A DNA stretch of 60,375 bases, from the IMG/VR virus record IMGVR_UViG_3300046459_000309, positions 1-60,375 of that record; one strand, 5' to 3'. Shown here in pieces: positions 1 through 60,375 of the stretch; positions within the stretch are counted from its first letter, which is position 1, and the number at the start of each line of letters is the position of its first letter. The notes beneath the pieces were generated by a model. It was not told the origin of the DNA and made no database searches. It worked only from the letters and a program-made list of their open reading frames with translations. The position numbers and the translations under genes were made by a program. Source of the stretch: a virus.

Positions 1-127
1 ACGCGCCTGAACGTCAGCATGACGCGATCACCCGACGGATGCGGCTCGCTGTACTCCAGCTTCCACCCCGCCATCTCGACGCGAGTGACGAGCCTTTCCG
101 ACTTGTGGACGCCGCCAATCGCCACGC
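1..127. repeat. 127-bp exact copy of 60249-60375 (assembly overlap closing a circular contig)
   Basis: Both ends read acgcgcctgaacgtcagcatgacg...gccaatcgccacgc identically at 1-127 and 60249-60375; unique length 60248 bp. Confidence 0.95.
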
Positions 128-233
128 GGTTGTGAACCGCCAGCCCCCGCTTGTGCGCCCGCAGGGCTGCCGGATCGGGTGTGAGCGGCTTCGGTGCGCC
201 GGCTATGTGCTTCCCGAAGAGCTTGAACTCCAC
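1..233 (-). CDS. hypothetical protein (80 aa), the only minus-strand gene; crosses the circular junction, stop at 60239-60241
   Basis: Hand translation: GTG 233 (GGGGGA upstream; alt GTG 290) VEFKLFGKHIAGAPKPLTPDPAALRAHKRGLAVHNRVAIGGVHKSERLVTRVEMAGWKLEYSEPHPSGDRVMLTFRRVGP*; very high GC3, unlike + frame 39-311. Confidence 0.6.
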   Translation of the reverse strand, partial: MEFKLFGKHIAGAPKPLTPDPAALRAHKRGLAVHNRVAIGGVHKSERLVTRVEMAGWKLEYSEPHPSGDRVMLTFRR

Positions 234-311
234 GACGTCCCCCGAATCTTGAGCGGCCCCCTGCCGCGGATGACGACCAGCGTAGGACACGAACCCTGTG
301 GAGGTGGCGAT

Positions 312-617
312 ATGGCGTGGGACGGAAGCACCCGCAGGAGCCGCCTCCCCAAGAACTGGCCGACCATCCGGCGCCGCATTATCCGCCGTGACGGAGGCGT
401 CTGCGTGGCCCTGTACAGCGACGGCCGACGATGTGAGCTGCCGGGTTCAGACGTGGATCACATAGCCCCTGGAGACGACCACAGGGACGAGAACCTGCAG
501 CTCCTGTGCACGTGGCACCACAGGCAGAAGTCCAGCAGCGAGGGAGGCACAGCAGCCACCCACACGCGGGCCTCTGTGCATAGGCCCCCTTCTACACACC
601 CTGCCCTGGAGGACTGA
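312..617 (+). CDS. HNH endonuclease (packaging-associated position)
   Basis: 3' part of ORF 39..617; ATG 312 after GGAGGTGG; motif DVDHIAPGDDHRDENLQLLCTWHHRQK; lies upstream of terminase genes as in HNH-dependent cos phages. Confidence 0.85.
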   Translation: MAWDGSTRRSRLPKNWPTIRRRIIRRDGGVCVALYSDGRRCELPGSDVDHIAPGDDHRDENLQLLCTWHHRQKSSSEGGTAATHTRASVHRPPSTHPALED

Positions 618-725
618 TGAGAGCCTTGCTGCAGATGGTGCGTGTGTGGGTGGATCTCAACCTGCCTATGCGGTCAGGTGGGTACACCACCACGCACAGG
701 GCAGGCACGCATAGCGTGGTCTGCT

Positions 726-743
726 GCTGCCACAGGTGGCAGC
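726..743. repeat. perfect inverted repeat gctgccac-ag-gtggcagc inside a GT/CA-rich non-coding block
   Basis: Read directly; a 12-bp palindrome cacatgcatgtg follows at 747-758. Confidence 0.8.
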
Positions 744-813
744 ACACACATGCATGTGATGTGCGTGTGATGCGCATGCTGCGTGCTGCGTACGTGGGTG
801 CACAGGGCCGCCC

Positions 814-1071
814 ATGAGCGGCGCCCATGTGGTGCTGGAGGAGGCAGAGGACACAGGCGAGGATGGACTCAGTATTACGCGCGTGATCGTCAATGGCGTT
901 GATGTTGGTCGACTTGCGAAGCCTCCGAAGATCGCAGTCGGAACTCAGGCTGACCGAACGCTGACGACTGTGACGATCACGCTCGTGCCGGCTCGCCTGG
1001 AGATCCGTGGCGAGCATGCTGACGGTGATCGTCGCGAGGCCCGCGCGGGCTTCACAGCGAAGATCGATTAG
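814..1071 (+). CDS. hypothetical protein
   Basis: ORF-track ORF, natural-looking beta-rich sequence; GC3 only about two-thirds by hand count and no clear SD. Confidence 0.5.
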   Translation: MSGAHVVLEEAEDTGEDGLSITRVIVNGVDVGRLAKPPKIAVGTQADRTLTTVTITLVPARLEIRGEHADGDRREARAGFTAKID

Positions 1072-1248
1072 CCCCGCCCCAGGGGGGTGACCCCCGCCGG
1101 CCCGATACGAAGACCGTAAGAGTGCTGGGCGTCGCGGTCTGTACGGGTCTGGGGACTTGAAATCAGGCTTTCGAGCCGGCTGTCCTGGCAGGCCGTCAGG
1201 CGCCCATACAGGTCTTCCTAGGGGCATCTGGGCGGCTTGGGAGGCGGT

Positions 1249-1321
1249 TTACCGTAACGCGCCGGCTCTGGTGGCGTTCCATAGAACTGCAGGTCAGGCC
1301 ATGTATTACCGTAACGCGCCG
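1249..1321. repeat. two 16-bp direct repeats ttaccgtaacgcgccg (1249-1264, 1306-1321) upstream of the PrimPol gene
   Basis: Read directly; second copy ends 8 nt before ATG 1329. Confidence 0.85.
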
Positions 1322-1328
1322 TGCTAGG

Positions 1329-1943
1329 ATGGGGCTCATGGAGAAGGAGAACGCAGTCTGCGCCTGGTGCCCGGAGCCGCTGAAAGCCAGCCGCTCGCAC
1401 CGTGCACGCTTCTGCTCCACCCGCTGCCGCATGGCGTCTCACCGCGCGGCGAAGAACAACCCGCTCCCCGCGGAGCTGACGACCTGCGACAGGTGGGTTC
1501 GACGCTCCTCCACGAAGGTCCCACTGACGATCGGCGACATGCCGGCCAGCAGCACGGACCCGCGGACGTGGAGCAACTACAAGGACGCCTCCGCCTCGTT
1601 GGCCGGCGTCGGTCTGGGCTTCGTGCTCTCTGACGTCGACGACGTGGTCTGTATCGACCTGGACCACTGTCTCAACCCGCTCACCGGGCGACTCGCCCCG
1701 TGGGCAGCAGCCATCGTGCGCGACGCAGGCACCACCTACGTAGAGGTGTCCCCGTCCGGTGATGGACTGCACATCTGGGGCCACGCGGACGTCCGACAGG
1801 GACGCCGCATCCGACGCCCTGACGGTACGGCCGTGGAGCTCTACGGGACCGGCCGGTACATCGCAATGACGGGGCGCCGACATGGCAACGCCCCGTCGAT
1901 CCTTGCGAACATCTCCGCGGTGGTGACCACGCTGACGGCGTAG
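1329..1943 (+). CDS. zinc-ribbon + primase-polymerase (AEP/PrimPol) domain protein
   Basis: CAWCPEP...CSTRC ribbon, then VCIDLDHC and EVSPSGDGLHIWG (DxD and sGxGxH-type AEP motifs); ATG 1338 is an alternative start. Confidence 0.75.
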   Translation: MGLMEKENAVCAWCPEPLKASRSHRARFCSTRCRMASHRAAKNNPLPAELTTCDRWVRRSSTKVPLTIGDMPASSTDPRTWSNYKDASASLAGVGLGFVLSDVDDVVCIDLDHCLNPLTGRLAPWAAAIVRDAGTTYVEVSPSGDGLHIWGHADVRQGRRIRRPDGTAVELYGTGRYIAMTGRRHGNAPSILANISAVVTTLTA

Positions 1944-2117
1944 CTCTCGACATGGGGCGCGCTCACCGACTGGTCCACCACGCTGCCCCGGAGCACGCTG
2001 CGGTAGTCACTAGCGTGATTAGCCACGCCGGAATCTTCTGGATGGTCAAGTGCAGGCCCCCGCAGCGAAGTTCGAGCTGTGGTGGCCGACTGCGATGCTC
2101 TGCTGTTCGGCTCATGA

Positions 2118-2152
2118 ATTCAGTTCAGCACACTTCAATTCAGTTCAGCACC
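2118..2152. repeat. 15-bp direct repeat aattcagttcagcac x2 (2118-2132, 2138-2152) in AT-richer non-coding DNA upstream of terS
   Basis: Read directly; 1944-2353 has no convincing ORF. Confidence 0.85.
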
Positions 2153-2353
2153 CTCAGCGGGGAGCTTAAAAAACTTGCCCTGCCGAGCATCGCAACCCTT
2201 GGGTACGAATTTATGTGAACTTGGCTGGTTGCACGTAAGTAGCTGATCGTCTGAGCAATCAACTGGGCGAACATTTGGTGTTGATACCGACATAACTGCG
2301 CAGGGCCTAGAAGACATAGGCGATCTACGGTGAGTCCGCTGAAGGGAGATTCC

Positions 2354-2815
2354 ATGGCCGGACGAGGCCCCGCCCCAAAAGACCCAACCAAGCGCCGCCG
2401 GCGCAATGCCGCGGACCCCGAAACCGTCATCACCGCTGACGACGAGGTACGGGGCCCCGAACTCCCCGAAGGCGTCCTAGGCGCTGACAAGGACGGTGTC
2501 CTCTACGAGTGGCACCCCATGACCGTCGCGTGGTGGCAGACCTGGCGCGAGTCGCCGCAGGCGTCCACCTTCACGGACACGGACTGGGCTTTCCTCCTGG
2601 ACACGGCACTCATGCACACGTCGATGTGGTCTAAGGGCCAGTGGACGCTTGCCGCCGAAGTCCGCCTCAGAGCAGCCAAGTTCGGCGCTACGCCGGAAGA
2701 CAGGGCCCGCCTGAAGCTCAAGGTCGACGACCCCACGCCAGCCCGTCAGGCGCCCGTACAGGCCCCTCAGAACGTCACTGACATCACTTCACGCAAGGCG
2801 AGGCTGACCGGATAA
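2354..2815 (+). CDS. terminase small subunit
   Basis: ATG 2354 after GGGAGA; N-terminus MAGRGPAPKDPTKRRRRN typical of actinophage small terminases; directly upstream of terL. Confidence 0.8.
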   Translation: MAGRGPAPKDPTKRRRRNAADPETVITADDEVRGPELPEGVLGADKDGVLYEWHPMTVAWWQTWRESPQASTFTDTDWAFLLDTALMHTSMWSKGQWTLAAEVRLRAAKFGATPEDRARLKLKVDDPTPARQAPVQAPQNVTDITSRKARLTG

Positions 2816-2834
2816 CTCCAGAGAGGGGGCGTCG

Positions 2835-4553
2835 ATGCCGCACGTCACGGTACGCGCCCCCGGACACGACCGCTCCCGCTCTCTGGGCTGGCTCGCGGTC
2901 GCATGGATGGAGTATTTCGTCGTCCACGGTCCTGGCGACGTTCAGGGCATGCCGGTCTCCCACGGCGACGAGTACACGGGCTTCGTCGTCGACTGCTACG
3001 CATTGGGAGAGGGCGGTAAAGACGACGGCCGCATGATGTACGACTCCGCGTTCTTCTCTCGCCCGAAGGGCTGCGACAAGTCCGGCCTGGGCGCGCGGCT
3101 TGGTCTCTTCGAGGCTCTCGGACCCTGCCGGTTCTACGGCTGGGCTGAGGGTGGGGAGGTCTACGAGGACCCGTGGGGTCTCGGCTTCCGCTACGTCTAC
3201 GAGGCCGGCGAGCCGATGGGCCGCCCGGTCACCGTGCCGTATCTCCGGATCATGGCCACTGAAGAGGGCCAGACCGGCAACGTCTACGACACGATTTACT
3301 TCAACCTGACCGACGACGCTGCCCGCCTCAGCCACGTTCCGAACGTCGACCCTGGCCTGACGAAAATCAACCTTCCCGACGGCGGAGAAATCACGCCGTC
3401 CACCGCCTCGTCCTCGTCGAAAGACGGCGGCAAGGAAACGTGGGTCTGCTTCGACGAGACTCACCTCTACAACACCCCCGAACTCCGCCGCATGTACGCC
3501 ACAGTGACGCGTAACCTCCGCAAGCGGAAGAAGATCGCGCAGACGTGGTACCTCGAAACGACGACGATGTTCGCCCCGGGGCAAGACTCCGTAGCTGAGC
3601 GGACTTACGAGGAAGCGGAGGCCATCCGCGAGGGTCGTAAGAAGCGCGGTCGCGCGAGGTTGATGTACGACCACCGTTACGGCGTCGTCAAGGACTTGAA
3701 GGACGAGGTCGAACTCCGCGCAGCCCTCCGCGACGCGTACGGCGACGCGATGGAGTGGATCGACGAAGACACGCTCGTCGACGATTTCTACGACCTCCGC
3801 AACGACTCCGCGGACGGCAAGCGCTACTTCCTGAACAGCCGGACGTCCTCCTCCGACGCGTGGATGGACCCGGACGCGTGGGAGCTGTGCCGGCGCGAAG
3901 AGGAGATAGCCGCGGGCGAACTCGTCACCCTGGGCTTCGACGGCTCCATCAACGACGACGCAACCGCCCTTGTGGCCTGCCGCGTATCTGACGGCCACCT
4001 ACAGCTACTCGGCTGCTGGGAGAAGCCGGAAGGCCCCGAAGGCGAAGGCTGGCAGGTCGACCGTGAATCCGTCGACAGCGCCGTTGCTCGCGCGTTCGAC
4101 CGCTACGAGGTCTGCGGCTTCTACTGTGACCCGCCCAAATGGCAGGACTACGTGGACAAGTGGACCGCGGAGCACGGCGAGGGGCTCCAGATCAGCGCCA
4201 CGCAGGCTCGCCCGCTGGAGTGGTGGACGACGCGCCCGACGGCCATGGAGCACGCCTTGGACCGCTTCGTGGAGGCCGTCGACGACAAGGCCCTTTCCTA
4301 CGCCGGCACCGACAAGGCTGACGACGAGGAGCCCTACTCGAAGCTGGGCGCCACGCTCACCCGCCACGTGTTGAACGCGAAGCGCCGCCCGATGGGTCGC
4401 AATCACATCGGTATCGGCAAGGAACACCCCAAGTCGCCGAAGAAGATCGACGCCGCCATGTCCGCCACGCTCGCCTATGAGTGCCGCGCTGACGCCGTCG
4501 CAGCTGGAATCACCAAGCGGAAGAAGCGGACCGGCCGCCTTCGCGCATTCTGA
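2835..4553 (+). CDS. terminase large subunit
   Basis: 572 aa; VCFDETHLY (Walker-B-like) and GFDGSINDDATAL (RNaseH-type nuclease Asp); followed by portal. Confidence 0.93.
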   Translation: MPHVTVRAPGHDRSRSLGWLAVAWMEYFVVHGPGDVQGMPVSHGDEYTGFVVDCYALGEGGKDDGRMMYDSAFFSRPKGCDKSGLGARLGLFEALGPCRFYGWAEGGEVYEDPWGLGFRYVYEAGEPMGRPVTVPYLRIMATEEGQTGNVYDTIYFNLTDDAARLSHVPNVDPGLTKINLPDGGEITPSTASSSSKDGGKETWVCFDETHLYNTPELRRMYATVTRNLRKRKKIAQTWYLETTTMFAPGQDSVAERTYEEAEAIREGRKKRGRARLMYDHRYGVVKDLKDEVELRAALRDAYGDAMEWIDEDTLVDDFYDLRNDSADGKRYFLNSRTSSSDAWMDPDAWELCRREEEIAAGELVTLGFDGSINDDATALVACRVSDGHLQLLGCWEKPEGPEGEGWQVDRESVDSAVARAFDRYEVCGFYCDPPKWQDYVDKWTAEHGEGLQISATQARPLEWWTTRPTAMEHALDRFVEAVDDKALSYAGTDKADDEEPYSKLGATLTRHVLNAKRRPMGRNHIGIGKEHPKSPKKIDAAMSATLAYECRADAVAAGITKRKKRTGRLRAF

Positions 4554-4566
4554 GGAGGGTCCACTA

Positions 4567-6081
4567 GTGCCTATTGATGCCACGCAGGTGGAGTCTCCCG
4601 GATGGTGGCTCAAGCGGCTCGGGAAGAAGCTCCTGGACGAGCGCGACGACTCTCGGCCGGACTGCAACGGAGAGATCACTCCGGGCCTGGACACGCTGAA
4701 GCGCTACGCCGAAGGCCGCGCACCTCTGCCGCATGTGCCTGGCGTCGACCCGGCGGAGGTTGCCGCATGGATGAAGGACGCCCGCACCAACTGGACGTCG
4801 CTCGTCATCGACTCTCCGACGGAGCGCATGGGCGTTGATGGCTTCCGCTTCGGGGCGGCCAAGAGCGGCAAATCCGCCAAGACCGCGGACGACGACGCGA
4901 ACCGCATCTGGCAGGAAAACCAGATGGACGCGGACAGCGACCTTGTTCACTACGGCGCCCTGTCACAGCGACGCGCCTTCGTCCTCGTCGAGAAGGGCGA
5001 CGACGGCCGGCCCGTGCTGACCCACGAGACGCCCTACCAAGTCGCCGTGGAGTACGAGCCCGGGAACCGCCGCAAGATCCGCGCGGGACTGAAGCTCAGG
5101 CGCGACGACTGGACCGGCGGGACGGTGGCCACCCTGTGGACGCCTGACACGAACTACGGCTTCACCGCCAAGACTGCCAATCCCGCCTTCTACGACAGTA
5201 CGGCGACGTTGCGCCAGTGGGACGCGCTCTCGCTCCCCACTGTCACTGACGGGCAGTGGACGAACGAGCTGGGAGCCGTCCCCCTCGTCCCCTTCGTCAA
5301 CCGACGGAACCGCAGCCTTGACGGCTTTGCTGAGCACGAGGACGTGCTCTCGATCCAGAACCGCATCAACCTGTCCTTGATCAACCTCATTGCGGCGATG
5401 AAATACGGCGCCTTCCGTCAGCGGTACGCCGCTGGCCTGGAGGTCGACGAGGACCCGATTACGGGCGCTGCGATCCAGCCGTTCCAGCTGGACATTCGGA
5501 AGCTCTGGACCACCGACAACCCCGACGTGAAGTTCGGGGAGTTCGCTGCAACGGACCTCGTTCCCTACGTACGCGCCGTGGAGGCCGCAGTCCAGGACCT
5601 GGCAGCCATCTCCCGGACACCGCCTCACTACCTGATCGGCGCCGTGGTCAACGTCTCCGGCGACGCTCTGAAGGCCGCAGAGACCGGATTGATCTCCAAG
5701 GTTCGCGACCGGCAGCGCACATTCGGCGACAGCTGGGAGTCCGTCATGCGCCTGGCCTTCAAGGTCACTGGCGACGAGGACAAGGCGACGTCGTTCGACG
5801 CTGAGACCCTCTGGCGCGACCCTGAGTCCCGCACGATCTCCGAGCTTGCCGACGCTGCTGTGAAGAAGGCGTCCGCTGGCGTTCCGTGGCGGCAGCGCAT
5901 GGAGGACATGGGCTACACGCCGTCGCAGATCGACCGTATGGAAATCGACCGCGCGGCCGACGCTCTGAACGCCGCACCCGCGGAAGACCCGCAGCCGGCG
6001 TCCCTCCAGGCCAAGCGCGACGCCAAGCAGCCCACGGGCAAGCCCGTGATCGGACGTGAAGATGTCCCTGACGCGGCTTGA
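4567..6081 (+). CDS. portal protein
   Basis: Frame of ORF 4477..6081; GTG 4567 after GAGGAGGG just past terL stop; 504 aa between terL and MuF gene. Confidence 0.88.
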   Translation: MPIDATQVESPGWWLKRLGKKLLDERDDSRPDCNGEITPGLDTLKRYAEGRAPLPHVPGVDPAEVAAWMKDARTNWTSLVIDSPTERMGVDGFRFGAAKSGKSAKTADDDANRIWQENQMDADSDLVHYGALSQRRAFVLVEKGDDGRPVLTHETPYQVAVEYEPGNRRKIRAGLKLRRDDWTGGTVATLWTPDTNYGFTAKTANPAFYDSTATLRQWDALSLPTVTDGQWTNELGAVPLVPFVNRRNRSLDGFAEHEDVLSIQNRINLSLINLIAAMKYGAFRQRYAAGLEVDEDPITGAAIQPFQLDIRKLWTTDNPDVKFGEFAATDLVPYVRAVEAAVQDLAAISRTPPHYLIGAVVNVSGDALKAAETGLISKVRDRQRTFGDSWESVMRLAFKVTGDEDKATSFDAETLWRDPESRTISELADAAVKKASAGVPWRQRMEDMGYTPSQIDRMEIDRAADALNAAPAEDPQPASLQAKRDAKQPTGKPVIGREDVPDAA

Positions 6082-6871
6082 CCGCCAGTACGGGACAGCA
6101 GTCCGCAACACCTGGGCGACGACCCTAGGACGCACCTCGCGCGTATGGACCGATCTCGGCTCCTGGCGTGAGGGCGACGTCCGGCGCTTTGAGCGGACTG
6201 CGCTTCCCGTGCTCTTGGCCGGACAACGACGAGTGGCGAGCCTGACGGCTTCGTACCTTGAGCAGCTCTACCGCGAGATTGACGGCACCGGGCCCCGCGT
6301 GGACCTGGACTTCGACAGGGTGACCGGACGTGCGCTTCGCGACGTCGACCCCAACGAGGTCTACCGGAGGCCGTTCAAGGAGATCTGGAACGCGCTGGAC
6401 CATGACGTCGCCTTTGACGACGCTCTGAAGCGTGGAACCCGCCGCCTGGAGACGATCGCTAAGACCGACCTCCAGCTAGCCCGCACGCACACGGTGCGCG
6501 AGGTGGGCGACGACATGCCCCGCTTCCAGTACACCGTTCGTGAGCTGCAAGGGGAGTACGACTGCGCTCTCTGCATGATTGCCTCCACGCAGCGCTACCG
6601 GAAACGGGACCTGGCGCCGATTCACCCCGGCTGTGACTGCCTCGTGAAGTTGGTGACGGCTGACGAGGATCCGGGCCAGGTCGTCGACGAAGAGAAGTTG
6701 GAGCGCATTCACGACCTCGTCGACGAGGCACTTGGGAAGAGCGACCGCGGAGGACGAGCGGTCGACTACCGAAAGATCATCATCGCCAACGAGCACGGAG
6801 AGATCGGCCCGGTCCTCGGATTCAAGGGTCAGCGGTTCTCCGGCCCCGGCGACATCAACCTTCCGACCTGA
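6056..6871 (+). CDS. MuF-like head morphogenesis / minor capsid protein
   Basis: YDCALCMIAS...IHPGCDCLV motif typical of SPP1 gp7/MuF domain; follows portal. Confidence 0.8.
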   Translation: MKMSLTRLDRQYGTAVRNTWATTLGRTSRVWTDLGSWREGDVRRFERTALPVLLAGQRRVASLTASYLEQLYREIDGTGPRVDLDFDRVTGRALRDVDPNEVYRRPFKEIWNALDHDVAFDDALKRGTRRLETIAKTDLQLARTHTVREVGDDMPRFQYTVRELQGEYDCALCMIASTQRYRKRDLAPIHPGCDCLVKLVTADEDPGQVVDEEKLERIHDLVDEALGKSDRGGRAVDYRKIIIANEHGEIGPVLGFKGQRFSGPGDINLPT

Positions 6872-6912
6872 CGCCCGCCACGGGCTGACGACTCCCGACA
6901 GGGGAAACCACC

Positions 6913-7464
6913 ATGCCTGAGCCAGAGACTCCGCCTGCCGTCAACGAGCACGGCTACCCCGACGCGACTCCGGTTGCTGACATGAGCGCCGAACATCAGG
7001 CCGCGTACTGGAAGTTCCAGTCCCGCAAGCACGAACAGCGAGCAAGCGCCGGGCCGGACGCCGCGGAGCTGGAGCGCCTGCGCGCTGCGGAGGCGGAACT
7101 AGCCACCCGCAAGGCCGCTGACCTCACCGACGCAGAGCGGCTCCAGGCAGAAAAGGACGCTGCGGAGACTGCCCGCCTGACCGCTGAGCGCGAGCGGGAC
7201 GAGGCACGGGCCGACGCCCTGCGAATCACCGTGGCGGCTGAGAAGGGACTCACCCCTGCGCAGGCCAAGCGTCTCCAGGGCTCCACGAAGGAAGAGCTGG
7301 AGACCGACGCGGACGACCTCTTGAAGGACTTCGCGCCCTCCACCCTCGGCACCCCTCCGCCTCCGCCTCGCGCGGGTGGCGCCCGTGGGGGCGACGTAGG
7401 CGGCAACATCCGTACCACTGCAACCGGCGCGGACCTGTACCGCCAGCGTCACGGCAAGAACTGA
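6913..7464 (+). CDS. scaffolding protein
   Basis: 183 aa Ala/Glu/Arg-rich coiled coil between MuF and capsid genes. Confidence 0.75.
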   Translation: MPEPETPPAVNEHGYPDATPVADMSAEHQAAYWKFQSRKHEQRASAGPDAAELERLRAAEAELATRKAADLTDAERLQAEKDAAETARLTAERERDEARADALRITVAAEKGLTPAQAKRLQGSTKEELETDADDLLKDFAPSTLGTPPPPPRAGGARGGDVGGNIRTTATGADLYRQRHGKN

Positions 7465-7486
7465 CCTATCCCTCACAGGAGGATCC

Positions 7487-7885
7487 ATGAATCTCGGACT
7501 CATCACTGAGAGCTTCTCTCAGGACCGGCGTGACTGGCTGGCGGGTGCGCACGGGACGGACATCGTCGCGTCCGTGACGCTGGACGTCACCAAGTTCACC
7601 GCTGGCACCCACTACCCGGACGGCTACGTCAAGAGCGGCATTCCGCTGGGCAAGATCACGACCGGCGGGAAGTACGGCCCATACGATGACGCGGCCTCTG
7701 ACGGACGTCAGACCTGCGTCGGCTTCCTCTACACGGGCGTGGAGGTCGTGACGCAGCGCGGCCAGGTGCTCACTTCTGCCGTCGCCTCCATGCTCGTCCA
7801 CTGCGCGGTCAAGGAGTCCAAGCTCCCCGTCGCCGTCGATGCCGCCGGCAAGGTCGATCTGGCCTCCCGCGTCATCTTCGTCTGA
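7487..7885 (+). CDS. head decoration protein (position-based)
   Basis: 132-aa ORF immediately upstream of a lambda-gpE-like capsid gene, strong SD (ACAGGAGGA). Confidence 0.6.
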   Translation: MNLGLITESFSQDRRDWLAGAHGTDIVASVTLDVTKFTAGTHYPDGYVKSGIPLGKITTGGKYGPYDDAASDGRQTCVGFLYTGVEVVTQRGQVLTSAVASMLVHCAVKESKLPVAVDAAGKVDLASRVIFV

Positions 7886-7903
7886 GAGAGGTAACAACCA
7901 ACT

Positions 7904-8920
7904 ATGCAGCTCATTGACGAGTTCGCGACCCCGGCGGAACTCACCGGGTACGCGCGGGCGGCTCTGGCGGACCGCGACGAGAATCAGCTCACGCTGGACC
8001 GCTGGCTCCCGAACCGCACCATCAACGACCTGAGCTACCGCTTCACGCGCGGTGGCGGTGGCCTGACCGAAGCTGCGGTGTTCCGTGGCTTCGATGCGTC
8101 GGCCGACGTCGGCGTCCGGCCCGGTGGCGCGCGAGTGTCCGGCGAACTGCCGCCCATCTCGCGGAAGATCCCTGTCGGCGAGTACGAGCGCATCAAGCGC
8201 CGGAACGTCGACACCCAGAACGCTGAGATCCGTGACGCGATGCTGGACGACGGCGTGCGACTCGCCCGCCAGATCGAAGCCCGTATGGAGCTGGCGCGCG
8301 GTGAGGCCATCTTCAACGCGTCCGTCGCGCTGAACGAGAACGGTGTTCAGGCGAGCGTGGACTTCGGTCGTGCGGCCGGCCACACCGTAACCGCCGGCAC
8401 CGTCTGGTCCGACCCGGCGGCCGACGTCATCGGCAACTTCCAGACGTGGCTGGAGGTCTACAACGACACCAACGGTGGTGACCCGGACTCCGTTCTGATC
8501 TCCCGCGCCATCTGGACGGCTCTGAAGCGCAACACGCAGCTCCGCGGCCTCTCCACCACGGGTGCGACCGCTCCGTCCATTCTGACGGACTCGCTCCTCG
8601 CTGCGATCCTCGCTGACCACGGCATCCCGCCGCTGGTCCGCTACGACGCGAAGGTGAACGTCGCGGGCGTCTCCACCCGCATCACGCCGAACGACAAGCT
8701 GGCCTTCATGCCGGCGCAGGGCGACGCGCTGGGGCAGACCCTGTGGGGCGTTCCCGTGGAGGCAGATGACGCACGGTACGGCCTGGCTGGCGACGCTGCC
8801 GGCGTGGCTGTCGGTGCGTACAAGACGGAGGACCCGCAGACCGTGTGGACCCGTGCAACCGCCATCGCACTCCCTGTCGTTGCGGCCCCGGACCTGACCT
8901 TCGTCGCCGACGTTCTCTGA
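7904..8920 (+). CDS. major capsid protein (lambda gpE-like)
   Basis: 338 aa, position after scaffold/decoration; N-terminus MQLIDEFATPAELTGY resembles capsid-E family as I recall it. Confidence 0.88.
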   Translation: MQLIDEFATPAELTGYARAALADRDENQLTLDRWLPNRTINDLSYRFTRGGGGLTEAAVFRGFDASADVGVRPGGARVSGELPPISRKIPVGEYERIKRRNVDTQNAEIRDAMLDDGVRLARQIEARMELARGEAIFNASVALNENGVQASVDFGRAAGHTVTAGTVWSDPAADVIGNFQTWLEVYNDTNGGDPDSVLISRAIWTALKRNTQLRGLSTTGATAPSILTDSLLAAILADHGIPPLVRYDAKVNVAGVSTRITPNDKLAFMPAQGDALGQTLWGVPVEADDARYGLAGDAAGVAVGAYKTEDPQTVWTRATAIALPVVAAPDLTFVADVL

Positions 8921-8943
8921 CCTGAAACGCGAGGCATTCACGT

Positions 8944-9186
8944 ATGGCAACCCTGAAGACGAACGTCCACGTGACGGACTCCGCGGGAGTGAGCCACGTG
9001 TTCGGTCCCGCGGACGAGGTCCCGGAGTGGGCACAGGCGCTCATCACAAATCCGAAGGCGTGGCTGGAGCCGCCCGTCAGTCGACTTACGGAGCCTGCTC
9101 CGGTGCCGGCCGCGAAGAAGGCAGCTCCAGCCAAGCGCGCTCCGGCGCGACGGAAGGCGGGCGGCAGTGCTGTTTCTGACGGCTGA
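8944..9186 (+). CDS. hypothetical protein (Lys/Ala/Pro-rich tail)
   Basis: ORF track; contains palindrome copy 9074-9091 read as VSRLTE. Confidence 0.6.
   Translation: MATLKTNVHVTDSAGVSHVFGPADEVPEWAQALITNPKAWLEPPVSRLTEPAPVPAAKKAAPAKRAPARRKAGGSAVSDG
9074..9091. promoter_or_regulatory. GTCGAC-centred palindrome, copy 1 (ccgtcagtcgacttacgg), inside a CDS
   Basis: Read directly; member of an 11-copy family. Confidence 0.6.
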
Positions 9187-9544
9187 GCTTCGCGCCCTCC
9201 TCGGCACGCCGATCAGCGACGAGCGAGCGGAGCTGGCTCACGAGCTGGCGGAAGACGCGATCCTTGGCGAGGTGGGGGCCCGGATCTCCGTACCTCCGCA
9301 GCACGGCGTCAAGAGCGTGGCTCTCAGCATTGCCGCTCGCATCCTGACCAACCCGCAAGGGCTCCGGTCGGAACAGGCGGGCGGCATGCTGCAGTCCTAC
9401 GCCGACTCGCAGACAGGCGTGATCCTGTCTGACGACGAGCGGCGCCGGCTGCGACGAGCCGTCGGCATGGCGTCGGGCGCCGGAATGCTGAACATCGCCC
9501 CCATCGAAACTCGCATCAGTACGTATCCCTGGCGGCAGGCATGA
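9167..9544 (+). CDS. head-tail adaptor/connector-like protein
   Basis: GTG 9167; 125 aa; gene order after capsid. Confidence 0.6.
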   Translation: MLFLTAELRALLGTPISDERAELAHELAEDAILGEVGARISVPPQHGVKSVALSIAARILTNPQGLRSEQAGGMLQSYADSQTGVILSDDERRRLRRAVGMASGAGMLNIAPIETRISTYPWRQA

Positions 9545-9900
9545 GCCTGATCGCGGCCCTGATGTCGGGCACGTGGTACATCGAGCGCGCGGGGGAGCGG
9601 GTACGGGACTCTACGGGGTCGTGGGTGCCCGGTCCCCGCGTGCGCATCCGCATCGACAATTGCGCAGTTATGAGCCCGTACGGCGTGACGGTCGGCTCGT
9701 CCTCGGAGACGCATGAGGCGAGTGACACCGTCGAGACACGACGCGTGTTCGCCGCCCCACTCGGAACCGACGTCCGCCCCTCTGACCGAATCGCCAACGA
9801 AGACGGCTCGGAGGTCTGGGAGGTCATCGGCCGACCGCTCGTCTTCCCGCTGACGTCCCTTGCGCGCGTGGAGGCGACCCTCAAGGAGGTGACTGGCTGA
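9541..9900 (+). CDS. head closure/neck protein (position-based)
   Basis: ATGA overlap with upstream stop; 119 aa. Confidence 0.55.
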   Translation: MSLIAALMSGTWYIERAGERVRDSTGSWVPGPRVRIRIDNCAVMSPYGVTVGSSSETHEASDTVETRRVFAAPLGTDVRPSDRIANEDGSEVWEVIGRPLVFPLTSLARVEATLKEVTG

Positions 9901-10259
9901 TGGCGTTCCGGAGCAAGTACACCGGTAAGTACGCCGGTCTTGGACGCATGGTCAGTCGCCCCTGGCTCGCTAAACCGTGCCGAGATGCTGCCGTCGAGAT
10001 CATGCACGTAGCGGAGGCGATTGCCCCGGTCGGTAACCCGGCAGAGGATAAGCACCCCGGATGGTACAAGCGCAGTTTCAGCGTCGTCCCCGTCAACAAG
10101 AACGTGCCTTTCCGCGGCCAGCCCCGGCAGCGATTCGGCGCCGCTGTCATCAACACCGCTCCGCACGCCTGGCGCGTGGAAACCGGAGATGGGCGAGTCC
10201 CGCGTTATGCAGTGATGCAACGCGCGGTGGACGCCGTGAAGGCGGCGCACAGTGGCTGA
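9900..10259 (+). CDS. HK97 gp10-like neck/tail-completion protein
   Basis: 119 aa; ...NTAPHAWRVETGDG... resembles HK97 gp10 family as recalled; position. Confidence 0.6.
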   Translation: MAFRSKYTGKYAGLGRMVSRPWLAKPCRDAAVEIMHVAEAIAPVGNPAEDKHPGWYKRSFSVVPVNKNVPFRGQPRQRFGAAVINTAPHAWRVETGDGRVPRYAVMQRAVDAVKAAHSG

Positions 10260-10617
10260 CATCGAAGCAGTCCTCGCCCCCTGGCTGGAGCAGCGTTTCG
10301 ACGTCTTCGCGGCAGCCGAGACCCCCGCGGACCTGGAGGAGACGCTTCCCATGATCCGCGTGGAGCGCATTGGCGGGGCGGACGAGCGCTTCTCGCTCCA
10401 TCCACGCGTCGCAGTCGACGTTTTCGCCGCAACGGCTGACGAGGCCCGCACCCTAGCTAACAGCATGCGAGATGCCCTCGTCTTCCTGAGCGGCCCTGTG
10501 GGCGCCTCCGTGGTGCGCTCCGTCCGATGCGACGCCGGTCCATCACGACAACCGTGGGTGAACGAGGCGGTCTACCGACGTGGCGCCACATACACCGTGA
10601 GCCTCCGGGCCGCGTAA
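10252..10617 (+). CDS. tail terminator-like protein (position-based)
   Basis: GTG 10252 overlapping upstream stop; last gene before major tail protein. Confidence 0.55.
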   Translation: MADIEAVLAPWLEQRFDVFAAAETPADLEETLPMIRVERIGGADERFSLHPRVAVDVFAATADEARTLANSMRDALVFLSGPVGASVVRSVRCDAGPSRQPWVNEAVYRRGATYTVSLRAA

Positions 10618-10631
10618 CCCCAACCTCCCAA

Positions 10632-10653
10632 CTCCGTGAGTCGACTCGCGGAG
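10632..10653. promoter_or_regulatory. GTCGAC palindrome, copy 2 (ctccgtgagtcgactcgcggag), intergenic before the major tail gene
   Basis: Read directly. Confidence 0.65.
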
Positions 10654-10678
10654 CCCTTACGCATGCCCTGGAGGCATC

Positions 10679-11272
10679 ATGGCGGACACCCGCAATGCCG
10701 ATCTCACGTTCGGCGCAACTGACTACATCGTGTACGCAGCGGCGGTCAACACGACCATGCCCGTAGCGTTCGCGGATCCCGCGAGTCCCTGGGTGAACCT
10801 CGGCTGGATCACCACGGAGGGCGGACTCTTCAAACGCGAGGATGAGACGAAGGACGTCGAAGCGGCGGGCAGCCTGGAGCCGATCCGCACCCTGATGACG
10901 AAGTCCGTGAAGTCGGCTCAGGTCACGTTCCTGGAGGCCATGAACCCGTTCGTGCGCTCCCTGTACGACAACGTTCCGATTGCGGACCTGGAGCCCACGA
11001 CTGACGTCGTGACGTACGACCTCCCCGACAAGCCGGCGGACCTCCGCTACGCCTTCCTCTTCGACACCGCTGACGGTGACAAGCGGATGCGGCTCTACGC
11101 CCCCAACGGTCTCGTAGTCGAGCGTGGCGACGAGCAGCCGCAGACCAGCGACGTCATGCCGCTGCAGATGACGTTCAAGTTCTTCAAGGGTGCTGCGAAC
11201 GCTGCGGCCGTGAAGCGCAGCATCAAATACGGCGGGATCGACGTCACGAGCTTCTTCCCCGAGACGCCGTAA
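10679..11272 (+). CDS. major tail protein
   Basis: 197 aa immediately upstream of the G/T chaperone pair and tape measure. Confidence 0.8.
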   Translation: MADTRNADLTFGATDYIVYAAAVNTTMPVAFADPASPWVNLGWITTEGGLFKREDETKDVEAAGSLEPIRTLMTKSVKSAQVTFLEAMNPFVRSLYDNVPIADLEPTTDVVTYDLPDKPADLRYAFLFDTADGDKRMRLYAPNGLVVERGDEQPQTSDVMPLQMTFKFFKGAANAAAVKRSIKYGGIDVTSFFPETP

Positions 11273-11384
11273 CACAGCCAGCGACGCCCTGTACCGCGCG
11301 GGTCCGGGGCGTCGCTTCATCCCCTTCAGATCCACAAGACCCGCGCGCTGAACCACATTTACCTGACATAGGAGACCCGCGCCC

Positions 11385-11705
11385 ATGACTGACATCACCC
11401 CCGCTGAGGCACAGGAGAACGAGGCTTCCGAGGAGTACGCGACCGTCCCCCTGGACGGCGTGGATCTGCGTATCAAGCCCGCGTCCAAGTGGCGGCCGTC
11501 GTACCTGCGAGCCCTCCGGAACGGCGACTACGACGGCTGGGCGGCCGGCGTGCTGCACGAGGACGACGTGACTACGTTCATCGAGCTGGACGCCACCTTC
11601 GAAGACATCAACACCTTCACCACGTCCGCCATGGAGTCCACGGGCGAGGCCCCGGGAAAGTCCTCTGGACGTGCGAAGTCCTCGCGGACCACGCGGAAGC
11701 GCTAG
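11385..11705 (+). CDS. tail assembly chaperone (G-like)
   Basis: 106 aa acidic protein directly before tape measure; slippery site near its 3' end. Confidence 0.8.
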   Translation: MTDITPAEAQENEASEEYATVPLDGVDLRIKPASKWRPSYLRALRNGDYDGWAAGVLHEDDVTTFIELDATFEDINTFTTSAMESTGEAPGKSSGRAKSSRTTRKR

Positions 11706-12106
11706 AAGCTGACTTGGCGTTCCGCGGCATTGACCTCCTGGACGTCTACCGCGGACGCCTGTCGCTGCGCCGGCTGCGGGTGCTGATTCAGCATCTGCCG
11801 CCGGAGAGCGCGACGAAGACCGCCCTCCGCAACGCTTCACCTGAGCCCGATCCATCGGCCCCTGCGCCGGAGTTCCGCCCGGACAAGGCGGCATGGAGCA
11901 GCGAAATGATGCTCCTGGCGGACATCAAAGATCAACTGGTGCTGGCTCGATCCGTGGCCATCGCAGCTGCAGGCGGAACCCCGCCCGACTTCACACCCAC
12001 ACCCCGACCGGGGGTCGCCCCAGCGTCTGCGTCCCCGAAGCGGATGACTGACGAGATGCGCCGCGCGCTTGACCCGCGGCTGAGAAACCAGCCGAAGGAG
12101 GCGTGA
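11385..12106 (+). CDS. tail assembly chaperone, -1 frameshift fusion (G-T-like)
   Basis: Frame 0 reads ccG GGA AAG; a -1 slip enters the frame of ORF 11489..12106 (GKVLWTCEVLADHAEALEADLAFRG...), which ends at the tape-measure start. Confidence 0.75.
11654..11660 (+). promoter_or_regulatory. G_GGA_AAG slippery heptamer for -1 programmed frameshift
   Basis: X_XXY_YYZ in the zero frame of 11385..11705, 43 nt before its stop. Confidence 0.75.
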
Positions 12107-12108
12107 GG

Positions 12109-15100
12109 ATGCCGGATCTTGACATTGTGGGCGGTGCGGCGGTCGACGTCGTACCGGTCATCCCCCAGTTCCACACCAAGCTCAAAGCCCTCGTCCTCCC
12201 CATTGCTGACAAGGTCGGCGAAGAGGCCGGCAAGCGCATGGGGGAGGCGATCTCGAAGAACATCGTGATCGCCATCCCGCAGGCCATCAATCAGGGCGGC
12301 AAGCTGGGCGTCCGCGCGGCCGGCAAGCAGGGTGACGACGCGGGTGGAGCGTTCGCGCGCTCCATCCGCCGCAAGCTCGAAGCGGCCTTCAAGGCGATGC
12401 CGAAGCTGAACGTGAAGTTGGGCGACGAGGGCGTTGACGCCGAACTGGCGCGTATCCGGGCCAAGCTGGAGCAGCTGAGCGGTAAACGGATCGGCATCGA
12501 CGTCAGCGCGGAGGCCGCGGAAGCGGAGATCACGCGACTGGAGGAGAAGCTCCGAGAGCTGGGAGCCCAGCATCCCAACGTCGCTGTTCGCGCCGATACC
12601 GCCACTGCCCGCGCCGCACTTGCGGAGATCCGCGCCGAGATCGCGGCAATCGGCGGTCGAAAGACCGTCACGGTAGAGGTCGACGGCGCGTTTGGTGCCA
12701 AGCTCCGTGCGGTCGTCGCAGAGGCGCAGGCGTCCATTCCGGACATCAACGTCGACGCCGACACCTCGCCGGCACGCGCTGAGATTCAGGGCCTGCGGGC
12801 CCGCCTGGAGGCGCTCTCAGACGCTCGCGTTGGAATCGACATCGACGCCGGAGAAGCTCTGGCCGAGATCACCGCGATTCAAACGCGTCTCGGAGTCCTC
12901 AGCATGCAGCGGACTGACATTGATGTCAGTGTGGACGCTGCTGCCGCTATCGCGCAGCTCCAGGCGCTTCGTGCGATGGCGGACGACACCAAGATCTTCC
13001 ACATCAAGGCACTGGCGGACACCTCCGGGGCATCGAGTGCCCTGATGTCTCTCGGGATTCAAATCGTGGCGCTGGCCGCAATTCCCGTAGCTCCCGCGCT
13101 GCTCGCTGGCCTCGGGTCCATCGCAGCCATGGCGACGGCTGCGGGTGCTGGCGTGGGCGCTCTCGCCCTGGCGGCCATTCCCGCCATCAAGGGTGTGACC
13201 ACCGCCATTACGGCGAAGAAGGCCGCGGAGGACGAGGCCAACAAGGCGACGGACAACGGCGCCAAGAGTGCAGTCCAGGCAACTCAGCGCGCCCTGCAAA
13301 TGGCTGGCGCACAGGCGACCCTGTCGGCCGCACACCGCAACGCAGCACGCGCCGCGGAGCAGGCTAGCCGACAGATAGCCGACGCCGAACGGGCTGTAGG
13401 TGACGCTGTGCAGCGTGCTGCGGATCAGCGTCGGCAGTCTGCGGACACGATTGCCCGCGCGCAGGATGCTCTGACTGCTGCTCACCGAAAGGTGCGTGAC
13501 GCGCAGGCATCTCTGACTGACGCCAACGTCAGTGCACGGCAGGCGGAGCAGGATCTCACGCAGGCTCGTCGTGACGCCGCACAGCAGCTGAGGGACCTAC
13601 AGGACCGACTCACTGACGGCGCCCTGGACCAGCGGGAGGCGACTCTTCGCGTTCAGCAGGCACAGCAGGAGCTGAACGAAACCCTGGCCGCCGCTGAGGT
13701 TGGCAAGGCCACGCAGCTCCAGGTTGAGGCGGCACAACTGGCGGCCGACCGGGCGAAGCAGCAGGCCAAGGAGCAGAAGCAGGACTACTCCGACCTGCAG
13801 AAGGATGCAGCGAAGCAGACTAAGGCCGGCGTCGAAGGATCCGACCTCGTCACCGCCGCACACAAGCGCGTGGCCGATGCTCAGAAGGGCGTCAAGGATC
13901 AGATCGAGTCGGTAGCCGACGCACAGAAGGACATGCGCGATCAGGCGAAGGCCGTAGCCGACGCTCAGTCGGACGCCGCCCGCGCACAGAGCCGCGCAGC
14001 ACAGGACGTCGTCGACGCACAGCGGGGTGTCTCTGACGCTATGACGGCGTCGGCAGATGCGCAGGTGTCCGCAGCTGAGAGCATCGCCTCCGCAGAGCGC
14101 GGAGTGGAGTCCGCTCGACTCTCCGGCATCGACACCACTGCCTCCGCGATTACGAAGACTGATGAGTACAGCGAGGCACTCTCGAAACTGAGCGCCCCGC
14201 AGCGAGATCTCTTCGATGCCATCGCCGGCCCGAAGGGGTTGAAGCAGGCGTTCGACGACTGGCAGAAATCGCTACAGCCGGACGTCCTCCCGCTCTTCAC
14301 CAACGGCGTGAACGGCATGAAGAACTCCCTCCCCGGTCTGACTCCGCTTGTTACCGGAGCGGCAGCCGGAATTCAGACGCTGATGGAGAAGGCATCGGCA
14401 CAGATGAAGACGCCGTTTTGGGAAGGTTTCAAGGCTGACCTGAAGGAGAGCGTCGAACCGGCCGTAGTTGGTTTCGGGACGGCGTTCGGAAACGTCATCA
14501 AGGGCATCGCGGGAGTGATCGACGCCTTCCTGCCGCACATGGACGGAATCGTCACTAAGTCGGACAGCATCACGGGTCGTTTCGCCAAGTGGGGGACGAG
14601 CCTGAAGGGCAGTCCCGACTTTGAGAAGTTCCTTCAGTACGTCAAGGAAACGTCGCCCGGTCTTGCGTCTTTCATCGGTGACGTCCTGCGTTCTGTGCTG
14701 GATCTAGCTAAGGCCATTGCGCCGCTATCTCAGACCATGTTCGCCGTAATGAAGCCTATTCTCGACGGCATTTCGTGGATAGCTGTCCACTGTCCCGAGG
14801 CCGTACAGGCGTTGTGGCTGATGTGGACCGCCGTGAAGGCCATCAAGTTGATGATGGTCGCTTTCGGCGTCGTCATGGTCGCGTACAAGTCCGCCGTGAT
14901 TCTGATAACCCTGCTCACGCAGGGGTGGGCTGCTGCAATGTGGGAGGCCAACCTCGCGTTTGAGGCCAACCCCATTGTCGCGATCGTGACGATCATCCTC
15001 GTCGCGATCGGACTGTTGGTGGCCGGCGTGATCTACGCGTACAAGCACTGGGATTGGTTCCGCGTAGCGGTTGACGCCACGTTCAGCGCCATTGCAACCG

Positions 15101-17301
15101 CTGCAACCTGGCTGTGGAGCACCATCCTCCAGCCCGTCTTTTCCGCCATCTGGACCGCCATCAAGGCCGCGGGTGATGTGGCGGTGTGGCTCTGGGAAAA
15201 GGCAATCAAGCCGACGTTCGACTTTCTTGCGGAGGCGGCTCAACTCCTGGTCACTGCACTGGTAACAGTGCTTCTCCTACCTGCGTACCTTGCGTTCCAG
15301 GCTCTGGGCGAAGTCGCCAAATGGCTCTGGGAGAAGGCGATCAAGCCCGCCTTCGACTCGATCGGTGAGGCCGCAACGTGGCTGTGGGACGAGGCCATCA
15401 GTCCCGCGTTCGGCTTCATCGGCGAAAAGGCCAAGTGGCTGTACGACAAGGCCATCAAGCCGGCCATGAAGGACGCCGGGGACAAGATCGACGCTTTCGG
15501 CGAAGTGGTCGACTGGCTGTGGAAGAAGGTCATCAAGCCTGTCTTCGACTTCATCGGGGAAAAGGCTGTCTGGCTGTACGACAAGGCCATCAAGCCTCCG
15601 ATGGACAACATCAAGGCTGCCATGAAGCTCGTTGCGCTGGCGTTTAAGAGCGCCAAGGACGACATCAAGACGCAGTGGGACAAGCTGAAGGACATCGCTA
15701 AGGCGCCCATCAAGTTCATCATCGATCACGTCTACAACAAGGGCATCGTCCCGCTGTGGAACGGCGTCGCTGGGGTCACGGGTGCCGACAAGCTGAAGAA
15801 GATGGACCTGAAGGGATTCCACACGGGCGGCATCATGTCCGGCTATTCCCCGGGCCGCGACGATCGCGTTATCGCGGTTGGTGGCGGTGAGGCCGTCATG
15901 CGTCCTGAGTGGACGCGTGCAGTTGGCGCAGACAAGATCAATCAGTGGAATGCTGCTGCCCGCTCAGGCGGCATCAGCGGCGTTCAGCGTGCGATCTCCG
16001 AGGGCATGCCCGCGTTCAAGGACGGCGGAGTCGTCGGTTGGGTCAAGAACAAGGCCGGCAAGGTCGGGGATTTCGTCTCTGACGTAGCCGACTACGCCAA
16101 CCCTGGGAGGCTTTTCGACAAGGCGAAGGGCTTCATCACCGGACAGCTCAAGGCGCTCCTAACGAACCCGTGGGCAAAGTCTGTTGCCAAGATGCCAGGC
16201 AAGATGCTCGACAGCATGAAGTCCAAGGCGCTGAGCCTCTTCGACTTCGGAGGCGGAGGCGGTGGCGAAGGTGGCTCCTGGATCAAGCCGGTAAACGTCC
16301 CCTTCGGTACTCGCTTCGGCAAGGCCGGATCCCTGTGGTCCTCCGGGCACCACACCGGGCTCGACTTCCCGGCAGCCGTCGGAACCGCAATCAAGGCGGT
16401 TGCTGACGGCGTCGTCTCGCAGTCGACGAGCGGTGGCCCCTACGGCAAGCACGGAATGATCACCCACGGTGGCGGACTGTCGTCGCTGTACGCGCACATG
16501 AGCAAGATCCTTATGAGCGCCGGCCAGCACGTGAAACAGGGCCAGGTCATCGGCCGCGTAGGCGCGACAGGCAACGTCACCGGGCCGCACCTCCACTTGG
16601 AGGCGCGCACAGGTGGACGCACTGTCGACCCCATGCCCTACCTCACCGGTAGCGGTGGAAGCGGCGGCATCGGCTCGGGTGTGGAACGCTGGCGCGGAGT
16701 GGTCAATCAGGCCCTACGTCTGACGGGCAACCCCTCGTCGTACGCGAACGTGACGCTACGACGCATGAACCAGGAGTCGGGCGGAAATCCTCGCGCGGTC
16801 AACAACTGGGACACCAACGCGCGTTCTGGCTACCCGTCGACCGGGCTCATGCAGGTCATCCGGCCCACTTTCCAGTCCTACGCCGGCTCCATGCGTGGCA
16901 AGGGTCCGTTCATGAACGGGGTCAGCATCGACCCCCTGGCGAACATCTACTCATCCATGCGCTACGCGAAGGCTGCTTACGGCAACATCAGCAAGGCGTA
17001 CGGGCGGCCAGGTGGGTACGCCAATGGCGGGTACCCGCCCGTCGGACAGTTCTCCATAGTCGGCGAGAACGGCCCGGAGCTGGCTTACTTCAGTTCCCCA
17101 TCGCAGGTCATCAGCAACACGGACACTCGCGCGATGTTCCGTGAGGCTGCCAGCCAGAAGGGCGGCGGAGGCCCTTCGACGATCAACGTCGAAGCCCGTG
17201 TCTTTGTCGGGGACCGAGAGATCACGGACATCGTCCGCACCGAAGTGACCGCACACGAGGCATCCACGGCTTCGGCCATCGAGACAGGAAGGTGGATCTG
17301 A
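12109..17301 (+). CDS. tape measure protein with C-terminal M23 peptidase and lytic transglycosylase domains
   Basis: 1730 aa; ATG 12109 after GAAGGAGG; HHTGLDF...GNVTGPHLHLE (M23); RRMNQESGGNPRAVNNWD...GLMQV (SLT-like); TM segments mid-protein. Confidence 0.95.
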   Translation: MPDLDIVGGAAVDVVPVIPQFHTKLKALVLPIADKVGEEAGKRMGEAISKNIVIAIPQAINQGGKLGVRAAGKQGDDAGGAFARSIRRKLEAAFKAMPKLNVKLGDEGVDAELARIRAKLEQLSGKRIGIDVSAEAAEAEITRLEEKLRELGAQHPNVAVRADTATARAALAEIRAEIAAIGGRKTVTVEVDGAFGAKLRAVVAEAQASIPDINVDADTSPARAEIQGLRARLEALSDARVGIDIDAGEALAEITAIQTRLGVLSMQRTDIDVSVDAAAAIAQLQALRAMADDTKIFHIKALADTSGASSALMSLGIQIVALAAIPVAPALLAGLGSIAAMATAAGAGVGALALAAIPAIKGVTTAITAKKAAEDEANKATDNGAKSAVQATQRALQMAGAQATLSAAHRNAARAAEQASRQIADAERAVGDAVQRAADQRRQSADTIARAQDALTAAHRKVRDAQASLTDANVSARQAEQDLTQARRDAAQQLRDLQDRLTDGALDQREATLRVQQAQQELNETLAAAEVGKATQLQVEAAQLAADRAKQQAKEQKQDYSDLQKDAAKQTKAGVEGSDLVTAAHKRVADAQKGVKDQIESVADAQKDMRDQAKAVADAQSDAARAQSRAAQDVVDAQRGVSDAMTASADAQVSAAESIASAERGVESARLSGIDTTASAITKTDEYSEALSKLSAPQRDLFDAIAGPKGLKQAFDDWQKSLQPDVLPLFTNGVNGMKNSLPGLTPLVTGAAAGIQTLMEKASAQMKTPFWEGFKADLKESVEPAVVGFGTAFGNVIKGIAGVIDAFLPHMDGIVTKSDSITGRFAKWGTSLKGSPDFEKFLQYVKETSPGLASFIGDVLRSVLDLAKAIAPLSQTMFAVMKPILDGISWIAVHCPEAVQALWLMWTAVKAIKLMMVAFGVVMVAYKSAVILITLLTQGWAAAMWEANLAFEANPIVAIVTIILVAIGLLVAGVIYAYKHWDWFRVAVDATFSAIATAATWLWSTILQPVFSAIWTAIKAAGDVAVWLWEKAIKPTFDFLAEAAQLLVTALVTVLLLPAYLAFQALGEVAKWLWEKAIKPAFDSIGEAATWLWDEAISPAFGFIGEKAKWLYDKAIKPAMKDAGDKIDAFGEVVDWLWKKVIKPVFDFIGEKAVWLYDKAIKPPMDNIKAAMKLVALAFKSAKDDIKTQWDKLKDIAKAPIKFIIDHVYNKGIVPLWNGVAGVTGADKLKKMDLKGFHTGGIMSGYSPGRDDRVIAVGGGEAVMRPEWTRAVGADKINQWNAAARSGGISGVQRAISEGMPAFKDGGVVGWVKNKAGKVGDFVSDVADYANPGRLFDKAKGFITGQLKALLTNPWAKSVAKMPGKMLDSMKSKALSLFDFGGGGGGEGGSWIKPVNVPFGTRFGKAGSLWSSGHHTGLDFPAAVGTAIKAVADGVVSQSTSGGPYGKHGMITHGGGLSSLYAHMSKILMSAGQHVKQGQVIGRVGATGNVTGPHLHLEARTGGRTVDPMPYLTGSGGSGGIGSGVERWRGVVNQALRLTGNPSSYANVTLRRMNQESGGNPRAVNNWDTNARSGYPSTGLMQVIRPTFQSYAGSMRGKGPFMNGVSIDPLANIYSSMRYAKAAYGNISKAYGRPGGYANGGYPPVGQFSIVGENGPELAYFSSPSQVISNTDTRAMFREAASQKGGGGPSTINVEARVFVGDREITDIVRTEVTAHEASTASAIETGRWI
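15109..15606 (+). repeat. in-frame degenerate tandem repeats in the tape measure (WLW/WLY-x-KAIKP-x-FDFIGE, about 7 units)
   Basis: Seen in translation: WLWEKAIKPTFDF, WLWEKAIKPAFDS, WLWDEAISPAFGF, WLYDKAIKPAMKD, WLWKKVIKPVFDF, WLYDKAIKPPMDN. Confidence 0.85.
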
Positions 17302-17468
17302 TGAGCGAGGCACTGCCGGAGCCACTTCCGGAACCCGAAATCGGCCCCTTCCCGGAGCCCGATTCGGATCCGGGGCCGGCGCCTGTGTACACGGCTCCAC
17401 CCCCGGAGCCCGATCCATACAACCCGGAGAATCACCCGAGCCCGGGGGAAAGAGGTGGTGACGGATGA
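17301..17468 (+). CDS. proline-rich micro-ORF (55 aa), not in ORF track
   Basis: ATG overlaps the tape-measure stop (TGATG) and its TGA overlaps the next ATG (ATGA); MSEALPEPLPEPEIGPFPEPDSDPGPAPVYTAPPPEPDPYNPENHPSPGERGGDG. Confidence 0.4.
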   Translation: MSEALPEPLPEPEIGPFPEPDSDPGPAPVYTAPPPEPDPYNPENHPSPGERGGDG

Positions 17469-19705
17469 GCGTCGCAGTCAACCTGCTGCCTCCGAACACG
17501 TCGGGCATCGAAACCGACACGAGCGGCTGGACGGCGGGAGCGAACACCACGCTGTCGAAGTCCAGCCGCTTCTACGTGGGCGCCGCATCTCTCGGGATGA
17601 CGGCGTCCGCGGCCGGCTCGGTGACCGCCACCACGTCCGCCCGCGTGGCTGTGACGACTGGTCGCGAGTACATGGCCTACGCGTATTTCGCGAACGTCGC
17701 TTCTGCCGCTGGACGGACGGCGACTGTGCGCGTCGACTGGTACGCGGCTGTGTCCGGTGGGACGGCAGTCAGCTCCACTACGGCACCGGCCGTGACGCTG
17801 CCGTCAGCCACTACATGGATGACTCCACCTCCGATGCTGCTGTCTACGGCGCCAGCGGGGGCACCGTTCGTGTCCGTCACAATCACAGTCACCGGACTGG
17901 CGTTGGGCGCTACGGTGGTGGCGGATCTGGTCAGTTTCGGAGTGCCCGCTATCATCACGGGCAATCTGCTCCCGTACGCGGTGCAGGGCTGTGAGCTGGA
18001 CGTCAGTGGATGGCGGACATACGGCACGGCGCTGGCGTCCTCGGAGTCCACCCTCGCATACGAGGGGTGGCGCTCACTGAAGGTCGGCAGCTCCGCGGTT
18101 GGGTCAGCCCGTGTGGGGACTGACGTAGTGCAGCCAGTGACTTCCGGAGTGGAGTACCACGCCTATGCGTGGGCCTACGCGCCAGAGGCCAACGCGGCAC
18201 AGGTCACGGCGATTCGCTGGTATACCGCTGACGGTACGTACACCGAGACAGTTGCATCGTGGGTTCTGCCTGCAGCTCAGTGGACACGGTGCGCCGTCAT
18301 CGGCACCGCACCGCCCGGAGCCGTTAACTGCCGCATCATGCTGGATAGTGCGTTCACCTCAACGTCACAGGTATGGCGCTACGACCAAGCAGCTCTCCGA
18401 GTAGCGCCGAAGGCCGCCGGGGAACTGCTCTCGTACAACGTGGCGGGCATGGAGGTGGACGCCAGTGGTTGGACGGCCGTCAGTGGCTGCACGATCAGCC
18501 GATCCACGGACTACGCCTATGAGAGCATCGCGTCTCTGAAGGTCACCCCGACGACGGGCATCGCGGCTGATGCCACGGTGGAGCTGGCCACCAAAGTTCC
18601 AGTCACCGCACGTCAGGGGTATCAGGCGACTCCGCGAGTGCGACTGGGGCCCACGACCGAACAGCGCTACGTCACCACCCGGTACACATGGTGCGATGCC
18701 GCGGACACGATCCTCCAGTGGACCGACCTGCAGTGGTCGCTGAATCCGACGTTGACCGGGGGGTGGTACACCCTTCAGACGAGCACCGTAGCCCCCACCG
18801 GGGCCGCATCGCTCTCTGTGAGTTTCCGAGTTCAGTCCCCTGAGACCGCCGAATCGATCTACATCGACGATGTGTCGATCGTGCCTGGCGGCCTGGCGGT
18901 CATTGCTGACGTCGTACCAGAACGGTTCGGCGCCTCCATCTTCGTGCAGGGCCTCACCACAGGCGGCTACACCTACTGGGGTCTGTGGCGGATGGGGGAG
19001 GACGGCTCGATGACTGCCGTCCGCGGTCCGGTTGGTGATCTGTCGAAGGTCTCGATCACCGGGGACACGGCCGTTGCTGAGGACTACGAGGCACCGCTAG
19101 GAACCACGGTCACCTACTACCTGAAGGTGTGGACGGTCACGACGTCCTATCGGGCGACTGGATCCCCGCCCATCGTCATTCCCGAGCCACCTCCCACAGA
19201 GATTGTCCTGAAGGATCCGGGGCTCCCCGCTCGCCAGACGACAGCGGTAGTAGCTGCTGGCGGACAGCCGCAGTGGACGCGGAGGGCAAGACAAGGCGTC
19301 AATGCGGTCCGCGGGCGCGCGAGGCCGATCATCATCTCCGACGTGCGTACCTCGCGCGAAGGGACGATGACTCTGGTCACAGAGACCGCTCAGGATCTGG
19401 CGGACATGTGGTGGCTGCTGGAGACCGGAAACACGCTACTCGTCCAGTGGCCACACCTCTGGGGCGAGGCTGACGCGTACGTCCAGATCGGCGACGTCAC
19501 CGAGGCGCCCATCGTGGACTACGCGGAGTACAGCGACCGCACGTGGACGATCCCGCTCGTCGAGGTGGACCGCCCCTTCGGCGGATCCGTCGGCAGCGCC
19601 GGCCGCACGTGGCAGACCGTGAACGACAACAGTCCCGACTGGATGGCAGTCATGTCCGCAGCCACGTCGTGGCTGGACGTCTACACCGGAGTGAATGGGG
19701 GCTAG
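17465..19705 (+). CDS. minor tail protein (distal-tail position) with three carbohydrate-binding-module-like repeats
   Basis: Three modules open with NLLPPNTSGIETDTSGW / NLLPYAVQGCELDVSGW / ELLSYNVAGMEVDASGW; first gene after tape measure. Confidence 0.8.
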   Translation: MSVAVNLLPPNTSGIETDTSGWTAGANTTLSKSSRFYVGAASLGMTASAAGSVTATTSARVAVTTGREYMAYAYFANVASAAGRTATVRVDWYAAVSGGTAVSSTTAPAVTLPSATTWMTPPPMLLSTAPAGAPFVSVTITVTGLALGATVVADLVSFGVPAIITGNLLPYAVQGCELDVSGWRTYGTALASSESTLAYEGWRSLKVGSSAVGSARVGTDVVQPVTSGVEYHAYAWAYAPEANAAQVTAIRWYTADGTYTETVASWVLPAAQWTRCAVIGTAPPGAVNCRIMLDSAFTSTSQVWRYDQAALRVAPKAAGELLSYNVAGMEVDASGWTAVSGCTISRSTDYAYESIASLKVTPTTGIAADATVELATKVPVTARQGYQATPRVRLGPTTEQRYVTTRYTWCDAADTILQWTDLQWSLNPTLTGGWYTLQTSTVAPTGAASLSVSFRVQSPETAESIYIDDVSIVPGGLAVIADVVPERFGASIFVQGLTTGGYTYWGLWRMGEDGSMTAVRGPVGDLSKVSITGDTAVAEDYEAPLGTTVTYYLKVWTVTTSYRATGSPPIVIPEPPPTEIVLKDPGLPARQTTAVVAAGGQPQWTRRARQGVNAVRGRARPIIISDVRTSREGTMTLVTETAQDLADMWWLLETGNTLLVQWPHLWGEADAYVQIGDVTEAPIVDYAEYSDRTWTIPLVEVDRPFGGSVGSAGRTWQTVNDNSPDWMAVMSAATSWLDVYTGVNGG

Positions 19706-19707
19706 GG

Positions 19708-20811
19708 ATGCAGACCGTCACATCGCAATTCCTGGAGACCCTGACAGCGTCCCACTCCATGGCGGCGTCGGTAACCGCCATGTACGCCGGATCCGTAACC
19801 GTGGCCGACCTCCCCATTGCGGACGGGTCGGTCACGGTGGATCGCGGGAGCAAGGTGCGTCGCTCGCTCTCGCTGACGATCGCAGATCCGAAGCGCCTTC
19901 CATGGGGAGCGCTAGACCCTCTCGCAGTCTACGGACAGAAACTGATGGTCTCCCGCGGAATTCGATACGCCGGCAACGCCACAGAGATGGTTCCGCTGGG
20001 CACGTTTCGCATCAACGAGCCGCAGGGGGACACCCTCCTCGGACCGGTCACTCTCACCGGACAGTCGTCGGAGTGCTACATCATCGACGACAAATTCATG
20101 GTGCCGACGTCGACCCGCGGATACACAACGTGCGTTGACGCTATCGAGTATCTGATTCGCCAAACACTCCCGGACGCCGCGATCGTCAACGCAACGGCGG
20201 GTGCCCGGAATCCTTCTTGCGCGATCATCACCTGGAACGCGAATTCGGACCGTTGGGACGCCGTACAACAGGTGGCGCTGGCGATGCAGGCAGAAATATA
20301 CGTTGATGCCCTGGACCGTTTCGTCATCGCCGACGTTCCGCAGGTGTTGACGTCTCGTGTTGTGTGGGACATCGCAGAAGGCGAAGGCGGAACGCTGATG
20401 GAGGCGTCCCGGCAAATGTCACGCACGGCCGTTTACAACGCTGTTGTGGCGAGCGGAGAGAATACCTCCTCCAACGTGGCGCCCGTAAGTGCCGTTGCGT
20501 ACGACACGGGGCCGACGAGCCCCACGCGATGGAGCGGCCCCTTCGGGCACGTTCCGAAATTCATCTCCTCCGCTCTGTGGACGACCGTCGGAGCCTGCCA
20601 GGCAGCCGCGGACTATGCGCTATTCGACGCCATCGCTCCGAATGTATCGACGTCGATCGACGCGATTCCGAATGCCGCTCTGGAAGGCGGTGACTGCATT
20701 CGCGTGTCCTACGCCGGCCGCAAGGAGCTGTTCATCGTGCAGTCCGTGACGACACCCCTAACAGCACAGGGATCCGCGTCCCTCGTCCTGCGAGGCGGGA
20801 AGGAGGAGTAG
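19708..20811 (+). CDS. minor tail protein (tail-tip position)
   Basis: Frame of ORF 19543..20811; ATG 19708 3 nt after upstream stop; 367 aa. Confidence 0.75.
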   Translation: MQTVTSQFLETLTASHSMAASVTAMYAGSVTVADLPIADGSVTVDRGSKVRRSLSLTIADPKRLPWGALDPLAVYGQKLMVSRGIRYAGNATEMVPLGTFRINEPQGDTLLGPVTLTGQSSECYIIDDKFMVPTSTRGYTTCVDAIEYLIRQTLPDAAIVNATAGARNPSCAIITWNANSDRWDAVQQVALAMQAEIYVDALDRFVIADVPQVLTSRVVWDIAEGEGGTLMEASRQMSRTAVYNAVVASGENTSSNVAPVSAVAYDTGPTSPTRWSGPFGHVPKFISSALWTTVGACQAAADYALFDAIAPNVSTSIDAIPNAALEGGDCIRVSYAGRKELFIVQSVTTPLTAQGSASLVLRGGKEE

Positions 20812-20813
20812 TC

Positions 20814-21071
20814 ATGAGCCCTCGTCAAAGGCTCGCAGACGCCGTACAGCGGGCTGCCAGCCGCACCGTGGTCCAGGAGTCCTCCGGCTGGTGCCTGGCC
20901 TCTGTGACAGCCGTCTACGGCGACGGCACGATAGACATCACCACCGCCCGCGGGCCTATTGCGAAGGTACGCCGGCTGAAGGCGTACGCATCCCCGGTAG
21001 TTGGCGACACGGTGAAGGTAGATTTCAACCCGGACGGAAATTGGATTGTCGTCGGCGCCCTTGCGTCGTAA
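20814..21071 (+). CDS. hypothetical protein (tail module)
   Basis: ORF track; tightly packed after the tail-tip gene. Confidence 0.6.
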   Translation: MSPRQRLADAVQRAASRTVVQESSGWCLASVTAVYGDGTIDITTARGPIAKVRRLKAYASPVVGDTVKVDFNPDGNWIVVGALAS

Positions 21072-21092
21072 GGACTTTGAGGAGCACCGAGA

Positions 21093-21701
21093 ATGCCCAA
21101 GCCCGATAGCTACGGTCAGAACGTCCAGTACCCGGTTCTGTCTGACGCCCCCAACATCGAAACCGCGCTGCAGGCTCTGGTAAACGGAGTCGTTCCGTTG
21201 ACGGTCATGCGTTTTCCCAACGCCAACGCGCGCGCTGCGACGCTGACCGGAAGTTACAAACCCGTTCCGGGGATGATTACCTACCTCATCGCTGAAGACC
21301 GGTGGGAGCGACGAGACGGCGACAACGTTTGGCGCCCGTTCAGCCCCGGTGTGTGGAAGCCCATTACCTACACGACGGGATACACGTCGCAATCGGGGGC
21401 GCCGGGGTATCGAATCATCAACAACGAGGTACAGCTCCGCGGAACGATTCGGCGAACGGCAGCGAACACCGACCTGGTAACAAACACGGACGTGCATTTC
21501 GCGACGCTCCCATCGGAAGCGCGCCCAATCGGCGGGTACCGCTACTTCCTGGCAGCAGCAAACTTCGTCAATACGTCGGGGACGAGCTACTTCTCCGGAC
21601 GAATCGGGATCGCACCTGACGGCAGCATGATCTACGTCATGCCGCTGAACTCGAAGAGCGAATGGCTCTCCCTGGACGGCATCCGCTTCTCCATCGACTA
21701 A
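21093..21701 (+). CDS. minor tail protein / fibre-like
   Basis: 202 aa; SD GAGGAG; last ORF before a strong terminator. Confidence 0.65.
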   Translation: MPKPDSYGQNVQYPVLSDAPNIETALQALVNGVVPLTVMRFPNANARAATLTGSYKPVPGMITYLIAEDRWERRDGDNVWRPFSPGVWKPITYTTGYTSQSGAPGYRIINNEVQLRGTIRRTAANTDLVTNTDVHFATLPSEARPIGGYRYFLAAANFVNTSGTSYFSGRIGIAPDGSMIYVMPLNSKSEWLSLDGIRFSID

Positions 21702-21730
21702 GACCCGCGCAGCACTCACGCACAGACCAC

Positions 21731-21755
21731 GCCCCGCAGCGACGGGGCCTTTTTC
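21731..21755 (+). terminator. rho-independent terminator
   Basis: gccccg-cagcga-cggggc followed by cttttt. Confidence 0.8.
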
Positions 21756-21776
21756 ATGCCCTGGAGGGGATCACCA

Positions 21777-22682
21777 ATGGGTGAAATCTGGATCAAGGAA
21801 GCCGAACGGCTGGGGGACGGGAGCATCGGAGGCGCGATGGACTCGCCGACGGCGCCCGGTCGTGTCGTCTGGCACACCACGGAGAGCGGTCACGGTGACG
21901 CAAGCTTCGTCAACGTCGGCGCCTACCTGACCAACATTGGCGCGGAGCCGCACCTCCTGTATGACCCCACCACTGACCGGCTGGGGCAGTACGGACCGCT
22001 GAACCAGTCCGCCCGCGCTCTGAAGAACGACGGCGGGACGCGGACGAACCGCACCGGACGGGTCTGTATCCAGATCGAGGTACTTGCCCGCGCGAGCGTC
22101 CCTTTCACGGGCTACTGGAAGCCGGGCAAGAACTTCCAGGCCCTCATGCGCGCCGTGCGTTCGTGGGGTGTCCCGGACACTTGGCCAGGCGGATCCTGTG
22201 CCCCTGGTGCCTCCCGCAACCGCACCACGTGGGCGACGAAGGGCGGTCACTACGGACACTGCCATGTGCCCGGCAATGATCACTGGGACCCGGGCAACAT
22301 CGACCGTGTCGGCCTCCTGAAGGCGGCTCCGGTCAGCACCCCCACCCCGGCGCCGGCCAAGCCTGCGACGCCGGCCAAGCCTGCGGCGAAGCCAACGGTC
22401 GACCTCTCCAACCTGATTGCGGCCGCTCGTCGCGACCCGGGCCTGAAGCAGGGCGGCACGACCCACGCCGCGGACGTCCGCATCGTCGAAGCGGCGCTCA
22501 AGGCGGAGGGCCTGCTCGCTGCGGTCTACGCAGGGGACGGCTCCTTCGGTTCCTCCAGCATCGCCGCGTACCGCAAGTGGCAGCTGAAGTGCGGCTACAC
22601 CGGATCCGCGGCCGACGGCATACCGGGCAAGGCATCGCTGGAGAAGCTGGCGGCCAAGCGCGGTTTCAAGGTCAAGGCGTGA
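21777..22682 (+). CDS. endolysin: amidase-like N-terminal domain + peptidoglycan-binding C-terminal domain
   Basis: ATG 21777 after GGAGGGGA; WHTTES...IQIEV...HCHVPGNDHWDPG; PTPAPAKPATPAKPAAKP linker; PG_binding_1-like DGSFGSSSIAAYRKWQ...DGIPGKASLEKL. Confidence 0.85.
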   Translation: MGEIWIKEAERLGDGSIGGAMDSPTAPGRVVWHTTESGHGDASFVNVGAYLTNIGAEPHLLYDPTTDRLGQYGPLNQSARALKNDGGTRTNRTGRVCIQIEVLARASVPFTGYWKPGKNFQALMRAVRSWGVPDTWPGGSCAPGASRNRTTWATKGGHYGHCHVPGNDHWDPGNIDRVGLLKAAPVSTPTPAPAKPATPAKPAAKPTVDLSNLIAAARRDPGLKQGGTTHAADVRIVEAALKAEGLLAAVYAGDGSFGSSSIAAYRKWQLKCGYTGSAADGIPGKASLEKLAAKRGFKVKA

Positions 22683-22686
22683 CGAC

Positions 22687-23004
22687 GTGAGCCCTGAAAT
22701 CCTCACCGCCATCATCACCGCCGTCTCCGTGCTGGGGGCGGCGGTGGTGGCGGCCTTTCCTGCTCTCCGGCGTACCCACAACGCCGTAACGGCCCAGGGT
22801 GCGGAGACCCGCGCCGCCACCCTGGAGGCCCTTGACGTCATGGGGACGCGCTTGGAAGCACGGTTCAACGCCCGTATTGACGACGTGCGCGACGACATCG
22901 ACGGCGTTCGCGAAAGCGTCTCCCGCGTCCGCGAGTGGCAGGCCGGCCACGACGCAGAGCACCTCATCATCGTCCGGCCCCACCGTGGAGGTACCGACAC
23001 ATGA
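22687..23004 (+). CDS. holin-like membrane protein
   Basis: GTG 22687; one N-terminal TM helix (ILTAIITAVSVLGAAVVAAF) and a charged C-terminus; adjacent to endolysin. Confidence 0.55.
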   Translation: MSPEILTAIITAVSVLGAAVVAAFPALRRTHNAVTAQGAETRAATLEALDVMGTRLEARFNARIDDVRDDIDGVRESVSRVREWQAGHDAEHLIIVRPHRGGTDT

Positions 23005-24965
23005 GCATGCCCGCAGGAATCGCCACGGTCACTCTGACCGGACGGTATCTTCGACCTGACGGAACCCCGCTGAAGGGGACCGTCACCATCGCTGCTCCGA
23101 GCCTCGTGACGCTCCCTGGAGCGGACACCATCAGCGCCGGATCGGCATCCGTGACGCTGGACTCAACCGGAGCCTTCTCCGTCCTCCTGATCGCCACCGA
23201 CCAGATGGACATGCAGCCTACGGACTGGGCGTATCAGGTATCGGAGAAGTTCACCGACATCGCGGCTCGCACCTACGCCATCCGCCTCCCGTCGGCCGTC
23301 CCCATCGTCTCCATCGCGGACATCGCGCCATCGGATCCGTCCACAGGTCAGTACGTCCTTGTCCCTGGTCCCACGGGGCCGGCAGGAGCATCGATTCTGA
23401 CGGGCACCGGAGCGCCGTCCCCGCTTCTGGGCGCCAACGGGGACATGTACGTGGACAAGACCACCGGAGCCGTGAAGCTCTACGGTCCGAAGGCTGCGGG
23501 CTCGTGGCCCGGGACAGGCGTGGAACTGGGCGGCGGAGGACTGATCTCCACCGTCAACGGGCAGACTGGCGCTGTCTCTCTGACCGCTGCTGACGTCGGG
23601 GCCCTCCCGCGGGCCGTGGTTCCCGCAACCTCGCTGCTGTCGTCGTCCCTCTTCTACATCGCACACCGCGGATCGGGCGGGGAATTCCCGGAGCACACGC
23701 TCGAAGCCTACGAAGCGTCGGTAGCTGCCGGCGCGCGAGCGATCGAGGTGTCCGTCAGGCTCACTGCCGACGGCGTCCCGGTCTGCATTCACGACGAGGA
23801 TCTCTCGCGAACGACCTACGCGACGGGGAACGTCAGCGACTGGAACTACGCGGCCCTGAAGTACAAGGTTCTGACGAACGGCCGCCTGATGCTGGGACAG
23901 GGGCGAGTGGACGCTCCCATCCCTACGCTGCGCGAGGTTCTGGACAGGTTCCTTGGCCGTGTCGTCATCTTCCTGGAGGCCAAGAGCAACCCCAGCGTGC
24001 CAGTCGTCCAGCAGATCCTGACCGACTTCTATCCGCAGGCGAAGGACAGCGTCGTCTGGAAGAACTACTACCTGGCGACGAGCTGGCCGTGGGCGAAGGC
24101 GTCCGGCTTCACCACGTGGGCTTACGTCGACGCAGCCACCACGGACGCGCAGATGAACGCCCTGGACCAGTCGCTCATTGACGCGTGGGGCGTCCCCACG
24201 CTGACCGCTGACGCGCGCATCACGGCCATCGTCGCCCGCGGGAAGCCCGTCATCGCGTGGGAGGTACACCGTCGCAGCGAGCGTGACCGCCTCGTCGGGC
24301 TGGGCGTCAAGGGCATGATGTGCTCTGAGCTGATCTACGTCAGGCGCAGCGCACCGAGCCGCACGGCCGACGACTTCGCCACGCAGGTAAAGGCGCCGGG
24401 TGACCTCGGGACCGTCAATTACGACCAGACGATGGCCCTGAAGTTCGATGACACAGGCGGATCGGCCTACATCAACGCCCTGCCCAACCGCAGCGTCGTC
24501 ATGGGATCGCTGAGCAACCCCACTCCGCCAGCCGCGTACACGATCCACTTCGACATGATGTACGAGGGCGTCCCGGGGGCAACGGAGCACGCCGGCACGG
24601 CGTTCGGCAAGGCGAGCGACGACGTCTATCGGTTCTCGCAGGCCAACGCATCGGGCGGCTACCACATGGCAATTCGCGGCAACGGTGACATGCAGCTGTA
24701 CACCCACGCTCCAGGAGTCACCGCCGGGACGCAGATCGGCTCCACGGTCGCCACCACGGCGCCGACGGCGGGCGGATGGATGTCCTTCACAATCGCCGTC
24801 ACGGCAACGGACATCACCCTGACGAGGACTGACCTCGCGGTGCCGGTCTCGATCAACGTCGCCAACACGGCCTACCGAGGCGGCTACTTCCATCTGTCGA
24901 CGGGATCCGTCGCGTCGACCGCGAACAAGCCGCACTGGCGGAACGTGTCCATCTCAGTGCCGTAA
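23001..24965 (+). CDS. tail-fibre-like protein with glycerophosphodiester phosphodiesterase (GDPD) domain
   Basis: ATG 23001 (ATGA overlap, GGAGG upstream); short collagen-like GPTGPAGAS; FYIAHRGSGGEFPEHTLEAYEASVAAGARAIEVSVRLTADGVPVCIHDEDL = GDPD signature; beta-rich C-terminus. Confidence 0.8.
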   Translation: MSMPAGIATVTLTGRYLRPDGTPLKGTVTIAAPSLVTLPGADTISAGSASVTLDSTGAFSVLLIATDQMDMQPTDWAYQVSEKFTDIAARTYAIRLPSAVPIVSIADIAPSDPSTGQYVLVPGPTGPAGASILTGTGAPSPLLGANGDMYVDKTTGAVKLYGPKAAGSWPGTGVELGGGGLISTVNGQTGAVSLTAADVGALPRAVVPATSLLSSSLFYIAHRGSGGEFPEHTLEAYEASVAAGARAIEVSVRLTADGVPVCIHDEDLSRTTYATGNVSDWNYAALKYKVLTNGRLMLGQGRVDAPIPTLREVLDRFLGRVVIFLEAKSNPSVPVVQQILTDFYPQAKDSVVWKNYYLATSWPWAKASGFTTWAYVDAATTDAQMNALDQSLIDAWGVPTLTADARITAIVARGKPVIAWEVHRRSERDRLVGLGVKGMMCSELIYVRRSAPSRTADDFATQVKAPGDLGTVNYDQTMALKFDDTGGSAYINALPNRSVVMGSLSNPTPPAAYTIHFDMMYEGVPGATEHAGTAFGKASDDVYRFSQANASGGYHMAIRGNGDMQLYTHAPGVTAGTQIGSTVATTAPTAGGWMSFTIAVTATDITLTRTDLAVPVSINVANTAYRGGYFHLSTGSVASTANKPHWRNVSISVP

Positions 24966-24981
24966 AGAATCATGAGTGCCC

Positions 24982-25013
24982 CGTGCCACATCCTCTCTCC
25001 AGCACCCCATAAC
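24982..25013 (+). promoter_or_regulatory. bipartite promoter-like motif, copy A (cgtgccacat-N8-cagcaccccataac)
   Basis: Read directly; ends 37 nt before ATG 25051. Confidence 0.55.
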
Positions 25014-25050
25014 CCTGTCGTAGGCAGAGGCGAGAACGGGAGAGGACGCC

Positions 25051-25641
25051 ATGGGCAACGTGGGCATCATCGGAAGAGCACGCGTCGGCAAGGACACCGC
25101 CGGCGCGTGGCTCGTCGACAACCGCGGGTACCGGCGGATCGGGTTCGCGGACGCGCTGAAGGAAGCGGCGCTGAAGGTGGATCCGATCGTTGGCCGCATG
25201 TTCGGCGCCAACGAATGGCGATTGTCGGAAGCCGTCAGTGTGTACGGCTGGGAGGAGGCGAAGGAGATCGGCGACGTTCGCCGCATCCTCCAGGAGCTGG
25301 GCGCCTCCATCCGCGCCATCGATTCGGACTTCTGGCTTCGCACGGCGCTGGCGAAGGTCCGCGACGCCAACGAGGCCGGCGTACCGGTCGTCATCACGGA
25401 CGTGCGCTACCCCAACGAGGCGGCATCCCTGAAGGCCGCGGGCTTCCACCTCCTCTACATCGAGCGGCCCGACGCTCCCCAGCTCACCCATGAGTCCGAG
25501 GGCGCGCTCACGGCCGCGGACGCGGACTACGCGATCAACAACAGCGGGTCGCGGGAGCTGTTCCTCTCGAACATCGCGATCACGGCCGCCCACATCTACA
25601 CCGACGAGTCCCGTCGCCAGTACGCACGATCCCACTCCTGA
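25051..25641 (+). CDS. deoxynucleoside monophosphate kinase-like P-loop protein
   Basis: P-loop GRARVGKDT; ...VVITDVRYPNE...; resembles phage dNMP kinases as recalled. Confidence 0.75.
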   Translation: MGNVGIIGRARVGKDTAGAWLVDNRGYRRIGFADALKEAALKVDPIVGRMFGANEWRLSEAVSVYGWEEAKEIGDVRRILQELGASIRAIDSDFWLRTALAKVRDANEAGVPVVITDVRYPNEAASLKAAGFHLLYIERPDAPQLTHESEGALTAADADYAINNSGSRELFLSNIAITAAHIYTDESRRQYARSHS

Positions 25642-25652
25642 AAGGACGCTGC

Positions 25653-25922
25653 ATGAAGCCCTTGCTCAGCAAACTCGTAGAGGCCGTCAGAGACCTCCCG
25701 CTCCGCCTCTACGTCGCCGTACAGGTCTTCGCCAGCCAGGAACCCGTCCGCCTCAGAGCGGCTCTGACGTCGGCAGTCCTGGCGCTGGCGTTCCTCGTAC
25801 CGTCGATCACGGCGAGCGTCGCGGACCGTGTCGGCTTCGTCGGCGCCGTTGTGCTGCCGATCCTCGTGGCGGAGAGCGCGCGAAAGAAGGTCACTCCGGT
25901 CGACGAGGGCGACGAAGGTTAA
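25653..25922 (+). CDS. membrane protein
   Basis: 89 aa with hydrophobic segments ALTSAVLALAFLVPSI and VGFVGAVVLPILVA. Confidence 0.6.
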   Translation: MKPLLSKLVEAVRDLPLRLYVAVQVFASQEPVRLRAALTSAVLALAFLVPSITASVADRVGFVGAVVLPILVAESARKKVTPVDEGDEG

Positions 25923-25962
25923 GACAGCCTTAGCACTAAGCAAAGCTTTACCCGCATGACCT

Positions 25963-26005
25963 AGGCCCCGTACTCGCCGTAACCGGTGGGTGCGGGGCCT
26001 TTTTG
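25963..26005 (+). terminator. rho-independent terminator
   Basis: aggccccg ... cggggcct followed by tttt. Confidence 0.75.
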
Positions 26006-26015
26006 CGTTCTACTG

Positions 26016-26037
26016 GTCCGTGAGTCGACTTGCGGAC
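26016..26037. promoter_or_regulatory. GTCGAC palindrome, copy 3 (gtccgtgagtcgacttgcggac)
   Basis: Read directly; 14 nt upstream of the TTGTGT -35-like hexamer. Confidence 0.65.
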
Positions 26038-26051
26038 GCGTACACACAATG

Positions 26052-26080
26052 TTGTGTCGGCCGCCACACCCGCCTACGCT
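26052..26080 (+). promoter_or_regulatory. sigma70-like promoter (TTGTGT-17 nt-TACGCT), apparently leaderless
   Basis: The -10-like hexamer ends 6 nt before ATG 26087, which has no SD. Confidence 0.5.
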
Positions 26081-26086
26081 CGCCGT

Positions 26087-26713
26087 ATGTCGACCTCACC
26101 CGGGCCGCTCCTTCAGGCGCTGGACGCCGTATGGAAGCATGCCCAAACTCATACCCCGGAGCTGCCGCCTGTGCGCATGGCGCTGTCTCCAGCACCCCCT
26201 ACCGCACACCATGGCAGCGAGCGGTGGACGTGGGACGACGAGGCAGTGACGGGCCTTGTCGTCAGCGCGGACACCCTCTCTGCCGGCTCTGACGCCACAC
26301 TGGAGCTACTGCTCCACGAGGCCGCGCACCTCCTCTGTTTCGTTCGAGGCGTGCAGGACACTTCGTCCCGCGCCGGCGTCTACCACAACGCCGCATATCG
26401 GGACGCTGCTGCGGAGGTGGGGCTCTATTGGCCGCCGGACCAGGAACGTCATCCCCGGAAGGGATACGTTTCTCCTGAACTCACAGACGCCACGAGAGCG
26501 CAGTACGCCGACGTGGCAATGGAGCTGGAGCGAGCCATCCCGCTGGTACTGCCACACCTCGTCCTCCCCGAGACGCCCAGTACCCGCACGTCAGACCGAC
26601 GGACGCGGGCCTGCAAGTGCGCGCGGCCGCGGACCATCAGGGTGTCTCCCACGGTGGCGGAGAAGGGGCCAATCATCTGTGGCATCTGCGAGCAGCCGTT
26701 TACCGAGACGTGA
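26087..26713 (+). CDS. SprT-like HExxH zinc-metallopeptidase-domain protein with C-terminal zinc ribbon
   Basis: Frame of ORF 26030..26713; LLLHEAAHLL; ACKCARP...ICGICEQ. Confidence 0.7.
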   Translation: MSTSPGPLLQALDAVWKHAQTHTPELPPVRMALSPAPPTAHHGSERWTWDDEAVTGLVVSADTLSAGSDATLELLLHEAAHLLCFVRGVQDTSSRAGVYHNAAYRDAAAEVGLYWPPDQERHPRKGYVSPELTDATRAQYADVAMELERAIPLVLPHLVLPETPSTRTSDRRTRACKCARPRTIRVSPTVAEKGPIICGICEQPFTET

Positions 26714-26799
26714 CAACGGACAGGTAAGGTCTGGCTCATGTCAGTGCCTTGCGGTACTGTGACCGCGCCTGCCCCCCATGGTTGATTCGAGAGGTTCCA

Positions 26800-27540
26800 A
26801 TGCCTAGTGAGCTGGACCGTCGCCCCGATACAGGGAGCCCGGCGGCCGTTGACATCGACGACCTACCCACGCTCCAGGTAGAAGACCTGGCGGAGGAGTC
26901 GGAGGGGCAGCTCGTAGCCCGCGGGGCAGCCCTCGCGCGGGAGTATTTCAAGATCGAGGGGAAGGCAACGACCCTCCTCAAGAACCTTGCCGTGACGCAG
27001 GTTGCCTTGCGGGTCAAAATGGACGATCCGCGCGGGACATCGCACGAGTACAGGACCGTCGTGTCGGAGATGTACCGGTCACTGAACATCGCGCCTGACC
27101 GCATCGAACGAACACAGGCGTCCGTCAGGTGGCACATCAGTAACGTGCTCCGCCGCCACCTAACCCCGCGTGAGCTGGAGAAGAACAATCTCCAATCCAC
27201 GTCAGCGCTGGAGCGCATGCAGGACGCCAGGGCTGTAAACGCGATCATCGTCAAGGCGTCGAAGGTGGCGTCCGCTGTCGACAAGTCCACGCCGAAAGGG
27301 CCGGCGAAGAAGGGGCAGCCAGCCGCCCCCGAGCAGGCCGGCCAGCCAGTCAGGGCGACGGCGGACCATCTCAGGCTCGCTGAAGTGGCTGGGAACATCC
27401 TGGACAAGTTCGACCGGAACGTAATCAAGCGGGACATGACGGACGGGCAGCGGTCCGCGCTGGACAAGCAGTTGGCCGCAATGGAGCGCAAGCTAGCGTC
27501 CCTGCGGAAGCTGACACAAAAGCCCAGCTCAAAGGCGTGA
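26800..27540 (+). CDS. hypothetical protein
   Basis: Frame of ORF 26749..27540; ATG 26800 after GAGAGG; 246 aa. Confidence 0.7.
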   Translation: MPSELDRRPDTGSPAAVDIDDLPTLQVEDLAEESEGQLVARGAALAREYFKIEGKATTLLKNLAVTQVALRVKMDDPRGTSHEYRTVVSEMYRSLNIAPDRIERTQASVRWHISNVLRRHLTPRELEKNNLQSTSALERMQDARAVNAIIVKASKVASAVDKSTPKGPAKKGQPAAPEQAGQPVRATADHLRLAEVAGNILDKFDRNVIKRDMTDGQRSALDKQLAAMERKLASLRKLTQKPSSKA

Positions 27541-27588
27541 TCGTCGCCTGACGTCAGCCGGCGTCCTCCTCCGCCCCGGTCAGACTCT

Positions 27589-27693
27589 GGCCAAAAGGAC
27601 GAACTAGACCCCTATTTCTAACCTCTCCTTAAGAGCCTTGGGAAGAAGTTAGAAATAGGGGTCTAGTTTGTCATTCTGTCGCCAGACTGTCCG
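27589..27693. repeat. ~105-bp AT-rich hairpin element, copy 1 (20-24 bp stem 27603-27622 / 27648-27667)
   Basis: actagacccctatttctaac ... gttagaaataggggtctagt; flanks shared with 58701-58803. Confidence 0.85.
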
Positions 27694-27724
27694 CCGGGAC
27701 GAGGCGGGAAAATCTTGAAAGTCC

Positions 27725-27756
27725 CGTGCCACATCCTCTCTCCAGCACCCCATAAC
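27725..27756 (+). promoter_or_regulatory. bipartite promoter-like motif, copy B
   Basis: cgtgccacat-cctctctc-cagcaccccataac; ends 41 nt before ATG 27798. Confidence 0.55.
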
Positions 27757-27797
27757 TAAGTCGTAAGCAGCAACGCGAACGACGAGGTGGAGGCCCC

Positions 27798-28601
27798 ATG
27801 GCCGGAGTGAGCACGATCAAGCGCGGCGGGAGCCGCTTCTACGTAGATCCGAGTGACTCGCGCATCAAGGTGCCCGGCGTGACGAGCGTCGTGGGGATGG
27901 AGCCCAAGCCGTTCCTGGTCTTCTGGGCGGCGAATGAGGCGGCCGACGCAGCAGTTGCCAACTGGGACATCGTCAGCCAGCTCGTGGAGCGCGACCCTGC
28001 CGGCGCGAAGGACTACCTGAAGAACGCACACCGTCGCAAGTCGAAGGCGGCAAGTGATCTGGGATCGTCCGCCCACACCTACTTCGAGAAGCTGGCGCGG
28101 GGGGAGGACGTCAACCTGCGCCACGTGCACGCCGACGTACAGCCTCACGTGAAGCACTTCCGGGAGTTCCTGGACGAGATCCAGCCTGAGTTCATCCACC
28201 TGGAGGAGACCGTCTGGGACGATGACATCGCCGTAGCCGGCTCGTTCGACGCCATCGCGAAGATCGACGGTGAGACGGTGATTATCGACTGGAAGACCTC
28301 CAAGGCGGTCTACGAGTCGGTAGCTCTCCAGCTCAGTGCCTATCGCTACGCCACCCGCATCATTCTGGCGGAGAGCGGAGAGTCCATTCCGATGCCGGAG
28401 ATCACGGGCGGTGCCGTCCTCCACGTGCGTCCGGAGGCTTGGGCGTTCCACCCCATCGAGTGCGGCCGTGAGGTCCATGAGACGTTCAAGGCGCTGCGAG
28501 CGGTGTTCGAGTGGGACCGCGAGGGTAAGAAGGGCGTCGTCGGTAAGCCCATCGCGTCCGGCGGCGTCCGTCTGACGGGGACAGAGCGGAGGGCGGCATG
28601 A
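27798..28601 (+). CDS. PD-(D/E)XK exonuclease (RecB/Cas4 family)
   Basis: GSFDAIAKIDGETVIIDWKTSK...QLSAYRYA motif set. Confidence 0.8.
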   Translation: MAGVSTIKRGGSRFYVDPSDSRIKVPGVTSVVGMEPKPFLVFWAANEAADAAVANWDIVSQLVERDPAGAKDYLKNAHRRKSKAASDLGSSAHTYFEKLARGEDVNLRHVHADVQPHVKHFREFLDEIQPEFIHLEETVWDDDIAVAGSFDAIAKIDGETVIIDWKTSKAVYESVALQLSAYRYATRIILAESGESIPMPEITGGAVLHVRPEAWAFHPIECGREVHETFKALRAVFEWDREGKKGVVGKPIASGGVRLTGTERRAA

Positions 28602-29080
28602 GCGACGACCTTCGCACCCGGTACGCCGAAGCCTTGTGCGCGAATGACGGCCTGGACCGGTCGCGCATCGGCTACGGGGCACTGTGGGGCGGATACCTGG
28701 AGGCTGCTGATGCAGTCCTGAGCGTCTGCGACGACGAGCGGGAGAAGCTGCGTGTTCTCCTACGCTCCGAGAAGGAGCGAGCGGACGCCGCCATCGAGCG
28801 GGAGGAGACCGCGGATGAAGCAGCCGCGGAGATCGGACAGTACGCCCGACAGCTGGAGCGGGAGCGCGACGACTACAAGCGGGCGTACGAGATGAAGCCG
28901 GCAACCATGCGCCTGGAGGGTCCGGGCGCGGAGGAGCTTCTCAAGCGGCTCACGGACATCGAGACCTCCGCGGAGTACTGGGGTGCAACTGCCCCGGGCG
29001 GATCCCTGATCGACGACCTGAAGAACACCATCGTCAGCCAGGCGCGGGAGATCGCGCGACTCAAGGGGGAGAGCGCATGA
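28598..29080 (+). CDS. hypothetical coiled-coil protein
   Basis: ORF track; ATGA overlap upstream. Confidence 0.65.
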   Translation: MSDDLRTRYAEALCANDGLDRSRIGYGALWGGYLEAADAVLSVCDDEREKLRVLLRSEKERADAAIEREETADEAAAEIGQYARQLERERDDYKRAYEMKPATMRLEGPGAEELLKRLTDIETSAEYWGATAPGGSLIDDLKNTIVSQAREIARLKGESA

Positions 29081-29256
29081 GCATGTACGGCGATGACGTT
29101 GGCGAGCCCTACGCAGAGGGCGGCATCGTGACTCTTCCTGTCGTGGAGTTTCGGGATCCCGACTCGTGGCTTTACCCGTCGATGTCACCCGACGAAGCAC
29201 GCCTTCTGGGGCTGCGCCTGATCAAGCTGGCCGACGAAGCGGAGGAGCAGGACTGA
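29077..29256 (+). CDS. hypothetical protein (59 aa, not in ORF track)
   Basis: ATGA overlap at both ends; MSMYGDDVGEPYAEGGIVTLPVVEFRDPDSWLYPSMSPDEARLLGLRLIKLADEAEEQD. Confidence 0.5.
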   Translation: MSMYGDDVGEPYAEGGIVTLPVVEFRDPDSWLYPSMSPDEARLLGLRLIKLADEAEEQD

Positions 29257-29480
29257 TGGACCTCAACAAGCCGGCCAACGACACCAAGACCGGCGCCGCA
29301 CTGGCCGCCCTCGTGACGGCCCTGATTCTCCTACCGCTCCAGGGCTGGTTCTTCATGCTCGCCGTGGGCGTGCTCCACGGCATCGCAGCTGCCGTTCCCG
29401 CAATCGGCTACGGGGCGACGCTGCTTCTCATGATGGGCGTCGACGTCGTGGCCTTCACGGCGAAGAAGTTCCGCAAGTAG
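29256..29480 (+). CDS. membrane protein (2 TM)
   Basis: Frame of ORF 29166..29480 from ATG 29256; AALAALVTALILLPLQGWFFMLAVGVL and ATLLLMMGVDVVAF. Confidence 0.6.
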   Translation: MDLNKPANDTKTGAALAALVTALILLPLQGWFFMLAVGVLHGIAAAVPAIGYGATLLLMMGVDVVAFTAKKFRK

Positions 29481-29494
29481 CGCAAGGCACACAC

Positions 29495-29524
29495 GGGGGC
29501 GTCCACACCGGGCGCCCCCTCTTC
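29495..29524 (+). terminator. GC-rich hairpin, probable terminator
   Basis: gggggcg-loop-cgccccc then tcttc. Confidence 0.6.
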
Positions 29525-29545
29525 GGCATGCGACGAGGAGAGAGC

Positions 29546-29977
29546 ATGAGCATGTACCCGGAAGAGACGTTGGGCGAGCACGACGATGACGGCACGATGC
29601 CCGCAAACGTCGACACGTTGCGGGAGGCCGTGGTGGGCCACCGCATCGTCAGCGTGGAGAAGGGTGTTCCGACGGAGACGTGGTGGGGCGGCTCGGAGAG
29701 CGCACTTGTTATCACCCTGGACAACGGCAAGCGCGTGGAGCTTCAGGACACCAACGACTGCTGCGCCGGCACAGCGCTGGAAAGCTTCCTCCTCCACCCG
29801 GACAAGGTGGACCACATCATCACAGGCGTCGGGACCACCGACGGCTACAACACCTGGCACATCTACGCCGACATGGGCGACGTCCTGAAGCTGGAGGTGG
29901 GTTGGAGCTGCGGGAACCCCTTCTACTACGGCTACGGCTTCAACATCACCGTCAAGGACCTGGAGGCCGCAGCATGA
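29546..29977 (+). CDS. hypothetical protein
   Basis: Frame of ORF 29528..29977; ATG 29546 after AGGAGAGAGC. Confidence 0.7.
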   Translation: MSMYPEETLGEHDDDGTMPANVDTLREAVVGHRIVSVEKGVPTETWWGGSESALVITLDNGKRVELQDTNDCCAGTALESFLLHPDKVDHIITGVGTTDGYNTWHIYADMGDVLKLEVGWSCGNPFYYGYGFNITVKDLEAAA

Positions 29978-30570
29978 GCGACTTCAACCCCGACTTCCGC
30001 GAGTGGCCCAAGACCCCACGTCTCTTCCGGGACATCGTGATCACGGAGAAGCTCGACGGCACGAACGCCGGCCTCCACATCAGCGAGGACGGCCAGGTCG
30101 TTGCGCAGTCCCGGAAGCGGATCATCACGCCGGACAGCGACAACTACGGCTTCGCCCGATGGGCGGCCGACAACGCCGACGAGCTGGCGCACATCCTCGG
30201 CCCTGGACTTCACTTCGGCGAGTGGTGGGGGCAGGGGATCCAGCGGCGCTACGGGCTGGAGCAGAAGGTGTTCAGCCTCTTCAACACTGAGCGCTGGTAC
30301 AAGAACGATGGCGCCGACACCTCGAAGGAGACGCGCGCCGATCAGTCGTCGCTCGTGGATCAGATCGACGTCGTGCCGGTTCTGTACCAGGGCCCGTTCA
30401 GCGACGAGCAGATCACGAGTGCTCTCCGTGACCTGCAGCAGGACGGTTCCTACGCCGCCCCTGGCTTCATGAACCCCGAAGGCATTTGCGTGTACCACTC
30501 GCAGACCCGCAGCGTCTTCAAGGTGACGCTGGACGCGAACGACGCCGGCAAGTGGGAGGCCGCAGCATGA
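29974..30570 (+). CDS. ATP-dependent RNA ligase (Rnl2-type nucleotidyltransferase)
   Basis: Frame of ORF 29680..30570; ATGA overlap; motif I EKLDGTN, FGEWWG (III), FSLFN (IV), PEGICVY...FKV (V). Confidence 0.75.
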   Translation: MSDFNPDFREWPKTPRLFRDIVITEKLDGTNAGLHISEDGQVVAQSRKRIITPDSDNYGFARWAADNADELAHILGPGLHFGEWWGQGIQRRYGLEQKVFSLFNTERWYKNDGADTSKETRADQSSLVDQIDVVPVLYQGPFSDEQITSALRDLQQDGSYAAPGFMNPEGICVYHSQTRSVFKVTLDANDAGKWEAAA

Positions 30571-30665
30571 GACACACCCTGAGCGCCACCGAGGAAGACA
30601 TGCGCAGCCCCGACTGGTGCTGGACGCACGGCTGCCACAAGTCCGGCTGCCCGCAACCGCACTGA
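30567..30665 (+). CDS. Cys/His-rich micro-ORF (32 aa, not in ORF track)
   Basis: ATGA overlap; MRHTLSATEEDMRSPDWCWTHGCHKSGCPQPH. Confidence 0.35.
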   Translation: MRHTLSATEEDMRSPDWCWTHGCHKSGCPQPH

Positions 30666-30674
30666 GGAGGACTG

Positions 30675-30863
30675 ATGAACCTCGGAGAGCACGCAGCCGC
30701 TATCGAAGCGGCGATCAAGGCAGCAGCTGACGACGGCTATGAGCTGGACAACGGCCAGGGAGATCCCGTCCACATGGAACTGAACCGGGTCACGGCTGAC
30801 CGGATCCTCTGCGGCGTCCCGGCGCCGGTTCCGATCCCCGCGCCGACGACGTACGTCTACTAG
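30675..30863 (+). CDS. hypothetical protein
   Basis: ORF track; SD GAGGAGGA. Confidence 0.6.
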   Translation: MNLGEHAAAIEAAIKAAADDGYELDNGQGDPVHMELNRVTADRILCGVPAPVPIPAPTTYVY

Positions 30864-30883
30864 CTCCGCAAGTCGACTCACGC
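30864..30883. promoter_or_regulatory. GTCGAC palindrome, copy 4 (ctccgcaagtcgactcacgc), starts right after the TAG stop
   Basis: tagctccgcaagtcgactcacg is identical to the 22-mer at 48113-48134. Confidence 0.65.
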
Positions 30884-30891
30884 ACCACCAC

Positions 30892-30920
30892 AGCCCCCGG
30901 TTGCTTCGGCGCCGGGGGCT
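30892..30920 (+). terminator. GC hairpin (agcccccgg...ccgggggct) followed by the shared tail gagtgcgt
   Basis: ccgggggctgagtgcgt also occurs at 39470-39486 after another hairpin. Confidence 0.55.
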
Positions 30921-30951
30921 GAGTGCGTGTAACCACAAGGAGGAGAGAGCC

Positions 30952-31560
30952 ATGGTCGATCTCTGGGGCAAGGTCCACACGCTGAACCAGCAGCTGGCGA
31001 CGTCTGGGCGCGAAGGTCTCGTGTTCACGGCGCGCCACAAGAAGCCGTGTTCGGACGATCTCGTCGTCACGGCGTTCCATCCGACGACCGGGGGGTCTCG
31101 GTCGTTCCTGATGTTTCGTTCGGAGGCGGAGGAGCTTCACGCCGCACTCGGTAGATGGCTGGCCGAAGGATGGGCTGGCTTTGTCGACGGCGCTCCGGGG
31201 CCAGGGGGCGGTTACCGGGAGACATCGAAGCCCGTCACCACTGACGCCCGGTCGTGGATTGACGCGTACGAGGAGCGGCGCCGTCTGTCGGAAGAGGGAC
31301 AGAGGCGCATCGAGGAGAAGCACGCTGGCACCTACGCCGGCTGGACTCATGACGAACTCGTCGCGGAGCTGCGGCTCATGAAGTACGCGGTCGACAACGC
31401 GAAGCGCGGTGAGCAGAACTGGCGCGCAGCGATGGAGCGAGACAGGGCCGGATTCCGAGCCACCATCGGGCGCCTTCGTGACGTTCTGAAGGGCCGCAAG
31501 ACGGCCTCCGTCGACGAACTGAGTGCCGCACTGAAGGACCCCACGGACGAGGAGAACTGA
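30952..31560 (+). CDS. hypothetical protein
   Basis: Frame of ORF 30901..31560; ATG 30952 after AAGGAGGAGAGAGCC. Confidence 0.7.
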   Translation: MVDLWGKVHTLNQQLATSGREGLVFTARHKKPCSDDLVVTAFHPTTGGSRSFLMFRSEAEELHAALGRWLAEGWAGFVDGAPGPGGGYRETSKPVTTDARSWIDAYEERRRLSEEGQRRIEEKHAGTYAGWTHDELVAELRLMKYAVDNAKRGEQNWRAAMERDRAGFRATIGRLRDVLKGRKTASVDELSAALKDPTDEEN

Positions 31561-31562
31561 CC

Positions 31563-31739
31563 ATGAAGCACACACCCACCACCATCCACACCGCCGACGG
31601 TTCGCAGGTCACCATCCGCCGGCGCGGGATCGCGTTCGATCTCGAAACCCGCAACGCTCGGGGCGAGACGATCTCGACGGTCGTCATGAACTCCGACGAC
31701 ATGGGGCGGCTCATGGAAGAGATGAGGCGTGCGGCATGA
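31563..31739 (+). CDS. hypothetical protein (58 aa, not in ORF track)
   Basis: MKHTPTTIHTADGSQVTIRRRGIAFDLETRNARGETISTVVMNSDDMGRLMEEMRRAA; ATGA overlap downstream. Confidence 0.5.
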   Translation: MKHTPTTIHTADGSQVTIRRRGIAFDLETRNARGETISTVVMNSDDMGRLMEEMRRAA

Positions 31740-32029
31740 GCGCCCGCGAGGAGCTGTTCGAGTCCCTGACCCCCACGTACCGCGCTCAGTTCGCGCCCGG
31801 AGAAGAGGACTCCGTGAACGCACTGCTGGACGCCTATCGGGACGAGGTGCTGCGCGAAGCGGCGGAGCAGATCCGGGAGGCGTGCATCGGTATGTACCCC
31901 CATGGCCTGTGCCCTGCTGTGTCCACGGGGAAGGGGGCGGCGAACCTGATCGACCCCCGGACTGACACGTCGTACCTCAATGCCGTCATCGAGAGCAGTC
32001 GCGAAGCCTGGAAGGAGGCACGTCGATGA
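31736..32029 (+). CDS. hypothetical protein
   Basis: ORF track; overlapping start/stop. Confidence 0.65.
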   Translation: MSAREELFESLTPTYRAQFAPGEEDSVNALLDAYRDEVLREAAEQIREACIGMYPHGLCPAVSTGKGAANLIDPRTDTSYLNAVIESSREAWKEARR

Positions 32030-32283
32030 GCGCGCGAGACGAACTCCTGTCGTACATCGGGGGGTTGAACTACTCGATCTGCAGTGAGCGGTGCGTGGCC
32101 TGCAACTGCGCAGAGTCCGACGCGAAGGAGGCCAGCCAGATGGTTGACGACTTCGCGCACGAGCTGGCGGAGCAGATCCGCACGGAGGTCGCGCCCATCG
32201 CTGTCTTCCGATCGGAGGATATGCGCGCACTGGTCAAGTACGGCCGACGTCTGGCGAACCTGATCGATCCGGAGGTGCCCTGA
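32026..32283 (+). CDS. hypothetical protein
   Basis: ORF track; ATGA overlap. Confidence 0.65.
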   Translation: MSARDELLSYIGGLNYSICSERCVACNCAESDAKEASQMVDDFAHELAEQIRTEVAPIAVFRSEDMRALVKYGRRLANLIDPEVP

Positions 32284-32471
32284 TGACCAACTACGGACCG
32301 ACCCCCATCGACCTCATTCACGACAGCTCCGCGGCCCGCGACTACAAATCGGCTGCCGGGTGGCTCTGGTACGCGCTGCGGAACGCAGGGGTGCCGGACG
32401 AGCAGATCGCCAACGGTCTGATCACGTACGAGGACTCCATCCGTCGGCTGATTTCGGAAGGGCGGCTCTGA
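32283..32471 (+). CDS. hypothetical protein
   Basis: ORF track; TGATG overlap. Confidence 0.6.
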   Translation: MTNYGPTPIDLIHDSSAARDYKSAAGWLWYALRNAGVPDEQIANGLITYEDSIRRLISEGRL

Positions 32472-32656
32472 TGGCAACCATCGACGCCGGCGAGCCGTCG
32501 CCCGAAGCGATCGAGACCGAACGCCAGATGGCGCGCCTGGACCTCTTCCGCCAGGCGCACGGCCTCGTCACTGACCTGGAATGGGGCGAGGCGATCAGCG
32601 TCTATGACGTGCTCAAGGTGGCGCGATTCCTTGAGGAGAAGGAGGAGGAGAGCTGA
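32471..32656 (+). CDS. hypothetical protein
   Basis: Frame of ORF 32360..32656 from ATG 32471 (TGATG overlap). Confidence 0.55.
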   Translation: MATIDAGEPSPEAIETERQMARLDLFRQAHGLVTDLEWGEAISVYDVLKVARFLEEKEEES

Positions 32657-33153
32657 TGAAGGACGCACTTTGGGACGGCGTACTCAGCGTCGTGGATGGA
32701 CTGAGTGAGACCGAACGGGGGCACTTCAGCTCACGGGACATCGCGCACTACAGCGACGACGAGCAGACCGTCACCTGTCAGATGCAGATGGGCCAGGACG
32801 ACGGCACGTCGCAGGTGTACGACATCACCGTGTCCGTGAAGGTCCGTGAGGACAGCGCCGATTGGTTCTGGACCGGGGAGGGCGCGGCTCTCCCGGGCAG
32901 CGTTGCCGAGCCGAGACGCGTAGTTGTCGACGGGAAGCACTACGTCATCGGAAGCGGCGGGAACGGTGGGTTCGGCGGCCGGCGCTTCGACATCGAGTTC
33001 TTCGACGGTCGCAGGGTTACCACTCACGACCTCTGGTCGCAGGGCACCATCCCGCCGAAGCACCGGAAGCGCTACCCGGACAACGCACGCTTCGCCCCGC
33101 AACCGGAGCGGTCGCGGTTCACGGCGTTCGAGAGCTTCCAGGGGGAGAACTGA
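32656..33153 (+). CDS. hypothetical protein
   Basis: ORF track; TGATG overlap. Confidence 0.7.
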   Translation: MKDALWDGVLSVVDGLSETERGHFSSRDIAHYSDDEQTVTCQMQMGQDDGTSQVYDITVSVKVREDSADWFWTGEGAALPGSVAEPRRVVVDGKHYVIGSGGNGGFGGRRFDIEFFDGRRVTTHDLWSQGTIPPKHRKRYPDNARFAPQPERSRFTAFESFQGEN

Positions 33154-33311
33154 TGGCAGTCATCAAGTCCACAGGCACCGTCGACGTGGAGCTGACGCTC
33201 GCGGAGCTGGAACTCATCCGCCGCGCGCTGCGGTTGGTCGACAACTACGGACCGACCGACGACGAGCGCCCCGCCCGCGCGCTCCTGGCGGACCTGGAGG
33301 TGACCGCATGA
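33153..33311 (+). CDS. hypothetical protein (52 aa)
   Basis: Frame of ORF 32862..33311 from ATG 33153 (TGATG overlap). Confidence 0.5.
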   Translation: MAVIKSTGTVDVELTLAELELIRRALRLVDNYGPTDDERPARALLADLEVTA

Positions 33312-33487
33312 GCTACGCAGACCCGCACGGCCTGAAGACACGGGCCGTCGCATTCGCCGTCCGAGCCGGACATACCGACGACATGGCGCACCGCTTCCTG
33401 GAGCGGCTGTGTGACGCCGGACTGTTGGGCCAGCCGCGCCAGTTCGGCCCATTCCTGGCGCAGATGATGAAGGAGGCAACCGCATGA
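33308..33487 (+). CDS. hypothetical protein (59 aa)
   Basis: Frame of ORF 32924..33487 from ATG 33308 (ATGA overlap). Confidence 0.5.
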   Translation: MSYADPHGLKTRAVAFAVRAGHTDDMAHRFLERLCDAGLLGQPRQFGPFLAQMMKEATA

Positions 33488-33783
33488 GCATGGCCGATCT
33501 CGTCGCAGCCGGCGCACCGGAGCTGCCGGAAGGGTGGTTCTACCGAATCAAGGACGACAGCATGGGGTGTCTTGAAGTGGAGGTTCGCGAGCGCCGGAAG
33601 CGTTTTGGCTCTCGGCGGTTGAGCGCCGCCCTCGTCCGCGAAGATGAGCCGAACGGCCAGCGGGCTGTGGTATCAGCGTGCCGTAATGCCGTGCGCCATC
33701 TCGAAGCTCAGAAGGATCACGCGCGCCGGTACCGGCAGGCGTCCTTGTTCCTCGGAGACCACGACCCGCGGGGAGGCCGCTGA
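33484..33783 (+). CDS. hypothetical protein
   Basis: ORF track; ATGA overlap. Confidence 0.65.
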   Translation: MSMADLVAAGAPELPEGWFYRIKDDSMGCLEVEVRERRKRFGSRRLSAALVREDEPNGQRAVVSACRNAVRHLEAQKDHARRYRQASLFLGDHDPRGGR

Positions 33784-33784
33784 G

Positions 33785-33997
33785 ATGTTCGGATCCAAGA
33801 CACCCACCGTCGACGAGCAGCGCGAAACGTTCACGGCCGGACTTATGGCGCACCGTGCGGCGTACATCGAACCACTGCTGGATACGGCCGACGGCATGCG
33901 GCTGGACCTGACCGCCCGTGGGTGGTCCCCGCTCGTCGTGGAACACCTGGCCGGCCAGTGGCTCGCGGCAATGCTGGCGAAGGTGGGGGCAGCGTGA
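33785..33997 (+). CDS. hypothetical protein (70 aa)
   Basis: Frame of ORF 33644..33997 from ATG 33785. Confidence 0.55.
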   Translation: MFGSKTPTVDEQRETFTAGLMAHRAAYIEPLLDTADGMRLDLTARGWSPLVVEHLAGQWLAAMLAKVGAA

Positions 33998-34407
33998 ACA
34001 CCGCAAAGGATGCGCGAGGCGTCGACATCACCGAAGGGGCGTTGTGCATCTACGGCGCCCCGGTGGGACGCTCCATCGCGCTCGTGGAAGGCGTCATCGA
34101 CGGCTTCACGGCGTCGGGACGTGTGTGGGTGAAGGTCGTCAGGCGGGCGTACGGAGGTGGTTGGGAGGGCGGTAAGGACCGGGTTCACGTCGGACCGGAC
34201 CGCCTCGTCATCGTCGACGCGCTGCCGGACTGCACCCTGCCGACGGATGCTGAGACCCGGGAGGAGAGCCGCCAGGAGAACATCGCGCACTACAGGGAGC
34301 GCATCGCCGAACTGGAGGCCGGCGGGGAGGTGCCCAGCTATCTGGGCACGCGTGACGAGGCGCTGGTGTGGTATCGGGAGCGGCTTGCTGATCGGGGGGC
34401 CGTATGA
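33994..34407 (+). CDS. hypothetical protein
   Basis: Frame of ORF 33922..34407 from GTG 33994 (GTGA overlap). Confidence 0.6.
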   Translation: MNTAKDARGVDITEGALCIYGAPVGRSIALVEGVIDGFTASGRVWVKVVRRAYGGGWEGGKDRVHVGPDRLVIVDALPDCTLPTDAETREESRQENIAHYRERIAELEAGGEVPSYLGTRDEALVWYRERLADRGAV

Positions 34408-34790
34408 GCACCCTGCTCTGTACCGGCTGCCGACGCCACAAGGCGCGGACCTACTTCCGCGAGACTCCTTGGCACGGGCGAGCGGCAGCATGCATCCGTT
34501 GCGAGACCTTCCCCGGTCCTGCTGGCCGCTCGCTCTGGCAGCTCGACTACGACGCCCGCACGCAGTGGCAGTTGGAGCAGACGCGCCAGAAGTTGCGTGC
34601 GTATCAGCGCTACGCGCAGGCACTCCGACTACAGCGACTCCTGTCGCCGGGGCCATCCAGCGCTGACGCCTTCAGGGCCTACGAGCAGCCCTATGCGGAC
34701 GCTGTGGAGCGCCACCGGCAGAGATGGACATCGGCGCTCTCCTGGGCGCTCAGCAAGGCACACACGCTTTCAGGGGAGGACTTCAAGTGA
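34404..34790 (+). CDS. hypothetical protein with N-terminal CxxC...CxxC
   Basis: ORF track; LCTGCRRH...ACIRCE. Confidence 0.65.
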   Translation: MSTLLCTGCRRHKARTYFRETPWHGRAAACIRCETFPGPAGRSLWQLDYDARTQWQLEQTRQKLRAYQRYAQALRLQRLLSPGPSSADAFRAYEQPYADAVERHRQRWTSALSWALSKAHTLSGEDFK

Positions 34791-35131
34791 GCCGCATCAA
34801 CATCCAAGCGCGGTACGTTCTGGCCTACACCGTGGGTCTGTACCACGGACAGGTCGAGGTGGTGACGAAGGACATCGGCGCCACCATCGGCACGGAGATC
34901 CTGGACGAGAACGGTGTTCGGATCTGCGCCTACCGTCCGGGCACGCGGCACCCGTCGACGGCGGAGGGGTGCGCGGAGGAGCACCTCCGGCAGGCGCTGG
35001 AACTCATGCTGGCCAACTACGCCGCCTCTAAGCACCCGATGAGCCGCGAGGTGGCTGACCGACTCCGCGAAGTCGTGGCCGACGAACAGCCGTGGAATCC
35101 CGACGAGGAGGAGGCGGACCCGTGGCTGTGA
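34787..35131 (+). CDS. hypothetical protein
   Basis: Frame of ORF 34724..35131 from GTG 34787 (GTGA overlap). Confidence 0.6.
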   Translation: MSRINIQARYVLAYTVGLYHGQVEVVTKDIGATIGTEILDENGVRICAYRPGTRHPSTAEGCAEEHLRQALELMLANYAASKHPMSREVADRLREVVADEQPWNPDEEEADPWL

Positions 35132-35667
35132 CCCCGCTTCCGGGCGACTTCGCCCTGACCAAGATCGGCGGCATCACGGGCAAGCTCGTTTCCGCCGGCC
35201 AGGCGCTCATTGGCGACGCCGCTCCGGTCCAGCACGCGTTCGTGTACGTCGGTGACGGCATGGTTGTCCAGGCCATGCCGGGCGGCGCGGAGTTGATCCG
35301 CCTGGAGGACGCGAGTCCCGTTGTCGAGTGGTCGACGGGACACTTCGAGATGGACGGTCAGACGCGGTTCAACATCGCCATGGAGGCGCGTTCCCTCGTC
35401 GGCACTCCGTACAGCTACCTGGACTACGCCTCGCTTGCCCTGGCCCACTTCCGCGTTCGGCCGGCGTGGGTGACGGACTACATCGCGTCGACAGGGCACC
35501 TCATCTGTTCCCAGCTCGTGGACGAGGTCTACCTCCGAGCCGGCGTGCACCTCTTCGACGACGGCCGGTTGCCGGGCGACGTCACGCCTGGGGATCTGTG
35601 GAAGCTGCTGAATCCGCGGCGCGTGACGGCGTCGGACCGAGACCTGTGGAGGTTGGCGAATGAGTGA
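35128..35667 (+). CDS. permuted papain-like (NlpC/P60 / YiiX-type) hydrolase-like protein
   Basis: GTG 35128; ...HAFVYVGDG..., GTPYSYLDY, GHLICSQLVDEVY; assignment from memory, weak. Confidence 0.45.
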   Translation: MTPLPGDFALTKIGGITGKLVSAGQALIGDAAPVQHAFVYVGDGMVVQAMPGGAELIRLEDASPVVEWSTGHFEMDGQTRFNIAMEARSLVGTPYSYLDYASLALAHFRVRPAWVTDYIASTGHLICSQLVDEVYLRAGVHLFDDGRLPGDVTPGDLWKLLNPRRVTASDRDLWRLANE

Positions 35668-36184
35668 GCGATGCGGAACCGGATCGACCCTCGAAGAGCT
35701 GGAGGAGGCATACGAGCGTGCCCGCCAGGCCCGGATCGACCGCTACTACCAAGGCGAGAGCGCCAGCGACATGGCGGAACGCATCGTCGACCTGGAGGAC
35801 GAGCTAGGTGCTGACGTCGACGGCATCAGTACCGGAATGCATGCCGACGTGGCGGAGGCTCAGTGCGAGATCGAGCGCCTGGAGCGCGCCCTCCGTCTCT
35901 CGGAAGCCAAGATCGGTGGGGCCGCGCTCTACGTGGGCCAAGCGAACGCCAGGTCCAACATGCTGGAGAACGCCCTGACGGTGTACGAGGGCATCGCGGA
36001 TGAGCGAGACCGCTACCGCCTTGCCTGGCTCTCTGCCCGCCGGCGTGCCGCGGATGAGGCCAACTTCGGTATGGAGGCATTGGAGCTGCGGGACGCGGAG
36101 ATCGCACGCCTGAAGGCGGAGCTGGACAACCTCCGCAAGTCGACTCACGGAGCCCCGGAGCTGGAGCACGTCTGCACCGACTAG
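35660..36184 (+). CDS. hypothetical coiled-coil protein
   Basis: ORF track; carries palindrome copy 5 near its 3' end. Confidence 0.65.
   Translation: MSERCGTGSTLEELEEAYERARQARIDRYYQGESASDMAERIVDLEDELGADVDGISTGMHADVAEAQCEIERLERALRLSEAKIGGAALYVGQANARSNMLENALTVYEGIADERDRYRLAWLSARRRAADEANFGMEALELRDAEIARLKAELDNLRKSTHGAPELEHVCTD
36131..36152. promoter_or_regulatory. GTCGAC palindrome, copy 5 (ctccgcaagtcgactcacggag), in the 3' end of a CDS
   Basis: Read directly; translated LRKSTHGA. Confidence 0.6.
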
Positions 36185-36223
36185 GGGGACGACGTCTACC
36201 GCCTCCGAAGTTCCTGAAAGTCG

Positions 36224-36255
36224 CGTGCCACATCTGACCGCCAGCACCCCATAAC
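36224..36255 (+). promoter_or_regulatory. bipartite promoter-like motif, copy C
   Basis: cgtgccacat-ctgaccgc-cagcaccccataac; ends 63 nt before ATG 36319. Confidence 0.55.
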
Positions 36256-36318
36256 TAAGTCAGCGGGGGAGAGAACGAGCCCGCTGGCTCACACACCCAA
36301 CGAGAGGAACTCACACAC

Positions 36319-37089
36319 ATGGCGAACAACCTGCGCAGCATCTTCGAGACCGACCCCGACGCCAAGCCGAAGCCGCGGAAGCAGAACTTCTCCGATGACG
36401 TCGTCGGTCGCTTCCGCTCCGGTCGCCTCGTCGGCAAGCAGCCGGAGAGCCTGAACGAGTGGCGCGTCACGACCGGTGATCCGGCCGTTGCTGATGCAGT
36501 GTCGGCGCTCATGGGCGGCACCGCGGAGGAGTGGGACACGGACAAGGAGGACAACCTCCAGATCCTGACCGACTCCAAGTCGGTGGACATCATCATCGAC
36601 TCGTCGGACGCCATCGACGCTTCGATGAAGAAGTTCGGCTTCGGGGGTCTGGAGCACCACTGCGACGGCGTCAAGTTCCTGAGCGACGATGACGCAACCC
36701 TGGTCGGTACCGCCTGCGGCTGCCCGCCGCTGCTCCAGGACCGCAAGGACCGCGCGAAGAGCCAGAAGGGCCCGAAGCCCAGCATCGACGTCACGTTCAA
36801 GCTGGCGGAGCGTCCGGAGCTGGGCTACTTCCGCTTCAACTCCGGCGGCTGGTCCCTCGTGAACGTCCTACACGAGGTGATCGAAGCCGTCGACACCACG
36901 GGCGGGCGCCAGGAGGACGCAGACGGCAAGGTGACCGACAAGGGCCGCCCGGTCCGGGCGTCGCTGACGATCGAGCACGTCGCCTACACGACGAAGGCCG
37001 GTCGCGACGTTGCGTACAACATGCCCGTCATCAAGGTGACCGGCGTCTACGAGGCCGCCCAGCCGGCGGACCTGGCGACGGCTGCCTGA
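36319..37089 (+). CDS. hypothetical Cys/His-containing protein, first gene of the replication operon
   Basis: ORF track; 256 aa; LEHHCDGVKF...GTACGCPP; see finding on a possible RDF. Confidence 0.75.
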   Translation: MANNLRSIFETDPDAKPKPRKQNFSDDVVGRFRSGRLVGKQPESLNEWRVTTGDPAVADAVSALMGGTAEEWDTDKEDNLQILTDSKSVDIIIDSSDAIDASMKKFGFGGLEHHCDGVKFLSDDDATLVGTACGCPPLLQDRKDRAKSQKGPKPSIDVTFKLAERPELGYFRFNSGGWSLVNVLHEVIEAVDTTGGRQEDADGKVTDKGRPVRASLTIEHVAYTTKAGRDVAYNMPVIKVTGVYEAAQPADLATAA

Positions 37090-37108
37090 CCCGTCCCACC
37101 GCACCATC

Positions 37109-37149
37109 TACGAAGCCCCTTCCGAGTAGAGATCGGAAGGGGCTTCGTA
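37109..37149 (+). terminator. perfect 17-bp stem hairpin (tacgaagccccttccga / tcggaaggggcttcgta)
   Basis: Read directly; 7-nt loop; no U-tract. Confidence 0.6.
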
Positions 37150-37182
37150 CTCACGATTCTATGCACACGAAGAGGAGAGAGT

Positions 37183-38358
37183 ATGCCGATCCTGAGCCTG
37201 TGCTCGGGGTATGAGGGCATCGGCCTGGCCGTCGAAGCCTTGACCGGCGACACCGTCGCATACGTCGCCGACGTGGAAGAGGCAGCAGCCACGATCCTGG
37301 CGCACCGATTCCCGGACGCCCCAAACATCGGGGACATCACAGCCTTCGACTGGACCGAGCTTCTCGGCCTCGTCGACATCATCACGGCGGGGTTTCCCTG
37401 CCAGGACATCAGCAACGCAGGCAAGCGGGAGGGGATCGACGGTGACCGGTCTGGCATCTATCGGAACGTCGTTGAGGCGATTCGCGTCCTTCGACCGCGA
37501 CTCGTCTTCCTGGAGAATGTCTCCGCGATCCGGTCGCGCGGGCTCTGGCAAGTCGTCGCCGACCTGGCCTCGGTCGGGTATGACATCCGGTGGATATGCC
37601 TACGAGCTTCCGACGTGGGAGCCGCTCACCACCGAGACAGGTGGTTCGCCGTCGCCTACCCTGCCGACGCCGACGGCCCGCGACTGGAAGTCGGGTGCGT
37701 CGAACCTACACGGCACGAACAGCCGGCCTCTGTCGGAGGTGGCACTCGTGCTGACGAGCCTGAGTGCAGAACATGCGGATGCGGAGAGTCCTTCCACGAC
37801 CACGGGGGCTTCTGCGCGGGATGCTCGGGCTGCTCTGACTCCGAGCTTGGTCGTCCTGAAGACGCCGACGGCACAGCTCGGGTCGAACGGGGCTGCGCAG
37901 CATCCGGAGAAGCGCAAGAGGGGGGGCACGGTCCCACTCTCGATGACGAAGTTTCCTTCCTTCTTCCCCACGCCGACAGCGTCGGATGGGACGGGCGGGC
38001 CGGGGACGAGCCCGAACCGGAAGGGTGGGGAGAACCTGCGTACGACGGTCACTCGCCTGCCGGATGGTGGGGCGACTACCTCCCTGCCATTCGACGGCAG
38101 GAACGCCTGAGCGGACGTGCTGCCCCTGCGCCGACGGAGACGGGACCGCGAGGTGGGCGCCGGCTGACGGCTCGGTTCGCGGAATGGCTGATGTGGCTGC
38201 CTGACGGCTGGGTGACCGCAGTTCCTGGCCTGGCGCCGAAGGGCCGTGACCCTCGGTCCAGGCAACTGAAGGCAATCGGTAACGGCGTTGTACCCGCGCA
38301 GGCATACGAGGCGTTCCACTACCTGCTCACGTTAGACACTCACGAAGAGGAGAACTGA
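37183..38358 (+). CDS. DNA (cytosine-5) methyltransferase; central target-recognition part looks out of frame
   Basis: Motifs LCSGYEG (I), GFPCQDIS (IV), ENV (VI), HHRDRWF (VIII), GNGVVP (X) in this frame; see finding on frame +1 ORF 37442..38110. Confidence 0.7.
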   Translation: MPILSLCSGYEGIGLAVEALTGDTVAYVADVEEAAATILAHRFPDAPNIGDITAFDWTELLGLVDIITAGFPCQDISNAGKREGIDGDRSGIYRNVVEAIRVLRPRLVFLENVSAIRSRGLWQVVADLASVGYDIRWICLRASDVGAAHHRDRWFAVAYPADADGPRLEVGCVEPTRHEQPASVGGGTRADEPECRTCGCGESFHDHGGFCAGCSGCSDSELGRPEDADGTARVERGCAASGEAQEGGHGPTLDDEVSFLLPHADSVGWDGRAGDEPEPEGWGEPAYDGHSPAGWWGDYLPAIRRQERLSGRAAPAPTETGPRGGRRLTARFAEWLMWLPDGWVTAVPGLAPKGRDPRSRQLKAIGNGVVPAQAYEAFHYLLTLDTHEEEN

Positions 38359-38359
38359 C

Positions 38360-38629
38360 ATGGCCCGAACCCCACTCACCGACTTCACCGGAGCCGAGAT
38401 CCGCCCCGGAAAGCTCATCACCTTCAGCACCCGGCGCGGGAATCGTGTCCGCGTCACGGAGGCGGTGGTCCTGGAGACCAAGACGAACCGCGCAGCTGGC
38501 AGGGTCGTTCCGGTCCTGACGGTACGCCCAACAGGGCGCGAGTCGGGCATCAGCTCCCGCAAGACGCTGGCAGTCCAGACCATCGGCGCCGAACACGTCG
38601 TCGTCATCGGTGACGCCCCGACCGCCTGA
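38360..38629 (+). CDS. hypothetical protein
   Basis: ORF track; starts 2 nt after the MTase stop. Confidence 0.65.
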   Translation: MARTPLTDFTGAEIRPGKLITFSTRRGNRVRVTEAVVLETKTNRAAGRVVPVLTVRPTGRESGISSRKTLAVQTIGAEHVVVIGDAPTA

Positions 38630-38644
38630 CCGACCGCACCACTG

Positions 38645-38673
38645 GGCCCCCGCGCACCGACGATGCGGGGGCC
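38645..38673 (+). terminator. GC hairpin (ggcccccgc...gcgggggcc), probable terminator
   Basis: 9-bp stem, followed by ttccgctt. Confidence 0.6.
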
Positions 38674-38698
38674 TTCCGCTTGGCATGGAGGAGAGAAC

Positions 38699-39442
38699 AT
38701 GACGGAATTCAAGGTTGGCGACAAGGTGCGGGCACTCGGCACCGACGACGGAGAGATCACGTACGGACCGGTGCGCAGCACCTTCGACCGCTACACGATC
38801 TACGTGGTACGCAAGGCAAACGGGATGGAGGTCACCTACCAGTCTGGTGATCTGGCTGCGGCCCCCGTCGCCTTCGCGGTCGGCGACAAGGTGCGGAAGA
38901 ACGGCTACACCGCGGAGATCCTGGCCGGCCCCGTTCCGGGCGCGGACACGGGCGAGGACGTCTACCTCTACAAGTACACCGACGGTCCCAACGCCGGTAA
39001 GGGTGGCGGTCAGAGGGCGTTCAGGTTCGAGGCGCTGCCGACGCCCGCCATCGTCCCCGTCGGAACCCGCGTCCGGGTGGACCGTGCGGTGTACGCGGAG
39101 GAGACGCACGGCAAGGTCGGGACGGTGGTGAGTAACACCGGAGACTTCCGAGCAGATGACGGCGACCCCCACGTCTACCGAGTGCAGCTCGGTGGACACG
39201 GGCACGTTCACGCCGCGGAGGTCACGCCCGTCGACGAGCCTGCCGATCCCGCGTGGACCTACAACGGCGTGACCTACGCGCCGGGCGTCGACTACACCGA
39301 CAGCGACGGCGACCCCTGGCGGTTCGCGCTGGTCGACGGCGAACTCCGCGGCGACTACGGACAGTCCCGGTTCCGCATCACGGCCGACTCGTACAGCGTC
39401 GGCTGCGCCGGGAGCACCTACGGCCCGTTTGACCACAGCTAG
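38699..39442 (+). CDS. repeat protein with KVGDKVR (SH3/KOW-like) modules and a C-terminal DxDGDxW motif
   Basis: Frame of ORF 38663..39442; ATG 38699 after GGAGGAGAGA; FKVGDKVRALG, FAVGDKVRKNG, VPVGTRVRVD; WTYNGVTYAPGVDYTDSDGDPWRF. Confidence 0.7.
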   Translation: MTEFKVGDKVRALGTDDGEITYGPVRSTFDRYTIYVVRKANGMEVTYQSGDLAAAPVAFAVGDKVRKNGYTAEILAGPVPGADTGEDVYLYKYTDGPNAGKGGGQRAFRFEALPTPAIVPVGTRVRVDRAVYAEETHGKVGTVVSNTGDFRADDGDPHVYRVQLGGHGHVHAAEVTPVDEPADPAWTYNGVTYAPGVDYTDSDGDPWRFALVDGELRGDYGQSRFRITADSYSVGCAGSTYGPFDHS

Positions 39443-39449
39443 TTCTCTC

Positions 39450-39477
39450 GCCCCCGGCGCCCACGTGGCCCGGGGGC
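39450..39477 (+). terminator. GC hairpin followed by the shared tail gagtgcgt
   Basis: gcccccgg-loop-ccgggggc; same tail as at 30921-30928. Confidence 0.5.
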
Positions 39478-39514
39478 TGAGTGCGTAGGAGCACAGCCGA
39501 GACGAGGAGAGAGC

Positions 39515-39922
39515 ATGGCATCGGCACAGTACGAGACTCGCACGCACATGGTGGAGGAGACGTTCGTCGTCCTCCGACTGACGGAGGACGAGGCGGACAC
39601 GCTGCGGAACGTGGTCGGGCACGCGAGCGGCACCGTAGCTGCGCAGGTATATCGAGCGCTGGAGAAGCCCGCAGCGCTGGAGACGCCCGCAGCGCTGGAG
39701 ACGCCCGCAGCGCCGGAGACGACGGCCGACACCTTCGAGTACGGAGGCGTCACGTACGACATGAGTGCGCGGTATCGGGATCGGGACGGCGACGTCTGGC
39801 ACTTCACGCGATTTGGCGACGTCGTCAGGGGTGGCATTCGGCGCACCGTCGCAGATGAGTGGGACGGGGAGTCAGTCGCCTACGTCGTCGGGTACGGACC
39901 GCTGACGAAGGTCACCGCATGA
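39515..39922 (+). CDS. hypothetical protein with PAALET tandem repeat and DxDGDxW motif
   Basis: ORF track; FEYGGVTYDMSARYRDRDGDVWHF parallels the C-terminus of the upstream gene. Confidence 0.7.
   Translation: MASAQYETRTHMVEETFVVLRLTEDEADTLRNVVGHASGTVAAQVYRALEKPAALETPAALETPAAPETTADTFEYGGVTYDMSARYRDRDGDVWHFTRFGDVVRGGIRRTVADEWDGESVAYVVGYGPLTKVTA
39667..39720 (+). repeat. 3 x 18-bp tandem repeat gcccgcagcgc(t/c)ggagac (PAALET x3)
   Basis: Read directly; third unit has one substitution. Confidence 0.9.
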
Positions 39923-40113
39923 CCGCCATCCACACCATCGACGACGTCAACGCCCCCGCGCTGGGCGACATCCGCGCGGCCGGCAAAGACGACGTCATCC
40001 GCGTCCGCCGGTCGGCGACGGCGCGCAAGGACTTCGCGAAGTACTGGGAAGCCGTCGGTGTCGCGCTCTCGCGCGGCGCCGTGGTCGACGTGAGGAACCG
40101 GGAGGAGAGCTGA
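39919..40113 (+). CDS. hypothetical protein (64 aa)
   Basis: Frame of ORF 39859..40113 from ATG 39919 (ATGA overlap). Confidence 0.55.
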   Translation: MTAIHTIDDVNAPALGDIRAAGKDDVIRVRRSATARKDFAKYWEAVGVALSRGAVVDVRNREES

Positions 40114-40352
40114 TGCAGGACTCATTCGGAACGGCCATCGAAGAGGGCGACTACGTCCTTTCCGCCGCCTCGTCCTCCAGCTACTTCAAGCTGGGCGTCG
40201 TCTACTTCGCACCGTCGGGCCGCCCGATGATGGAGGTCACGCGCTCCAACTGGGACCGCGGAGCGCGACGCAGCGAAGTCGGGTCCAACGTCCTCGTTCT
40301 CCGCAAGGCGGATGGCACGGTACCGGCATACGTGGCGGGGGAGGAAACCTGA
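40113..40352 (+). CDS. hypothetical protein
   Basis: ORF track; TGATG overlap. Confidence 0.6.
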   Translation: MQDSFGTAIEEGDYVLSAASSSSYFKLGVVYFAPSGRPMMEVTRSNWDRGARRSEVGSNVLVLRKADGTVPAYVAGEET

Positions 40353-40567
40353 TGGGCGTCTTCGACGGCAGCATCTACCGCATCCGCGTCCAGTGGGACG
40401 ACGAACCTGACTGGGACGGGCCGTACACGGTTGAGGTCTACACCGACGACCCGGCGGCCTACTTGGCACATCAGGACCCGCGGCCCGACCACGCCAGCGT
40501 TCACGAACTGCACTACACCGTCCGGGACACGGACTTCAGCTACGGCGACTACGTGGAGGTGCCGTGA
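40352..40567 (+). CDS. hypothetical protein
   Basis: ORF track; TGATG overlap. Confidence 0.6.
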   Translation: MGVFDGSIYRIRVQWDDEPDWDGPYTVEVYTDDPAAYLAHQDPRPDHASVHELHYTVRDTDFSYGDYVEVP

Positions 40568-40704
40568 TCGGCGACGAACCCAACCTCCGCATCGTCCGCG
40601 CCGACCCCGACGAAGAGCCGGTTTGCTGCGACAAGCCGCGCAGCGTCTACGCGGCGTGGCCCTGGCTGACGGAGGAGTTCATGAGAGAGGTGGAAGGAAC
40701 ATGA
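40564..40704 (+). CDS. hypothetical protein (46 aa, not in ORF track)
   Basis: GTGA overlap upstream, ATGA downstream; VIGDEPNLRIVRADPDEEPVCCDKPRSVYAAWPWLTEEFMREVEGT. Confidence 0.4.
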   Translation: MIGDEPNLRIVRADPDEEPVCCDKPRSVYAAWPWLTEEFMREVEGT

Positions 40705-40871
40705 GGGCCTATCGGAAGTCGGCCACGCTTCATCAGTACTGCGTCTACCTCACCACCGAGGAGCGGGAGCGGCTTCTCGAAGAACTGCAACGGGTCGTCG
40801 ATCCGTCCTTCTGGCCGACGCTGTCGCGGCTCTACGCACACCTGAACGCACCGAGAGGAGAGGGCGCATGA
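40701..40871 (+). CDS. hypothetical protein (56 aa)
   Basis: Frame of ORF 40431..40871 from ATG 40701. Confidence 0.5.
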   Translation: MRAYRKSATLHQYCVYLTTEERERLLEELQRVVDPSFWPTLSRLYAHLNAPRGEGA

Positions 40872-41104
40872 CGAAGCGACTGACACTCACGCTGGACACT
40901 GCGAACGGCGACCCGAAGTTCCCCGTCTATCAGCTCAGCATCAACGTCATGGCCGACCCGAACAACGGGCACGGCTTCCGCTTGATGGGTCCGAAGTACG
41001 TCGGCCGGAGTCGGAACCTGCGGACCGTGGAGCTGGACCAGCGAGACGCCGACGAGATCTGCGCCATTCTCAACGAGGTGTTCCCGACGGAGGAGGGCGC
41101 ATGA
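40868..41104 (+). CDS. hypothetical protein
   Basis: ORF track; ATGA overlap. Confidence 0.6.
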   Translation: MTKRLTLTLDTANGDPKFPVYQLSINVMADPNNGHGFRLMGPKYVGRSRNLRTVELDQRDADEICAILNEVFPTEEGA

Positions 41105-41406
41105 GCGATCGACAGTTCAAGGACTGCGACGGCGACACGTGGACGGAGTTCGAGCCGGGCAGGCTGCGGCTGACAAAGCGCGCGAACGGTTCACCCGTCT
41201 CGAATGACTGCGAGTGCAGCATCGAAGATGCCCGTGACGACCACGGCCCCCTCACCGAGGTCCGCCCCGACGTCGACGTCCGCGCGCAAGTGGTTGCCGA
41301 CCTCCGCACGAAGGCCGCGCGTGACTGGCCAGGCATCGGCGTATTCCTGGAAGACATCATCGCCATCGTAGAGAGGGGGCCGAATGGCGAACCCGTCGAA
41401 GGCTAA
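41101..41406 (+). CDS. hypothetical protein
   Basis: ORF track; ATGA overlap. Confidence 0.6.
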   Translation: MSDRQFKDCDGDTWTEFEPGRLRLTKRANGSPVSNDCECSIEDARDDHGPLTEVRPDVDVRAQVVADLRTKAARDWPGIGVFLEDIIAIVERGPNGEPVEG

Positions 41407-41791
41407 GGGCACCGCCTGGGAGTCCCTCTGGACCGCCTACATCCGCGAGCACCACAACCCCGCTGCCCATCGCAACGTCCAGACGGGCTCGAAGGACATC
41501 GGCGACGTCAGCGGCTACTACCTCCACGCCTCGGAGCTGAAGGCGGAGCGGACGATCACCCTCTCCTCCTACATCGAGCAGGCGAACCGGGAGGCCGTCC
41601 ACGCCGGCGAGCCCTTCGGCTGCGCGGTCGTCAAGCGGCGCATGAAGGGCGTCGCGGACGGCTACGTCGTGCGCGATGTGGCGACGGATGTGCGGCTGCT
41701 GAACCGGCTGCAGGAGATGGAGGGCGCTCTCCAGGACGTCGCCTTCGACCGCTGGTACGCACTCGACAAGCAGCACAGGGAGGCCGCATGA
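41384..41791 (+). CDS. PD-(D/E)XK nuclease, Holliday-junction-resolvase-like
   Basis: KGTAWE...DIGDVSG...ELKAER...VVKRR pattern resembles Hjc/RecU-type resolvases; weak. Confidence 0.5.
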   Translation: MANPSKAKGTAWESLWTAYIREHHNPAAHRNVQTGSKDIGDVSGYYLHASELKAERTITLSSYIEQANREAVHAGEPFGCAVVKRRMKGVADGYVVRDVATDVRLLNRLQEMEGALQDVAFDRWYALDKQHREAA

Positions 41792-41967
41792 AGCAGCGCA
41801 TCGAGTTCAAGGCGTTCGTCGACATGTACGACGACGAACCGCTGAACCTGACCGACGCGAAGGGCTGGGTGGAGACAGCTCTCCTTCGCGGAGACAAGCA
41901 CGCCAGCGAGTACACGACCACGTTGGATGACGTCACGTTCTTCTCCACCGTCGGCGACGACGAGTAG
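41788..41967 (+). CDS. hypothetical protein (59 aa, not in ORF track)
   Basis: ATGA overlap; MKQRIEFKAFVDMYDDEPLNLTDAKGWVETALLRGDKHASEYTTTLDDVTFFSTVGDDE. Confidence 0.5.
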   Translation: MKQRIEFKAFVDMYDDEPLNLTDAKGWVETALLRGDKHASEYTTTLDDVTFFSTVGDDE

Positions 41968-41986
41968 CCCGCAAATCGACTCACGC
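41968..41986. promoter_or_regulatory. palindrome family, copy 6, variant core AATCGAC (cccgcaaatcgactcacgc)
   Basis: Starts right after the TAG stop; followed by a terminator. Confidence 0.55.
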
Positions 41987-41994
41987 AAGTGCCT

Positions 41995-42026
41995 AGCCCC
42001 CTGACTCTCCGGAGCAGGGGGCTTTT
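41995..42026 (+). terminator. rho-independent terminator
   Basis: agccccctg-loop-cagggggct then tttt. Confidence 0.8.
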
Positions 42027-42060
42027 GGCGTAGGAGACCGCCCACGACGGAAGGAGAGCC

Positions 42061-44547
42061 GTGCGACTGACCGACATCCTGGATCGATTCGGCAGGGTCG
42101 AACAAGATCATGATGGCTGGCTGGCTCTGTGCCCCGCGCACAACGACCAGACGCACCCCTCACTCAAGCTGACGCTGAAGTCTGACGGCATGCTGCTCAT
42201 GGTCTGCCGGACCGGCTGCGCGAAGGCGGACATCCTGAAGGCTGCCAACCTGACGGCCGCGGATCTCTTCAACGTCGACGGCCAGGGCGTGAAGACGATC
42301 AGCGCGAAGGCGCCGGAATCCATTGGCCCGGGGGAGATCGCCGGACTCCGCATGTTCGTCGACGAGGCGTCGGCCGCACTGGCTGGCACCCCGGAGGCGG
42401 TGGCGTACCTGGCCGACCGCTTCGGCCTCACGGTGGAGCAGGCGGAAGACCTGGACGTCGGATACGCGGCGCCCGGAGACCGCTCGCAGCCCTGGCTGAC
42501 GCGCGGCTTCACCCGGTACCCGCGGCTGACTGTCCCGCTCATCGGCTTCGACGGTGTGGTTCGCGGCCTTCAGGGGCGGGACCTGTCCGGCAAGTGCCCC
42601 GCACGTTGGGTGTCGCTGGCAAACGTCGACGGCAAGACGTGGGCCAAGTACGGCCAGCTCTCCGCCGGCACGGGCTACGACACGATCCTTGTGACCGAAG
42701 GCCCGGGGGACGGACTGACTTCCGTCGGTGTCGGCTATGACGCGCTGATCATCCGTGGCGCCGGTCTGGCCCGGAACGCCGGCCTCGTCGCCGAACTCGT
42801 GGAGCAGCTCCGCGGCCGTGACGTTGTGCTGGCCTTCGACCCTGACGACGCAGGAGCGCGCGGTATCGGCGCCCTGGCAACGGCGCTCGTGGCCGACGGC
42901 AATCACCCGAGGCAGCTCCCGTTCCCCAACGCCAAGGAGGACCTGACCGACTGGCGGGAGAGGACGCCAGCGACGTTCCCCGCGGAGCTTCACACCGCCG
43001 TTCGCTCCGCCCCTGTGGTGGACCTGGAGCAGCCCAAGACACCCGCACCCACACCGCCGAAGGAGGCTGACATGCCCGCCACTGACGCCGCACTGGACAC
43101 CATGTCGGAGTCCGCGCGCAGCCTCTTCGACAACACCGACGTCGGCATTGCCGTCATGCTCCGCGACTTCATCACCGCCAACGGCGGGGGAGTCCGGTAC
43201 GCCAAGGGGCTCGGCTACCTCTGCTGGGACGGCAAGGTGTGGGCGCCGGGCGGCGACAAGGTCCGCGAGTACCTCCATCTGATGGGCGCCGAACTGATCG
43301 CTTCGGCCGACGACTCGAAGCGCCGGCTGGCACTGAAGGCGCTGTCGAACCGAAGCATCGACGCCGTGATGAAGGAGCTGCCGAGTGCGCCGGGAGTGCC
43401 CGCGCAAGCCGCGGACTTCGACGCGAATCACGAGCTGCTGAGCGTGGAGAACGGGACGGTCAACCTGCGGACTGGCAAGCTTCAGCCACACGCCCCGTCG
43501 GACATGATCACCAAGCGCCTCGATGTCGCTTACCACCCGGACGCACCTGCGGAGCGTTGGAACCAGTTCCTGACGGAGGTGTTCCCCGGACACCCCGATC
43601 TCCCTGGATTCATGAAGCGGCTCGTCGGCTACGGATGCACCGGGAGCACGTCGGAGCACTGCTTCGCCTTCCTCCACGGGCAGGGGAGCAACGGAAAGTC
43701 GGTGTTCCTTGACGCGCTTATCCACGTGTTCAAGGGCGTCACGCAAGCGACGCAGTTCAGCACCTTCGAGAAGTCCGTGAACGTCGGCCAGGCAAGTCCC
43801 GAACTGGCGTCCCTCCGTGGGGCGCGGCTCGTGACGGCGTCGGAAACGGAGAAGTACAGCCGCCTGGCTGAGGCGCTCGTGAAGCAGCTGACGGGAGGCG
43901 ACCCGATCACGTGCCGCTTCCTGAACCAGAACCCGTTCACCTACGTGCCGTCGTTCCTCCTTCTTGTGGCCGGCAACTTCAAGCCCGCGATCCTGTCGCA
44001 GGACGAGGGGACCTGGCGTCGGGTCAAGCTGATCCCCTTCGACGCCACGTTCTCCTACGCCCGTGGCAACAAGGACACAACCCTCCCCGCCAAGCTGCGC
44101 GAGGAGGCGGAGGGCATCCTCGCTTGGTCCGTCGCCGGCGCCGTGGAGTGGTACGCGAACGGACTTGGTGAGCCGACGTCCGTCGCCACCGCCACGCAGG
44201 ACTACCGGGAGTCGGAGGACCGCCTTCAGGAATGGCTGAACGCATGCCTCGTCAAAGAGGAAGGCGCGCGGGTTGCCCCCATGGCTGCCCGACGTGCCTA
44301 CGCGGAGTGGGCAGAGGATGCCGGACTTGACCGCAAGGAGCGGCTGTCTGGTTGGGCTTTGGCCGTCGAACTTGAGAGCCGCGGGTTCAAGAAAGCTAAG
44401 AAGCGGGGCGCTTGGGGCTTTGACGGACTGCGCCTCATGACGGACCAAGAGAAGCAGACCGCGAGTCGACTCGCGGAGGCCGTTGACGAGCCCGCCGGCC
44501 ATGCCGGTCCAACCGATGTGTTTGGCCAGCCCAAAAAGGAGGCGTGA
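42061..44547 (+). CDS. bifunctional DNA primase / SF3 helicase (Toprim + P4/D5-type)
   Basis: GTG after GGAAGGAGAG; LALCPAHNDQTHPS...CRTGC, Toprim ILVTEGPGDGL and VLAFDPDDAG, Walker A GQGSNGKS. Confidence 0.9.
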   Translation: MRLTDILDRFGRVEQDHDGWLALCPAHNDQTHPSLKLTLKSDGMLLMVCRTGCAKADILKAANLTAADLFNVDGQGVKTISAKAPESIGPGEIAGLRMFVDEASAALAGTPEAVAYLADRFGLTVEQAEDLDVGYAAPGDRSQPWLTRGFTRYPRLTVPLIGFDGVVRGLQGRDLSGKCPARWVSLANVDGKTWAKYGQLSAGTGYDTILVTEGPGDGLTSVGVGYDALIIRGAGLARNAGLVAELVEQLRGRDVVLAFDPDDAGARGIGALATALVADGNHPRQLPFPNAKEDLTDWRERTPATFPAELHTAVRSAPVVDLEQPKTPAPTPPKEADMPATDAALDTMSESARSLFDNTDVGIAVMLRDFITANGGGVRYAKGLGYLCWDGKVWAPGGDKVREYLHLMGAELIASADDSKRRLALKALSNRSIDAVMKELPSAPGVPAQAADFDANHELLSVENGTVNLRTGKLQPHAPSDMITKRLDVAYHPDAPAERWNQFLTEVFPGHPDLPGFMKRLVGYGCTGSTSEHCFAFLHGQGSNGKSVFLDALIHVFKGVTQATQFSTFEKSVNVGQASPELASLRGARLVTASETEKYSRLAEALVKQLTGGDPITCRFLNQNPFTYVPSFLLLVAGNFKPAILSQDEGTWRRVKLIPFDATFSYARGNKDTTLPAKLREEAEGILAWSVAGAVEWYANGLGEPTSVATATQDYRESEDRLQEWLNACLVKEEGARVAPMAARRAYAEWAEDAGLDRKERLSGWALAVELESRGFKKAKKRGAWGFDGLRLMTDQEKQTASRLAEAVDEPAGHAGPTDVFGQPKKEA
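44459..44476. promoter_or_regulatory. GTCGAC palindrome, copy 7 (ccgcgagtcgactcgcgg, perfect 18 bp), inside the primase-helicase CDS
   Basis: Read directly; translated TASRLAEA. Confidence 0.55.
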
Positions 44548-45044
44548 TGGCAGAGCAGTGGCGTGCAGTTCCGGGCTTTGCGACCTACAGCGTGAGCGAC
44601 CTGGGGCGGGTGCGTGGTCCGCGTGGCTGGGTGCTCAAGCAGGCCATCAACTATCGCAACAGCTACCACTACGTGTCGCTTTGGGCGGGCGGCAGGCAGA
44701 CGTCATGGAACGTGCACCGAATCGTGTTGACGTCCTTCGTCGGCCCGCGTCCGGACGGCATGGACGGTTCGCACCTGAACGGCGACAAGGCGGACAACTC
44801 GCTGGCCAATCTCCGCTGGGAGACCAAGAGCGAAAACATGCGGCGCCAGACGGACCACGGCACGCGGCGGGACCAGCGCGGGGAGAAAAACAGCATGGCC
44901 AAACTGACGGCTGACGATGTGGCGGAGGTGCGACGGCAGCTTATTGACGGGTGCACTCAGACCGCGATAGCGCGCCGCTACAGCGTGAGTTCCTCACTCA
45001 TCAGCATGATCCACACTGGGAAGATCTGGGGGCACGTCGCATGA
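44547..45044 (+). CDS. HNH homing-type endonuclease (NUMOD4-like + HNH_3-like + C-terminal HTH)
   Basis: TGATG overlap; WRAVPGFATYSVSDLGRV; HLNGDKADNSLANLRWETKSEN; TQTAIARRYSVSSSLIS. Confidence 0.8.
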   Translation: MAEQWRAVPGFATYSVSDLGRVRGPRGWVLKQAINYRNSYHYVSLWAGGRQTSWNVHRIVLTSFVGPRPDGMDGSHLNGDKADNSLANLRWETKSENMRRQTDHGTRRDQRGEKNSMAKLTADDVAEVRRQLIDGCTQTAIARRYSVSSSLISMIHTGKIWGHVA

Positions 45045-46891
45045 GGTACTTCCCGTACACCATTGCCGGCGACGAGACCATGACGCGCGTCCCAGAAACA
45101 GCCGCCGACCTAGACGAGTTCCGTCGGTGGGTGACTCGCAAGGTGCAGTCGGGTGAGGTGGTTGGGGCGGATTCAGAAACAACGGGCTTGGACACCTTCA
45201 GCCCGGCGTATCGCCTCCGCACAGTGCAGCTGGGCGACGCACGGGACGCGTTCGTGCTCCAGGTGGAGGACCGCCCGCTGATGCAGGAGGCAGCCCGTTG
45301 GGCGCTCCTGACGCTCCCACGGCTTGTGTTCCACAACGCCACCTTCGACCTGCTGGTCCTGGACCGACACCTTGGCACCCCGCTGGAGGTGCTGGGGCCG
45401 AAGGCGACCGATTCCAAGATCGTGGCCCATCTGTACGACTCGCGCCCGTCCCACGAAGGCGGGTATGGCCTGCGGCTGAAGGAGCTGTGTGCGAAGGACG
45501 TCGACCCGTCGGCGCCGGACACGCAGGAAGACCTGACGAAGGTGTTCCACTCCATCGGTGAGACGAAGGCCAGTGGGTGGGCCGCGATCGACATCAACCA
45601 CCCGACATACTTGGCGTACGCCGGCTTGGACGCGATCCTCGTCTCCCGACTCCTGCCGGTCCTGGAGGAGCGTCTCCGCTCCGTCGGTGTGGCACAGCGT
45701 CTCGTCGACTTCGAGCACCGCGTGATGCTCGTTTGCGCCAAGATGGAGCGGCGCGGGATGCTCGTGGACCAGCCGTACGTGGCCGACCTCGTGGGCCGGC
45801 TGGAGGAGGAGGCCAAGCTCCACGCGGGCAAGGCGACGAAGTACGGCGTGACGTCGGTGAACTCCCCGAAGCAGGTGGCGACGGCTCTTGTCGGCATGGG
45901 GGAGACGCTAACGGAGACCACTGACAGTGGGGCTCTGAAGGTGGACAAGTCCATCCTGCTGGACCTGGCCGACCTGGACGAGCAGTGGCAGCCGCGCGGG
46001 GCTCGCAAGGCAAACCCGCTGGCTGACGCCGTGCTCCGCAGCAAGCGGGCGGGCAAGTGGTCGACGTCGTACGGCATCGCCATGCGCGACGGTGTGGACT
46101 CTGACGGGCGTCTGCACCCGAAGATCAACAGTCTCCAGGCGCGGACGGCACGGATGTCCATCTCCAACCCGCCGTTGCAGCAACTGCCGTCGGGGGACTG
46201 GACGATCCGGCGCGCACTCCTGGCCGACCCGGGGATGCGCATGTTCAGCGTGGACTACAGCGCCGTGGAGATGCGCGTCCTGGCTGCCCTGGCCAACGAG
46301 ACCACCATGAAGCGCGCGATCACAGAGGGGAGGGACCTGCACGACTTCACCGCGGAACTCATCTGGGGCCCGAACTTCACCAAGCGACACCGCAAGATGG
46401 GCAAGGGCGTGGGCTTCGGCAAGGTCTACGGGGGAGGCGCAACGACCCTCAGCAGGCAGACCGGCGCACCCCTGGCTGAGGTGAAGACCGCCATTGCCGC
46501 GTACGACCGGGTGTACCCCGGAGTCAAGCGCTACTCGCAGAAGCTTCAGCGCGAGGCACGCAGGGACGGCTACATCGTCTGGACTCCCGTCGGCCGGCGG
46601 CTCCCGCTGGACCGGGACCGTGTGTACGCGGCGACCAACTACGCGGTGCAGTCGACCGCGCGGGACGTGCTGTGCCAGGCGGTGTTGGACATGGACGACA
46701 AGGGCCTGACGGACTACCTGCTTCTGCTCATCCACGACGAGGCGTTGGGCTGCGCTCCCGCGGAGGACGTGGCGGAGATCGCGAAGGAGGTGGGCGATGC
46801 CATGCGTATGGACTTCTTCGGTGTCCCTCTCGACACCGACCCCGACGTCGGTGGCCGATCCTGGGGAAGCCTGTATGGCGCCGACTACTGA
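45041..46891 (+). CDS. DNA polymerase I (family A) with 3'-5' exonuclease domain
   Basis: Frame of ORF 44951..46891, ATG 45041 (ATGA overlap); GADSETTGL; VDYSAVEMRVLA (motif A); KGVGFGKVYGGG (motif B); LIHDEAL (motif C). Confidence 0.92.
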   Translation: MRYFPYTIAGDETMTRVPETAADLDEFRRWVTRKVQSGEVVGADSETTGLDTFSPAYRLRTVQLGDARDAFVLQVEDRPLMQEAARWALLTLPRLVFHNATFDLLVLDRHLGTPLEVLGPKATDSKIVAHLYDSRPSHEGGYGLRLKELCAKDVDPSAPDTQEDLTKVFHSIGETKASGWAAIDINHPTYLAYAGLDAILVSRLLPVLEERLRSVGVAQRLVDFEHRVMLVCAKMERRGMLVDQPYVADLVGRLEEEAKLHAGKATKYGVTSVNSPKQVATALVGMGETLTETTDSGALKVDKSILLDLADLDEQWQPRGARKANPLADAVLRSKRAGKWSTSYGIAMRDGVDSDGRLHPKINSLQARTARMSISNPPLQQLPSGDWTIRRALLADPGMRMFSVDYSAVEMRVLAALANETTMKRAITEGRDLHDFTAELIWGPNFTKRHRKMGKGVGFGKVYGGGATTLSRQTGAPLAEVKTAIAAYDRVYPGVKRYSQKLQREARRDGYIVWTPVGRRLPLDRDRVYAATNYAVQSTARDVLCQAVLDMDDKGLTDYLLLLIHDEALGCAPAEDVAEIAKEVGDAMRMDFFGVPLDTDPDVGGRSWGSLYGADY

Positions 46892-47312
46892 GCGGCTGGG
46901 GCCCGCGCGGCTGCCCGCGCCATCGGTGCGTCGGGTGACCGGAGTTGACCGGACGGCAGTGGCTGGATTCGTCCCCGCTGCCGTCCGTCCGACATCCCGC
47001 CTGCGTCCCATATCGCCCCCTATGCGTGCAGCTGAGCCACCCCACGGACCATCACACCGTGACACTCTGCGACGGTGGGAGGAGCTGGAGTGGTGGGCCT
47101 GTGTCTACTGTGACTCCTCGTTCGGCCCAATGGTTGTAGCGGAAGTGGACCACGCAATTCCCCTTGCGAAGGGGGGTGTTCACGAGGAGTTCAATCTCGT
47201 GCCGGCGTGCGCCGAGTGCAACAGGGCCAAGTCTGATCTGGACATGTCCGACTGGTTGTCAGTTCTTGCAGCTCAGCCGGATACGGAGCGCGAAGTTACG
47301 GTTACGCGCTGA
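46875..47312 (+). CDS. HNH endonuclease (start uncertain: 46875, 46926 or 47022)
   Basis: Frame of ORF 46797..47312; CVYCDSS...VDHAIPLAKGGVHEEFNLVPACAECNRAK. Confidence 0.75.
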   Translation: MAPTTERLGPARLPAPSVRRVTGVDRTAVAGFVPAAVRPTSRLRPISPPMRAAEPPHGPSHRDTLRRWEELEWWACVYCDSSFGPMVVAEVDHAIPLAKGGVHEEFNLVPACAECNRAKSDLDMSDWLSVLAAQPDTEREVTVTR

Positions 47313-47396
47313 TGTTCTGACGTGTGATCAACACGCGCACACGTTCTCCACATGTCACAGATCGGTAACACGTTTCATCGTTCCAGTAACTTCGGA

Positions 47397-47437
47397 CGGC
47401 CGACATAACCGCAGGTCGGGCCACTCGGCCGACATAA
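47397..47437. repeat. cggccgacataa x2 (47397-47408, 47426-47437) in a 226-bp repeat-rich non-coding region
   Basis: Same 11-mer core occurs in the promoters at 50646-50656 and 52256-52266; ggtaacac x2 at 47364 and 47489. Confidence 0.8.
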
Positions 47438-47538
47438 GTACGACTAACCCTGTGTGCTCACAGGTAGGGCAAATGGGCGCATACCGCCGGTAACACCCCT
47501 CGCATACCAGCCGCTTGACGATTGCCCGGGGAGGGCCC

Positions 47539-47997
47539 GTGACCTACAGTCCAACTCACGTCGCAGACGGACAGCATCTGACGGATCTTCTGGACACGCT
47601 CCAGCGTGACCTGATCGAACTCCGTCAGATGGCGTCGATCTACGAAGACGCAGTAGCCATGCCGGGCCGACGGCCCGCTGTGGATCCGGATGGGACCGGA
47701 CGTGCCGGAACGCACGACCCCTCTCGCCCGACGGAGAACACCGCCCTGGACAGCGCTCGTGGAGCGCTACAGAAGCAATTGGAAATTGGCATCTCGTATA
47801 CCACATACGCAGTCGCGTACGTGCGAGGTGTTACCGCATCAATGGACCGAGCCCTCAGTCACTGGGAGGGGGAGGACGTCCACGTTCCGGGGGAATGCAA
47901 TGAACGTACTGACGGGGCCGCGCTCAACGTCGAAGCAGGCGGCCAGCCTTCAGAGCCTGTCGGAATCGATGGGTCTCCCGCTCCTGCACAACTCTGA
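47539..47997 (+). CDS. hypothetical protein, first gene of the sigma-factor operon
   Basis: Frame of ORF 47515..47997; GTG 47539 after GGGGAGGG; its last ~100 nt have poor GC3. Confidence 0.6.
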   Translation: MTYSPTHVADGQHLTDLLDTLQRDLIELRQMASIYEDAVAMPGRRPAVDPDGTGRAGTHDPSRPTENTALDSARGALQKQLEIGISYTTYAVAYVRGVTASMDRALSHWEGEDVHVPGECNERTDGAALNVEAGGQPSEPVGIDGSPAPAQL

Positions 47998-48115
47998 AGA
48001 CGATCTCATCGACGCAGAGACCCTCTACCGAGCAGCCGGCTGGGATTCCTGCCCGCTCGCTCTCGCCGACGTTGACATTGCCGACGCCTACGGACTCCTG
48101 ATCAAGGACGTCTAG
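47900..48115 (+). CDS. hypothetical protein (71 aa) overlapping the 3' end of the upstream ORF
   Basis: Frame of ORF 47690..48115 from ATG 47900 (GGGGGA upstream); high GC3 through the overlap. Confidence 0.6.
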   Translation: MNVLTGPRSTSKQAASLQSLSESMGLPLLHNSEDDLIDAETLYRAAGWDSCPLALADVDIADAYGLLIKDV

Positions 48116-48137
48116 CTCCGCAAGTCGACTCACGGAA
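48116..48137. promoter_or_regulatory. GTCGAC palindrome, copy 8 (ctccgcaagtcgactcacggaa), right after the TAG stop
   Basis: Read directly. Confidence 0.65.
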
Positions 48138-48161
48138 CCCCGCAGCTGTCAGCCTGCGGGG
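48138..48161 (+). terminator. GC hairpin ccccgcag-ctgtcagc-ctgcgggg (no U-tract)
   Basis: Read directly. Confidence 0.5.
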
Positions 48162-48251
48162 CTCGCACGCCCAACACAAGCATCACGCCAGGGGCTGGGC
48201 GACGTGCGCCCTGATGCACCGCATCGTGTGTGACGCGGGTCACAAAAGTCC

Positions 48252-48283
48252 CGTGCCACATTCCGCGCCCAGCACCCCATAAC
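48252..48283 (+). promoter_or_regulatory. bipartite promoter-like motif, copy D, in front of the sigma-factor gene
   Basis: cgtgccacat-tccgcgcc-cagcaccccataac; ends 32 nt before ATG 48316. Confidence 0.55.
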
Positions 48284-48315
48284 CAATTCACACGAAGCAC
48301 TCACGAGGAGAAGCC

Positions 48316-49098
48316 ATGTCGATGCCGGTCACCGTGACAGACGCTCAAATTCTTTCCGCGCAGGGTGGGGACGAGATGGCGATGTGGGATGTTATCTCCG
48401 CCTTCGAACCCATGATGCGCACTATCATCCGGAGCGCCGCCCCTGCCGCGGACGCCGACAAGGCGGAAGATCTGCTTCAGGAAGCACGCATCGCGCTGCT
48501 GCAGCACATTCGCGAGTACTCCACGGAAGGCACGGCAGCCGCTCTCTCCTCGTTCGCATATCGCGGGATCCACCGCGCCGTTGCGGAGGAGTGGATTCGG
48601 ATGTCCAGCCCCTTCAAGGTCGACCCGACCTCGGTCATCAGGGTCCGTCGCGCACTTTGGGAGGCGAGCGGCGACGTCGAAGAAGCCTGGTTGATCGTAT
48701 CGGCCGACGCACAGGCGAAGCGACAGATGTCGCGTGAAGTCTTTGTGAGTATTCGTGAAGCACTCATGGACGTCAGCAGCCTGGAGGCCCCCCTCGCCTC
48801 CAGCGAAACCGGCGTCACACTGGGCGACACCATCCCTGACGAGACGTCCGGCTTCACCGACTCCACCGAGCGTCGCGACCTTGCTCGCTGGCTGCTGACG
48901 CAGATTCCGCAGCGTCAGGCGTACGCGCTGCGCGCCTTCTACGGCATCAACGCCCTGAAGCAGACGGACGAGCAGACAAGCGACGAGCTGGGGCTCAGTG
49001 CAGCCAAGAACTGCGCCGCACTCCGAACAACCCGCCGCAACGGCGTCCGCAGCGCCCGCAACGTCGCAGCCGGCAACCACATCACGCTCGCTGCGTGA
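48316..49098 (+). CDS. sigma-70 family RNA polymerase sigma factor (phage-encoded)
   Basis: Region 2-like DLLQEARIALLQHIREY...FAYRGIHRAVAEEW; region 4 HTH IPQRQAYALRAFYGI...TSDELGLSAAK; 260 aa. Confidence 0.8.
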   Translation: MSMPVTVTDAQILSAQGGDEMAMWDVISAFEPMMRTIIRSAAPAADADKAEDLLQEARIALLQHIREYSTEGTAAALSSFAYRGIHRAVAEEWIRMSSPFKVDPTSVIRVRRALWEASGDVEEAWLIVSADAQAKRQMSREVFVSIREALMDVSSLEAPLASSETGVTLGDTIPDETSGFTDSTERRDLARWLLTQIPQRQAYALRAFYGINALKQTDEQTSDELGLSAAKNCAALRTTRRNGVRSARNVAAGNHITLAA

Positions 49099-49133
49099 GT
49101 CATTCGCCCACCTATCCCGAATGGACAACGACC

Positions 49134-49271
49134 ATGAACTTCCCCTCTCTCGATGACTACGACGTCCAGGGCGTGCGACCGGAGGAGGCCGCCCTCTGGG
49201 GCGGTGACGTCCTACTGGCCGTGGAAGCCCGCAGCGACGACGAACCGCTCGACGGCTACATCTTCGAGTGA
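49134..49271 (+). CDS. hypothetical acidic protein (45 aa, not in ORF track)
   Basis: MNFPSLDDYDVQGVRPEEAALWGGDVLLAVEARSDDEPLDGYIFE; good GC3. Confidence 0.4.
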   Translation: MNFPSLDDYDVQGVRPEEAALWGGDVLLAVEARSDDEPLDGYIFE

Positions 49272-49272
49272 C

Positions 49273-49294
49273 CTCCGTGAGTCGACTCACGGAG
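49273..49294. promoter_or_regulatory. GTCGAC palindrome, copy 9, perfect 22 bp (ctccgtgagtcgactcacggag)
   Basis: Read directly; 1 nt after the TGA stop and 26 nt before ATG 49321. Confidence 0.7.
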
Positions 49295-49320
49295 TCCGTA
49301 AGACCTGCAGAGGAGAGAGC

Positions 49321-50106
49321 ATGACGGAATACAAGATCACGTGTCAGGACACCCCTGCCGACTCGATCCAAGCGGTAGGTGGGTCCCCCTTCACGGATGG
49401 CCTTGTCGCCTTCTACACGGGCGGCTGTGACAGCGTCTACGCCACTCCGGACGACGCCCGCACCTTCGCCCGCGACATCCTGGCCCTGGCCGACGAGGTC
49501 GACGGGGGAGAGGTGCCGGAGGCCGCCGCAACCGTCAAGGTCGGCGACGTCGTCCGCGTCGTGAAGGACGACCTCCACATCCGCACGGGGGAGTTCGTTG
49601 GTGCGGTCGGCACAGTGCATCTCATCCACGGCGGGGGGTCGACCCTTCCCTACCGACTCGCCTTCGACGACGACCAAGACGTCCCGTACCCGACCTGGAA
49701 CGTCGCGGAGGTGGAGCCGGCAACCGAGCCCACCCCTGATGAGCCCCTGGCCGACTGGGAGCGGGAACTCCTGGCCGACAAGCCCACCCTCGTGACCGTC
49801 AAGGTAGGCGACAGCGTCAACATCCTTCGTCCGGAGAGCGTCCTCCCGGAGTACCGGGGAGTCGTCGGCGTGCTGACCCGCATCGACGACACGGAGTGCA
49901 AGTACCGCGTCCAGGTTGGCACTCAGGAGGACGACAACATCGTTTGGGCTTACGAGGTGGAGCCCGCAGCGTCGACCGTCGCCGCAACCCCCGTCCCGTC
50001 CCGCGCGCTGCGGCTGGGTCAGGCTTCCACCATGATGGGCGACCAGCCGTACAGCGCCTACGACTTGATCGCACTGGCCGACTACCTGGCAGGAGACAAC
50101 GCATGA
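49321..50106 (+). CDS. repeat protein with KVGD (SH3/KOW-like) modules
   Basis: Frame of ORF 49153..50106; ATG 49321 after AGGAGAGAGC; VKVGDVVRVVKDD and VKVGDSVNILRPE; C-terminus DLIALADYLAGDNA. Confidence 0.7.
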   Translation: MTEYKITCQDTPADSIQAVGGSPFTDGLVAFYTGGCDSVYATPDDARTFARDILALADEVDGGEVPEAAATVKVGDVVRVVKDDLHIRTGEFVGAVGTVHLIHGGGSTLPYRLAFDDDQDVPYPTWNVAEVEPATEPTPDEPLADWERELLADKPTLVTVKVGDSVNILRPESVLPEYRGVVGVLTRIDDTECKYRVQVGTQEDDNIVWAYEVEPAASTVAATPVPSRALRLGQASTMMGDQPYSAYDLIALADYLAGDNA

Positions 50107-50408
50107 GCGACATCAAGGTTGGCGACCGGGTCCGCGTGGTCCGGAAATACCAGGTCGGCGAGAGCGACTACGACGGTCAGCACGGCACCGTGACACGTCT
50201 GGACGTCGGCGACCACTATCCCTACTACGTGCAGTGCGACGGACAGGGTTTCTCGGTGTGGATGCACGAGGTACAGCCCCTGACGCCTGCCACGTACGGA
50301 GACCGCGAGTCCCTCGTCACCCGCGCCAAGACCCTTCTGGCCGGCACCGAGCACACGGGCGCCGACGTGGTCGCGATGGCGGCGTTCCTGGCCGGCGGTG
50401 ACGCATGA
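50103..50408 (+). CDS. KVGD-module protein, paralog of the upstream gene
   Basis: Frame of ORF 49896..50408 from ATG 50103 (ATGA overlap); IKVGDRVRVVRKY; C-terminus DVVAMAAFLAGGDA. Confidence 0.65.
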   Translation: MSDIKVGDRVRVVRKYQVGESDYDGQHGTVTRLDVGDHYPYYVQCDGQGFSVWMHEVQPLTPATYGDRESLVTRAKTLLAGTEHTGADVVAMAAFLAGGDA

Positions 50409-50590
50409 ACGACAGGTTCCTGACCTTCAACCCGCACCGCAACGTCGCGTGGACCAGCAACAACCAGGAGCGTCACGTTCGCACCGCACTGGCCACAGGC
50501 CGGCGATGGGGCGTGAAGGTCATGGTGTGGGAGAACGTCGACGGCGACTGGCGCCTGATCGAAGACCCGGACACCTACTTCGCGGAGTAG
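50405..50590 (+). CDS. hypothetical protein
   Basis: ORF track; ATGA overlap. Confidence 0.6.
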   Translation: MNDRFLTFNPHRNVAWTSNNQERHVRTALATGRRWGVKVMVWENVDGDWRLIEDPDTYFAE

Positions 50591-50596
50591 CTGGCA

Positions 50597-50632
50597 GGGG
50601 GAGTTCCGCAAGTCGACTCACGGAACTCCCCC
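50597..50632. promoter_or_regulatory. GTCGAC palindrome, copy 10, embedded in a 36-bp palindrome (gggggagttccg-caagtcgactca-cggaactccccc)
   Basis: Read directly; core 50604-50625. Confidence 0.7.
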
Positions 50633-50635
50633 GCA

Positions 50636-50676
50636 GGTGTTGTGTCGGCCGACATATCTGTGCCATAGTCGGAGCA
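50636..50676 (+). promoter_or_regulatory. sigma70-like promoter cassette (TTGTGT-18 nt-CATAGT), 41-bp repeat copy 1
   Basis: ggtgttgtgtcggccgacatatctgtgccatagtcggagca; differs at 3 positions from 52246-52286. Confidence 0.55.
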
Positions 50677-50715
50677 CGCCAGGGACTCACGGAGAGTCCG
50701 GCAGGGGAGGACGAC

Positions 50716-51012
50716 ATGAACTGGACCACCGAGACGCTTCGTTCCGGAGTCGCGATCGACACGGCATACGACCACCGCCGGGAGCTGGCTTCGGTTCCGG
50801 GCACCTGGTACCGCGTTCGTCAGGGCGACGTCCTGATCCTCACCACCCGCAACCGGGGCGACGCACTGCGCCGGTTCCAGCGGACCGCCAGCAGTGCCTA
50901 CACCGCCCCCAAGTGCGGCCCTAAGACTGTGTCGCACACGGCCGGCGGGGGACTCACCTACCTCTACTGCACCGCTCCCGCCGGTCACGCCGGCAAGCAC
51001 ACCACCAACTAG
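50716..51012 (+). CDS. hypothetical protein (98 aa)
   Basis: Frame of ORF 50398..51012 from ATG 50716 after GGGGAGGA. Confidence 0.6.
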   Translation: MNWTTETLRSGVAIDTAYDHRRELASVPGTWYRVRQGDVLILTTRNRGDALRRFQRTASSAYTAPKCGPKTVSHTAGGGLTYLYCTAPAGHAGKHTTN

Positions 51013-51088
51013 CCGAAACGCCCTCCGGGGCGTCCGCGGGGACTGGCCTACCCGCGCTGATGAGGCAGGCCGTAGGAGAGGACCAGGT

Positions 51089-51208
51089 ATGTGCCCCTGC
51101 TGTGGAGCCGAAACCAACCGCTTCAACACCGACTGTGAGCCGTGCTTCACCGCTCTTCTCGAAGGTCGAGAGTGCGTCCACGCAGTCGACGCTCACGCAA
51201 GTCACTGA
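51089..51208 (+). CDS. zinc-ribbon micro-protein (39 aa)
   Basis: ATG after AGGAGAGGA; MCPCCGAETNRFNTDCEPCFTALLEGRECVHAVDAHASH. Confidence 0.45.
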   Translation: MCPCCGAETNRFNTDCEPCFTALLEGRECVHAVDAHASH

Positions 51209-51215
51209 CCCACCC

Positions 51216-51282
51216 GCCCCGCATAGGAAAGCCCACGGCGCCCCCAGCGCCAGGGCGCGCGGTTCGAATCCGCGGCGGGGCA
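51216..51282 (+). other. tRNA-like element with a truncated D-arm (67 nt)
   Basis: Acceptor gccccgc/gcggggc, canonical T-arm cgcgg-ttcgaat-ccgcg, 4-bp stem with loop cccccag (no U33); D region only 11 nt. Confidence 0.35.
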
Positions 51283-51312
51283 CTCAACGTTAGATCATCG
51301 TCAGGAGGCGCC

Positions 51313-51450
51313 ATGCTCGCATGCAAGTGCGGAGCCCACACCTATCGGTCTCACCTGAAGAAGTGCACCGCCGGCTACCCGGGGCACGCCTACCGCGGAC
51401 CGGGCGGGGCCTGGACGACCAACGAGGAGCCCCAGTGTTCCGACGCCTGA
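51313..51450 (+). CDS. hypothetical Cys/His-containing protein (45 aa)
   Basis: Frame of ORF 51142..51450 from ATG 51313 after AGGAGG. Confidence 0.5.
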   Translation: MLACKCGAHTYRSHLKKCTAGYPGHAYRGPGGAWTTNEEPQCSDA

Positions 51451-51665
51451 AGATCCGACGCGCAGCCCGCGCCCTCCACGAGACGCACCCGTATCTCTCG
51501 CTCCCCGTCGCCCGTACCCGCGCCACGCGCATGGTGCAGCGCTACCCGAAGGCCACCACGCAGCGGGTGGGGGAGTACTTGGTTCACGAAGAGCGGGTCC
51601 GCATCATGCTCGCGGCCATGCTGGAGAACACCGTGCACAAGGCACCGACGGAGGAGACATCGTGA
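51435..51665 (+). CDS. hypothetical protein (76 aa)
   Basis: Frame of ORF 51321..51665 from GTG 51435 after GAGGAG. Confidence 0.5.
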   Translation: MFRRLKIRRAARALHETHPYLSLPVARTRATRMVQRYPKATTQRVGEYLVHEERVRIMLAAMLENTVHKAPTEETS

Positions 51666-52069
51666 CAGACGTGACGTCGACAACCCCGACCTACTACGGC
51701 GTGTACGCCCGTCAGAACGGCGTGACGGTTTGCGAGGTGGCCACCATCGGCAGGGGCGTCACCTACGGCGAGGCGCGGGCCATCGCACGCGAACTCCAGG
51801 AGGAGTACCCGGAGTCAGTCGTCTGGATCGGTGCCGGCCTGTCACTGCACGGCCCGGTGTACGCGTCCGTTCTCGTCGCCGCTCGCGACATCCGACGAGG
51901 GGACGAGTTCACGGTCCACCGTCACGCCCGGACTGCGGCACACGACGCCGTAAAGATCATCCGCGGCAGCTTCCACGTGATGTTCACGGACGGCGGAGAG
52001 GCGTACCTGCCGGCGCACCGCATGGTCCCCGTTAACCGGCCCGCGGAGCGGCCGTGCGCTACCGCGTGA
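51662..52069 (+). CDS. hypothetical protein
   Basis: ORF track; GTGA overlap. Confidence 0.65.
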   Translation: MTDVTSTTPTYYGVYARQNGVTVCEVATIGRGVTYGEARAIARELQEEYPESVVWIGAGLSLHGPVYASVLVAARDIRRGDEFTVHRHARTAAHDAVKIIRGSFHVMFTDGGEAYLPAHRMVPVNRPAERPCATA

Positions 52070-52278
52070 CGTTCGAAAGCGGCTGTTCCGCGGTCGTCGA
52101 CGACGTCGCACAGCGCCACTTCCTCCGCCAAGCGGTCGGCCGCGGATACGGGCGGACGAGGGTGCGCGGTGGATGGGTCATCACGCTGCCGGGGGAGACG
52201 CTCGTCGCGATGCTCCGTGAGTCGACTTACGGAGGTTCGGCGCTAGGTGTTGTGTCGGCCGACATAACTGTGTCATAG
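52054..52278 (+). CDS. hypothetical protein whose 3' end runs through palindrome copy 11 and the next promoter
   Basis: ORF track; C-terminus LRESTYGGSALGVVSADITVS is encoded by regulatory repeats. Confidence 0.5.
   Translation: MRYRVTFESGCSAVVDDVAQRHFLRQAVGRGYGRTRVRGGWVITLPGETLVAMLRESTYGGSALGVVSADITVS
52213..52234. promoter_or_regulatory. GTCGAC palindrome, copy 11 (ctccgtgagtcgacttacggag)
   Basis: Read directly; 15 nt upstream of TTGTGT. Confidence 0.65.
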
Positions 52279-52286
52279 TCGGAGCA
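52246..52286 (+). promoter_or_regulatory. sigma70-like promoter cassette (TTGTGT-18 nt-CATAGT), 41-bp repeat copy 2
   Basis: ggtgttgtgtcggccgacataactgtgtcatagtcggagca. Confidence 0.55.
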
Positions 52287-52313
52287 ACGCAAGGCACTGA
52301 CGAAGGAGTGGAC

Positions 52314-52985
52314 ATGAAGGCTTACAAGATCAAGGGCACTACGAACGACGTCACCACTTGCGAGCTGTGCGGTCGGCCGGAGCTGAAGGGCACGGTGATG
52401 CTCGCCCCGCTGGACGTCGACGGCAACGAGGACGGCGACGTCTCGTACTTCGGTACCTCCTGCGCCGCTAAGGCGTCCGGCTGGACGGTCCGGGAGGTCA
52501 ACGCGGGCGTCAAGGCCGCGAAGGTGCAGGCCGCTTCGGAGGAGCGGAACCGGGTCATCGCGGAGCGGGAGGCAGAGAACAAGGCGTACATCCGGTGGGT
52601 TCAGGAGACCTACGGCACCGGCGCCACGTTGAAGGCCGCCGTCCAGGAGTTCGGACTCGTCGGTCTGCGGAAGCAGTTCCTGGCCGCCCGCGACGCCGTG
52701 GACGAGGCGACGGAGCCGGTCACCGTCGACGCCGCCCAGGCCGTCCCCTTTGTCATCGAGCCGCGCGGGATGGTCTACCGGAACGACGGAACGTGCTTCC
52801 AGTGGATGCGGGTCATCAACGGCAAGGTGTTCCACTTCGCTCTGTATGGTCCGGTCGACTACTGGCAGAGCGGAGTCACGTGCCGCGTGTACAGCCACCC
52901 CTACGGCAACGTGTTTGAGAAGACCGTCGTGCACAAGAACATGCACGTGACGGAGTATGTCGCCCCCGCAGCACGCGCAGCCTGA
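52314..52985 (+). CDS. hypothetical protein
   Basis: Frame of ORF 52308..52985; ATG 52314 after GAAGGAG. Confidence 0.7.
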   Translation: MKAYKIKGTTNDVTTCELCGRPELKGTVMLAPLDVDGNEDGDVSYFGTSCAAKASGWTVREVNAGVKAAKVQAASEERNRVIAEREAENKAYIRWVQETYGTGATLKAAVQEFGLVGLRKQFLAARDAVDEATEPVTVDAAQAVPFVIEPRGMVYRNDGTCFQWMRVINGKVFHFALYGPVDYWQSGVTCRVYSHPYGNVFEKTVVHKNMHVTEYVAPAARAA

Positions 52986-53071
52986 CCCACCCGCGGAGCC
53001 CCTGGAAGTAGAGATCCCAGGGGCTCCACTCGCACACCACCACGCACGCCCCCGTTCACGAGTGAGGAACC

Positions 53072-53806
53072 ATGACTACCAACGCCCCCGCCCCGTGGGC
53101 CGTCAGAGCCACCCGGAAGCACGGTCAGACGACCGTCCTCTACGCCGCCCTGGCGCTCTCCGCGCCCGGTGAGTACGCGCTCGCACAGATGGCCGGCTGG
53201 GATCACCGTGTGGCCTGGCTGATGCCGGCCGTTTTGTCGCTCTATGCGGCGATCAGCGCCAGCGTTGCGAAGGCTCAGAAGACAACGGCCCGCGAACTCG
53301 TCGGAACGCCGCAGGAGGCGGAGGCCAAACGTCGTTCCGCCAACGCAACGTGGGGCGCTCTCGTGGCGCTGCTCATCGCAACGGCCGCACAGGTTGCGGA
53401 ACACGTGCTCACAACGGGCGCAACGGGCACGCGGGCATGGGTTGTCATCATCGTCAGCGCCGTTCCGCCGTTGGTAGCGGCCCACGTGCTGCACATCGAC
53501 CCGCCGATGGAGCTGGAGCCGACGGAGGAGCGCGAGACACCCGCGTGGCTGCCACAGGAGGCCCTTCAGGAGCCTGCGGAGGAGCCGGAGCGCCAACTCC
53601 CCGCGCCGCCCGTGGAAGAGCCGGAGAAGCCCATCCTGGTGACCTACAGGGAAGCCGCTGATGCTCTCGACGTCGCTGCGGAGACCGTCCGCGGGTGGAA
53701 GGCGCAGGGAAAGATCATCAGCTACCCCGGACAGGGCACCAACAACGTTCTGGTTGACCTCCGGGAATGCCAGAGCGTCAAGGCCCGCCGTTCAGTCAGC
53801 GTTTAG
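53072..53806 (+). CDS. multi-pass membrane protein with C-terminal excisionase/MerR-type HTH
   Basis: Several hydrophobic segments, PEEPE-rich linker, then LVTYREAADALDVAAETVRGWKAQGKI. Confidence 0.7.
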   Translation: MTTNAPAPWAVRATRKHGQTTVLYAALALSAPGEYALAQMAGWDHRVAWLMPAVLSLYAAISASVAKAQKTTARELVGTPQEAEAKRRSANATWGALVALLIATAAQVAEHVLTTGATGTRAWVVIIVSAVPPLVAAHVLHIDPPMELEPTEERETPAWLPQEALQEPAEEPERQLPAPPVEEPEKPILVTYREAADALDVAAETVRGWKAQGKIISYPGQGTNNVLVDLRECQSVKARRSVSV

Positions 53807-53814
53807 GAGAGATC

Positions 53815-54153
53815 ATGCGAGAAGAACTGTCGGACGAGTGGAGTCGGTGCGTCGTTGTGTCGACGGGTGGCTTCCTGGACTCCGGAATTGTCGGGGTGTG
53901 GGTTGGGGATGACACGGACGAGAACGGCGCCCCCTCCCTGCGTATGCCGGCCAACGATACGCGGAAGCTGGCACACACTCTGCTCCGGGCAGCGGACGAG
54001 GCGGAGGGCGTCAATCACTTCGACGCCCTGGAGGCCCTGATCGTAAAGATCACGCGCGAGAGAACGGCCGCCTTCATCCGCGCCAACATCGACATGCAGG
54101 GCCTGGACTTCCCGGACGCGGAGAGCGTCGCGGTGTGGCTGGAGGAGAGCTGA
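53815..54153 (+). CDS. hypothetical protein
   Basis: Frame of ORF 53767..54153 from ATG 53815 after AGGAGAG. Confidence 0.6.
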   Translation: MREELSDEWSRCVVVSTGGFLDSGIVGVWVGDDTDENGAPSLRMPANDTRKLAHTLLRAADEAEGVNHFDALEALIVKITRERTAAFIRANIDMQGLDFPDAESVAVWLEES

Positions 54154-54365
54154 TGAAGATCACCGCGGAGCGTGTCACCGGTCACGTCTTCGTGGTCGCC
54201 ATCGACGAGACGGAGGCCCTGGAGCTGTTCGACCGGGACAACACCTACGACGCGGAGCGGGAGGCGATCGAGCACGAGAACTACCGGAACCGCTACGACC
54301 GTCACCACTCCGGCGAGACCATGAACACGTACCGCATCGAAGTCCGGGCCGAGAAGGTCCACTGA
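54153..54365 (+). CDS. hypothetical protein (70 aa)
   Basis: Frame of ORF 54135..54365 from ATG 54153 (TGATG overlap). Confidence 0.55.
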   Translation: MKITAERVTGHVFVVAIDETEALELFDRDNTYDAEREAIEHENYRNRYDRHHSGETMNTYRIEVRAEKVH

Positions 54366-54375
54366 GCACCATCGA

Positions 54376-54410
54376 GAGCCCTCGTCGCACTCCGCGGCGG
54401 GGGCTCTTTT
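54376..54410 (+). terminator. rho-independent terminator closing the early region
   Basis: About 12-bp stem (gagccctcgtcg / cgcggcgggggctc) followed by tttt. Confidence 0.8.
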
Positions 54411-54493
54411 GCGTTCAGTGCGCCCTTGACGGACCGGTCCGACAGCGCAACTCTCGTAGAACATCCTGCAACGTCCGCGACCATGGAGGCGTC

Positions 54494-54736
54494 ATGACGT
54501 TACATTTCATCGCGAAGGACCCGAACACGAACGGGGAGAACTGTCCCACCGTGTGGTTCGACGACGAGGCACAGGAGTTCGTCGTCCAGGGGTGGAAGGC
54601 GGACGAGATGCTTCAGCTGAAGTGCCTGGAGGCCGGTCCGATCCCCGACTCCGAAGCCGTGGTCCGGCTCCCCGCGCGCATGATCGACGTACTGAAGGCG
54701 GTGATCGAGGTTGCAGAGCGTTCCCCCGTTCTCTGA
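54494..54736 (+). CDS. small protein partnered with the DUF6879-like gene
   Basis: ORF track; MTLHFIAKDPNTNGENCPTVWFDDEAQEFVVQGW. Confidence 0.65.
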   Translation: MTLHFIAKDPNTNGENCPTVWFDDEAQEFVVQGWKADEMLQLKCLEAGPIPDSEAVVRLPARMIDVLKAVIEVAERSPVL

Positions 54737-55232
54737 ACTCCTGGCCTCGTGCCGGACGTCGGCCGTCCACCTGGAAACGCGCGACGTCTACGGCGTGGTG
54801 GAGGAAGACAAGGACTTCGCCGCGTGGAAGGACGGATGGGCGTACGACATCGACGACCGGTCGTCGTGGTGGAACGACTTCCATCAGACCGTCGCCGATG
54901 GCGTCGCCCGTGGGATCGCCGTGCGTCGGCTGCGAGTGGTCTCCGAGCCCGTGTCCGACTACATCCGTTACGAGCATTCGTGCACGCCGCAGAATCTCGC
55001 GGCCGGCGAGGACGTCAGGTGGCTCCCGCGGCGCCTGGCGTCGGATCTGCTCTTCCCGGGCAATGACTTCTGGCTCTTCGACGAGCAGGCAGTGAAGTTC
55101 GGTCTGTTCACCGGAGAGGGACGGTTCGTCAGGCACGAGATGTCATACGAGCCGACCGTCATCAAGCAGTGTGCGAGCGCCGTGGACGCTGCGTGGGAGC
55201 GCGCGATCCCGCACGCGGAGTTCCAGGTCTGA
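54711..55232 (+). CDS. DUF6879-like protein
   Basis: TTG start; AVHLETRDVYG...RRLRVVSEPVSDYIRYE...WLFDEQ pattern recalled from Streptomyces DUF6879 proteins adjacent to XRE regulators. Confidence 0.6.
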   Translation: MQSVPPFSELLASCRTSAVHLETRDVYGVVEEDKDFAAWKDGWAYDIDDRSSWWNDFHQTVADGVARGIAVRRLRVVSEPVSDYIRYEHSCTPQNLAAGEDVRWLPRRLASDLLFPGNDFWLFDEQAVKFGLFTGEGRFVRHEMSYEPTVIKQCASAVDAAWERAIPHAEFQV

Positions 55233-55235
55233 TCC

Positions 55236-56087
55236 GTGTCCGAAGCCCCGTACCCGTCAGCCCGCATCCACGAAGCGCATGAGCGCGTTGCCGCTCGCCT
55301 TCGGGAGCTCCGTCTCGATGCGGGACTGACGGGCCGCGAGGTGGCCGTCCGCACGGGCTGGCAGACGTCGAAGGTCTCCCGGCTCCAGACCGGTGCCACG
55401 CTGCCCGCAGACGACGACATCCGGGCATGGTGCCGGGCGTGCAACGTGGAGGACGAGGCGGCCGACATCATCGCCGCTGCTCGCGATGCCGGGTCGATGT
55501 ACATGGAGTGGCGACGCCTCCAGCGGACCGGCATGAAGCGGGTGCAGGAGTCCCGGACGCCCATCCACGAGCGGACGAAGGCGCAGCGCGTCTACAGCTC
55601 CAGTGTCATCCCGGGAATGCTTCAGACGCGCGCGTACGCCGCTGCCCTGCTCTCCAACATCGCCCGCTTCCACGGCACCCCGGACGACTCCGCGGAGGCC
55701 GCTGACGCCCGCGTGGCACGATCCCAGATCATCCGCCGGCCAGGGCGCACGTTCTCAATCCTCGTGGAGGAGTCAGTACTCCGTCGACGGGTGGGCAGCG
55801 CGGAAACCATGGCGGCACAGCTGGGGCACCTCCTGACGACCGCTGCGCTCCCTGCCGTCTCCCTTGGCGTCATTCCCGCCTCAGCGCCCGCCATATGGCC
55901 GCTGGAGACATTCACGGTGTACGACGACACCACGGTCTATGTGGAGCTGCTGACGGCCGCACTGACGATTACGGCGCCGTCGGAGATCGCTCAATACCTC
56001 GCCGCGTACGGCGAGATGGCTGACGCTGCGGTGTTCGGCCAGGACGCCTATCGCATCATCGCGGGCGCCCTCTCGGCACTCAGCTGA
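55236..56087 (+). CDS. XRE-family HTH regulator with DUF5753-like C-terminal domain (WhiJ/Scr1-type); candidate repressor
   Basis: GTG start; LRELRLDAGLTGREVAVRTGWQTSKVSRLQTG; 283 aa. Confidence 0.75.
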   Translation: MSEAPYPSARIHEAHERVAARLRELRLDAGLTGREVAVRTGWQTSKVSRLQTGATLPADDDIRAWCRACNVEDEAADIIAAARDAGSMYMEWRRLQRTGMKRVQESRTPIHERTKAQRVYSSSVIPGMLQTRAYAAALLSNIARFHGTPDDSAEAADARVARSQIIRRPGRTFSILVEESVLRRRVGSAETMAAQLGHLLTTAALPAVSLGVIPASAPAIWPLETFTVYDDTTVYVELLTAALTITAPSEIAQYLAAYGEMADAAVFGQDAYRIIAGALSALS

Positions 56088-56178
56088 AGAGCCATAGAAT
56101 TCCGTAGAACTTCGTGGAACCTGCGCCTTTCCGACTCCTACTGTCATCACTGAGACGACACGCGGCGGAGGTGCGGGA

Positions 56179-56394
56179 ATGGACAAGACAGCAATGTCGG
56201 GCCCGGTGTTCTTGACGGATCCATTGCCAGACGAACCCATCCCCGTCCCGGGATGCGACGTCTGCCGCGGATTAGCGGCTTGGTGGCGTCGTGCAATGGA
56301 TCCGAAGAGCGAGTCCTATGACCCTTCACGAGCGTCGGACTGGGCAATCGAGATCCGTCGGCACCCGCACCCGAAGAAGCAGGCGACGGCATGA
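56179..56394 (+). CDS. hypothetical protein
   Basis: ORF track. Confidence 0.55.
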   Translation: MDKTAMSGPVFLTDPLPDEPIPVPGCDVCRGLAAWWRRAMDPKSESYDPSRASDWAIEIRRHPHPKKQATA

Positions 56395-56663
56395 GCACCC
56401 GCGCGCTGATTCGCCCCGTGACGCATCGAATCGTTCAGCACCCGGACACCGACGTCACGTACGAGGCGGAGTGCCTTCATTGCGCGTGGACGGCCACCCC
56501 CTCGACGTCCACGAAAGCGGTAGACGTCGAATGCATGAGCCACGCGGGACGGAGCAATCATCGCGGATTCCGACGGGTAGTTACCGGATTCGCGTTCGTC
56601 GTCCGTGAGGGAGAGGACCCCGTACCGCCGCCCGTCGCGTCCCCCGCGTCGACGAGCACCTAG
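56391..56663 (+). CDS. hypothetical Cys/His protein
   Basis: ORF track; ATGA overlap; ECLHCAW...ECMSHAGRSNH. Confidence 0.6.
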   Translation: MSTRALIRPVTHRIVQHPDTDVTYEAECLHCAWTATPSTSTKAVDVECMSHAGRSNHRGFRRVVTGFAFVVREGEDPVPPPVASPASTST

Positions 56664-56669
56664 GTACGG

Positions 56670-56695
56670 GTCCGTGTCTGCCGACGGACACGGAC
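56670..56695. terminator. hairpin gtccgtgtc-tgccgacg-gacacggac
   Basis: Read directly, 7 nt after the stop at 56663. Confidence 0.5.
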
Positions 56696-56846
56696 AGGGG
56701 GAGGCGGCGTCATCCCACCCGGCGGCGCTGCCTCCTCCCCACAAGCCCGCGCGCTAGGGGCGTCACCTCCGGCGCGCGGTGGACGGCTGGGGCCGGTTCC
56801 TCCGGGGTAGCCCGTGAGGTCGACATGCCGGCCCCGGACCGTCCAT

Positions 56847-56882
56847 GAGCCCCCGTTCTTCCCTGTGGGAGAGCGGGGGCTC
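56847..56882. terminator. hairpin gagcccccg-loop-cgggggctc
   Basis: 9-bp stem; no U-tract. Confidence 0.45.
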
Positions 56883-57005
56883 TGACGTGTGGGCATAGCT
56901 TCTGCGTTGTGAGACGATGCACTACGGGCAGGCGTGATGTGTCGAGTCACAACCTAGGGCTCAATCGCGCCCAGCCCCTGTGACCAGTAGGGAGAACATG
57001 CTCAC

Positions 57006-58505
57006 ATGGAACCCATGAGGGTATTCACGTACCGGCGCATCTCACGCGTCACCGAACGGACGACAAGCATCGAGCGGCAGGGGGAACACCTCGTCGCAGA
57101 ATGTGAACGCCGAGGATGGGTCATCGTGGACGATTTCGCAGACGAGGGCGTCAGCGGGGCCACCGACCCATCAGAGCGGCCGTACATGTCGAAGATGCTT
57201 GCCAGACTGGATGAGGTCGACGCAATCGTCTTCTATCGCCTGGATCGCCTGTGCCGGTCGACGTTGGCGTTCGCGGAGCTGATGGACCTCTGCAAGCGCG
57301 TTGGTGTCGCACTCGTCAGCTGCACCGAACCTCTTGACCTCTCGTCACCTATGGGCGTCGCCATGGCGGAAATCATCGCCGTGTTCGCCAAGCTCGAAAG
57401 GGCAATGATCCGGGAGCGGTCGATGGATGCCCGGCGAAAGGGGATGGAGGATCAAAAGTTCGTCGGAGGACGATTCCCTTACGGCCTGACGCCGGCGCCG
57501 CACCCGTCCGGAAAGGGACGGGCGCTCGTCCGCGACGAAGAAGCCGCGAAGGTGATCCAACGGATGGCCGCAATGGTTGTAGCCGGACACAGCGCGACGG
57601 CTATCGCCAAAATCCTGAACGCGGACAAGGTACTCACGTCCCGCATGAAGGGTGCGACCGCCAAACTGGCCGGCGGACACGAAGCACAGGTGACGTACTG
57701 GCGGGGCAACGCCGTGCGCGCCGTACTGCGCAACAAGGTGCAGCTGGGCTACCGCATCCTGCCCAACGGGCGGCCGGAAACGGGCACCGACGGCCTACCG
57801 CTCATTGTGTGGGAGCCAGTTCTCACATGGGACGAGTGGGAAGCCGTACAGAGCGCACTGGACACCATGGCGGCCACCCGCACGCTACGGCACGACGCCT
57901 ATTGGCTTCAGGGCGTACTCAGGTGCGGTGTGTGCGACGCCAGGATGACTCAAACCGTCGCTCACGGTCGTACGGGGCTCAAATGCGCCCAGCCCAACGA
58001 GAACAGGCATAAGCCCTCCCCGTTCATTCGGGCCGACGACCTGACCGACTGGGTCAACGCACACATGATGGCCGTGCTCGGGTGGTTGCCCATCGTCGAA
58101 AACATCTGGCACGCGGGCAGCAACAGCGCTCAGGAGCGCCGAGAGGTCGCCACCGCTATCAAGCGGCTGCGCGAGGACCGGAGCAAGGGGCTGTACGAGG
58201 GTGAGGAGGATGAAGCGGAATTCGAAGCGGCGATGACCACGCTGATGGCCAAGCGTCGCGTGCTGGCCAGCCTGGAGGACGAAGAGCCACGCTGGGAAAC
58301 CGTGAGCACGGGACGACGCTTCCGTGACGTGTGGGAGTCGTCCAGCGAGGAAGCCCGCGCATCCATGATGCAGAACGCGGGACTTGTGGTCCGCATCGAG
58401 CCGGCGGGAGGCAAGCGACTGCCTGTAGGGGAGCGTGCTCGCATCGAGCCTGAGGACCCAATCGCTACGAGGTTGGCGGAAATCGAAGCGGAGGAGCGGG
58501 AATAG
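57006..58505 (+). CDS. int: large serine recombinase (integrase)
   Basis: YRRISR...SIERQ, GVSG, IVFYRLDRLCRS (resolvase-type catalytic domain); zinc ribbon CGVCDARM...LKC; coiled-coil C-terminus; ATG 57015 is an alternative start. Confidence 0.92.
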   Translation: MEPMRVFTYRRISRVTERTTSIERQGEHLVAECERRGWVIVDDFADEGVSGATDPSERPYMSKMLARLDEVDAIVFYRLDRLCRSTLAFAELMDLCKRVGVALVSCTEPLDLSSPMGVAMAEIIAVFAKLERAMIRERSMDARRKGMEDQKFVGGRFPYGLTPAPHPSGKGRALVRDEEAAKVIQRMAAMVVAGHSATAIAKILNADKVLTSRMKGATAKLAGGHEAQVTYWRGNAVRAVLRNKVQLGYRILPNGRPETGTDGLPLIVWEPVLTWDEWEAVQSALDTMAATRTLRHDAYWLQGVLRCGVCDARMTQTVAHGRTGLKCAQPNENRHKPSPFIRADDLTDWVNAHMMAVLGWLPIVENIWHAGSNSAQERREVATAIKRLREDRSKGLYEGEEDEAEFEAAMTTLMAKRRVLASLEDEEPRWETVSTGRRFRDVWESSSEEARASMMQNAGLVVRIEPAGGKRLPVGERARIEPEDPIATRLAEIEAEERE

Positions 58506-58562
58506 GCATCGTTTGGCAACGGATGGGTAACGTTACGGCTGGTCCGTCAGTCGCGCCCGTGG

Positions 58563-58603
58563 CCCCTCGTCGACGCCGCCTCCGCCCCCTCGTCGACGCC
58601 GCC
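58563..58603. repeat. 18-bp direct repeat cccctcgtcgacgccgcc x2 (58563-58580, 58586-58603)
   Basis: Read directly, just downstream of int. Confidence 0.85.
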
Positions 58604-58613
58604 CACCGCCTCC

Positions 58614-58639
58614 GTTATCCACAGGCGCCTGTGGATAAC
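58614..58639. promoter_or_regulatory. perfect 26-bp palindrome made of two inverted TTATCCACA boxes
   Basis: gttatccacaggc|gcctgtggataac; TTATCCACA equals the classic DnaA-box 9-mer. Confidence 0.7.
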
Positions 58640-58700
58640 TACAGTGAGTGCTGATGGCGGGTCAATTTGTAGCGCTGCGTAGCTGCTTGCGTACCAGATT

Positions 58701-58803
58701 GGCCAAATGGACGAACTAGACCCCTATTTTCAAACCTTCCTTAACGCGTTAAGAGAGAAGTGAAAATAGGGGTTAGTTTGGCATTCTGTCGCCAGACTGT
58801 CCG
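58701..58803. repeat. ~105-bp AT-rich hairpin element, copy 2
   Basis: ggccaaatggacgaactagacccctattttca ... tgaaaataggggttagtttggcattctgtcgccagactgtccg; arm changes relative to copy 1 are compensatory. Confidence 0.85.
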
Positions 58804-58831
58804 GGGGTGGAGACGGCTCATGATCATCCCC

Positions 58832-58852
58832 ATGCCACATGCACCCCATAAC
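58832..58852 (+). promoter_or_regulatory. remnant of the bipartite promoter-like motif (atgccacat fused to gcaccccataac, spacer deleted)
   Basis: Read directly; lies upstream of the tRNA region. Confidence 0.35.
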
Positions 58853-58957
58853 CAAGGTGAGGGAGGAACAGCGACGCCGGCGAATGGCGCGGCATCCTCT
58901 CCCTCCGACGGCCGGCAGCGCTCCCGTGCTCCCCGCACTCTCCTCCGGGTAGAGCGT

Positions 58958-59059
58958 GGTTGAGCGCTGCTGGCCGAACGGTCCTTTCGGCTAACGGTAA
59001 GCCGCCCAGGTAGCGCTTCGGCGTGAAGGGTAATCCTGGTTCGACTCCAGGCGAGACCA
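58958..59059 (+). other. aberrant tRNA-like element: canonical T-arm and 3' acceptor, non-canonical 5' part
   Basis: cctgg-ttcgact-ccagg + cgagacc-a at 59035-59059; upstream part folds into hairpins but has no anticodon loop with U33. Confidence 0.3.
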
Positions 59060-59087
59060 CTGGACGAGGCGGAGCGATGCGCACGCT

Positions 59088-59174
59088 TGCGCGGTAGCTC
59101 AGTCAGGAAGAGCAGCCGTCAGCGACTTTCAGCCGTTGGCGGTGACGTCACGGGTTCGAATCCCGTCCGCGACG
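59088..59174 (+). other. tRNA-like element with a 10-bp extended anticodon stem (loop ACUUUCAGC, UUC Glu-like)
   Basis: Canonical D-arm (tagctcagtcaggaagagc) and T-arm (acggg-ttcgaat-cccgt); acceptor 5/7 paired; 13 extra nt in the anticodon arm. Confidence 0.35.
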
Positions 59175-59237
59175 CCTCGTCTTCGACGTCATGCGCTCCG
59201 GGACCTCTCGGAGCCAGCCTCTGACGTCTATCACTCA

Positions 59238-59262
59238 CCCTGCTCCTTGTGGGCAGGGTTTT
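59238..59262 (+). terminator. terminator-like hairpin between the aberrant and canonical tRNAs
   Basis: ccctgc-tccttgtgg-gcaggg then tttt. Confidence 0.6.
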
Positions 59263-59335
59263 GCTTCCGTAGCTCAGTGGTTAGAGCGTCCGCCTGTCGA
59301 GCGGAGGGGCGTCGGTTCGAATCCGATCGGGAGCG
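59263..59335 (+). tRNA. tRNA-Asp (GTC)
   Basis: Hand-folded cloverleaf: acceptor gcttccg/cgggagc, anticodon loop ctGTCga, T-loop ttcgaat. Confidence 0.85.
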
Positions 59336-59444
59336 CAAAGGTACGGGGCTGCTTCGGCAGGAAAAGCCACCTCCCCGCGAACGTTGGAGCCTTGCGCACC
59401 GGGCCTAGAGCCAGGGAGGCGAAGGAGCGGCCCGACGTCACACA

Positions 59445-59516
59445 CCTTTCGTAGCTCAATGGCTAGAGCCGCGCGTTGTGGTCGCGCTGATCCCGGTTCG
59501 ACTCCGGGCGAAGGGA
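59445..59516 (+). tRNA. tRNA-His (GTG)
   Basis: Acceptor cctttcg/cgaaggg, stem gcgcg/cgcgc, loop ttGTGgt; no encoded G-1. Confidence 0.8.
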
Positions 59517-59568
59517 CGACTGTCCACGAGGTGCCGGCAACGGGGCTCAAATGCCGTGGACAGCTCAA

Positions 59569-59643
59569 GGTCTCGTAGCTCAGTCTGGATAGAGCACCGG
59601 ATTACGGATCCGGGTGTCGGAGGTTCGAATCCTTCCGGGATCA
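59569..59643 (+). tRNA. tRNA-Arg (ACG)
   Basis: Acceptor ggtctcg/cgggatc, stem ccgga/tccgg, loop ttACGga. Confidence 0.85.
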
Positions 59644-59653
59644 CACAGTGCAC

Positions 59654-59725
59654 GCCTAGCTAGCTCAGCGGTAGAGCGTCGGTTTCATACGCCGGAGGTC
59701 GGTGGTTCGAATCCATCGCTTGGCA
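59654..59725 (+). tRNA. tRNA-Met/Ile2 (CAT)
   Basis: Acceptor gcctagc/gcttggc (one mismatch), loop ttCATac. Confidence 0.8.
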
Positions 59726-59874
59726 CTGACGGACGGTCGCAGGCGAGGGGAAACCATCGCACCCGGAGAACAGTCCGGTGATACTGCGGCCGACGTCGAC
59801 ACCCGAGCTTCACGGTTCGGAAGGACGGAAGAACAACGGGGATGGCGGACTACCGTGCGGCCCGCTTCCGTCGA

Positions 59875-59947
59875 ATGGGCGTAGCTCAACTGGAAGAGCG
59901 GCGGTCTCCAAAGCCGCGTGTTGGAGGTTCGAGTCCTCCCGCCTGTG
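59875..59947 (+). tRNA. tRNA-Trp (CCA)
   Basis: Acceptor atgggcg/cgcctgt (two G-U), stem gcggt/gccgc, loop ctCCAaa. Confidence 0.8.
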
Positions 59948-60025
59948 CAAGCCCCGGCGGACCGATCGACGAGGGAGAACCTGCTTTCGCGCAGGCCGCT
60001 CGAAGACATGCCGTCGGGGCTCCAA

Positions 60026-60107
60026 GCGTTGAGTCCTGGGAGGCAAGCGGGCCTGTAAAGCCTGCGCTGCGATAGCGGCTAGCGTGGTTCGATTCCACGG
60101 CGACGCA
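60026..60107 (+). tRNA. tRNA-Tyr (GTA)-like, long variable arm but shortened D-arm
   Basis: Stem cgggc/gcctg with loop ctGTAaa, variable hairpin cgct-gcgat-agcg, T-arm cgtgg-ttcgatt-ccacg, acceptor gcgttga/gcgacgc 6/7. Confidence 0.5.
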
Positions 60108-60110
60108 CGA

Positions 60111-60186
60111 CGGGGTGTGGCGCAGTTGGTAGCGCGCTCGCTTTGGGAGCGAGAGGACGAGTGTTCAAGTCACTCCACCCCGACCA
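60111..60186 (+). tRNA. tRNA-Pro (TGG), CCA encoded
   Basis: Acceptor cggggtg/caccccg, stem ctcgc/gcgag, loop ttTGGga, T-loop ttcaagt, 3' acca. Confidence 0.88.
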
Positions 60187-60192
60187 TAAACG

Positions 60193-60231
60193 CAGGCCCG
60201 CCAGGGAGGAACGATCCCCTGAGCGGGCCTG
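60193..60231. terminator. long hairpin between the tRNA array (+) and the convergent minus-strand gene
   Basis: caggcccgccaggg ... cccctgagcgggcctg, about 14 bp paired. Confidence 0.65.
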
Positions 60232-60238
60232 AGCTACG

Positions 60239-60375
60239 TCACGGCCCGACGCGCCTGAACGTCAGCATGACGCGATCACCCGACGGATGCGGCTCGCTGT
60301 ACTCCAGCTTCCACCCCGCCATCTCGACGCGAGTGACGAGCCTTTCCGACTTGTGGACGCCGCCAATCGCCACGC
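60239..60375 (-). CDS. 3' end (with stop) of the junction-spanning minus-strand gene; 60249-60375 duplicates 1-127
   Basis: Minus strand reads ...MLTFRRVGP-TGA, stop at 60241-60239. Confidence 0.6.
   Translation of the reverse strand, partial: VAIGGVHKSERLVTRVEMAGWKLEYSEPHPSGDRVMLTFRRVGP

What the first reader, a model, noticed from the sequence alone, without database searches (positions are those of the whole stretch)
24982..25013. Bipartite motif CGTGCCACAT-N8-CAGCACCCCATAAC: four full copies at operon heads plus one collapsed remnant
Copies lie at 24982-25013, 27725-27756, 36224-36255 and 48252-48283. The two blocks are identical in all four. The 8-nt spacer varies in sequence (cctctctc, cctctctc, ctgaccgc, tccgcgcc) but never in length, as expected for -35/-10-type elements. 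Three copies also share aaagtc(c/g) upstream, and two share taactaagtc downstream. All are intergenic on the + strand, 32-63 nt before the first start codon of a gene block (dNMP kinase, exonuclease, replication operon, sigma gene). A fifth copy at 58832-58852 has lost the spacer and lies upstream of the tRNA region. The blocks differ from the canonical Streptomyces HrdB consensus (TTGACN / TAGAPuT). Recognition by the phage sigma is a testable hypothesis.
Basis: seen in the sequence. Interest (0 to 1): 0.68.

Follow-up and report, generated by a model that had tools for sequence, protein, structure and literature searches.

The report
Phage sigma-factor promoters, two fixed spacings
The repeated motif is very probably the promoter that this Streptomyces phage's own sigma factor reads, and related phages each carry a private, co-evolved version of it in two rigid spacings that differ by exactly 10 bases.

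Summary
There are four exact copies of CGTGCCACAT-N8-CAGCACCCCATAAC, all sense-strand and intergenic, 32-63 nt upstream of the dNMP kinase, exonuclease, recombination directionality factor (RDF) and sigma genes. A fifth copy is 10 nt shorter.

The window is a complete phiC31-family temperate Streptomyces phage; its closest named relative is Samy. In 22 relatives the same four gene heads carry the same bipartite element. Its geometry fits a sigma-70 promoter: a -35 hexamer, a 17-nt spacer, and CAYAAC as the -10. The block sequences are specific to each genome.

Divergence of the upstream block tracks only the sigma's region 4.2 recognition helix. Divergence of the downstream block tracks only regions 2.4 to 3.1. 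No transcription start data exist.

The "collapsed remnant" reading is wrong. The short form is conserved at the same locus in Samy and at least 8 other relatives, keeps each genome's own blocks, and heads a conserved non-coding element. No other spacing occurs among the copies found.

The closest known system is the phiC31 early promoters. This is a new variant of a known kind.

The parts
24982..25013 (+). Long-form promoter-like element, copy 1. It lies 37 nt before the dNMP kinase ATG (25051). The predicted start site is about 25020 (G).
   Evidence: Exact match. Pfam DNMK hit for the gene. Syntenic copies occur upstream of the dNMP kinase gene in relatives.
27725..27756 (+). Long-form copy 2. 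It lies 41 nt before the exonuclease ATG (27798; phiC31 gp1 homologue). The predicted start site is about 27763 (G).
   Evidence: (51% identity to phiC31 gp1).
36224..36255 (+). Long-form copy 3. It lies 63 nt before the RDF (gp3-like) ATG (36319), at the head of the block that runs on to the primase and DNA polymerase genes. The predicted start site is about 36262 (A).
48252..48283 (+). Long-form copy 4. It lies 32 nt before the sigma gene ATG (48316), which implies autoregulation. The predicted start site is about 48290 (A).
   Evidence: The equivalent element is present upstream of the sigma gene in 47 of 52 relatives.
58831..58852 (+). Short-form element: block 1 joined directly to the last 12 nt of block 2, so 10 nt shorter. 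It lies after the integrase gene, at the head of a conserved non-coding element and the tRNA array.
   Evidence: It is conserved in Samy and in IMG/VR relatives.
48316..49098 (+). Phage sigma-70-family factor (260 aa, regions 2, 3 and 4). It is the proposed reader of the motif.
   Evidence: PF04542 at 26.5 bits. PHROG sigma families. The family profile aligns to RpoD regions 2 to 4.2 with E 1e-8. AlphaFold model with pLDDT 85.5, and all top PDB fold matches are sigma factors. Covariation with the motif.
48229..48244 (.). TGTGA-N6-TCACA palindrome, 7 nt upstream of block 1 of the sigma-gene copy only. It is probably an operator or activator site that controls sigma expression.
   Evidence: It is the only match in the window. 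It is present with 2 or fewer mismatches in 40 of 41 relatives, at a gap of 7-8 nt in 36 of them.
58853..58980 (+). Conserved non-coding element directly downstream of the short form. It is a candidate structured RNA.
   Evidence: 18 distinct homologues with 1-2-nt indels. RNAalifold predicts 24 pairs, 6 of them with compensatory changes. No Rfam family matches.

Best explanation
The motif is a class of phage promoters read by host core RNA polymerase carrying the phage's own sigma-70-family factor (window 48316-49098).

Geometry. Numbering the 32-nt element 1-32, positions 4-9 (GCCACA here, GTCACA in most relatives) form the -35 hexamer. Positions 10-26 are a 17-nt spacer. Positions 27-32 (CATAAC; CAYNAC across the family) form the -10 hexamer. 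Positions 19-26 are a long 'extended -10' that differs between genomes.

Inferred contacts. Region 4.2 of the sigma reads the -35 block. Regions 2.4, 3.0 and 3.1 read the -10 block. Transcription is predicted to start about 7 nt after CATAAC, at a purine.

Regulon. Four such promoters drive the dNMP kinase, exonuclease, RDF-to-replication and sigma genes, so the sigma amplifies its own synthesis. The sigma copy alone has a conserved TGTGA-N6-TCACA site just upstream, which is likely where another regulator gates the switch.

Short form. A fifth site uses the same two blocks exactly one helical turn closer together. It heads a conserved non-coding element and the tRNA array. How it is read is not known.

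What is shown and what is inferred. Shown: motif anatomy, synteny, the two discrete spacings, genome-specific concerted change, and domain-specific covariation. Inferred: promoter activity, start sites and dependence on the sigma.
For: 1. Four exact copies where none is expected, all sense-strand and intergenic, 32-63 nt before start codons.
2. Samy has the equivalent motif, CGCGTCACAT-N8-GATTACGACAYAAC, before the same four genes.
3. In 22 phages the element recurs at these four positions, with blocks identical within a genome and different between genomes. Within-genome identity is about 1.0 at positions 3-9 and 21-28. Between-genome identity is 0.26-0.61 at positions 3-6, 20-23 and 25-26. 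The spacer is not conserved.
4. A scan that allowed any gap from 0 to 30 nt found 85 copies at one gap, 8 copies at a gap exactly 10 nt shorter, and none at any other gap from 0 to 22. All were on the sense strand.
5. The protein is a genuine sigma factor with regions 2 to 4.
6. Partial Mantel tests, controlling for the rest of the protein: the -35 block against region 4.2 gives r=0.49 (p=0.0005), while the -35 block against regions 2 and 3 gives about 0. The -10 block against region 3.0 gives r=0.58 and against region 2.3-2.4 gives r=0.28 (p=0.0005), while the -10 block against region 4.2 gives -0.12.
7. An unbiased sliding-window scan places the -35 signal only at residues 223-250, with a peak of r=0.70 at 235-246. 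This is the last helix of the model and is equivalent to sigma-70 R586-K597, so it contains the base-contacting R588 and Q589 (R584 and E585 fall at residues 233-234, within the 223-250 span). The -10 signal lies only at residues 86-145.
8. Specific examples. The window's unique GCCACA -35 goes with ALRTTR, where GTCACA phages have ALR(K/Q/R)LR. The GGTACTGGAT phage has a rewritten helix, GSVQPYRAEA.
9. phiC31 has its conserved early-promoter repeat before the homologous genes gp52, gp1, gp3 and gp12, with its -10-like CCTTAC at the same distance from the ATG.
10. No canonical sigma-70-type promoter is found in 24-37 kb.
Against: - No transcription start, RNA-seq or binding data were available, so promoter activity is inferred.
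- Mantel tests do not fully remove phylogenetic non-independence, and the -35 variation rests on a handful of lineages.
- Copies in relatives were collected by similarity to each genome's sigma-proximal copy (6 or fewer mismatches out of 24). This inflates within-genome identity somewhat.
- The short form cannot be contacted by regions 4 and 2 of a sigma held on core polymerase in the standard way. Either part of the model is incomplete or that site works differently.
- An 8-nt genome-specific stretch upstream of the -10 is longer than a usual extended -10 and could involve a second factor.
Confidence: 0.78

Rival explanations
1. The two blocks are binding sites for another phage-encoded DNA-binding protein, such as an activator, a repressor or a two-domain regulator, rather than the sigma's -35 and -10 elements. 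Under this reading the sigma only reads part of block 2, or reads neither block.
For: - The short form places the blocks 10 bp closer, on the same helical face. This suits a flexible two-domain or dimeric binder better than a sigma fixed on core polymerase.
- The 8-nt genome-specific stretch upstream of the -10 is unusually long.
Against: - The motif is asymmetric and strictly sense-oriented.
- Divergence of each block maps to the expected sigma domain and to no other part of the sigma.
- The geometry is exactly -35 / 17 nt / -10, with the near-universal A at -11.
- The phage already has separate palindromic operators.
Confidence: 0.1
2. These are promoters read by a host alternative sigma factor, and the phage sigma has other targets.
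For: - The blocks do not fit the HrdB consensus, and Streptomyces encodes dozens of alternative sigma factors (established knowledge).
- No direct link between the phage sigma and the sites has been demonstrated experimentally.
Against: - A host sigma would hold the motif constant. Instead the blocks change in concert at all 4-5 sites within each phage and differ between phages infecting the same genus.
- The changes track the phage sigma's DNA-reading segments.
Confidence: 0.06
3. The copies are non-functional repeats kept alike by recent duplication or gene conversion, or they act as an RNA-level leader element.
For: - Copies 1 and 2 share the same spacer and are 83% identical over 71 nt.
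- The GTGC and GCAC parts of the blocks could pair weakly, as read directly from the sequence.
Against: - Flanks and spacers have diverged while the blocks stay identical.
- The arrangement persists at the same four gene heads across phages whose sigma proteins are only 40-70% identical.
- The 10-14-nt blocks are too short to be homogenised by recombination (inference).
- No pairing between the blocks is conserved in Samy or other relatives.
Confidence: 0.03

Closest known systems
phiC31 early promoters, with the sigma-like gp12. Source: Ingham et al. 1993 Mol Microbiol and Smith et al. 1999 NAR, recalled from my own knowledge because neither paper is held in the library.
   Same: - The phage family and the gene order are the same.
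- A highly conserved, non-HrdB repeat sits before the homologous genes: gp52 (dNMP kinase), gp1 (exonuclease, 51% identical), gp3 (RDF) and gp12 (sigma-like, PF04542).
- Its -10-like CCTTAC ends 33-36 nt before the ATG, as CATAAC does here.
- Separate palindromic repressor operators accompany both systems.
   Different: - The phiC31 element is one contiguous block of about 21 nt, GGGTTGCCGACTCCCTTAC, with no separate -35 block 17 nt upstream. Only 7 of 14 positions match the window's block 2.
- It is present in about 9 copies rather than 4+1.
- gp12 is 396 aa and resembles the window sigma only over the N-terminal 146 aa, at 25% identity, with no alignable region 4.
Other phage-encoded sigma factors with their own promoter classes: Bacillus SPO1 gp28 and gp33/34, T4 gp55, phiEco32 gp36 (established knowledge).
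   Same: A phage sigma redirects host core polymerase to a phage-specific, highly conserved promoter consensus at the heads of middle or late gene blocks.
   Different: - There is no sequence relationship to those systems.
- This is a temperate actinophage, and the sigma is autoregulated.
- The regulon is very small, at 4+1 sites.
- Specificity is diversified from phage to phage.
- There is a second spacing class.
ECF sigma factor and promoter co-variation, giving orthogonal sigma-promoter pairs (Rhodius et al. 2013, own knowledge).
   Same: -35 specificity co-varies with the region 4.2 helix, and -10 specificity co-varies with region 2. This yields mutually orthogonal pairs within one protein family.
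   Different: This sigma has a region 3 and is of group-3 size. The variable part of the downstream block is the extended -10 and co-varies with region 3, not the -10 hexamer itself.
Sigma-54 -24/-12 promoters. This is a resemblance in geometry only, and applies to the short form.
   Same: Two recognition blocks are separated by only a few bases, about one helical turn closer than -35/-10. The reverse complement of block 1 contains TGGCACG.
   Different: - The TGGCAC lies on the antisense strand, and no TTGC follows at the right distance.
- The protein is sigma-70 family, not sigma-54.
- Actinobacteria lack rpoN (established knowledge).

Membership tests
Sigma-70-family bipartite (-35/-10) promoter | Two conserved hexamer-containing blocks separated by a 16-18-nt spacer of fixed length and free sequence. 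| tested here: met
   The -35 hexamer is at positions 4-9, the spacer is 17 nt, and the -10 hexamer is at positions 27-32. 85 of 85 long-form copies in 22 phages have the identical gap. Spacer identity is 0.40-0.53 within genomes.
Sigma-70-family bipartite (-35/-10) promoter | Sense orientation, upstream of genes, at operon starts. | tested here: met
   All 93 copies are on the gene-sense strand. The -10 block ends 27-44 nt before the sigma gene start in 48 of 52 loci. The same four gene heads carry the element in each phage.
Sigma-70-family bipartite (-35/-10) promoter | Conserved A at -11, and -35 similarity (ACA of TTGACA). | tested here: met
   Position 28 (A, equivalent to -11) has between-genome identity 1.00. 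Positions 7-9 (ACA, equivalent to -32 to -30) have 0.91-1.00. Position -7 is C rather than T, which departs from the housekeeping consensus.
Sigma-70-family bipartite (-35/-10) promoter | Transcription starts 5-9 nt downstream of the -10 element. | not testable with these tools
   No 5'-end data are available. There is only a purine at the predicted +1 in all five window copies, read from the sequence.
Regulon of the phage-encoded sigma factor | A sigma-70-family protein with DNA-reading regions 2.4 and 4.2 is encoded by the phage. | tested here: met
   PF04542 above its cutoff. The profile aligns to RpoD residues 387-600 with E 1e-8. The model and Foldseek matches are all sigma factors.
Regulon of the phage-encoded sigma factor | Promoter specificity co-varies with the sigma's recognition segments. 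| tested here: met
   Domain-specific partial Mantel results and the sliding-window scan. The test is not tree-corrected.
Regulon of the phage-encoded sigma factor | Promoter activity depends on the sigma. | not testable with these tools
   This needs reporter assays or in vitro transcription.
phiC31-type early promoter | Match to the contiguous consensus of about 21 nt, GGGTTGCCGACTCCCTTAC. | tested here: not met
   There is no such sequence in the window. Only the -10-proximal part is similar (7 of 14 positions, and 4 of the 5 family-universal positions).
phiC31-type early promoter | Located before homologous early genes at the same distance from the start codon. | tested here: met
   The positions are gp52, gp1, gp3 and gp12. 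The -10-like element ends 33-36 nt before the ATG.
Sigma-54 (-24/-12) promoter | TGGCAC-N5-TTGC on the sense strand, and an rpoN-type sigma. | tested here: not met
   TGGCACG is present only on the antisense strand and is followed by GGACTTT (read from the sequence). The sigma is sigma-70 family.
Single-subunit (T7-like) RNA polymerase promoter | A contiguous conserved block of about 20 nt running through +1, and a phage RNA polymerase gene. | tested here: not met
   The 8-nt internal spacer is variable. No RNA polymerase gene is annotated in the syntenic Samy genome. The window's ORFs were not all scanned.
Repressor operator (phiC31 CIR-like) | Dyad symmetry. | tested here: not met
   The motif is asymmetric. 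A separate palindrome, CCGTGAGTCGACTCACGG, occurs 10 times and fills that role.

The most novel reading that the evidence does not exclude
One sigma-70-family factor may use two discrete promoter geometries: a standard -35/17-nt/-10 form, and a form with the -35 block exactly one helical turn closer. The short form would be reserved for a conserved non-coding RNA. This would imply a non-canonical placement of region 4, or binding by free sigma that acts as a sink or autoregulator. In addition, temperate Streptomyces phages would carry a natural library of rapidly co-evolving, mutually orthogonal sigma-promoter pairs, gated by a CRP-type site on the sigma gene.
Probability: 0.3. Interest if true: 0.8.

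Novelty: new variant of a known kind. Interest (0 to 1): 0.6.

Why it matters
- It gives a concrete, testable wiring diagram for the lytic switch of a widespread group of Streptomyces prophages. More than 120 sigma homologues were found, mostly in Streptomyces genomes. In this diagram a gated, self-amplifying phage sigma drives four gene blocks.
- It suggests what reads the long-known but unexplained phiC31 early promoters, namely the sigma-like gp12.
- The genome-specific block variants, together with the mapped recognition segments, form a ready-made set of candidate orthogonal sigma-promoter pairs for Streptomyces engineering.
- The strictly conserved 10-bp-shorter form challenges the standard spacing rule for sigma-70-family factors.

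Tried and rejected
- The exact 31-nt motif search in IMG/VR found nothing, and a 3-mismatch search in Samy found nothing. The reason turned out to be that the blocks are genome-specific. The family was only found through protein homology and the degenerate core CACAT-N16-CAYAAC.
- Seven full-text searches for the phiC31 early promoters, gp12 or phage sigma factors in Streptomyces found nothing relevant. The phiC31 genome paper is not held. The Samy paper never mentions promoters. Statements about transcription mapping in phiC31 therefore rest on my memory.
- Using the integrase to locate short-form copies in relatives was dropped, because the window and Samy integrases are only 27% identical. 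The large terminase was used instead.
- A sigma-54 reading was considered, because TGGCACG appears on the reverse strand. It was rejected on orientation, the missing -12 element and the sigma family.
- I asked whether the TGTGA-N6-TCACA site is simply extra -35 boxes for the same sigma. It is not: it stays GTCACA in phages whose -35 has changed, including the window and L009.
- I asked whether the conserved sequence after the short form is coding; in Samy it is annotated as a hypothetical protein. It is not, because it has 1-2-nt indels and compensatory pair changes.
It was rerun with alignment A9.

Full report
**1. The observation**

A search for CGTGCCACAT-N8-CAGCACCCCATAAC with up to 3 mismatches returns exactly four sites. 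They lie at 24982, 27725, 36224 and 48252, all with 0 mismatches and all on the + strand. None was found in 100 shuffles. Each block on its own is rare outside these sites.

The downstream genes are a dNMP kinase, a PD-(D/E)XK exonuclease, a Gp3-like RDF and a sigma-70-family protein. The fifth site reads CATGCCACAT|GCACCCCATAAC at 58831-58852. It is 10 nt shorter than the others and lies between the integrase gene and the tRNA array.

**2. What the window is**

Bases 1-127 repeat at 60249-60375, so the window is a closed, complete genome of 60,248 bp. The only relative among deposited phages is Streptomyces phage Samy. Samy's sigma is 45.6% identical to the window's. Samy's annotation ties it gene by gene to phiC31. 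The window exonuclease is 51% identical to phiC31 gp1.

**3. The motif is a family feature with private versions**

- Samy carries CGCGTCACAT-N8-GATTACGACAYAAC before the same four genes.
- The sigma has more than 120 homologues, mostly in Streptomyces genomes and soil viromes.
- I fetched 50 sigma loci, then exonuclease and terminase loci from the same viral contigs.
- 47 of 52 sigma genes are preceded by the same bipartite layout.
- In 22 phages with enough sequence, the element recurs before the dNMP kinase, exonuclease, RDF and sigma genes. There are nearly always four copies.
- Within a genome the blocks are essentially identical. Between genomes positions 3-6, 20-23 and 25-26 differ, with identity 0.26-0.61. 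Positions 7-10 (ACAT), 24, 27-28 (CA) and 31-32 (AC) are near-universal. The 8-nt spacer is not conserved even within a genome.
- Caveat: the copies were gathered by similarity to each genome's sigma-proximal copy, which inflates within-genome identity somewhat.

**4. Geometry**

If CAYAAC is taken as -12 to -7, block 1 positions 4-9 fall at -35 to -30 and share ACA with TTGACA. The spacer is then 17 nt, and the universal A at position 28 is -11. All five window copies have a purine 7 nt after the -10 element.

A scan allowing any gap from 0 to 30 nt between each genome's own block cores found three things:
- 85 copies at the long gap.
- 8 copies at a gap exactly 10 nt shorter.
- None at any other gap from 0 to 22, and every copy on the sense strand.

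The few hits at gaps of 28-29 are the right half of the palindrome described in section 8. No housekeeping-type promoter is detected in 24-37 kb.

**5. The reader protein**

The 260-aa protein passes the Pfam cutoff for sigma-70 region 2 and matches PHROG sigma families. The family profile aligns to RpoD from region 2 through region 4.2, with E 1e-8. An AlphaFold model (pLDDT 85.5) matches only sigma factors in the PDB, over its full length.

**6. Covariation links protein and motif**

Across 41 distinct sigma and promoter pairs, I ran partial Mantel tests that control for divergence of the rest of the protein:

| DNA block | Sigma segment | Partial r | p |
|---|---|---|---|
| -35 block | region 4.2 | 0.49 | 0.0005 |
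| -35 block | region 2.3-2.4 | -0.12 | not significant |
| -35 block | region 3.0 | -0.03 | not significant |
| -10 block | region 3.0 | 0.58 | 0.0005 |
| -10 block | region 2.3-2.4 | 0.28 | 0.0005 |
| -10 block | region 4.2 | -0.12 | not significant |

A 12-residue sliding window, with no prior choice of segments, gives the same picture. The -35 signal is confined to residues 223-250, with a peak of r=0.70 at 235-246. That peak lies in the final helix of the model and corresponds to sigma-70 R586-K597, which includes the base-contacting residues R588 and Q589 (R584 and E585 correspond to residues 233-234, inside the wider 223-250 span). The -10 signal is confined to residues 86-145.

Linkage cannot explain this pattern. 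The promoter abuts the 5' end of the gene, yet the -35 block tracks the 3'-terminal helix and not the adjacent region 2.

Concrete cases:
- GTCACA phages have ALR(K/Q/R)LR.
- The window, with GCCACA, has ALRTTR.
- GA(A/G)ACA phages have (V/L)R(D/V/M)LR.
- The GGTACTGGAT phage has GSVQPYRAEA.

Mantel tests are not tree-corrected, and the -35 variants represent few lineages.

**7. The short form is not a remnant**

Samy has CGCGTCACAC|TTACGACATAAC at 58777-58798, also after its integrase gene and before its tRNAs. Relatives show the same junction at the same locus, with their own blocks:
- GAAACAT|GCCCCACATAAC
- GTACTGGGC|TTCCCCCATAAC
- CGTCACAT|GGCATCCATATA
- CGTCACGT|GCACCCCATAAC

Every short form is followed by a strongly conserved element of about 125 nt. 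It begins right after the -10 block, has 1-2-nt indels and has 6 base pairs with compensatory changes. It has no Rfam match. In Samy it is annotated as a hypothetical protein.

In at least two relatives a normal long-form copy follows this element (a similar junction is visible in a third). The short form therefore belongs to the element rather than to the tRNAs.

A sigma held on core polymerase should not span a 7-nt spacer, so how this site works is open. Three options:
- An extended -10-only promoter with block 1 serving as a second sigma-binding or occluding site.
- A site bound by compact free sigma.
- An unconventional initiation complex.

**8. Context seen on the way**

The sigma-gene copy alone has a TGTGA-N6-TCACA palindrome 7 nt upstream of block 1. 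It is the only such site in the window. It is present with 2 or fewer mismatches in 40 of 41 relatives, at a gap of 7-8 nt in 36. It stays GTCACA where the -35 has changed, so a different protein reads it. The consensus is that of CRP/FNR-family sites (own knowledge).

Ten copies of the palindrome CCGTGAGTCGACTCACGG are scattered through the genome. This parallels the repressor operators of phiC31, CCTACTCACGTGAGTAGG. Three of the ten are followed by housekeeping-like promoters with a TTGTGT -35 box: TTGTGT-N18-CATAGT after the copies at 50606 and 52215, and a weaker TACGCT -10 after the copy at 26018.

A plausible cascade follows, as inference. Repressor loss frees the host-sigma promoters. 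The sigma gene fires under its own gate. The sigma then drives itself and three other gene blocks.

**9. Comparison with what is known**

phiC31 has a conserved GGGTTGCCGACTCCCTTAC repeat before gp52, gp1, gp2, gp3, gp9a, gp11, gp12, gp13 and gp25. From memory, these are the early promoters that were transcript-mapped in the 1990s and do not resemble housekeeping promoters. I could not retrieve those papers.

- Position and -10-proximal sequence are shared with the window's motif.
- The separate -35 block is not shared.
- gp12 matches the window sigma only in its N-terminal half.

I file the window's motif as working like a phage sigma regulon and as a positional homologue of the phiC31 early promoters. 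It is not a sequence member of the phiC31 class.

**10. Verdict**

The feature is real and non-random, and it is very probably a sigma-specific promoter class. It is a new variant of a known kind. Two aspects were not previously described as far as the searchable literature shows: phage-by-phage co-evolved specificity, and a second, strictly conserved spacing.

Noticed in passing
window 48229-48244: A perfect TGTGA-N6-TCACA palindrome (CRP/FNR-type consensus) lies 7 nt upstream of the sigma-gene promoter only. It is conserved in 40 of 41 relatives at a gap of 7-8 nt; in two relatives the gap is 17-18 nt, which is again +10. It does not change when the -35 changes, so a different regulator, possibly host Crp, probably gates sigma expression.
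   Followed up: partly
window 58853-58980 (homologues in L161, L162, L164, L168, L171, L174, L182, L186, L190, L192-L194, L196, L198, L199, L202, L203): A conserved non-coding element of about 125 nt lies directly after the short-form motif. It has invariant stretches such as ACTCTCCTCCGG, 1-2-nt indels and compensatory pair changes. It has no Rfam family and is annotated as a hypothetical protein in Samy. It is a candidate new phage structured RNA.
   Followed up: partly
window 9074, 10634, 26018, 30866, 36133, 44459, 48118, 49275, 50606, 52215: There are ten copies of the palindrome CCGTGAGTCGACTCACGG where 0.16 are expected. Their half-sites GTGAGT/ACTCAC match those of the phiC31 repressor operators, but in the opposite arrangement. 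They are likely operators of the immunity repressor.
   Followed up: partly
window about 50640-50669 and 52250-52279 (and a weaker one after 26018): Housekeeping-like promoters TTGTGT-N18-CATAGT lie directly after operator palindromes, with near-identical copies in Samy at 47420, 49622, 51559 and 52447. They look like a second, repressor-controlled, host-sigma promoter class.
   Followed up: partly
window 51011-51074 (+): A type II hammerhead ribozyme match scores 42.8 bits against a gathering score of 37, with the CUGAUGA and GAAAC core intact. It lies between small early ORFs, and ARAGORN calls a tRNA-Gly(ccc) at 51216-51283 nearby.
   Followed up: partly
window 27600-27672 and 58715-58781: A long inverted repeat, ACTAGACCCCTATTT...AAATAGGGGT(C)TAGT followed by GTCGCCAGACTGTCC, is duplicated upstream of the exonuclease promoter and of the short-form site. 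One copy is seen in Samy upstream of its exonuclease gene (its second copy, before the short form, retains only the CAGTCTGACC part), where a minus-strand ORF is annotated over it. phiC31 has an analogous 120-nt repeat at 21649 and 40428. The function is unknown.
   Followed up: partly
window 1-127 and 60249-60375: An exact 127-nt terminal direct repeat is present. The window is therefore a circularly closed assembly of a complete genome of 60,248 bp.
   Followed up: yes
window 58980-60186: This is the tRNA array. Six tRNAs are called confidently (Asp, His, Arg, Met, Trp, Pro). Two further tRNA-like elements are atypical and long, at 58980-59060 and 59090-59171, scoring 28.5 and 31.1 bits in Rfam.
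   Followed up: no
L002 (phiC31) about 40540-40580: phiC31 has an early-promoter-like CAGGTTGCCGACAACCTTCA followed by TATAGGTAGAGGGG upstream of its tRNA-Thr. This resembles the TAAGGTAGGAGGGAAG that follows the short form in Samy-like phages.
   Followed up: no
window 15161-15603: Diverged repeats of 57 and 135 nt lie inside the 1732-aa tape-measure-like ORF (12103-17301).
   Followed up: no

What the first reader, a model, noticed from the sequence alone, without database searches (positions are those of the whole stretch)
27589..27693. A ~105-bp AT-rich hairpin element present twice (27589-27693 and 58701-58803) with compensatory arm changes
Both copies share the flanks ggccaaa-ggacgaactagacccctattt and aaataggggt-tagtttg-cattctgtcgccagactgtccg. 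Both fold into a 17-24 bp stem. Copy 1 arms are ...tatttctaac / gttagaaata... and copy 2 arms are ...tattttca / tgaaaata.... The arm differences preserve pairing while the loops diverge (copy 2 loop holds its own palindrome cttaacgcgttaag). The elements are markedly AT-rich in a GC-rich genome. Each lies about 30 nt upstream of a CGTGCCACAT-type motif (full at 27725, remnant at 58832). Covariation argues for selection on structure. Candidate roles are an insulating terminator-promoter module, a structured sRNA, a protein-bound cruciform, or a small mobile (MITE-like) repeat.
Basis: seen in the sequence. Interest (0 to 1): 0.62.

Follow-up and report, generated by a model that had tools for sequence, protein, structure and literature searches.

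The report
Paired boundary hairpins in actinophage genomes
A long AT-rich palindrome sits at exactly two fixed places in this Streptomyces phage (after the repressor gene and after the integrase gene), and related phages of three host genera carry their own version at the same two places; it most likely works as a strong transcription stop between prophage-state genes and lytic genes, though a DNA-level role is not excluded.

Summary
The window is a complete 60.4-kb phiC31/Samy-like Streptomyces phage. The two copies are long near-perfect palindromes (about 137 and 105 nt; RNA fold z = -10.3 and -4.4). They are the two most AT-rich spots in the genome. Copy 1 lies between the phiC31-type repressor gene and the exonuclease gene. 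Copy 2 lies between the serine integrase gene and the tRNA array. Each is followed by a phage promoter motif, which earlier notes of this scan assign to the phage's own sigma factor.

Samy and 10 prophages carry homologous copies at the same sites, with 1-3 copies per genome, so it is not a MITE. Pairing is kept through many double changes, but with no strand bias. Attoomi, Shaeky, Arthrobacter phage Pumpkins and Microbacterium phage SuMoo each have their own two-copy palindrome at the same two sites; phiC31 has a weakly folding two-copy repeat there.

Published Samy lysogen counts fall about 136-fold across copy 1. My best reading (0.42) is a hairpin insulator or terminator at the boundary between lysogenic and lytic genes. 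A DNA-level element (origin or regulator site, 0.30) and an RNA processing or antitermination site (0.15) remain open. I found no description of the element in Rfam or in the paper searches I ran.

The parts
27571..27707 (+). Copy 1 (post-repressor type). A full imperfect palindrome of about 137 nt. Core arms are 27599-27622 and 27648-27671, with the apex at 27623-27647. Outer arms are CCGCCCCGG.../...CCGCCGGGACGAGGCGG.
   Evidence: Sequence. RNA fold -73.5 kcal/mol, z -10.3. DNA fold z -8.0. Covariance-model hit 107.5 bits.
58700..58803 (+). Copy 2 (post-integrase type). Arms are 58711-58732 and 58761-58781, with one bulged base. The apex contains its own palindrome, CTTAACGCGTTAAG.
   Evidence: Sequence. 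RNA fold -45.6 kcal/mol, z -4.4. Covariance-model hit 110.1 bits. 87% identical to copy 1.
26749..27540 (+). Gene upstream of copy 1. It is the homologue of Samy SAMYPH_32, annotated 'putative immunity repressor' (phiC31-type), and is preceded by a SprT-like gene at 26030-26713.
   Evidence: tblastn gives 45.6% identity to the Samy repressor gene. Samy annotation. Synteny in 12 relatives.
27724..27756 (+). Long-spacing phage promoter motif CCGTGCCACAT-N10-CAGCACCCCATAAC. It heads the early operon, which begins with the exonuclease gene at 27798-28601.
   Evidence: Repeat family D2, four full copies. Exonuclease identified by PHROG 298. Assignment to the phage's own sigma factor comes from earlier notes e1-3667349 and e1-3667348 and was not tested here.
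57006..58505 (+). Large serine integrase gene, upstream of copy 2.
   Evidence: PHROG 95, E = 7e-98. An integrase lies upstream of the element in L019, G001, G002, G003, G075, G076, G137, Samy, Attoomi, Shaeky, Pumpkins and SuMoo.
58831..58852 (+). Short-spacing variant of the phage promoter motif (CATGCCACAT-GCACCCCATAAC). It heads the tRNA array at 58980-60186.
   Evidence: Alignment with Samy shows the same 10-nt shorter spacer. The short form is also at the post-integrase site of G001, G002, G003, G133, G137 and G006. tRNAs.
58614..58639 (.). Inverted pair of DnaA-box-like words (GTTATCCACAGG CG CCTGTGGATAAC), 60 nt upstream of copy 2. It is a neighbouring feature and may not belong to the element.
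   Evidence: These are the only exact TTATCCACA matches in the window. TCCACAGG-N2-4-CCTGTGGATAAC is conserved upstream of the post-integrase copy in 8 relatives.

Best explanation
The element is a structure-dependent transcriptional insulator. It is a very long hairpin with an A-rich 5' arm and a U-rich 3' arm, closed by an invariant CCCC/GGGG clamp.

It forms in RNA transcribed out of the two same-strand units that stay active in the prophage: the SprT-repressor operon and the integrase gene. It stops that transcription, and also destabilises or blocks any read-through, before the phage promoter that heads the next lytic block. Those blocks are the exonuclease/early genes and the tRNA/packaging side.

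Because every gene of the phage is on one strand, the two copies divide the circular or integrated genome into separately controlled arcs.

Shown:
- the position and synteny;
- the stability of the hairpin;
- conservation of pairing through compensatory changes;
- a drop in RNA of more than 100-fold across the homologous copy in Samy lysogens.

Inferred:
- that the hairpin itself causes the drop;
- that copy 2 acts in the same way;
- that the likeness of the two copies within a genome comes from gene conversion rather than from a shared recognition factor.
For: (1) Position. Copy 1 follows the repressor homologue and copy 2 follows the integrase. Each is 29-32 nt ahead of a phage promoter motif.

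(2) The same arrangement is found in Samy and in prophages and viral contigs L013, L019, L026, G001-G004, G006, G133 and G137.

(3) Published Samy lysogen raw counts (PMC11302927, S1 Data). The repressor gives 3353/2435/1678/967/750/737/943 reads. The exonuclease gives 26/15/13/8/7/7/4 reads, about 136-fold less for genes of similar length. Table S3 lists SprT, repressor and integrase as expressed in 10 of 10 non-inducing conditions; the exonuclease is not listed.

(4) In the 255-nt Samy gap the palindrome is the only strong structure.

(5) Hairpin stability is -46 to -93 kcal/mol in 24 copies.

(6) Pairing is conserved: 92.6% of cells paired, 10 of 18 basal pairs changed on both sides, 0 of 500 shuffles as high, and slid controls at 57% or less. 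Across the whole arms, 32 of 46 columns have two or more Watson-Crick pair types.

(7) In three prophage remnants (G075, G076, G138) the hairpin stays just downstream of an integrase or recombinase-like match, although the promoter and tRNAs are gone. In G138 that match is weak.

(8) Several lineages have a real U-run after a GC-rich stem segment. Examples are SuMoo GACGG-UUUUU, Attoomi CAGGGCAC-UUUUCUU, and Samy and G133 CAUUUUUGG.
Against: - The simple terminator scan calls neither window copy nor the Samy copy, because there is no run of 5 T in 8 directly after a stem.
- Attoomi, Shaeky and phiC31 (both sites) and Samy copy 2 already have a GC-rich terminator-like hairpin upstream of the palindrome. 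So the palindrome is at most a second terminator there.
- There is no strand bias of the kind expected for an RNA read from one strand. G-U-compatible mismatches number 53 on the + strand and 39 on the - strand, with 100 other mismatches. The mean energy difference E(+) minus E(-) is -1.2 kcal/mol, and the + strand is the more stable in 12 of 25 copies.
- Post-repressor palindromes extend about 75 nt either side of the centre, well past any U-run.
- An ordinary terminator need not be AT-rich, need not be more than 100 nt long, and need not be the same sequence at both sites.
- At Samy copy 2, counts per kb do not fall (integrase 2494 reads over 1533 nt; SAMYPH_95 316 reads over 243 nt). The two vary independently, so nothing can be read from that site.
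Confidence: 0.42

Rival explanations
1. The element acts as double-stranded or extruded DNA. It would be a cruciform-prone, AT-rich palindrome used as a cis site. Possible uses are a paired replication origin or unwinding element, in the manner of P4 ori/crr or the promoter-linked origins of T7 and T4; or a landing site for a regulator or nucleoid protein such as Lsr2 that controls the two promoters heading the lytic blocks.
For: - There is no strand asymmetry in mismatches or folding energy.
- The cores are the two lowest-GC spots of the genome.
- Each lineage has its own sequence, but the two copies within a genome match (72-100%). This holds in six lineages from three host genera. It is the pattern expected when a site co-evolves with a trans-acting protein.
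- Pumpkins, SuMoo and phiC31 arms carry repeated TGACG/GTGAC words that resemble iterons.
- A conserved inverted DnaA-box-like pair and CCTCGTCG direct repeats lie just upstream of the post-integrase copy.
- The cumulative GC skew has its minimum at 26,597, near copy 1, and its maximum at 60,163, near copy 2 and the genome end.
- The palindrome lies between a terminator-like hairpin and the promoter in Attoomi and Shaeky.
- The distance from the post-repressor palindrome centre to the -35 element is nearly fixed, at 91.5-93.5 nt in about 7 of 10 copies.
Against: - Binding sites do not need continuous pairing over 45-60 bp. Yet variable positions are compensated along the whole arm.
- The apex differs freely between the two copies of one genome (window, G004, G006) while each stays a hairpin.
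- Many copies have a GC-rich tip (ACGCGCGT; SuMoo GGGG-TCT-CCCC). From general knowledge of cruciform extrusion, this should hinder extrusion starting at the centre but help single-strand hairpin nucleation.
- DnaA-like boxes are absent at copy 1.
- The GC skew is confounded with the split between late and early genes.
- The distance from the post-integrase copy to the promoter varies from 82 to 100 nt.
Confidence: 0.3
2. The element is an RNA site that is acted upon rather than a plain stop. One version is an RNase III substrate that sets the stability of repressor and integrase mRNAs, in the manner of lambda sib retroregulation or T7 processing sites. Another is a nut/put-like site through which a lineage-specific factor lets RNA polymerase read on into the next block during lytic growth.
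For: - The stem has 24 or more uninterrupted base pairs. From general knowledge, this is long enough for RNase III.
- It lies downstream of the integrase gene, as lambda sib does.
- It occurs in two lineage-specific copies per genome, as nutL/nutR and putL/putR do.
- The basal arms are conserved in sequence between the two copies, whereas the apex is conserved only in structure.
- It is retained next to int in remnants.
Against: - The copies lie upstream, not downstream, of the promoters they accompany.
- There is no G-U strand bias.
- In Samy, attP lies upstream of int, so integration does not separate the hairpin from int as it does for sib.
- No candidate trans factor was identified, and there are no transcript data.
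Confidence: 0.15
3. The element encodes a discrete small RNA.
For: The structure is stable and conserved.
Against: - There is no promoter-like site within or just upstream.
- No Rfam family reaches threshold; the only hits are generic sub-threshold miRNA-precursor hairpins, on both strands.
- The minus-strand ORF drawn over the Samy copy has 1-10 reads.
- The symmetry gives no preferred strand.
Confidence: 0.04
4. The element is a selfish palindromic repeat (MITE-like) with no function for the phage.
For: It has terminal inverted symmetry, and the outer ends are better conserved than the interior.
Against: - The window has exactly two copies.
- Every carrier has 1-3 copies, always at the same two syntenic sites. 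Only 6 of 150 further sampled Streptomyces genomes carry it, and none has dispersed copies.
- Analogous pairs sit at the same sites in distant lineages.
Confidence: 0.03

Closest known systems
Rho-independent (intrinsic) terminators, especially bidirectional A-tract/hairpin/U-tract terminators and tandem terminators. Also the phiC31 early-region terminators without poly-U tails (Ingham, Hunter and Smith 1995, Nucleic Acids Res; cited from memory, paper not held in the library).
   Same: It is a stable hairpin at the 3' end of transcription units, with an A-rich 5' arm and a U-rich 3' arm. In Samy the RNA level falls sharply across it.
   Different: It is 100-150 nt long and AT-rich, where the usual form is 20-40 nt and GC-rich. 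It has no clean unpaired U-tract in the window. The same sequence occurs at two sites and is kept alike within a genome. It is often preceded by a more ordinary GC-rich hairpin.
phiC31 120-bp two-copy repeat (NC_001978 21649-21768 and 40428-40547)
   Same: It occupies the same two syntenic positions: after c/gp54 and before gene 1, and after int and before the tRNA. Identity between the two copies is 76%. It lies directly upstream of an early-type promoter and has no CIR operator nearby.
   Different: No sequence similarity: the covariance model scores 13 bits or less. It folds only weakly (z -1.7 and -2.3).
Lambda sib/tI retroregulator downstream of int, and T7 RNase III processing hairpins
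   Same: These are long hairpins downstream of int (sib), or repeated similar hairpins between same-strand genes (T7).
   Different: Integration does not separate the hairpin from int here. RNase III cleavage was not tested. A second copy follows the repressor gene.
Lambda nutL/nutR and HK022 putL/putR
   Same: Two lineage-specific structured copies per genome, placed at the heads of the two main lytic arms.
   Different: nut and put sites lie downstream of their promoters, inside the transcript. These copies lie upstream of the adjacent promoter.
Bipartite or promoter-linked phage origins (P4 ori + crr; the T7 primary origin; T4 oriF/oriG)
   Same: These are AT-rich cis sites beside phage promoters. 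P4 has two related sites per genome, bound by its primase-helicase.
   Different: No initiator binding or initiation has been shown here. Continuous hairpin pairing is not a feature of those origins.
REP/BIME and Correia-type extragenic palindromes (MITE-like)
   Same: They are extragenic palindromes in 3' regions that can terminate or stabilise transcripts.
   Different: Those families are dispersed and present in many copies. This element has two fixed syntenic copies.

Membership tests
Intrinsic (Rho-independent) terminator | Stable RNA stem-loop | tested here: met
   MFE -73.5 kcal/mol (z -10.3) and -45.6 kcal/mol (z -4.4). The 24 homologues range from -46 to -93 kcal/mol.
Intrinsic (Rho-independent) terminator | U-rich tract directly 3' of the stem | tested here: inconclusive
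   The consensus scan calls none of the copies. The 3' arm is U-rich but mostly paired with the A-rich 5' arm. Clear U4-U6 runs follow a GC-rich stem segment in SuMoo, Attoomi, Samy, G133 and L026.
Intrinsic (Rho-independent) terminator | Lies at the 3' end of a transcription unit, and the RNA level falls across it | tested here: inconclusive
   The position criterion is met. A fall of about 136-fold is seen only as gene-level counts, at the homologous Samy copy 1. Samy copy 2 is uninformative.
MITE / dispersed palindromic repeat | Many copies at variable insertion sites | tested here: not met
   The window has 2 copies. Carriers have 1-3 copies, all at the two syntenic sites. 6 of 150 further sampled Streptomyces genomes carry it.
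MITE / dispersed palindromic repeat | Target-site duplication and empty sites in relatives | not tested
   No duplication was evident by eye. No formal test was made. Distant relatives carry a different palindrome at the site rather than an empty site.
Any described RNA family (Rfam 15) | Score at or above the family's gathering threshold | tested here: not met
   The best hits are eukaryotic miRNA-precursor models at 22-41 bits, against thresholds of 63-107 bits, on both strands.
Lambda sib-type retroregulator | Hairpin downstream of int that integration at attP separates from int | tested here: not met
   In Samy the att repeat lies 43 nt upstream of int. The hairpin therefore stays next to int in the prophage.
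Lambda sib-type retroregulator | RNase III cleavage of the full hairpin | not testable with these tools
   The stem is 24 bp or longer, which is compatible, but no cleavage data exist.
nut/put antitermination sites | Located in the transcribed leader, downstream of the promoter they serve | tested here: not met
   Both copies end 29-32 nt upstream of the adjacent promoter motif.
Replication origin (initiator boxes plus AT-rich unwinding element) | AT-rich segment flanked by initiator-binding repeats | tested here: inconclusive
   The cores are the lowest-GC spots of the genome. A DnaA-box-like inverted pair and direct repeats lie near copy 2 only; none lie near copy 1. Initiation itself cannot be tested here.
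phiC31-type CIR repressor operators | Palindrome of about 17-22 bp, present in many copies across the early region | tested here: not met
   The window's CIR-like family (CTCCGTGAGTCGACTCACGGAG, 9-11 copies) is a different sequence, and no copy lies near either element. The phiC31 CIR is CCTACTCACGTGAGTAGG.

The most novel reading that the evidence does not exclude
The paired palindromes are a conserved two-site cis system of the phiC31 supercluster of temperate actinophages (Streptomyces, Arthrobacter, Microbacterium). A lineage-specific trans-acting factor would read both copies. Candidate forms are a bipartite replication origin bound by the phage primase-helicase, or a nut-like pair that gates entry into the early and the late/packaging arcs. 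The two copies would stay alike because they co-evolve with that factor.
Probability: 0.3. Interest if true: 0.8.

Novelty: new variant of a known kind. Interest (0 to 1): 0.6.

Why it matters
phiC31 and its relatives are the workhorses of Streptomyces genetics, and their integrases are used widely. Samy-type prophages affect Streptomyces development. If the element is an insulator, it explains how a phage with every gene on one strand keeps the expressed repressor and integrase genes from leaking into lytic genes. It would also offer a compact, very strong terminator part for high-GC hosts.

If instead it is read by a trans factor (an origin, or an antitermination or regulator site), it would mark the two control points of the lytic programme in a large group of actinophages whose origin of replication and early/late switch are, to my knowledge, still undefined. 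In either case annotators should stop calling ORFs across it, as was done for SAMYPH_33.

Tried and rejected
- BLASTN of copy 1 against 50,697 phage records found nothing. The exact 21-mer found nothing in viral contigs.
- Searching viral contigs with the repressor protein gave no loci.
No reads could therefore be laid on the window, and read laying was not usable.
- The phiC31 genome paper (PMC148434) is not held. The phiC31 promoter, CIR and terminator papers were not retrievable, so statements about them rest on my memory and on the phiC31 sequence itself.
- The covariance model found no homologue in phiC31.
- BLASTN of the Samy and Attoomi elements found only those phages themselves.
- The MAFFT-based RNAalifold consensus recovered only the basal helix, because of register slips in the C and T runs. 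I therefore made my own arm-by-arm alignment.
- The strand-bias test was uninformative in the sense that it showed no bias.
- Readings considered and rejected: MITE (copy number and synteny); attP or integrase site (the integrase varies down to 27% identity while the element stays alike); CIR operator (different sequence); host sigma-70 promoter inside the element (no match).
- TCGAAC...GTTCGA in the arms resembles the two halves of the actinobacterial LexA box. They are about 70 nt apart, so I treat this as coincidence.

Full report
THE WINDOW. The 60,375-base window is a complete phage genome with a 127-bp terminal direct repeat and 65.5% GC. By a GC3-based ORF filter, essentially every convincing gene is on the + strand. 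The gene order is: structural genes, tail fibre, dNMP kinase, SprT-like protein, repressor homologue, exonuclease, early/replication genes, XRE-type regulator, serine integrase, tRNA array. This is the phiC31 layout. The nearest named relative is Streptomyces phage Samy, whose exonuclease is 72.6% identical at the protein level.

THE OBSERVATION. A search of the genome with copy 1 finds only copy 2, at 87% identity and E = 2.8e-27. A covariance model also finds only these two.

The structures are bigger than reported. Copy 1 has a 24-25-bp uninterrupted stem inside a palindrome of about 137 nt (27571-27707). Its RNA MFE is -73.5 kcal/mol (z = -10.3), and its DNA fold has z = -8.0. Copy 2 gives -45.6 kcal/mol (z = -4.4) as RNA. 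The two cores are the two lowest-GC 60-mers in the genome, at 37% and 40% against 65.5 +/- 5.3%.

CONTEXT. Copy 1 starts about 30 nt after the stop codon of the repressor homologue (26749-27540). It ends 29-32 nt before a copy of the repeated promoter motif CCGTGCCACAT-N10-CAGCACCCCATAAC, which heads the exonuclease/early operon.

Copy 2 lies 195 nt after the serine integrase gene. It ends 29 nt before a version of the same motif whose spacer is 10 nt shorter, followed by the tRNA array. The short form is not a remnant. Samy, G001, G002, G003, G133, G137 and G006 all have the short form at this site. This agrees with earlier notes of this scan (e1-3667349, e1-3667348), which assign the motif to the phage's own sigma factor.

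The window's CIR-like operators (CTCCGTGAGTCGACTCACGGAG) occur 9-11 times, but none lies near either element.

HOMOLOGUES. Samy carries both copies at the same two sites: 26390-26520, after SAMYPH_32 'putative immunity repressor', and 58654-58759, after the integrase. The first Samy copy is covered by an annotated minus-strand ORF, SAMYPH_33.

A pattern scan and a covariance model (R1) recovered further copies. They are in viral contigs L013, L019 and L026 and in prophages of Streptomyces and Kitasatospora.
- Genomes G001-G004 each hold exactly two copies, 26-30 kb apart on one contig.
- In an even sample of 150 further Streptomyces genomes, six more carry it: G006 and G133 with two copies each; G137 with three copies on three contigs, one of them decayed; and G075, G076 and G138 with one copy each.

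tblastn confirms the synteny. One type is SprT - repressor - element - exonuclease. The other is integrase - element - (short promoter) - tRNAs.

The repressors are only 42-47% identical to the window's (66% in G133), and the integrases fall to 27%. The element nevertheless stays about 60-80% identical at the nucleotide level.

G076 is a remnant: integrase - element - small resolvase, flanked by host genes. G075 shows the same integrase and second-recombinase matches, and G138 a weaker recombinase match. In these three, then, the hairpin persists near an integrase or recombinase gene without the downstream promoter and tRNAs. The copy numbers and the fixed synteny reject a proliferating MITE.

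STRUCTURE CONSERVATION.
- Basal helix. On 24 copies, 92.6% of cells are paired and 10 of 18 pairs change on both sides (27 cells). 0 of 500 shuffles reach any measure. Sliding the partner columns by one to three positions gives 57% pairing or less.
- Whole arms. An arm-by-arm alignment gives 817 Watson-Crick cells, 53 G-U-compatible on the + strand, 39 G-U-compatible on the - strand and 100 other mismatches. 32 of 46 columns show two or more Watson-Crick pair types. An example is G138, with CGCACTGGACCC/GGGTCCAGTGCG where the consensus has CGAACTAACCCC/GGGGTTAGTTCG.
- Strand bias. There is none. The mean E(+) minus E(-) is -1.2 kcal/mol, and the + strand is the more stable in 12 of 25 copies.

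So the pairing is under selection, or is maintained by palindrome-correcting mechanisms. The data do not say whether the hairpin forms in RNA of one strand, in RNA of both strands, or in DNA.

CONCERTED EVOLUTION. In 5 of 9 genomes the two copies are 87-100% identical to each other, while the best match to another genome is 83% or less. No signature separates post-repressor from post-integrase copies. In the window, G004 and G006 the two copies have drifted to 67-70% identity. The drift is mostly in the apex, and each copy remains a hairpin. So the basal arms are conserved in both sequence and structure, and the apex in structure only.

A WIDER PATTERN. Other phiC31-like lineages have unrelated or barely related palindromes, in two copies, at the same two sites.

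| Phage (record) | Copy before the exonuclease | Copy after the serine integrase |
|---|---|---|
| Attoomi (NC_047905) | 21085-21205 | 40637-40728 |
| Shaeky (MT701595) | about 19355-19460 | about 41560-41665 |
| Arthrobacter phage Pumpkins (PP978775) | 22125-22328 | 37232-37427 |
| Microbacterium phage SuMoo (PQ184831) | 20321-20526 | 42120-42221 |

The exonuclease-side copy of each of the four folds strongly, with z from -5.8 to -9.5. phiC31 has a 120-bp two-copy repeat at these sites that folds only weakly.

In SuMoo the promoter-like tail of the repeat recurs many times in the genome, while the palindrome occurs only twice. Some outer-arm words recur across lineages: AAAGTGNC, GTGTCGA and TGACG.

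In Attoomi and Shaeky (both sites), phiC31 (both sites) and Samy copy 2, a shorter GC-rich terminator-like hairpin precedes the palindrome. The simple scan does not call these hairpins either.

EXPRESSION EVIDENCE (published, sister phage). In Samy lysogens the SprT-like gene, the repressor and the integrase are among the nine genes expressed in all ten non-inducing conditions. The exonuclease is not listed (PMC11302927, Table S3).

Raw counts from S1 Data:
- repressor: 3353, 2435, 1678, 967, 750, 737, 943;
- minus-strand ORF over the hairpin (SAMYPH_33): 10, 3, 10, 3, 6, 4, 1;
- exonuclease: 26, 15, 13, 8, 7, 7, 4.

That is about a 136-fold fall across a 255-nt gap whose only strong structure is the palindrome. 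At copy 2 the integrase (2494 reads over 1533 nt) and SAMYPH_95 (316 reads over 243 nt) have similar densities and vary independently. That site is therefore uninformative, and the region after it appears to have its own expression in lysogens.

INTERPRETATION. The best-supported reading is a structure-dependent insulator at the two places where same-strand units that are active in the prophage (SprT-repressor; integrase) abut lytic promoters.

In favour:
- the synteny in every lineage examined;
- the Samy fall in RNA;
- the arm polarity, with an A-rich 5' arm and a U-rich 3' arm closed by an invariant CCCC/GGGG clamp;
- true U-runs in several lineages;
- retention next to int in remnants.

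Against:
- there is no canonical U-tract in the window;
- GC-rich hairpins already lie upstream in other lineages;
- the length and AT-richness are extreme;
- the post-repressor palindromes extend beyond any U-run;
- there is no strand bias;
- the two copies are persistently alike within each lineage.

That last feature needs either frequent gene conversion or a shared trans factor. This keeps a DNA-level reading alive. The element could be an origin or unwinding element. Supporting hints are the conserved DnaA-box-like inverted pair and direct repeats upstream of copy 2, and the GC-skew extremes at 26.6 kb and 60.2 kb, although the skew is confounded by the late/early gene split. It could also be a regulator or Lsr2 site. 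An RNA processing or antitermination reading also stays open. I put these readings at 0.42, 0.30 and 0.15. An sRNA gene and a selfish repeat are unlikely.

WHAT IS KNOWN. No Rfam family matches. The Samy paper does not mention the element. Literature searches found no description. The older phiC31 papers could not be read. It is possible that the phiC31 120-bp repeat was noted there.

LIMITS. The expression evidence is gene-level and comes from a sister phage. The wider pattern rests on five lineages examined by hand, not on a systematic survey.

Noticed in passing
window 58614-58639: A perfect 26-bp palindrome, GTTATCCACAGGCGCCTGTGGATAAC, made of two inverted exact DnaA-box words (TTATCCACA). 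These are the only exact matches in the genome. TCCACAGG-N2-4-CCTGTGGATAAC is conserved about 65-75 nt upstream of the post-integrase hairpin in Samy, L019, G001, G002, G003, G133 and G137.
   Followed up: partly
window 58560-58610: Direct repeats CCCTCGTCGACGCCGCC, two copies, between the integrase stop and the DnaA-like palindrome. Similar CCTCGTCG repeats occur at this place in Samy, G001, G002 and G133. They look iteron-like.
   Followed up: no
window 58831-58852, and Samy 58879-59121: The short-spacing promoter form is conserved at the post-integrase site. In Samy lysogens the region after it (SAMYPH_95) has read densities like those of the integrase but varies independently, whereas the long-spacing promoter after copy 1 is silent. 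The two spacings may therefore be regulated differently.
   Followed up: partly
window 27708-27721; relatives: A small GATC-centred palindrome lies about 19 nt upstream of the -35-like word of both promoter types. In Samy, L026 and G001 it reads GAAGATCTTC. In the window it reads AAAATCTTGAAAG at copy 1 and ATGATCAT at copy 2.
   Followed up: no
whole window: The cumulative GC skew has its minimum at 26,597 and its maximum at 60,163. It changes sign at the late/early boundary although all genes are on one strand.
   Followed up: partly
Samy OR263580.1 26345-26548 (L005 3735-3938): The annotated minus-strand ORF SAMYPH_33 lies almost entirely inside the palindrome and has 1-10 reads. It is probably not a gene.
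   Followed up: partly
L118 (G076:C30) 7450-10264; L099 (G075); L102 (G138): Prophage remnants. In G076 the order is serine integrase - hairpin - small resolvase (Resolvase + HTH_7), flanked by host genes. G075 shows the same integrase and second-recombinase matches. G138 shows a weaker recombinase match. Each of these genomes has a single copy of the element.
   Followed up: partly
L116 (G137:C66 8721-8854): A third, decayed copy whose right arm is partly deleted. It is possibly a second, degraded prophage in that genome.
   Followed up: no
window 27549-27556: The palindrome TGACGTCA lies just upstream of copy 1. TGACG/GTGAC words recur in the arms of the analogous palindromes of Pumpkins, SuMoo and phiC31.
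   Followed up: no
window 58980-59059 and 59090-59171: Rfam gives tRNA matches of 28.5 and 31.1 bits (threshold 29) just after the short promoter and ahead of the regular tRNA array.
   Followed up: no

What the first reader, a model, noticed from the sequence alone, without database searches (positions are those of the whole stretch)
47539..49098. Phage-encoded sigma-70-family factor preceded by its own copy of a genome-wide promoter-like motif
ORF 48316-49098 has recognisable sigma regions 2 and 4. It is 260 aa, larger than a minimal ECF sigma. It is preceded at 48252-48283 by cgtgccacat-N8-cagcaccccataac, the same motif that fronts three other operons. Two small overlapping genes (47539, 47900) and a palindrome plus hairpin lie just upstream. 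This suggests a phage-specific transcription programme with possible positive autoregulation. The small upstream proteins could be partner or anti-sigma candidates.
Basis: partly seen in the sequence, partly recalled or inferred. Interest (0 to 1): 0.7.

Follow-up and report, generated by a model that had tools for sequence, protein, structure and literature searches.

The report
Phage sigma factor with own promoters
A Streptomyces phage carries its own three-domain sigma factor, and the same 32-base promoter-like motif sits in front of that gene and three early operons; in 20 related phages the motif has changed together with the matching sigma domains, which makes this a well-supported but not unprecedented phage transcription switch.

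Summary
CGTGCCACAT-N8-CAGCACCCCATAAC occurs exactly four times, always on the + strand and between genes. The copies lie before the dNMP kinase, exonuclease, recombination-directionality-factor and sigma genes; none is expected by chance.

ORF 48316-49098 is a sigma-70-family protein with domains 2, 3 and 4, so it is not an ECF sigma. The window is a complete 60,248-bp relative of Streptomyces phage Samy and, more distantly, phiC31.

All 22 related genomes for which both loci were recovered have their own variant of the motif at three or more syntenic places. Across 21 genomes the upstream box co-varies with sigma domain 4. The downstream box co-varies with domains 2 and 3. This holds even for the copy 20 kb from the sigma gene. 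Published Samy RNA-seq shows the sigma gene silent in lysogens.

The best reading is that the phage sigma directs host core RNA polymerase to these promoters, its own included, giving positive feedback. No start-site or biochemical data exist.

The anti-sigma idea for the two upstream genes has no support. They form a separate, terminated unit that is expressed in lysogens.

Side findings:
- a CRP-consensus site found only at the sigma promoter
- phiC31-like operator palindromes
- a copy of the motif that is 10 nt shorter

This is a new member of a known kind.

The parts
48316..49098 (+). Sigma-70-family gene (260 aa) with domains sigma2, sigma3 and sigma4
   Evidence: Pfam Sigma70_r2 scores 26.5 against a cut-off of 24. 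PHROG 351 and 15865 are sigma families. The family profile aligns to RpoD, SigA and RpoS across regions 2-4. The AF2 model has pLDDT 85.9. Foldseek finds full-length sigma matches. At least 120 homologue clusters exist in Streptomyces genomes and prophages.
48252..48283 (+). Promoter-like motif, sigma-gene copy: upstream (-35-like) box 48252-48261 and downstream (extended -10-like) box 48270-48283
   Evidence: It is one of 4 perfect copies. The family-wide core is (C)ACAT-N16-CA(Y)AAC, aligned without gaps in 23 genomes. The boxes co-vary with sigma4 and with sigma2/3 respectively.
24982..25013 (+). Promoter-like motif copy before the dNMP kinase gene (25051)
   Evidence: syntenic copy in relatives
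27725..27756 (+). Promoter-like motif copy before the exonuclease operon (27798), just downstream of the repressor-like gene
   Evidence: a copy 30-44 nt before the exonuclease start in all 20 relatives tested
36224..36255 (+). Promoter-like motif copy before the Gp3-like RDF gene (36319)
   Evidence: syntenic copy in relatives
48229..48244 (.). Perfect CRP-consensus palindrome TGTGA-N6-TCACA, present only at the sigma-gene copy of the promoter
   Evidence: It is the only perfect site in the window. All 24 genomes have it with at most 2 mismatches. Its centre lies 47 +/- 1 nt upstream of the end of the downstream box; in one genome the distance is 58.
48135..48164 (+). G+C-rich hairpin (11-nt arms, 8-nt loop); likely terminator of the DUF7169 unit
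   Evidence: Relatives have a hairpin followed by TTTCGT at the same place. Samy counts drop from 36-123 (SAMYPH_66) and 12-30 (SAMYPH_67, the gene next to the hairpin) to 0-2 (sigma) across it.
48117..48136 (.). One of about 11 copies of an 18-bp palindrome CCG(Y)(R)AGTCGACT(Y)(R)CGG; operator-like, analogous to the phiC31 inverted repeats
   Evidence: Equivalent multi-copy palindromes occur in Samy and phiC31.
47539..47997 (+). DUF7169 gene (152 aa): two long helices joined by a conserved loop; function unknown
   Evidence: Pfam DUF7169 scores 70 bits. It is conserved next to the sigma gene in 25 relatives. AF2 gives pLDDT 78. Foldseek finds no PDB fold match.
47900..48115 (+). Small gene (71 aa) overlapping the DUF7169 3' end; function unknown
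   Evidence: tblastn finds it in 21 relatives at 30-68% identity. It has no family match.
49134..49271 (+). Acidic 45-aa gene just downstream of the sigma gene, more conserved than sigma itself
   Evidence: It is 54-84% identical in 25 relatives. It shows no co-variation with the promoter (r -0.02).
58829..58852 (+). Collapsed fifth copy, CCCATGCCACAT|GCACCCCATAAC: both boxes present but exactly 10 nt closer together
   Evidence: Samy and IMG/VR 2514752031_000001 have the same architecture, each with its own box variants.
2271..2296 (+). Core-only match GAACAT-N16-CATAAC, ending 33 nt before the terminase small-subunit gene (2330); candidate late promoter
   Evidence: The core regex finds 5 hits in the window against 0.16 expected. 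The gene is assigned by Pfam Terminase_7. Not tested in relatives.

Best explanation
The 260-aa protein is a three-domain sigma-70-family factor made by the phage. It replaces the host sigma on host core RNA polymerase.

Its domain 4 reads the upstream box (CGTGCCACAT, -35-like). Its domains 2 and 3 read the downstream box (CAGCACCCCATAAC, an extended -10 ending in CATAAC). The core elements are 16 nt apart.

Four such promoters start the non-structural, early lytic operons: dNMP kinase, the exonuclease/recombination block, the RDF-primase-polymerase block, and the sigma operon itself. Once some sigma is made it would amplify its own synthesis and switch on DNA metabolism together.

In the lysogen these promoters are off, and a hairpin insulates the sigma gene from the weakly expressed DUF7169 unit upstream.

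Shown here:
- the motif copies and their placement
- the sigma fold
- the conserved regulon in relatives
- the domain-specific co-variation
- silence of the Samy homologue in lysogens

Inferred:
- that the motif is a promoter
- that this sigma reads it
- that feedback occurs

More speculative: the first sigma molecules may be made by host RNA polymerase helped by a CRP-type activator bound at the conserved TGTGA-N6-TCACA site, which only the sigma copy has.
For: - Four perfect copies, co-oriented with the genes and intergenic, each 32-63 nt before the first gene of a block.
- Sigma identity and domain architecture.
- In all 22 related IMG/VR genomes with both loci, the motif before the sigma gene recurs at syntenic places. 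In most of them these are before the kinase-like gene, 30-44 nt before the exonuclease gene, and before the RDF-like gene. Each genome has its own box variants, and these change in concert in all copies.
- Box spacing is constant, with a gap-free alignment.
- Mantel tests on 21 genomes: promoter distance tracks sigma distance (r 0.73). It stays at 0.51-0.66 (p = 0.0005) after controlling for repressor, exonuclease, DUF7169, HNH or RDF. Those proteins fall to 0.02-0.25 after controlling for sigma.
- Domain specificity: the upstream box tracks sigma4 (r 0.66; partial 0.61, p = 0.0005) and not sigma2. The downstream box tracks sigma2 (0.56) and sigma3 (0.73); the sigma2 partial controlling for sigma4 is 0.49, p = 0.0005. 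It does not track sigma4.
- The same pattern appears with the exonuclease-gene copy, 20 kb from the sigma gene.
- The last base of the -10-like hexamer is C, not T, in nearly all genomes. The sigma-70 consensus scan finds nothing in this region.
- Samy RNA-seq in non-inducing cultures gives sigma 0-2 reads against 36-123 for the DUF7169 homologue (SAMYPH_66) and 12-30 for SAMYPH_67, the two genes just upstream. Sigma, kinase, exonuclease and RDF are not among the lysogen-expressed genes (PMC11302927 S1 Data and S3 Table).
- phiC31 shows the same logic. A sigma2/3 homologue (gp12) sits behind one of about 10 copies of a conserved motif that precedes the early genes.
Against: - There is no transcription start-site, binding or genetic evidence for this phage or, in what I could read, for any relative.
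- Mantel tests do not remove shared ancestry or linkage.
- With all 21 genomes and the exonuclease-copy boxes, DUF7169 correlates as well as sigma (0.73 against 0.70) and keeps a partial of 0.47. That signal disappears only when the three most divergent genomes are removed.
- Pfam and NCBIfam do not detect regions 3 or 4 at their cut-offs.
- If the sigma is needed at its own promoter, something else must start the loop.
- The conserved collapsed copy, with boxes 10 nt closer, cannot be contacted by sigma2 and sigma4 together in a normal holoenzyme.
Confidence: 0.7

Rival explanations
1. The motif is a promoter read by a host holoenzyme (HrdB or a host alternative sigma), possibly with a phage activator. 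The phage sigma would serve other promoters, for example the late ones.
For: - The geometry is that of the sigma-70 family: a 16-17-nt spacer, GCCACA and CATAAC each matching 3-4 of 6 consensus positions.
- This reading avoids the bootstrapping problem.
- A core-like site lies before the terminase gene.
- In Samy the gene after the collapsed copy is expressed in lysogens in 7 of 10 conditions.
Against: - The -7 position is systematically C, and the consensus scan finds no sigma-70-type site.
- The boxes differ between phages of the same host genus, whereas host sigmas are conserved.
- The boxes co-vary with the phage sigma, domain by domain.
- The first genes behind the four Samy copies are not expressed in lysogens.
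Confidence: 0.15
2. The two boxes are binding sites for another phage DNA-binding protein, such as the repressor, DUF7169 or an unidentified activator, and not for the sigma.
For: - Raw Mantel correlations are high for DUF7169 (0.64-0.73) and the repressor (0.61-0.63).
- A two-domain or dimeric binder could tolerate the 10-nt-shorter copy, because both boxes stay on the same face of the helix.
Against: - These correlations fall to 0.02-0.25 after controlling for sigma, or after removing three divergent genomes. The sigma correlation persists.
- The boxes are asymmetric, not palindromic.
- The genome has a separate palindrome family that fits a repressor operator.
- DUF7169 has no DNA-binding fold match.
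Confidence: 0.1
3. The repeats are non-functional copies spread by recombination, or are RNA-level elements such as processing or antitermination sites.
For: Identity among copies extends somewhat beyond the boxes between copies 1 and 2 (83% over 71 nt).
Against: - Only the two boxes are invariant; the N8 spacer and the flanks vary.
- Positions are syntenic and the boxes evolve in concert across 22 genomes.
- The motif contains no inverted repeat, and there is no Rfam match.
Confidence: 0.03

Closest known systems
Streptomyces phage phiC31 early-gene system: gp12 plus the multi-copy early-promoter motif and the conserved inverted repeats bound by the repressor
   Same: - The gene order is shared: kinase, repressor, exonuclease, RDF, primase, polymerase, sigma-like gene.
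- gp12 has Sigma70_r2 and aligns to this family over sigma2-3 (hhalign probability 89%).
- A conserved motif precedes the kinase, exonuclease, RDF and gp12 genes.
- A separate multi-copy palindrome fills the intergenic regions.
- From memory, not checked here: Ingham et al. 1993 mapped these phiC31 early promoters and found them activated during lytic growth, and Wilson et al. 1995 showed that the repressor binds the inverted repeats.
   Different: - The phiC31 motif is one contiguous block of about 20 nt (CCGGGTTGCCGACTYCCTTAC) present in about 10 copies. Here the motif is bipartite and present in 4 copies.
- gp12 is 396 aa, and its C-terminal half does not align with sigma4 of this family.
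- DUF7169 was not found in phiC31.
- I found no accessible report that links gp12 to the early promoters experimentally.
[quoted passage not shown]
   Same: - It is the closest sequenced phage: sigma 46% identical, with the same HNH-DUF7169-small-sigma-small cassette.
- The same four promoter positions and the same collapsed fifth copy are present.
   Different: - The box sequences differ: GCGTCACAT / GGATTACGACAYAAC.
- The Samy paper annotates the sigma but does not mention promoters or a motif; both terms have 0 occurrences in its text.
Classical phage-encoded sigma factors (Bacillus phage SPO1 gp28 and gp33/34, T4 gp55); from general knowledge
   Same: A phage sigma redirects host core RNA polymerase to phage-specific promoters and creates a temporal class of genes.
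   Different: - Those factors are short or highly divergent and are made from host-type early promoters.
- Here the factor keeps all three domains.
- Here the motif precedes the sigma gene itself, which implies autoregulation in a temperate phage.
Group 3 bacterial sigma factors (SigB/SigF/FliA type)
   Same: The size (260 aa) and the sigma2-sigma3-sigma4 architecture are shared. The best structural matches include SigB and SigS.
   Different: It scores far below every NCBIfam subfamily cut-off. No anti-sigma or anti-anti-sigma partner genes were recognised nearby.

Membership tests
Sigma-70 family | Region 2 (sigma2: core binding and -10 recognition) | tested here: met
   Pfam PF04542 scores 26.5 bits against a gathering score of 24, residues 29-91. 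The profile aligns to RpoD region 2.
Sigma-70 family | Region 4 (sigma4 helix-turn-helix: -35 recognition) | tested here: met
   Pfam r4 gives no hit. The family profile does align through RpoD region 4.2, query up to residue 246. The AF2 model has C-terminal helices 183-253. Foldseek alignments of 245-274 columns cover whole sigma chains.
Sigma-70 family | Binds core RNA polymerase and confers promoter-specific initiation | not testable with these tools
   Only indirect support exists: domain-specific co-variation with the promoter boxes.
ECF (group 4) sigma factors | Only sigma2 and sigma4, joined by a short linker; no sigma3 | tested here: not met
   About 80 residues (101-182), with helices 104-150, lie between the two domains and align to RpoD region 3. 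TIGR02937 scores 33.8, below its cut-off of 42.9.
phiC31-type early transcription system | gp12-like sigma gene downstream of the DNA polymerase gene | tested here: met
   Synteny is shared. The N-terminal 180 residues are homologous. The C-terminal halves are not alignable.
phiC31-type early transcription system | One conserved motif in front of several early operons, including the sigma gene | tested here: met
   The window has 4 copies. phiC31 has about 10 copies, at gp52, gp1, gp3 and gp12 among others.
phiC31-type early transcription system | The phiC31 motif sequence itself (GGGTTGCCGACTYCCTTAC) | tested here: not met
   The window motif has a different sequence and is bipartite.
Anti-sigma factor (for gp47539 and gp47900) | Anti-sigma domain or a known anti-sigma family, usually co-transcribed with the sigma gene | tested here: not met
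   Pfam, PHROG, NCBIfam and PADLOC give no anti-sigma hit. The DUF7169 model has no PDB fold match. A hairpin and the sigma promoter separate the two units. In Samy these genes are expressed while the sigma gene is silent.
Anti-sigma factor (for gp47539 and gp47900) | Physical binding to the sigma | not testable with these tools
   This needs a pull-down or two-hybrid experiment.
CRP/FNR-type operator (site 48229-48244) | Match to TGTGA-N6-TCACA | tested here: met
   The window site is perfect. All 24 genomes have at most 2 mismatches at a fixed distance. The consensus is as given in PMC10187061.
CRP/FNR-type operator (site 48229-48244) | Bound by a CRP-family protein | not testable with these tools
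   The same review notes that DNA binding by S. coelicolor Crp has not been confirmed in vitro.

The most novel reading that the evidence does not exclude
The Samy-like prophages may form a natural series of mutually orthogonal sigma/promoter pairs. Each phage would have re-tuned both boxes and the matching sigma domains, perhaps to avoid cross-activation by co-resident relatives.

The lytic switch would be an autocatalytic sigma loop. It would be ignited by a host CRP-type regulator at the one invariant element, TGTGA-N6-TCACA, upstream of the sigma promoter. That would tie prophage induction to host metabolic state.

The conserved copy that is 10 nt shorter would act as a non-productive sigma-binding site or as a differently wired promoter for the tRNA region.
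Probability: 0.2. Interest if true: 0.7.

Novelty: new member of a known kind. Interest (0 to 1): 0.5.

Why it matters
- It gives a concrete, testable model for how a large group of Streptomyces prophages turns on early lytic genes. The sigma family has at least 120 clusters at 90% identity.
- It offers a candidate identity for the factor behind the long-known 'novel' early promoters of phiC31-type phages.
- The co-evolving sigma/promoter variants would be ready-made orthogonal expression parts for Streptomyces engineering.
- The CRP-type site suggests a route by which host physiology could control induction.
- None of this overturns current ideas. Phage-encoded sigmas are a classical mechanism, and the gene is already annotated as a sigma factor in Samy and phiC31.

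Tried and rejected
- Megablast of the region against 50,697 phage records found no match. The phage is new at the DNA level, and only tblastn and blastn found Samy and phiC31-like relatives.
- Pfam, NCBIfam and PADLOC gave nothing for the 71-aa, 45-aa and 261-aa proteins.
- Rfam found nothing in 46800-49400 at E <= 1.
- The sigma-70 promoter and intrinsic-terminator scan of 47200-49400 found 0 sites of either kind.
- Foldseek of the DUF7169 model against the PDB gave no meaningful match. I considered a Gre/DksA-like coiled-coil that binds the RNA polymerase secondary channel, because of the two long helices and the acidic loop. I found no evidence for it.
- An integrase-anchored search for more copies of the collapsed motif found no relatives. 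A pattern search on the flanking module found one further case.
- Five literature searches for phiC31 early promoters, gp12 or Streptomyces phage sigma factors found no accessible paper. Smith et al. 1999 is not held. Statements about Ingham 1993 and Wilson 1995 therefore rest on memory.
- My first palindrome pattern was mis-specified with N5 and missed the site. It was corrected to N4.
- I rejected the ECF sigma reading and the idea that the 18-bp palindrome is part of the promoter. The palindromes lie 70-120 nt upstream, or elsewhere, and occur at about 11 sites.
Full report
WHAT THE WINDOW IS

The first and last 127 bases are identical. The window is therefore a circularly assembled genome of 60,248 bp, with 65.5% G+C.

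It has no near-identical relative among 50,697 phage records. Its sigma protein is 46% identical to that of Streptomyces phage Samy. The primase-polymerase region matches Samy at 71% and phiC31-like phages at about 65%.

The gene order follows Samy and phiC31:
- structural genes
- dNMP kinase
- SprT-like gene
- repressor-like gene
- exonuclease
- many small genes
- Gp3-like RDF
- primase, HNH and polymerase
- HNH, DUF7169, small gene, sigma
- integrase and tRNAs

THE OBSERVATION

The 32-nt pattern has four perfect copies at 24982, 27725, 36224 and 48252. All are on the + strand, and none was found in shuffled sequence. Only the 10-nt and 14-nt boxes and a few flanking bases are invariant. The N8 spacer and the flanks vary. 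Each copy lies in a gap between genes and ends 32-63 nt before a start codon.

The ORF at 48316-49098 passes the Pfam Sigma70_r2 threshold and matches four PHROG sigma families. Pfam does not see region 3 or region 4. A profile of 42 homologues aligns to RpoD from region 2 to region 4.2 (E 2.6e-9). The AlphaFold model (pLDDT 85.9) aligns full-length to SigB, SigS and SigA. The protein is therefore a three-domain sigma and not an ECF factor.

The two upstream genes, the palindrome and the hairpin are all present as described.

COMPARATIVE EVIDENCE

The sigma family has at least 120 clusters. Every named member is from Streptomyces, and most are in prophage-sized or chromosomal contigs.

I fetched 26 sigma-anchored loci and 80 exonuclease-anchored loci from IMG/VR and paired them by contig. 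All 22 genomes analysed show the following:
- The bipartite motif before the sigma gene recurs at further syntenic places. In most genomes these are three: before the kinase-like gene, before the exonuclease gene, and before the RDF-like gene. A few genomes have an extra copy or a shifted position.
- In the 20 relatives tested, the copy before the exonuclease gene ends 30-44 nt from its start.
- Each genome has its own variant of both boxes.
- The copies within a genome match at 21-24 of 24 box positions.

Examples of box pairs:

| Genome | Upstream box | Downstream box |
|---|---|---|
| L013 | CGTGAGACAT | CCCCCACATAAC |
| L021 | GGTACTGGAT | TTTCCCCCATAAC |
| L029 | CGCCTAACGC | GTGCCCCATCAC |
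| L030 | CGGAACAT | GACTGCACCACAAC |
| Samy | GCGTCACAT | GATTACGACAYAAC |

The alignment needs no gaps. The family-wide core is (C)ACAT-N16-CA(Y)AAC. This is sigma-70-family geometry, but the last base of the -10-like hexamer is C instead of the T that principal sigmas need. The consensus scan finds no host-type promoter in the region.

CO-VARIATION

The test used 21 genomes. All p-values are from permutation.

Promoter-box distance against protein distance, sigma-gene copy:

| Protein | Mantel r |
|---|---|
| Sigma | 0.73 |
| DUF7169 | 0.64 |
| Repressor | 0.61 |
| HNH | 0.52 |
| Exonuclease | 0.47 |
| RDF | 0.41 |
| 71-aa protein | 0.32 |
| Kinase | 0.23 |
| 45-aa protein | -0.02 |
| Polymerase | -0.06 |

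Controlling for any one of the other proteins tested (repressor, exonuclease, DUF7169, HNH, RDF) leaves the sigma correlation at 0.51-0.66 (p = 0.0005). Controlling for sigma brings those proteins down to 0.02-0.25.

The signal is domain-specific:

| Box | Sigma domain | r | Partial r |
|---|---|---|---|
| Upstream | sigma4 | 0.66 | 0.61 (p = 0.0005) |
| Upstream | sigma2 | 0.33 | 0.12 (n.s.) |
| Downstream | sigma2 | 0.56 | 0.49 (p = 0.0005) |
| Downstream | sigma3 | 0.73 | not computed |
| Downstream | sigma4 | 0.35 | 0.18 (n.s.) |

To avoid linkage with the adjacent gene, I repeated the test with the exonuclease-gene copy, 20 kb from the sigma gene. The pattern is the same: the upstream box against sigma4 gives a partial of 0.64, and the downstream box against sigma2+3 gives 0.62.

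One caveat applies. With all 21 genomes and this copy, DUF7169 correlates as well as sigma (0.73 against 0.70). After removing the three most divergent genomes, sigma stays at 0.64, every other protein is at or below 0.40, and DUF7169 controlled for sigma is 0.02. These tests do not remove shared ancestry. The result is strong circumstantial evidence, not proof.

EXPRESSION DATA FROM THE CLOSEST RELATIVE

The Samy paper's supplements give raw counts for the first seven columns of its S1 Data sheet, which are non-inducing MP5 cultures:

| Samy gene | Raw counts |
|---|---|
| Sigma (SAMYPH_68) | 0, 0, 0, 2, 0, 2, 1 |
| Next gene (SAMYPH_69) | 0 in all seven |
| DUF7169 homologue (SAMYPH_66) | 36-123 |
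| SAMYPH_67 | 12-30 |
| Repressor | 737-3353 |

In the paper's S3 Table, sigma, kinase, exonuclease and RDF are not among the genes expressed in lysogens. The DUF7169 homologue is listed in 4 of 10 conditions.

Two conclusions follow. The hairpin between the units insulates the sigma gene. The motif-bearing promoters behave as lytic-specific.

MECHANISM PROPOSED

The phage sigma binds host core RNA polymerase. It reads the upstream box with sigma4 and the extended downstream box with sigma2/3. It drives four operons that cover most of the non-structural genes from 25 kb to beyond 50 kb, its own operon included. This gives positive feedback.

The open step is ignition. Only the sigma copy carries, at a fixed distance, a palindrome that matches the CRP consensus TGTGA-N6-TCACA. 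It is perfect in the window. All 24 genomes have it with at most 2 mismatches, although the neighbouring promoter boxes vary. In one genome it is displaced by 11 bp, about one helical turn.

A conserved binder is implied. Host Crp is a candidate, because its DNA-binding signature matches CAP (PMC10187061). This is a hypothesis only.

THE UPSTREAM GENES

DUF7169 and the 71-aa gene are conserved next to the sigma gene in 25 and 21 relatives respectively. I did not find DUF7169 in phiC31.

They have their own conserved upstream region, RBS and GTG start, and they end at the hairpin. The DUF7169 model is a hairpin of two long helices with an invariant loop (DGTGR...SRPTE). It has no PDB match.

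Nothing identifies either protein as an anti-sigma, and binding could not be tested.

COMPARISON WITH KNOWN SYSTEMS

phiC31 has the same logic. About 10 copies of a contiguous motif precede early genes, including gp12. gp12 has Sigma70_r2 and aligns to this family over sigma2-3 only. A separate palindrome family is also present.

From memory, these are the early promoters of Ingham et al. 1993 and the repressor-bound inverted repeats of Wilson et al. 1995. I could not retrieve those papers.

Both gp12 and SAMYPH_68 are already annotated as sigma factors. The Samy paper does not discuss promoters or motifs.

What this analysis adds is the four-promoter regulon, its conservation, and the domain-specific co-variation. 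I therefore file it as a new member of a known kind.

UNEXPLAINED

A fifth copy lies at 58829-58852 with both boxes exactly 10 nt closer together. Samy and one further genome have the same architecture at the same place, each with its own box variants. A module of about 150 nt precedes this copy. The same module also precedes the exonuclease promoter. Such spacing does not fit normal sigma2/sigma4 contacts.

Noticed in passing
window 9074-9091, 10634-10651, 26018-26035, 30866-30883, 36133-36150, 41969-41986, 44459-44476, 48118-48135, 49275-49292, 50606-50623, 52215-52232: About 11 copies of an 18-bp palindrome, CCG(Y)(R)AGTCGACT(Y)(R)CGG, mostly at gene ends or in gaps. Samy has its own version (CGCGTAAAACGACTCACGCG) and phiC31 has CCTACTCACGTGAGTAGG. 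They are probably repressor operators.
   Followed up: partly
window 48229-48244: A perfect CRP-consensus palindrome, TGTGA-N6-TCACA, lies only upstream of the sigma-gene promoter copy. All 24 genomes have it at a fixed distance with at most 2 mismatches; in one genome it is shifted by 11 bp.
   Followed up: partly
window 58829-58852; Samy OR263580 58774-58797; L129: A collapsed copy of the promoter motif has its two boxes exactly 10 nt closer together. It lies between the integrase gene and the tRNA cluster. It is conserved in three genomes, each with its own box variants.
   Followed up: partly
window 27575-27700 and 58690-58825: A module of about 150 nt with a 19-nt-arm inverted repeat (CTAGACCCCTATTTCTAAC ... 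GTTAGAAATAGGGGTCTAG) occurs twice. One copy lies before the exonuclease promoter and one before the collapsed copy. Samy has it too, and phiC31 has a 120-nt repeat at the equivalent places.
   Followed up: partly
window 47395-47440, 2283-2296, 52255-52268: The half-site CGACATAA(C/G) recurs. Relatives have a perfect palindrome, TTATGTCGGCCGACATAA, plus a second copy upstream of the DUF7169 gene. The site at 52240-52275 resembles a four-copy Samy family that has host-like TTGTGT / CATAGT hexamers.
   Followed up: partly
window 2271-2296: GAACAT-N16-CATAAC, the core of the promoter family, ends 33 nt before the terminase small-subunit gene. It lies in an A+T-richer gap that also holds the direct repeat ATTCAGTTCAGCAC twice (2119-2152). 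It is a possible late promoter or cos region.
   Followed up: no
window 49134-49271: An acidic 45-aa ORF lies right after the sigma gene. It is 54-84% identical in 25 relatives, which is more conserved than the sigma, and it does not co-vary with the promoters. It may act on a conserved host target.
   Followed up: no
window 1-127 and 60249-60375: The two ends are identical. The window is a circular assembly of a complete 60,248-bp phage genome.
   Followed up: yes
L120, L122, L125, L128 (IMG/VR relatives): In some relatives the second copy of the 150-nt module is followed by an inverted pair of DnaA-box-like sequences, TTATCCACAGG...CCTGTGGA(T/C), instead of the collapsed promoter copy.
   Followed up: no
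window 48284-48315: The 5' leader of the sigma gene, CAATTCACACGAAGCACTCACGAGGAGAAGCC, is nearly identical in several relatives whose promoter boxes differ.
   Followed up: no
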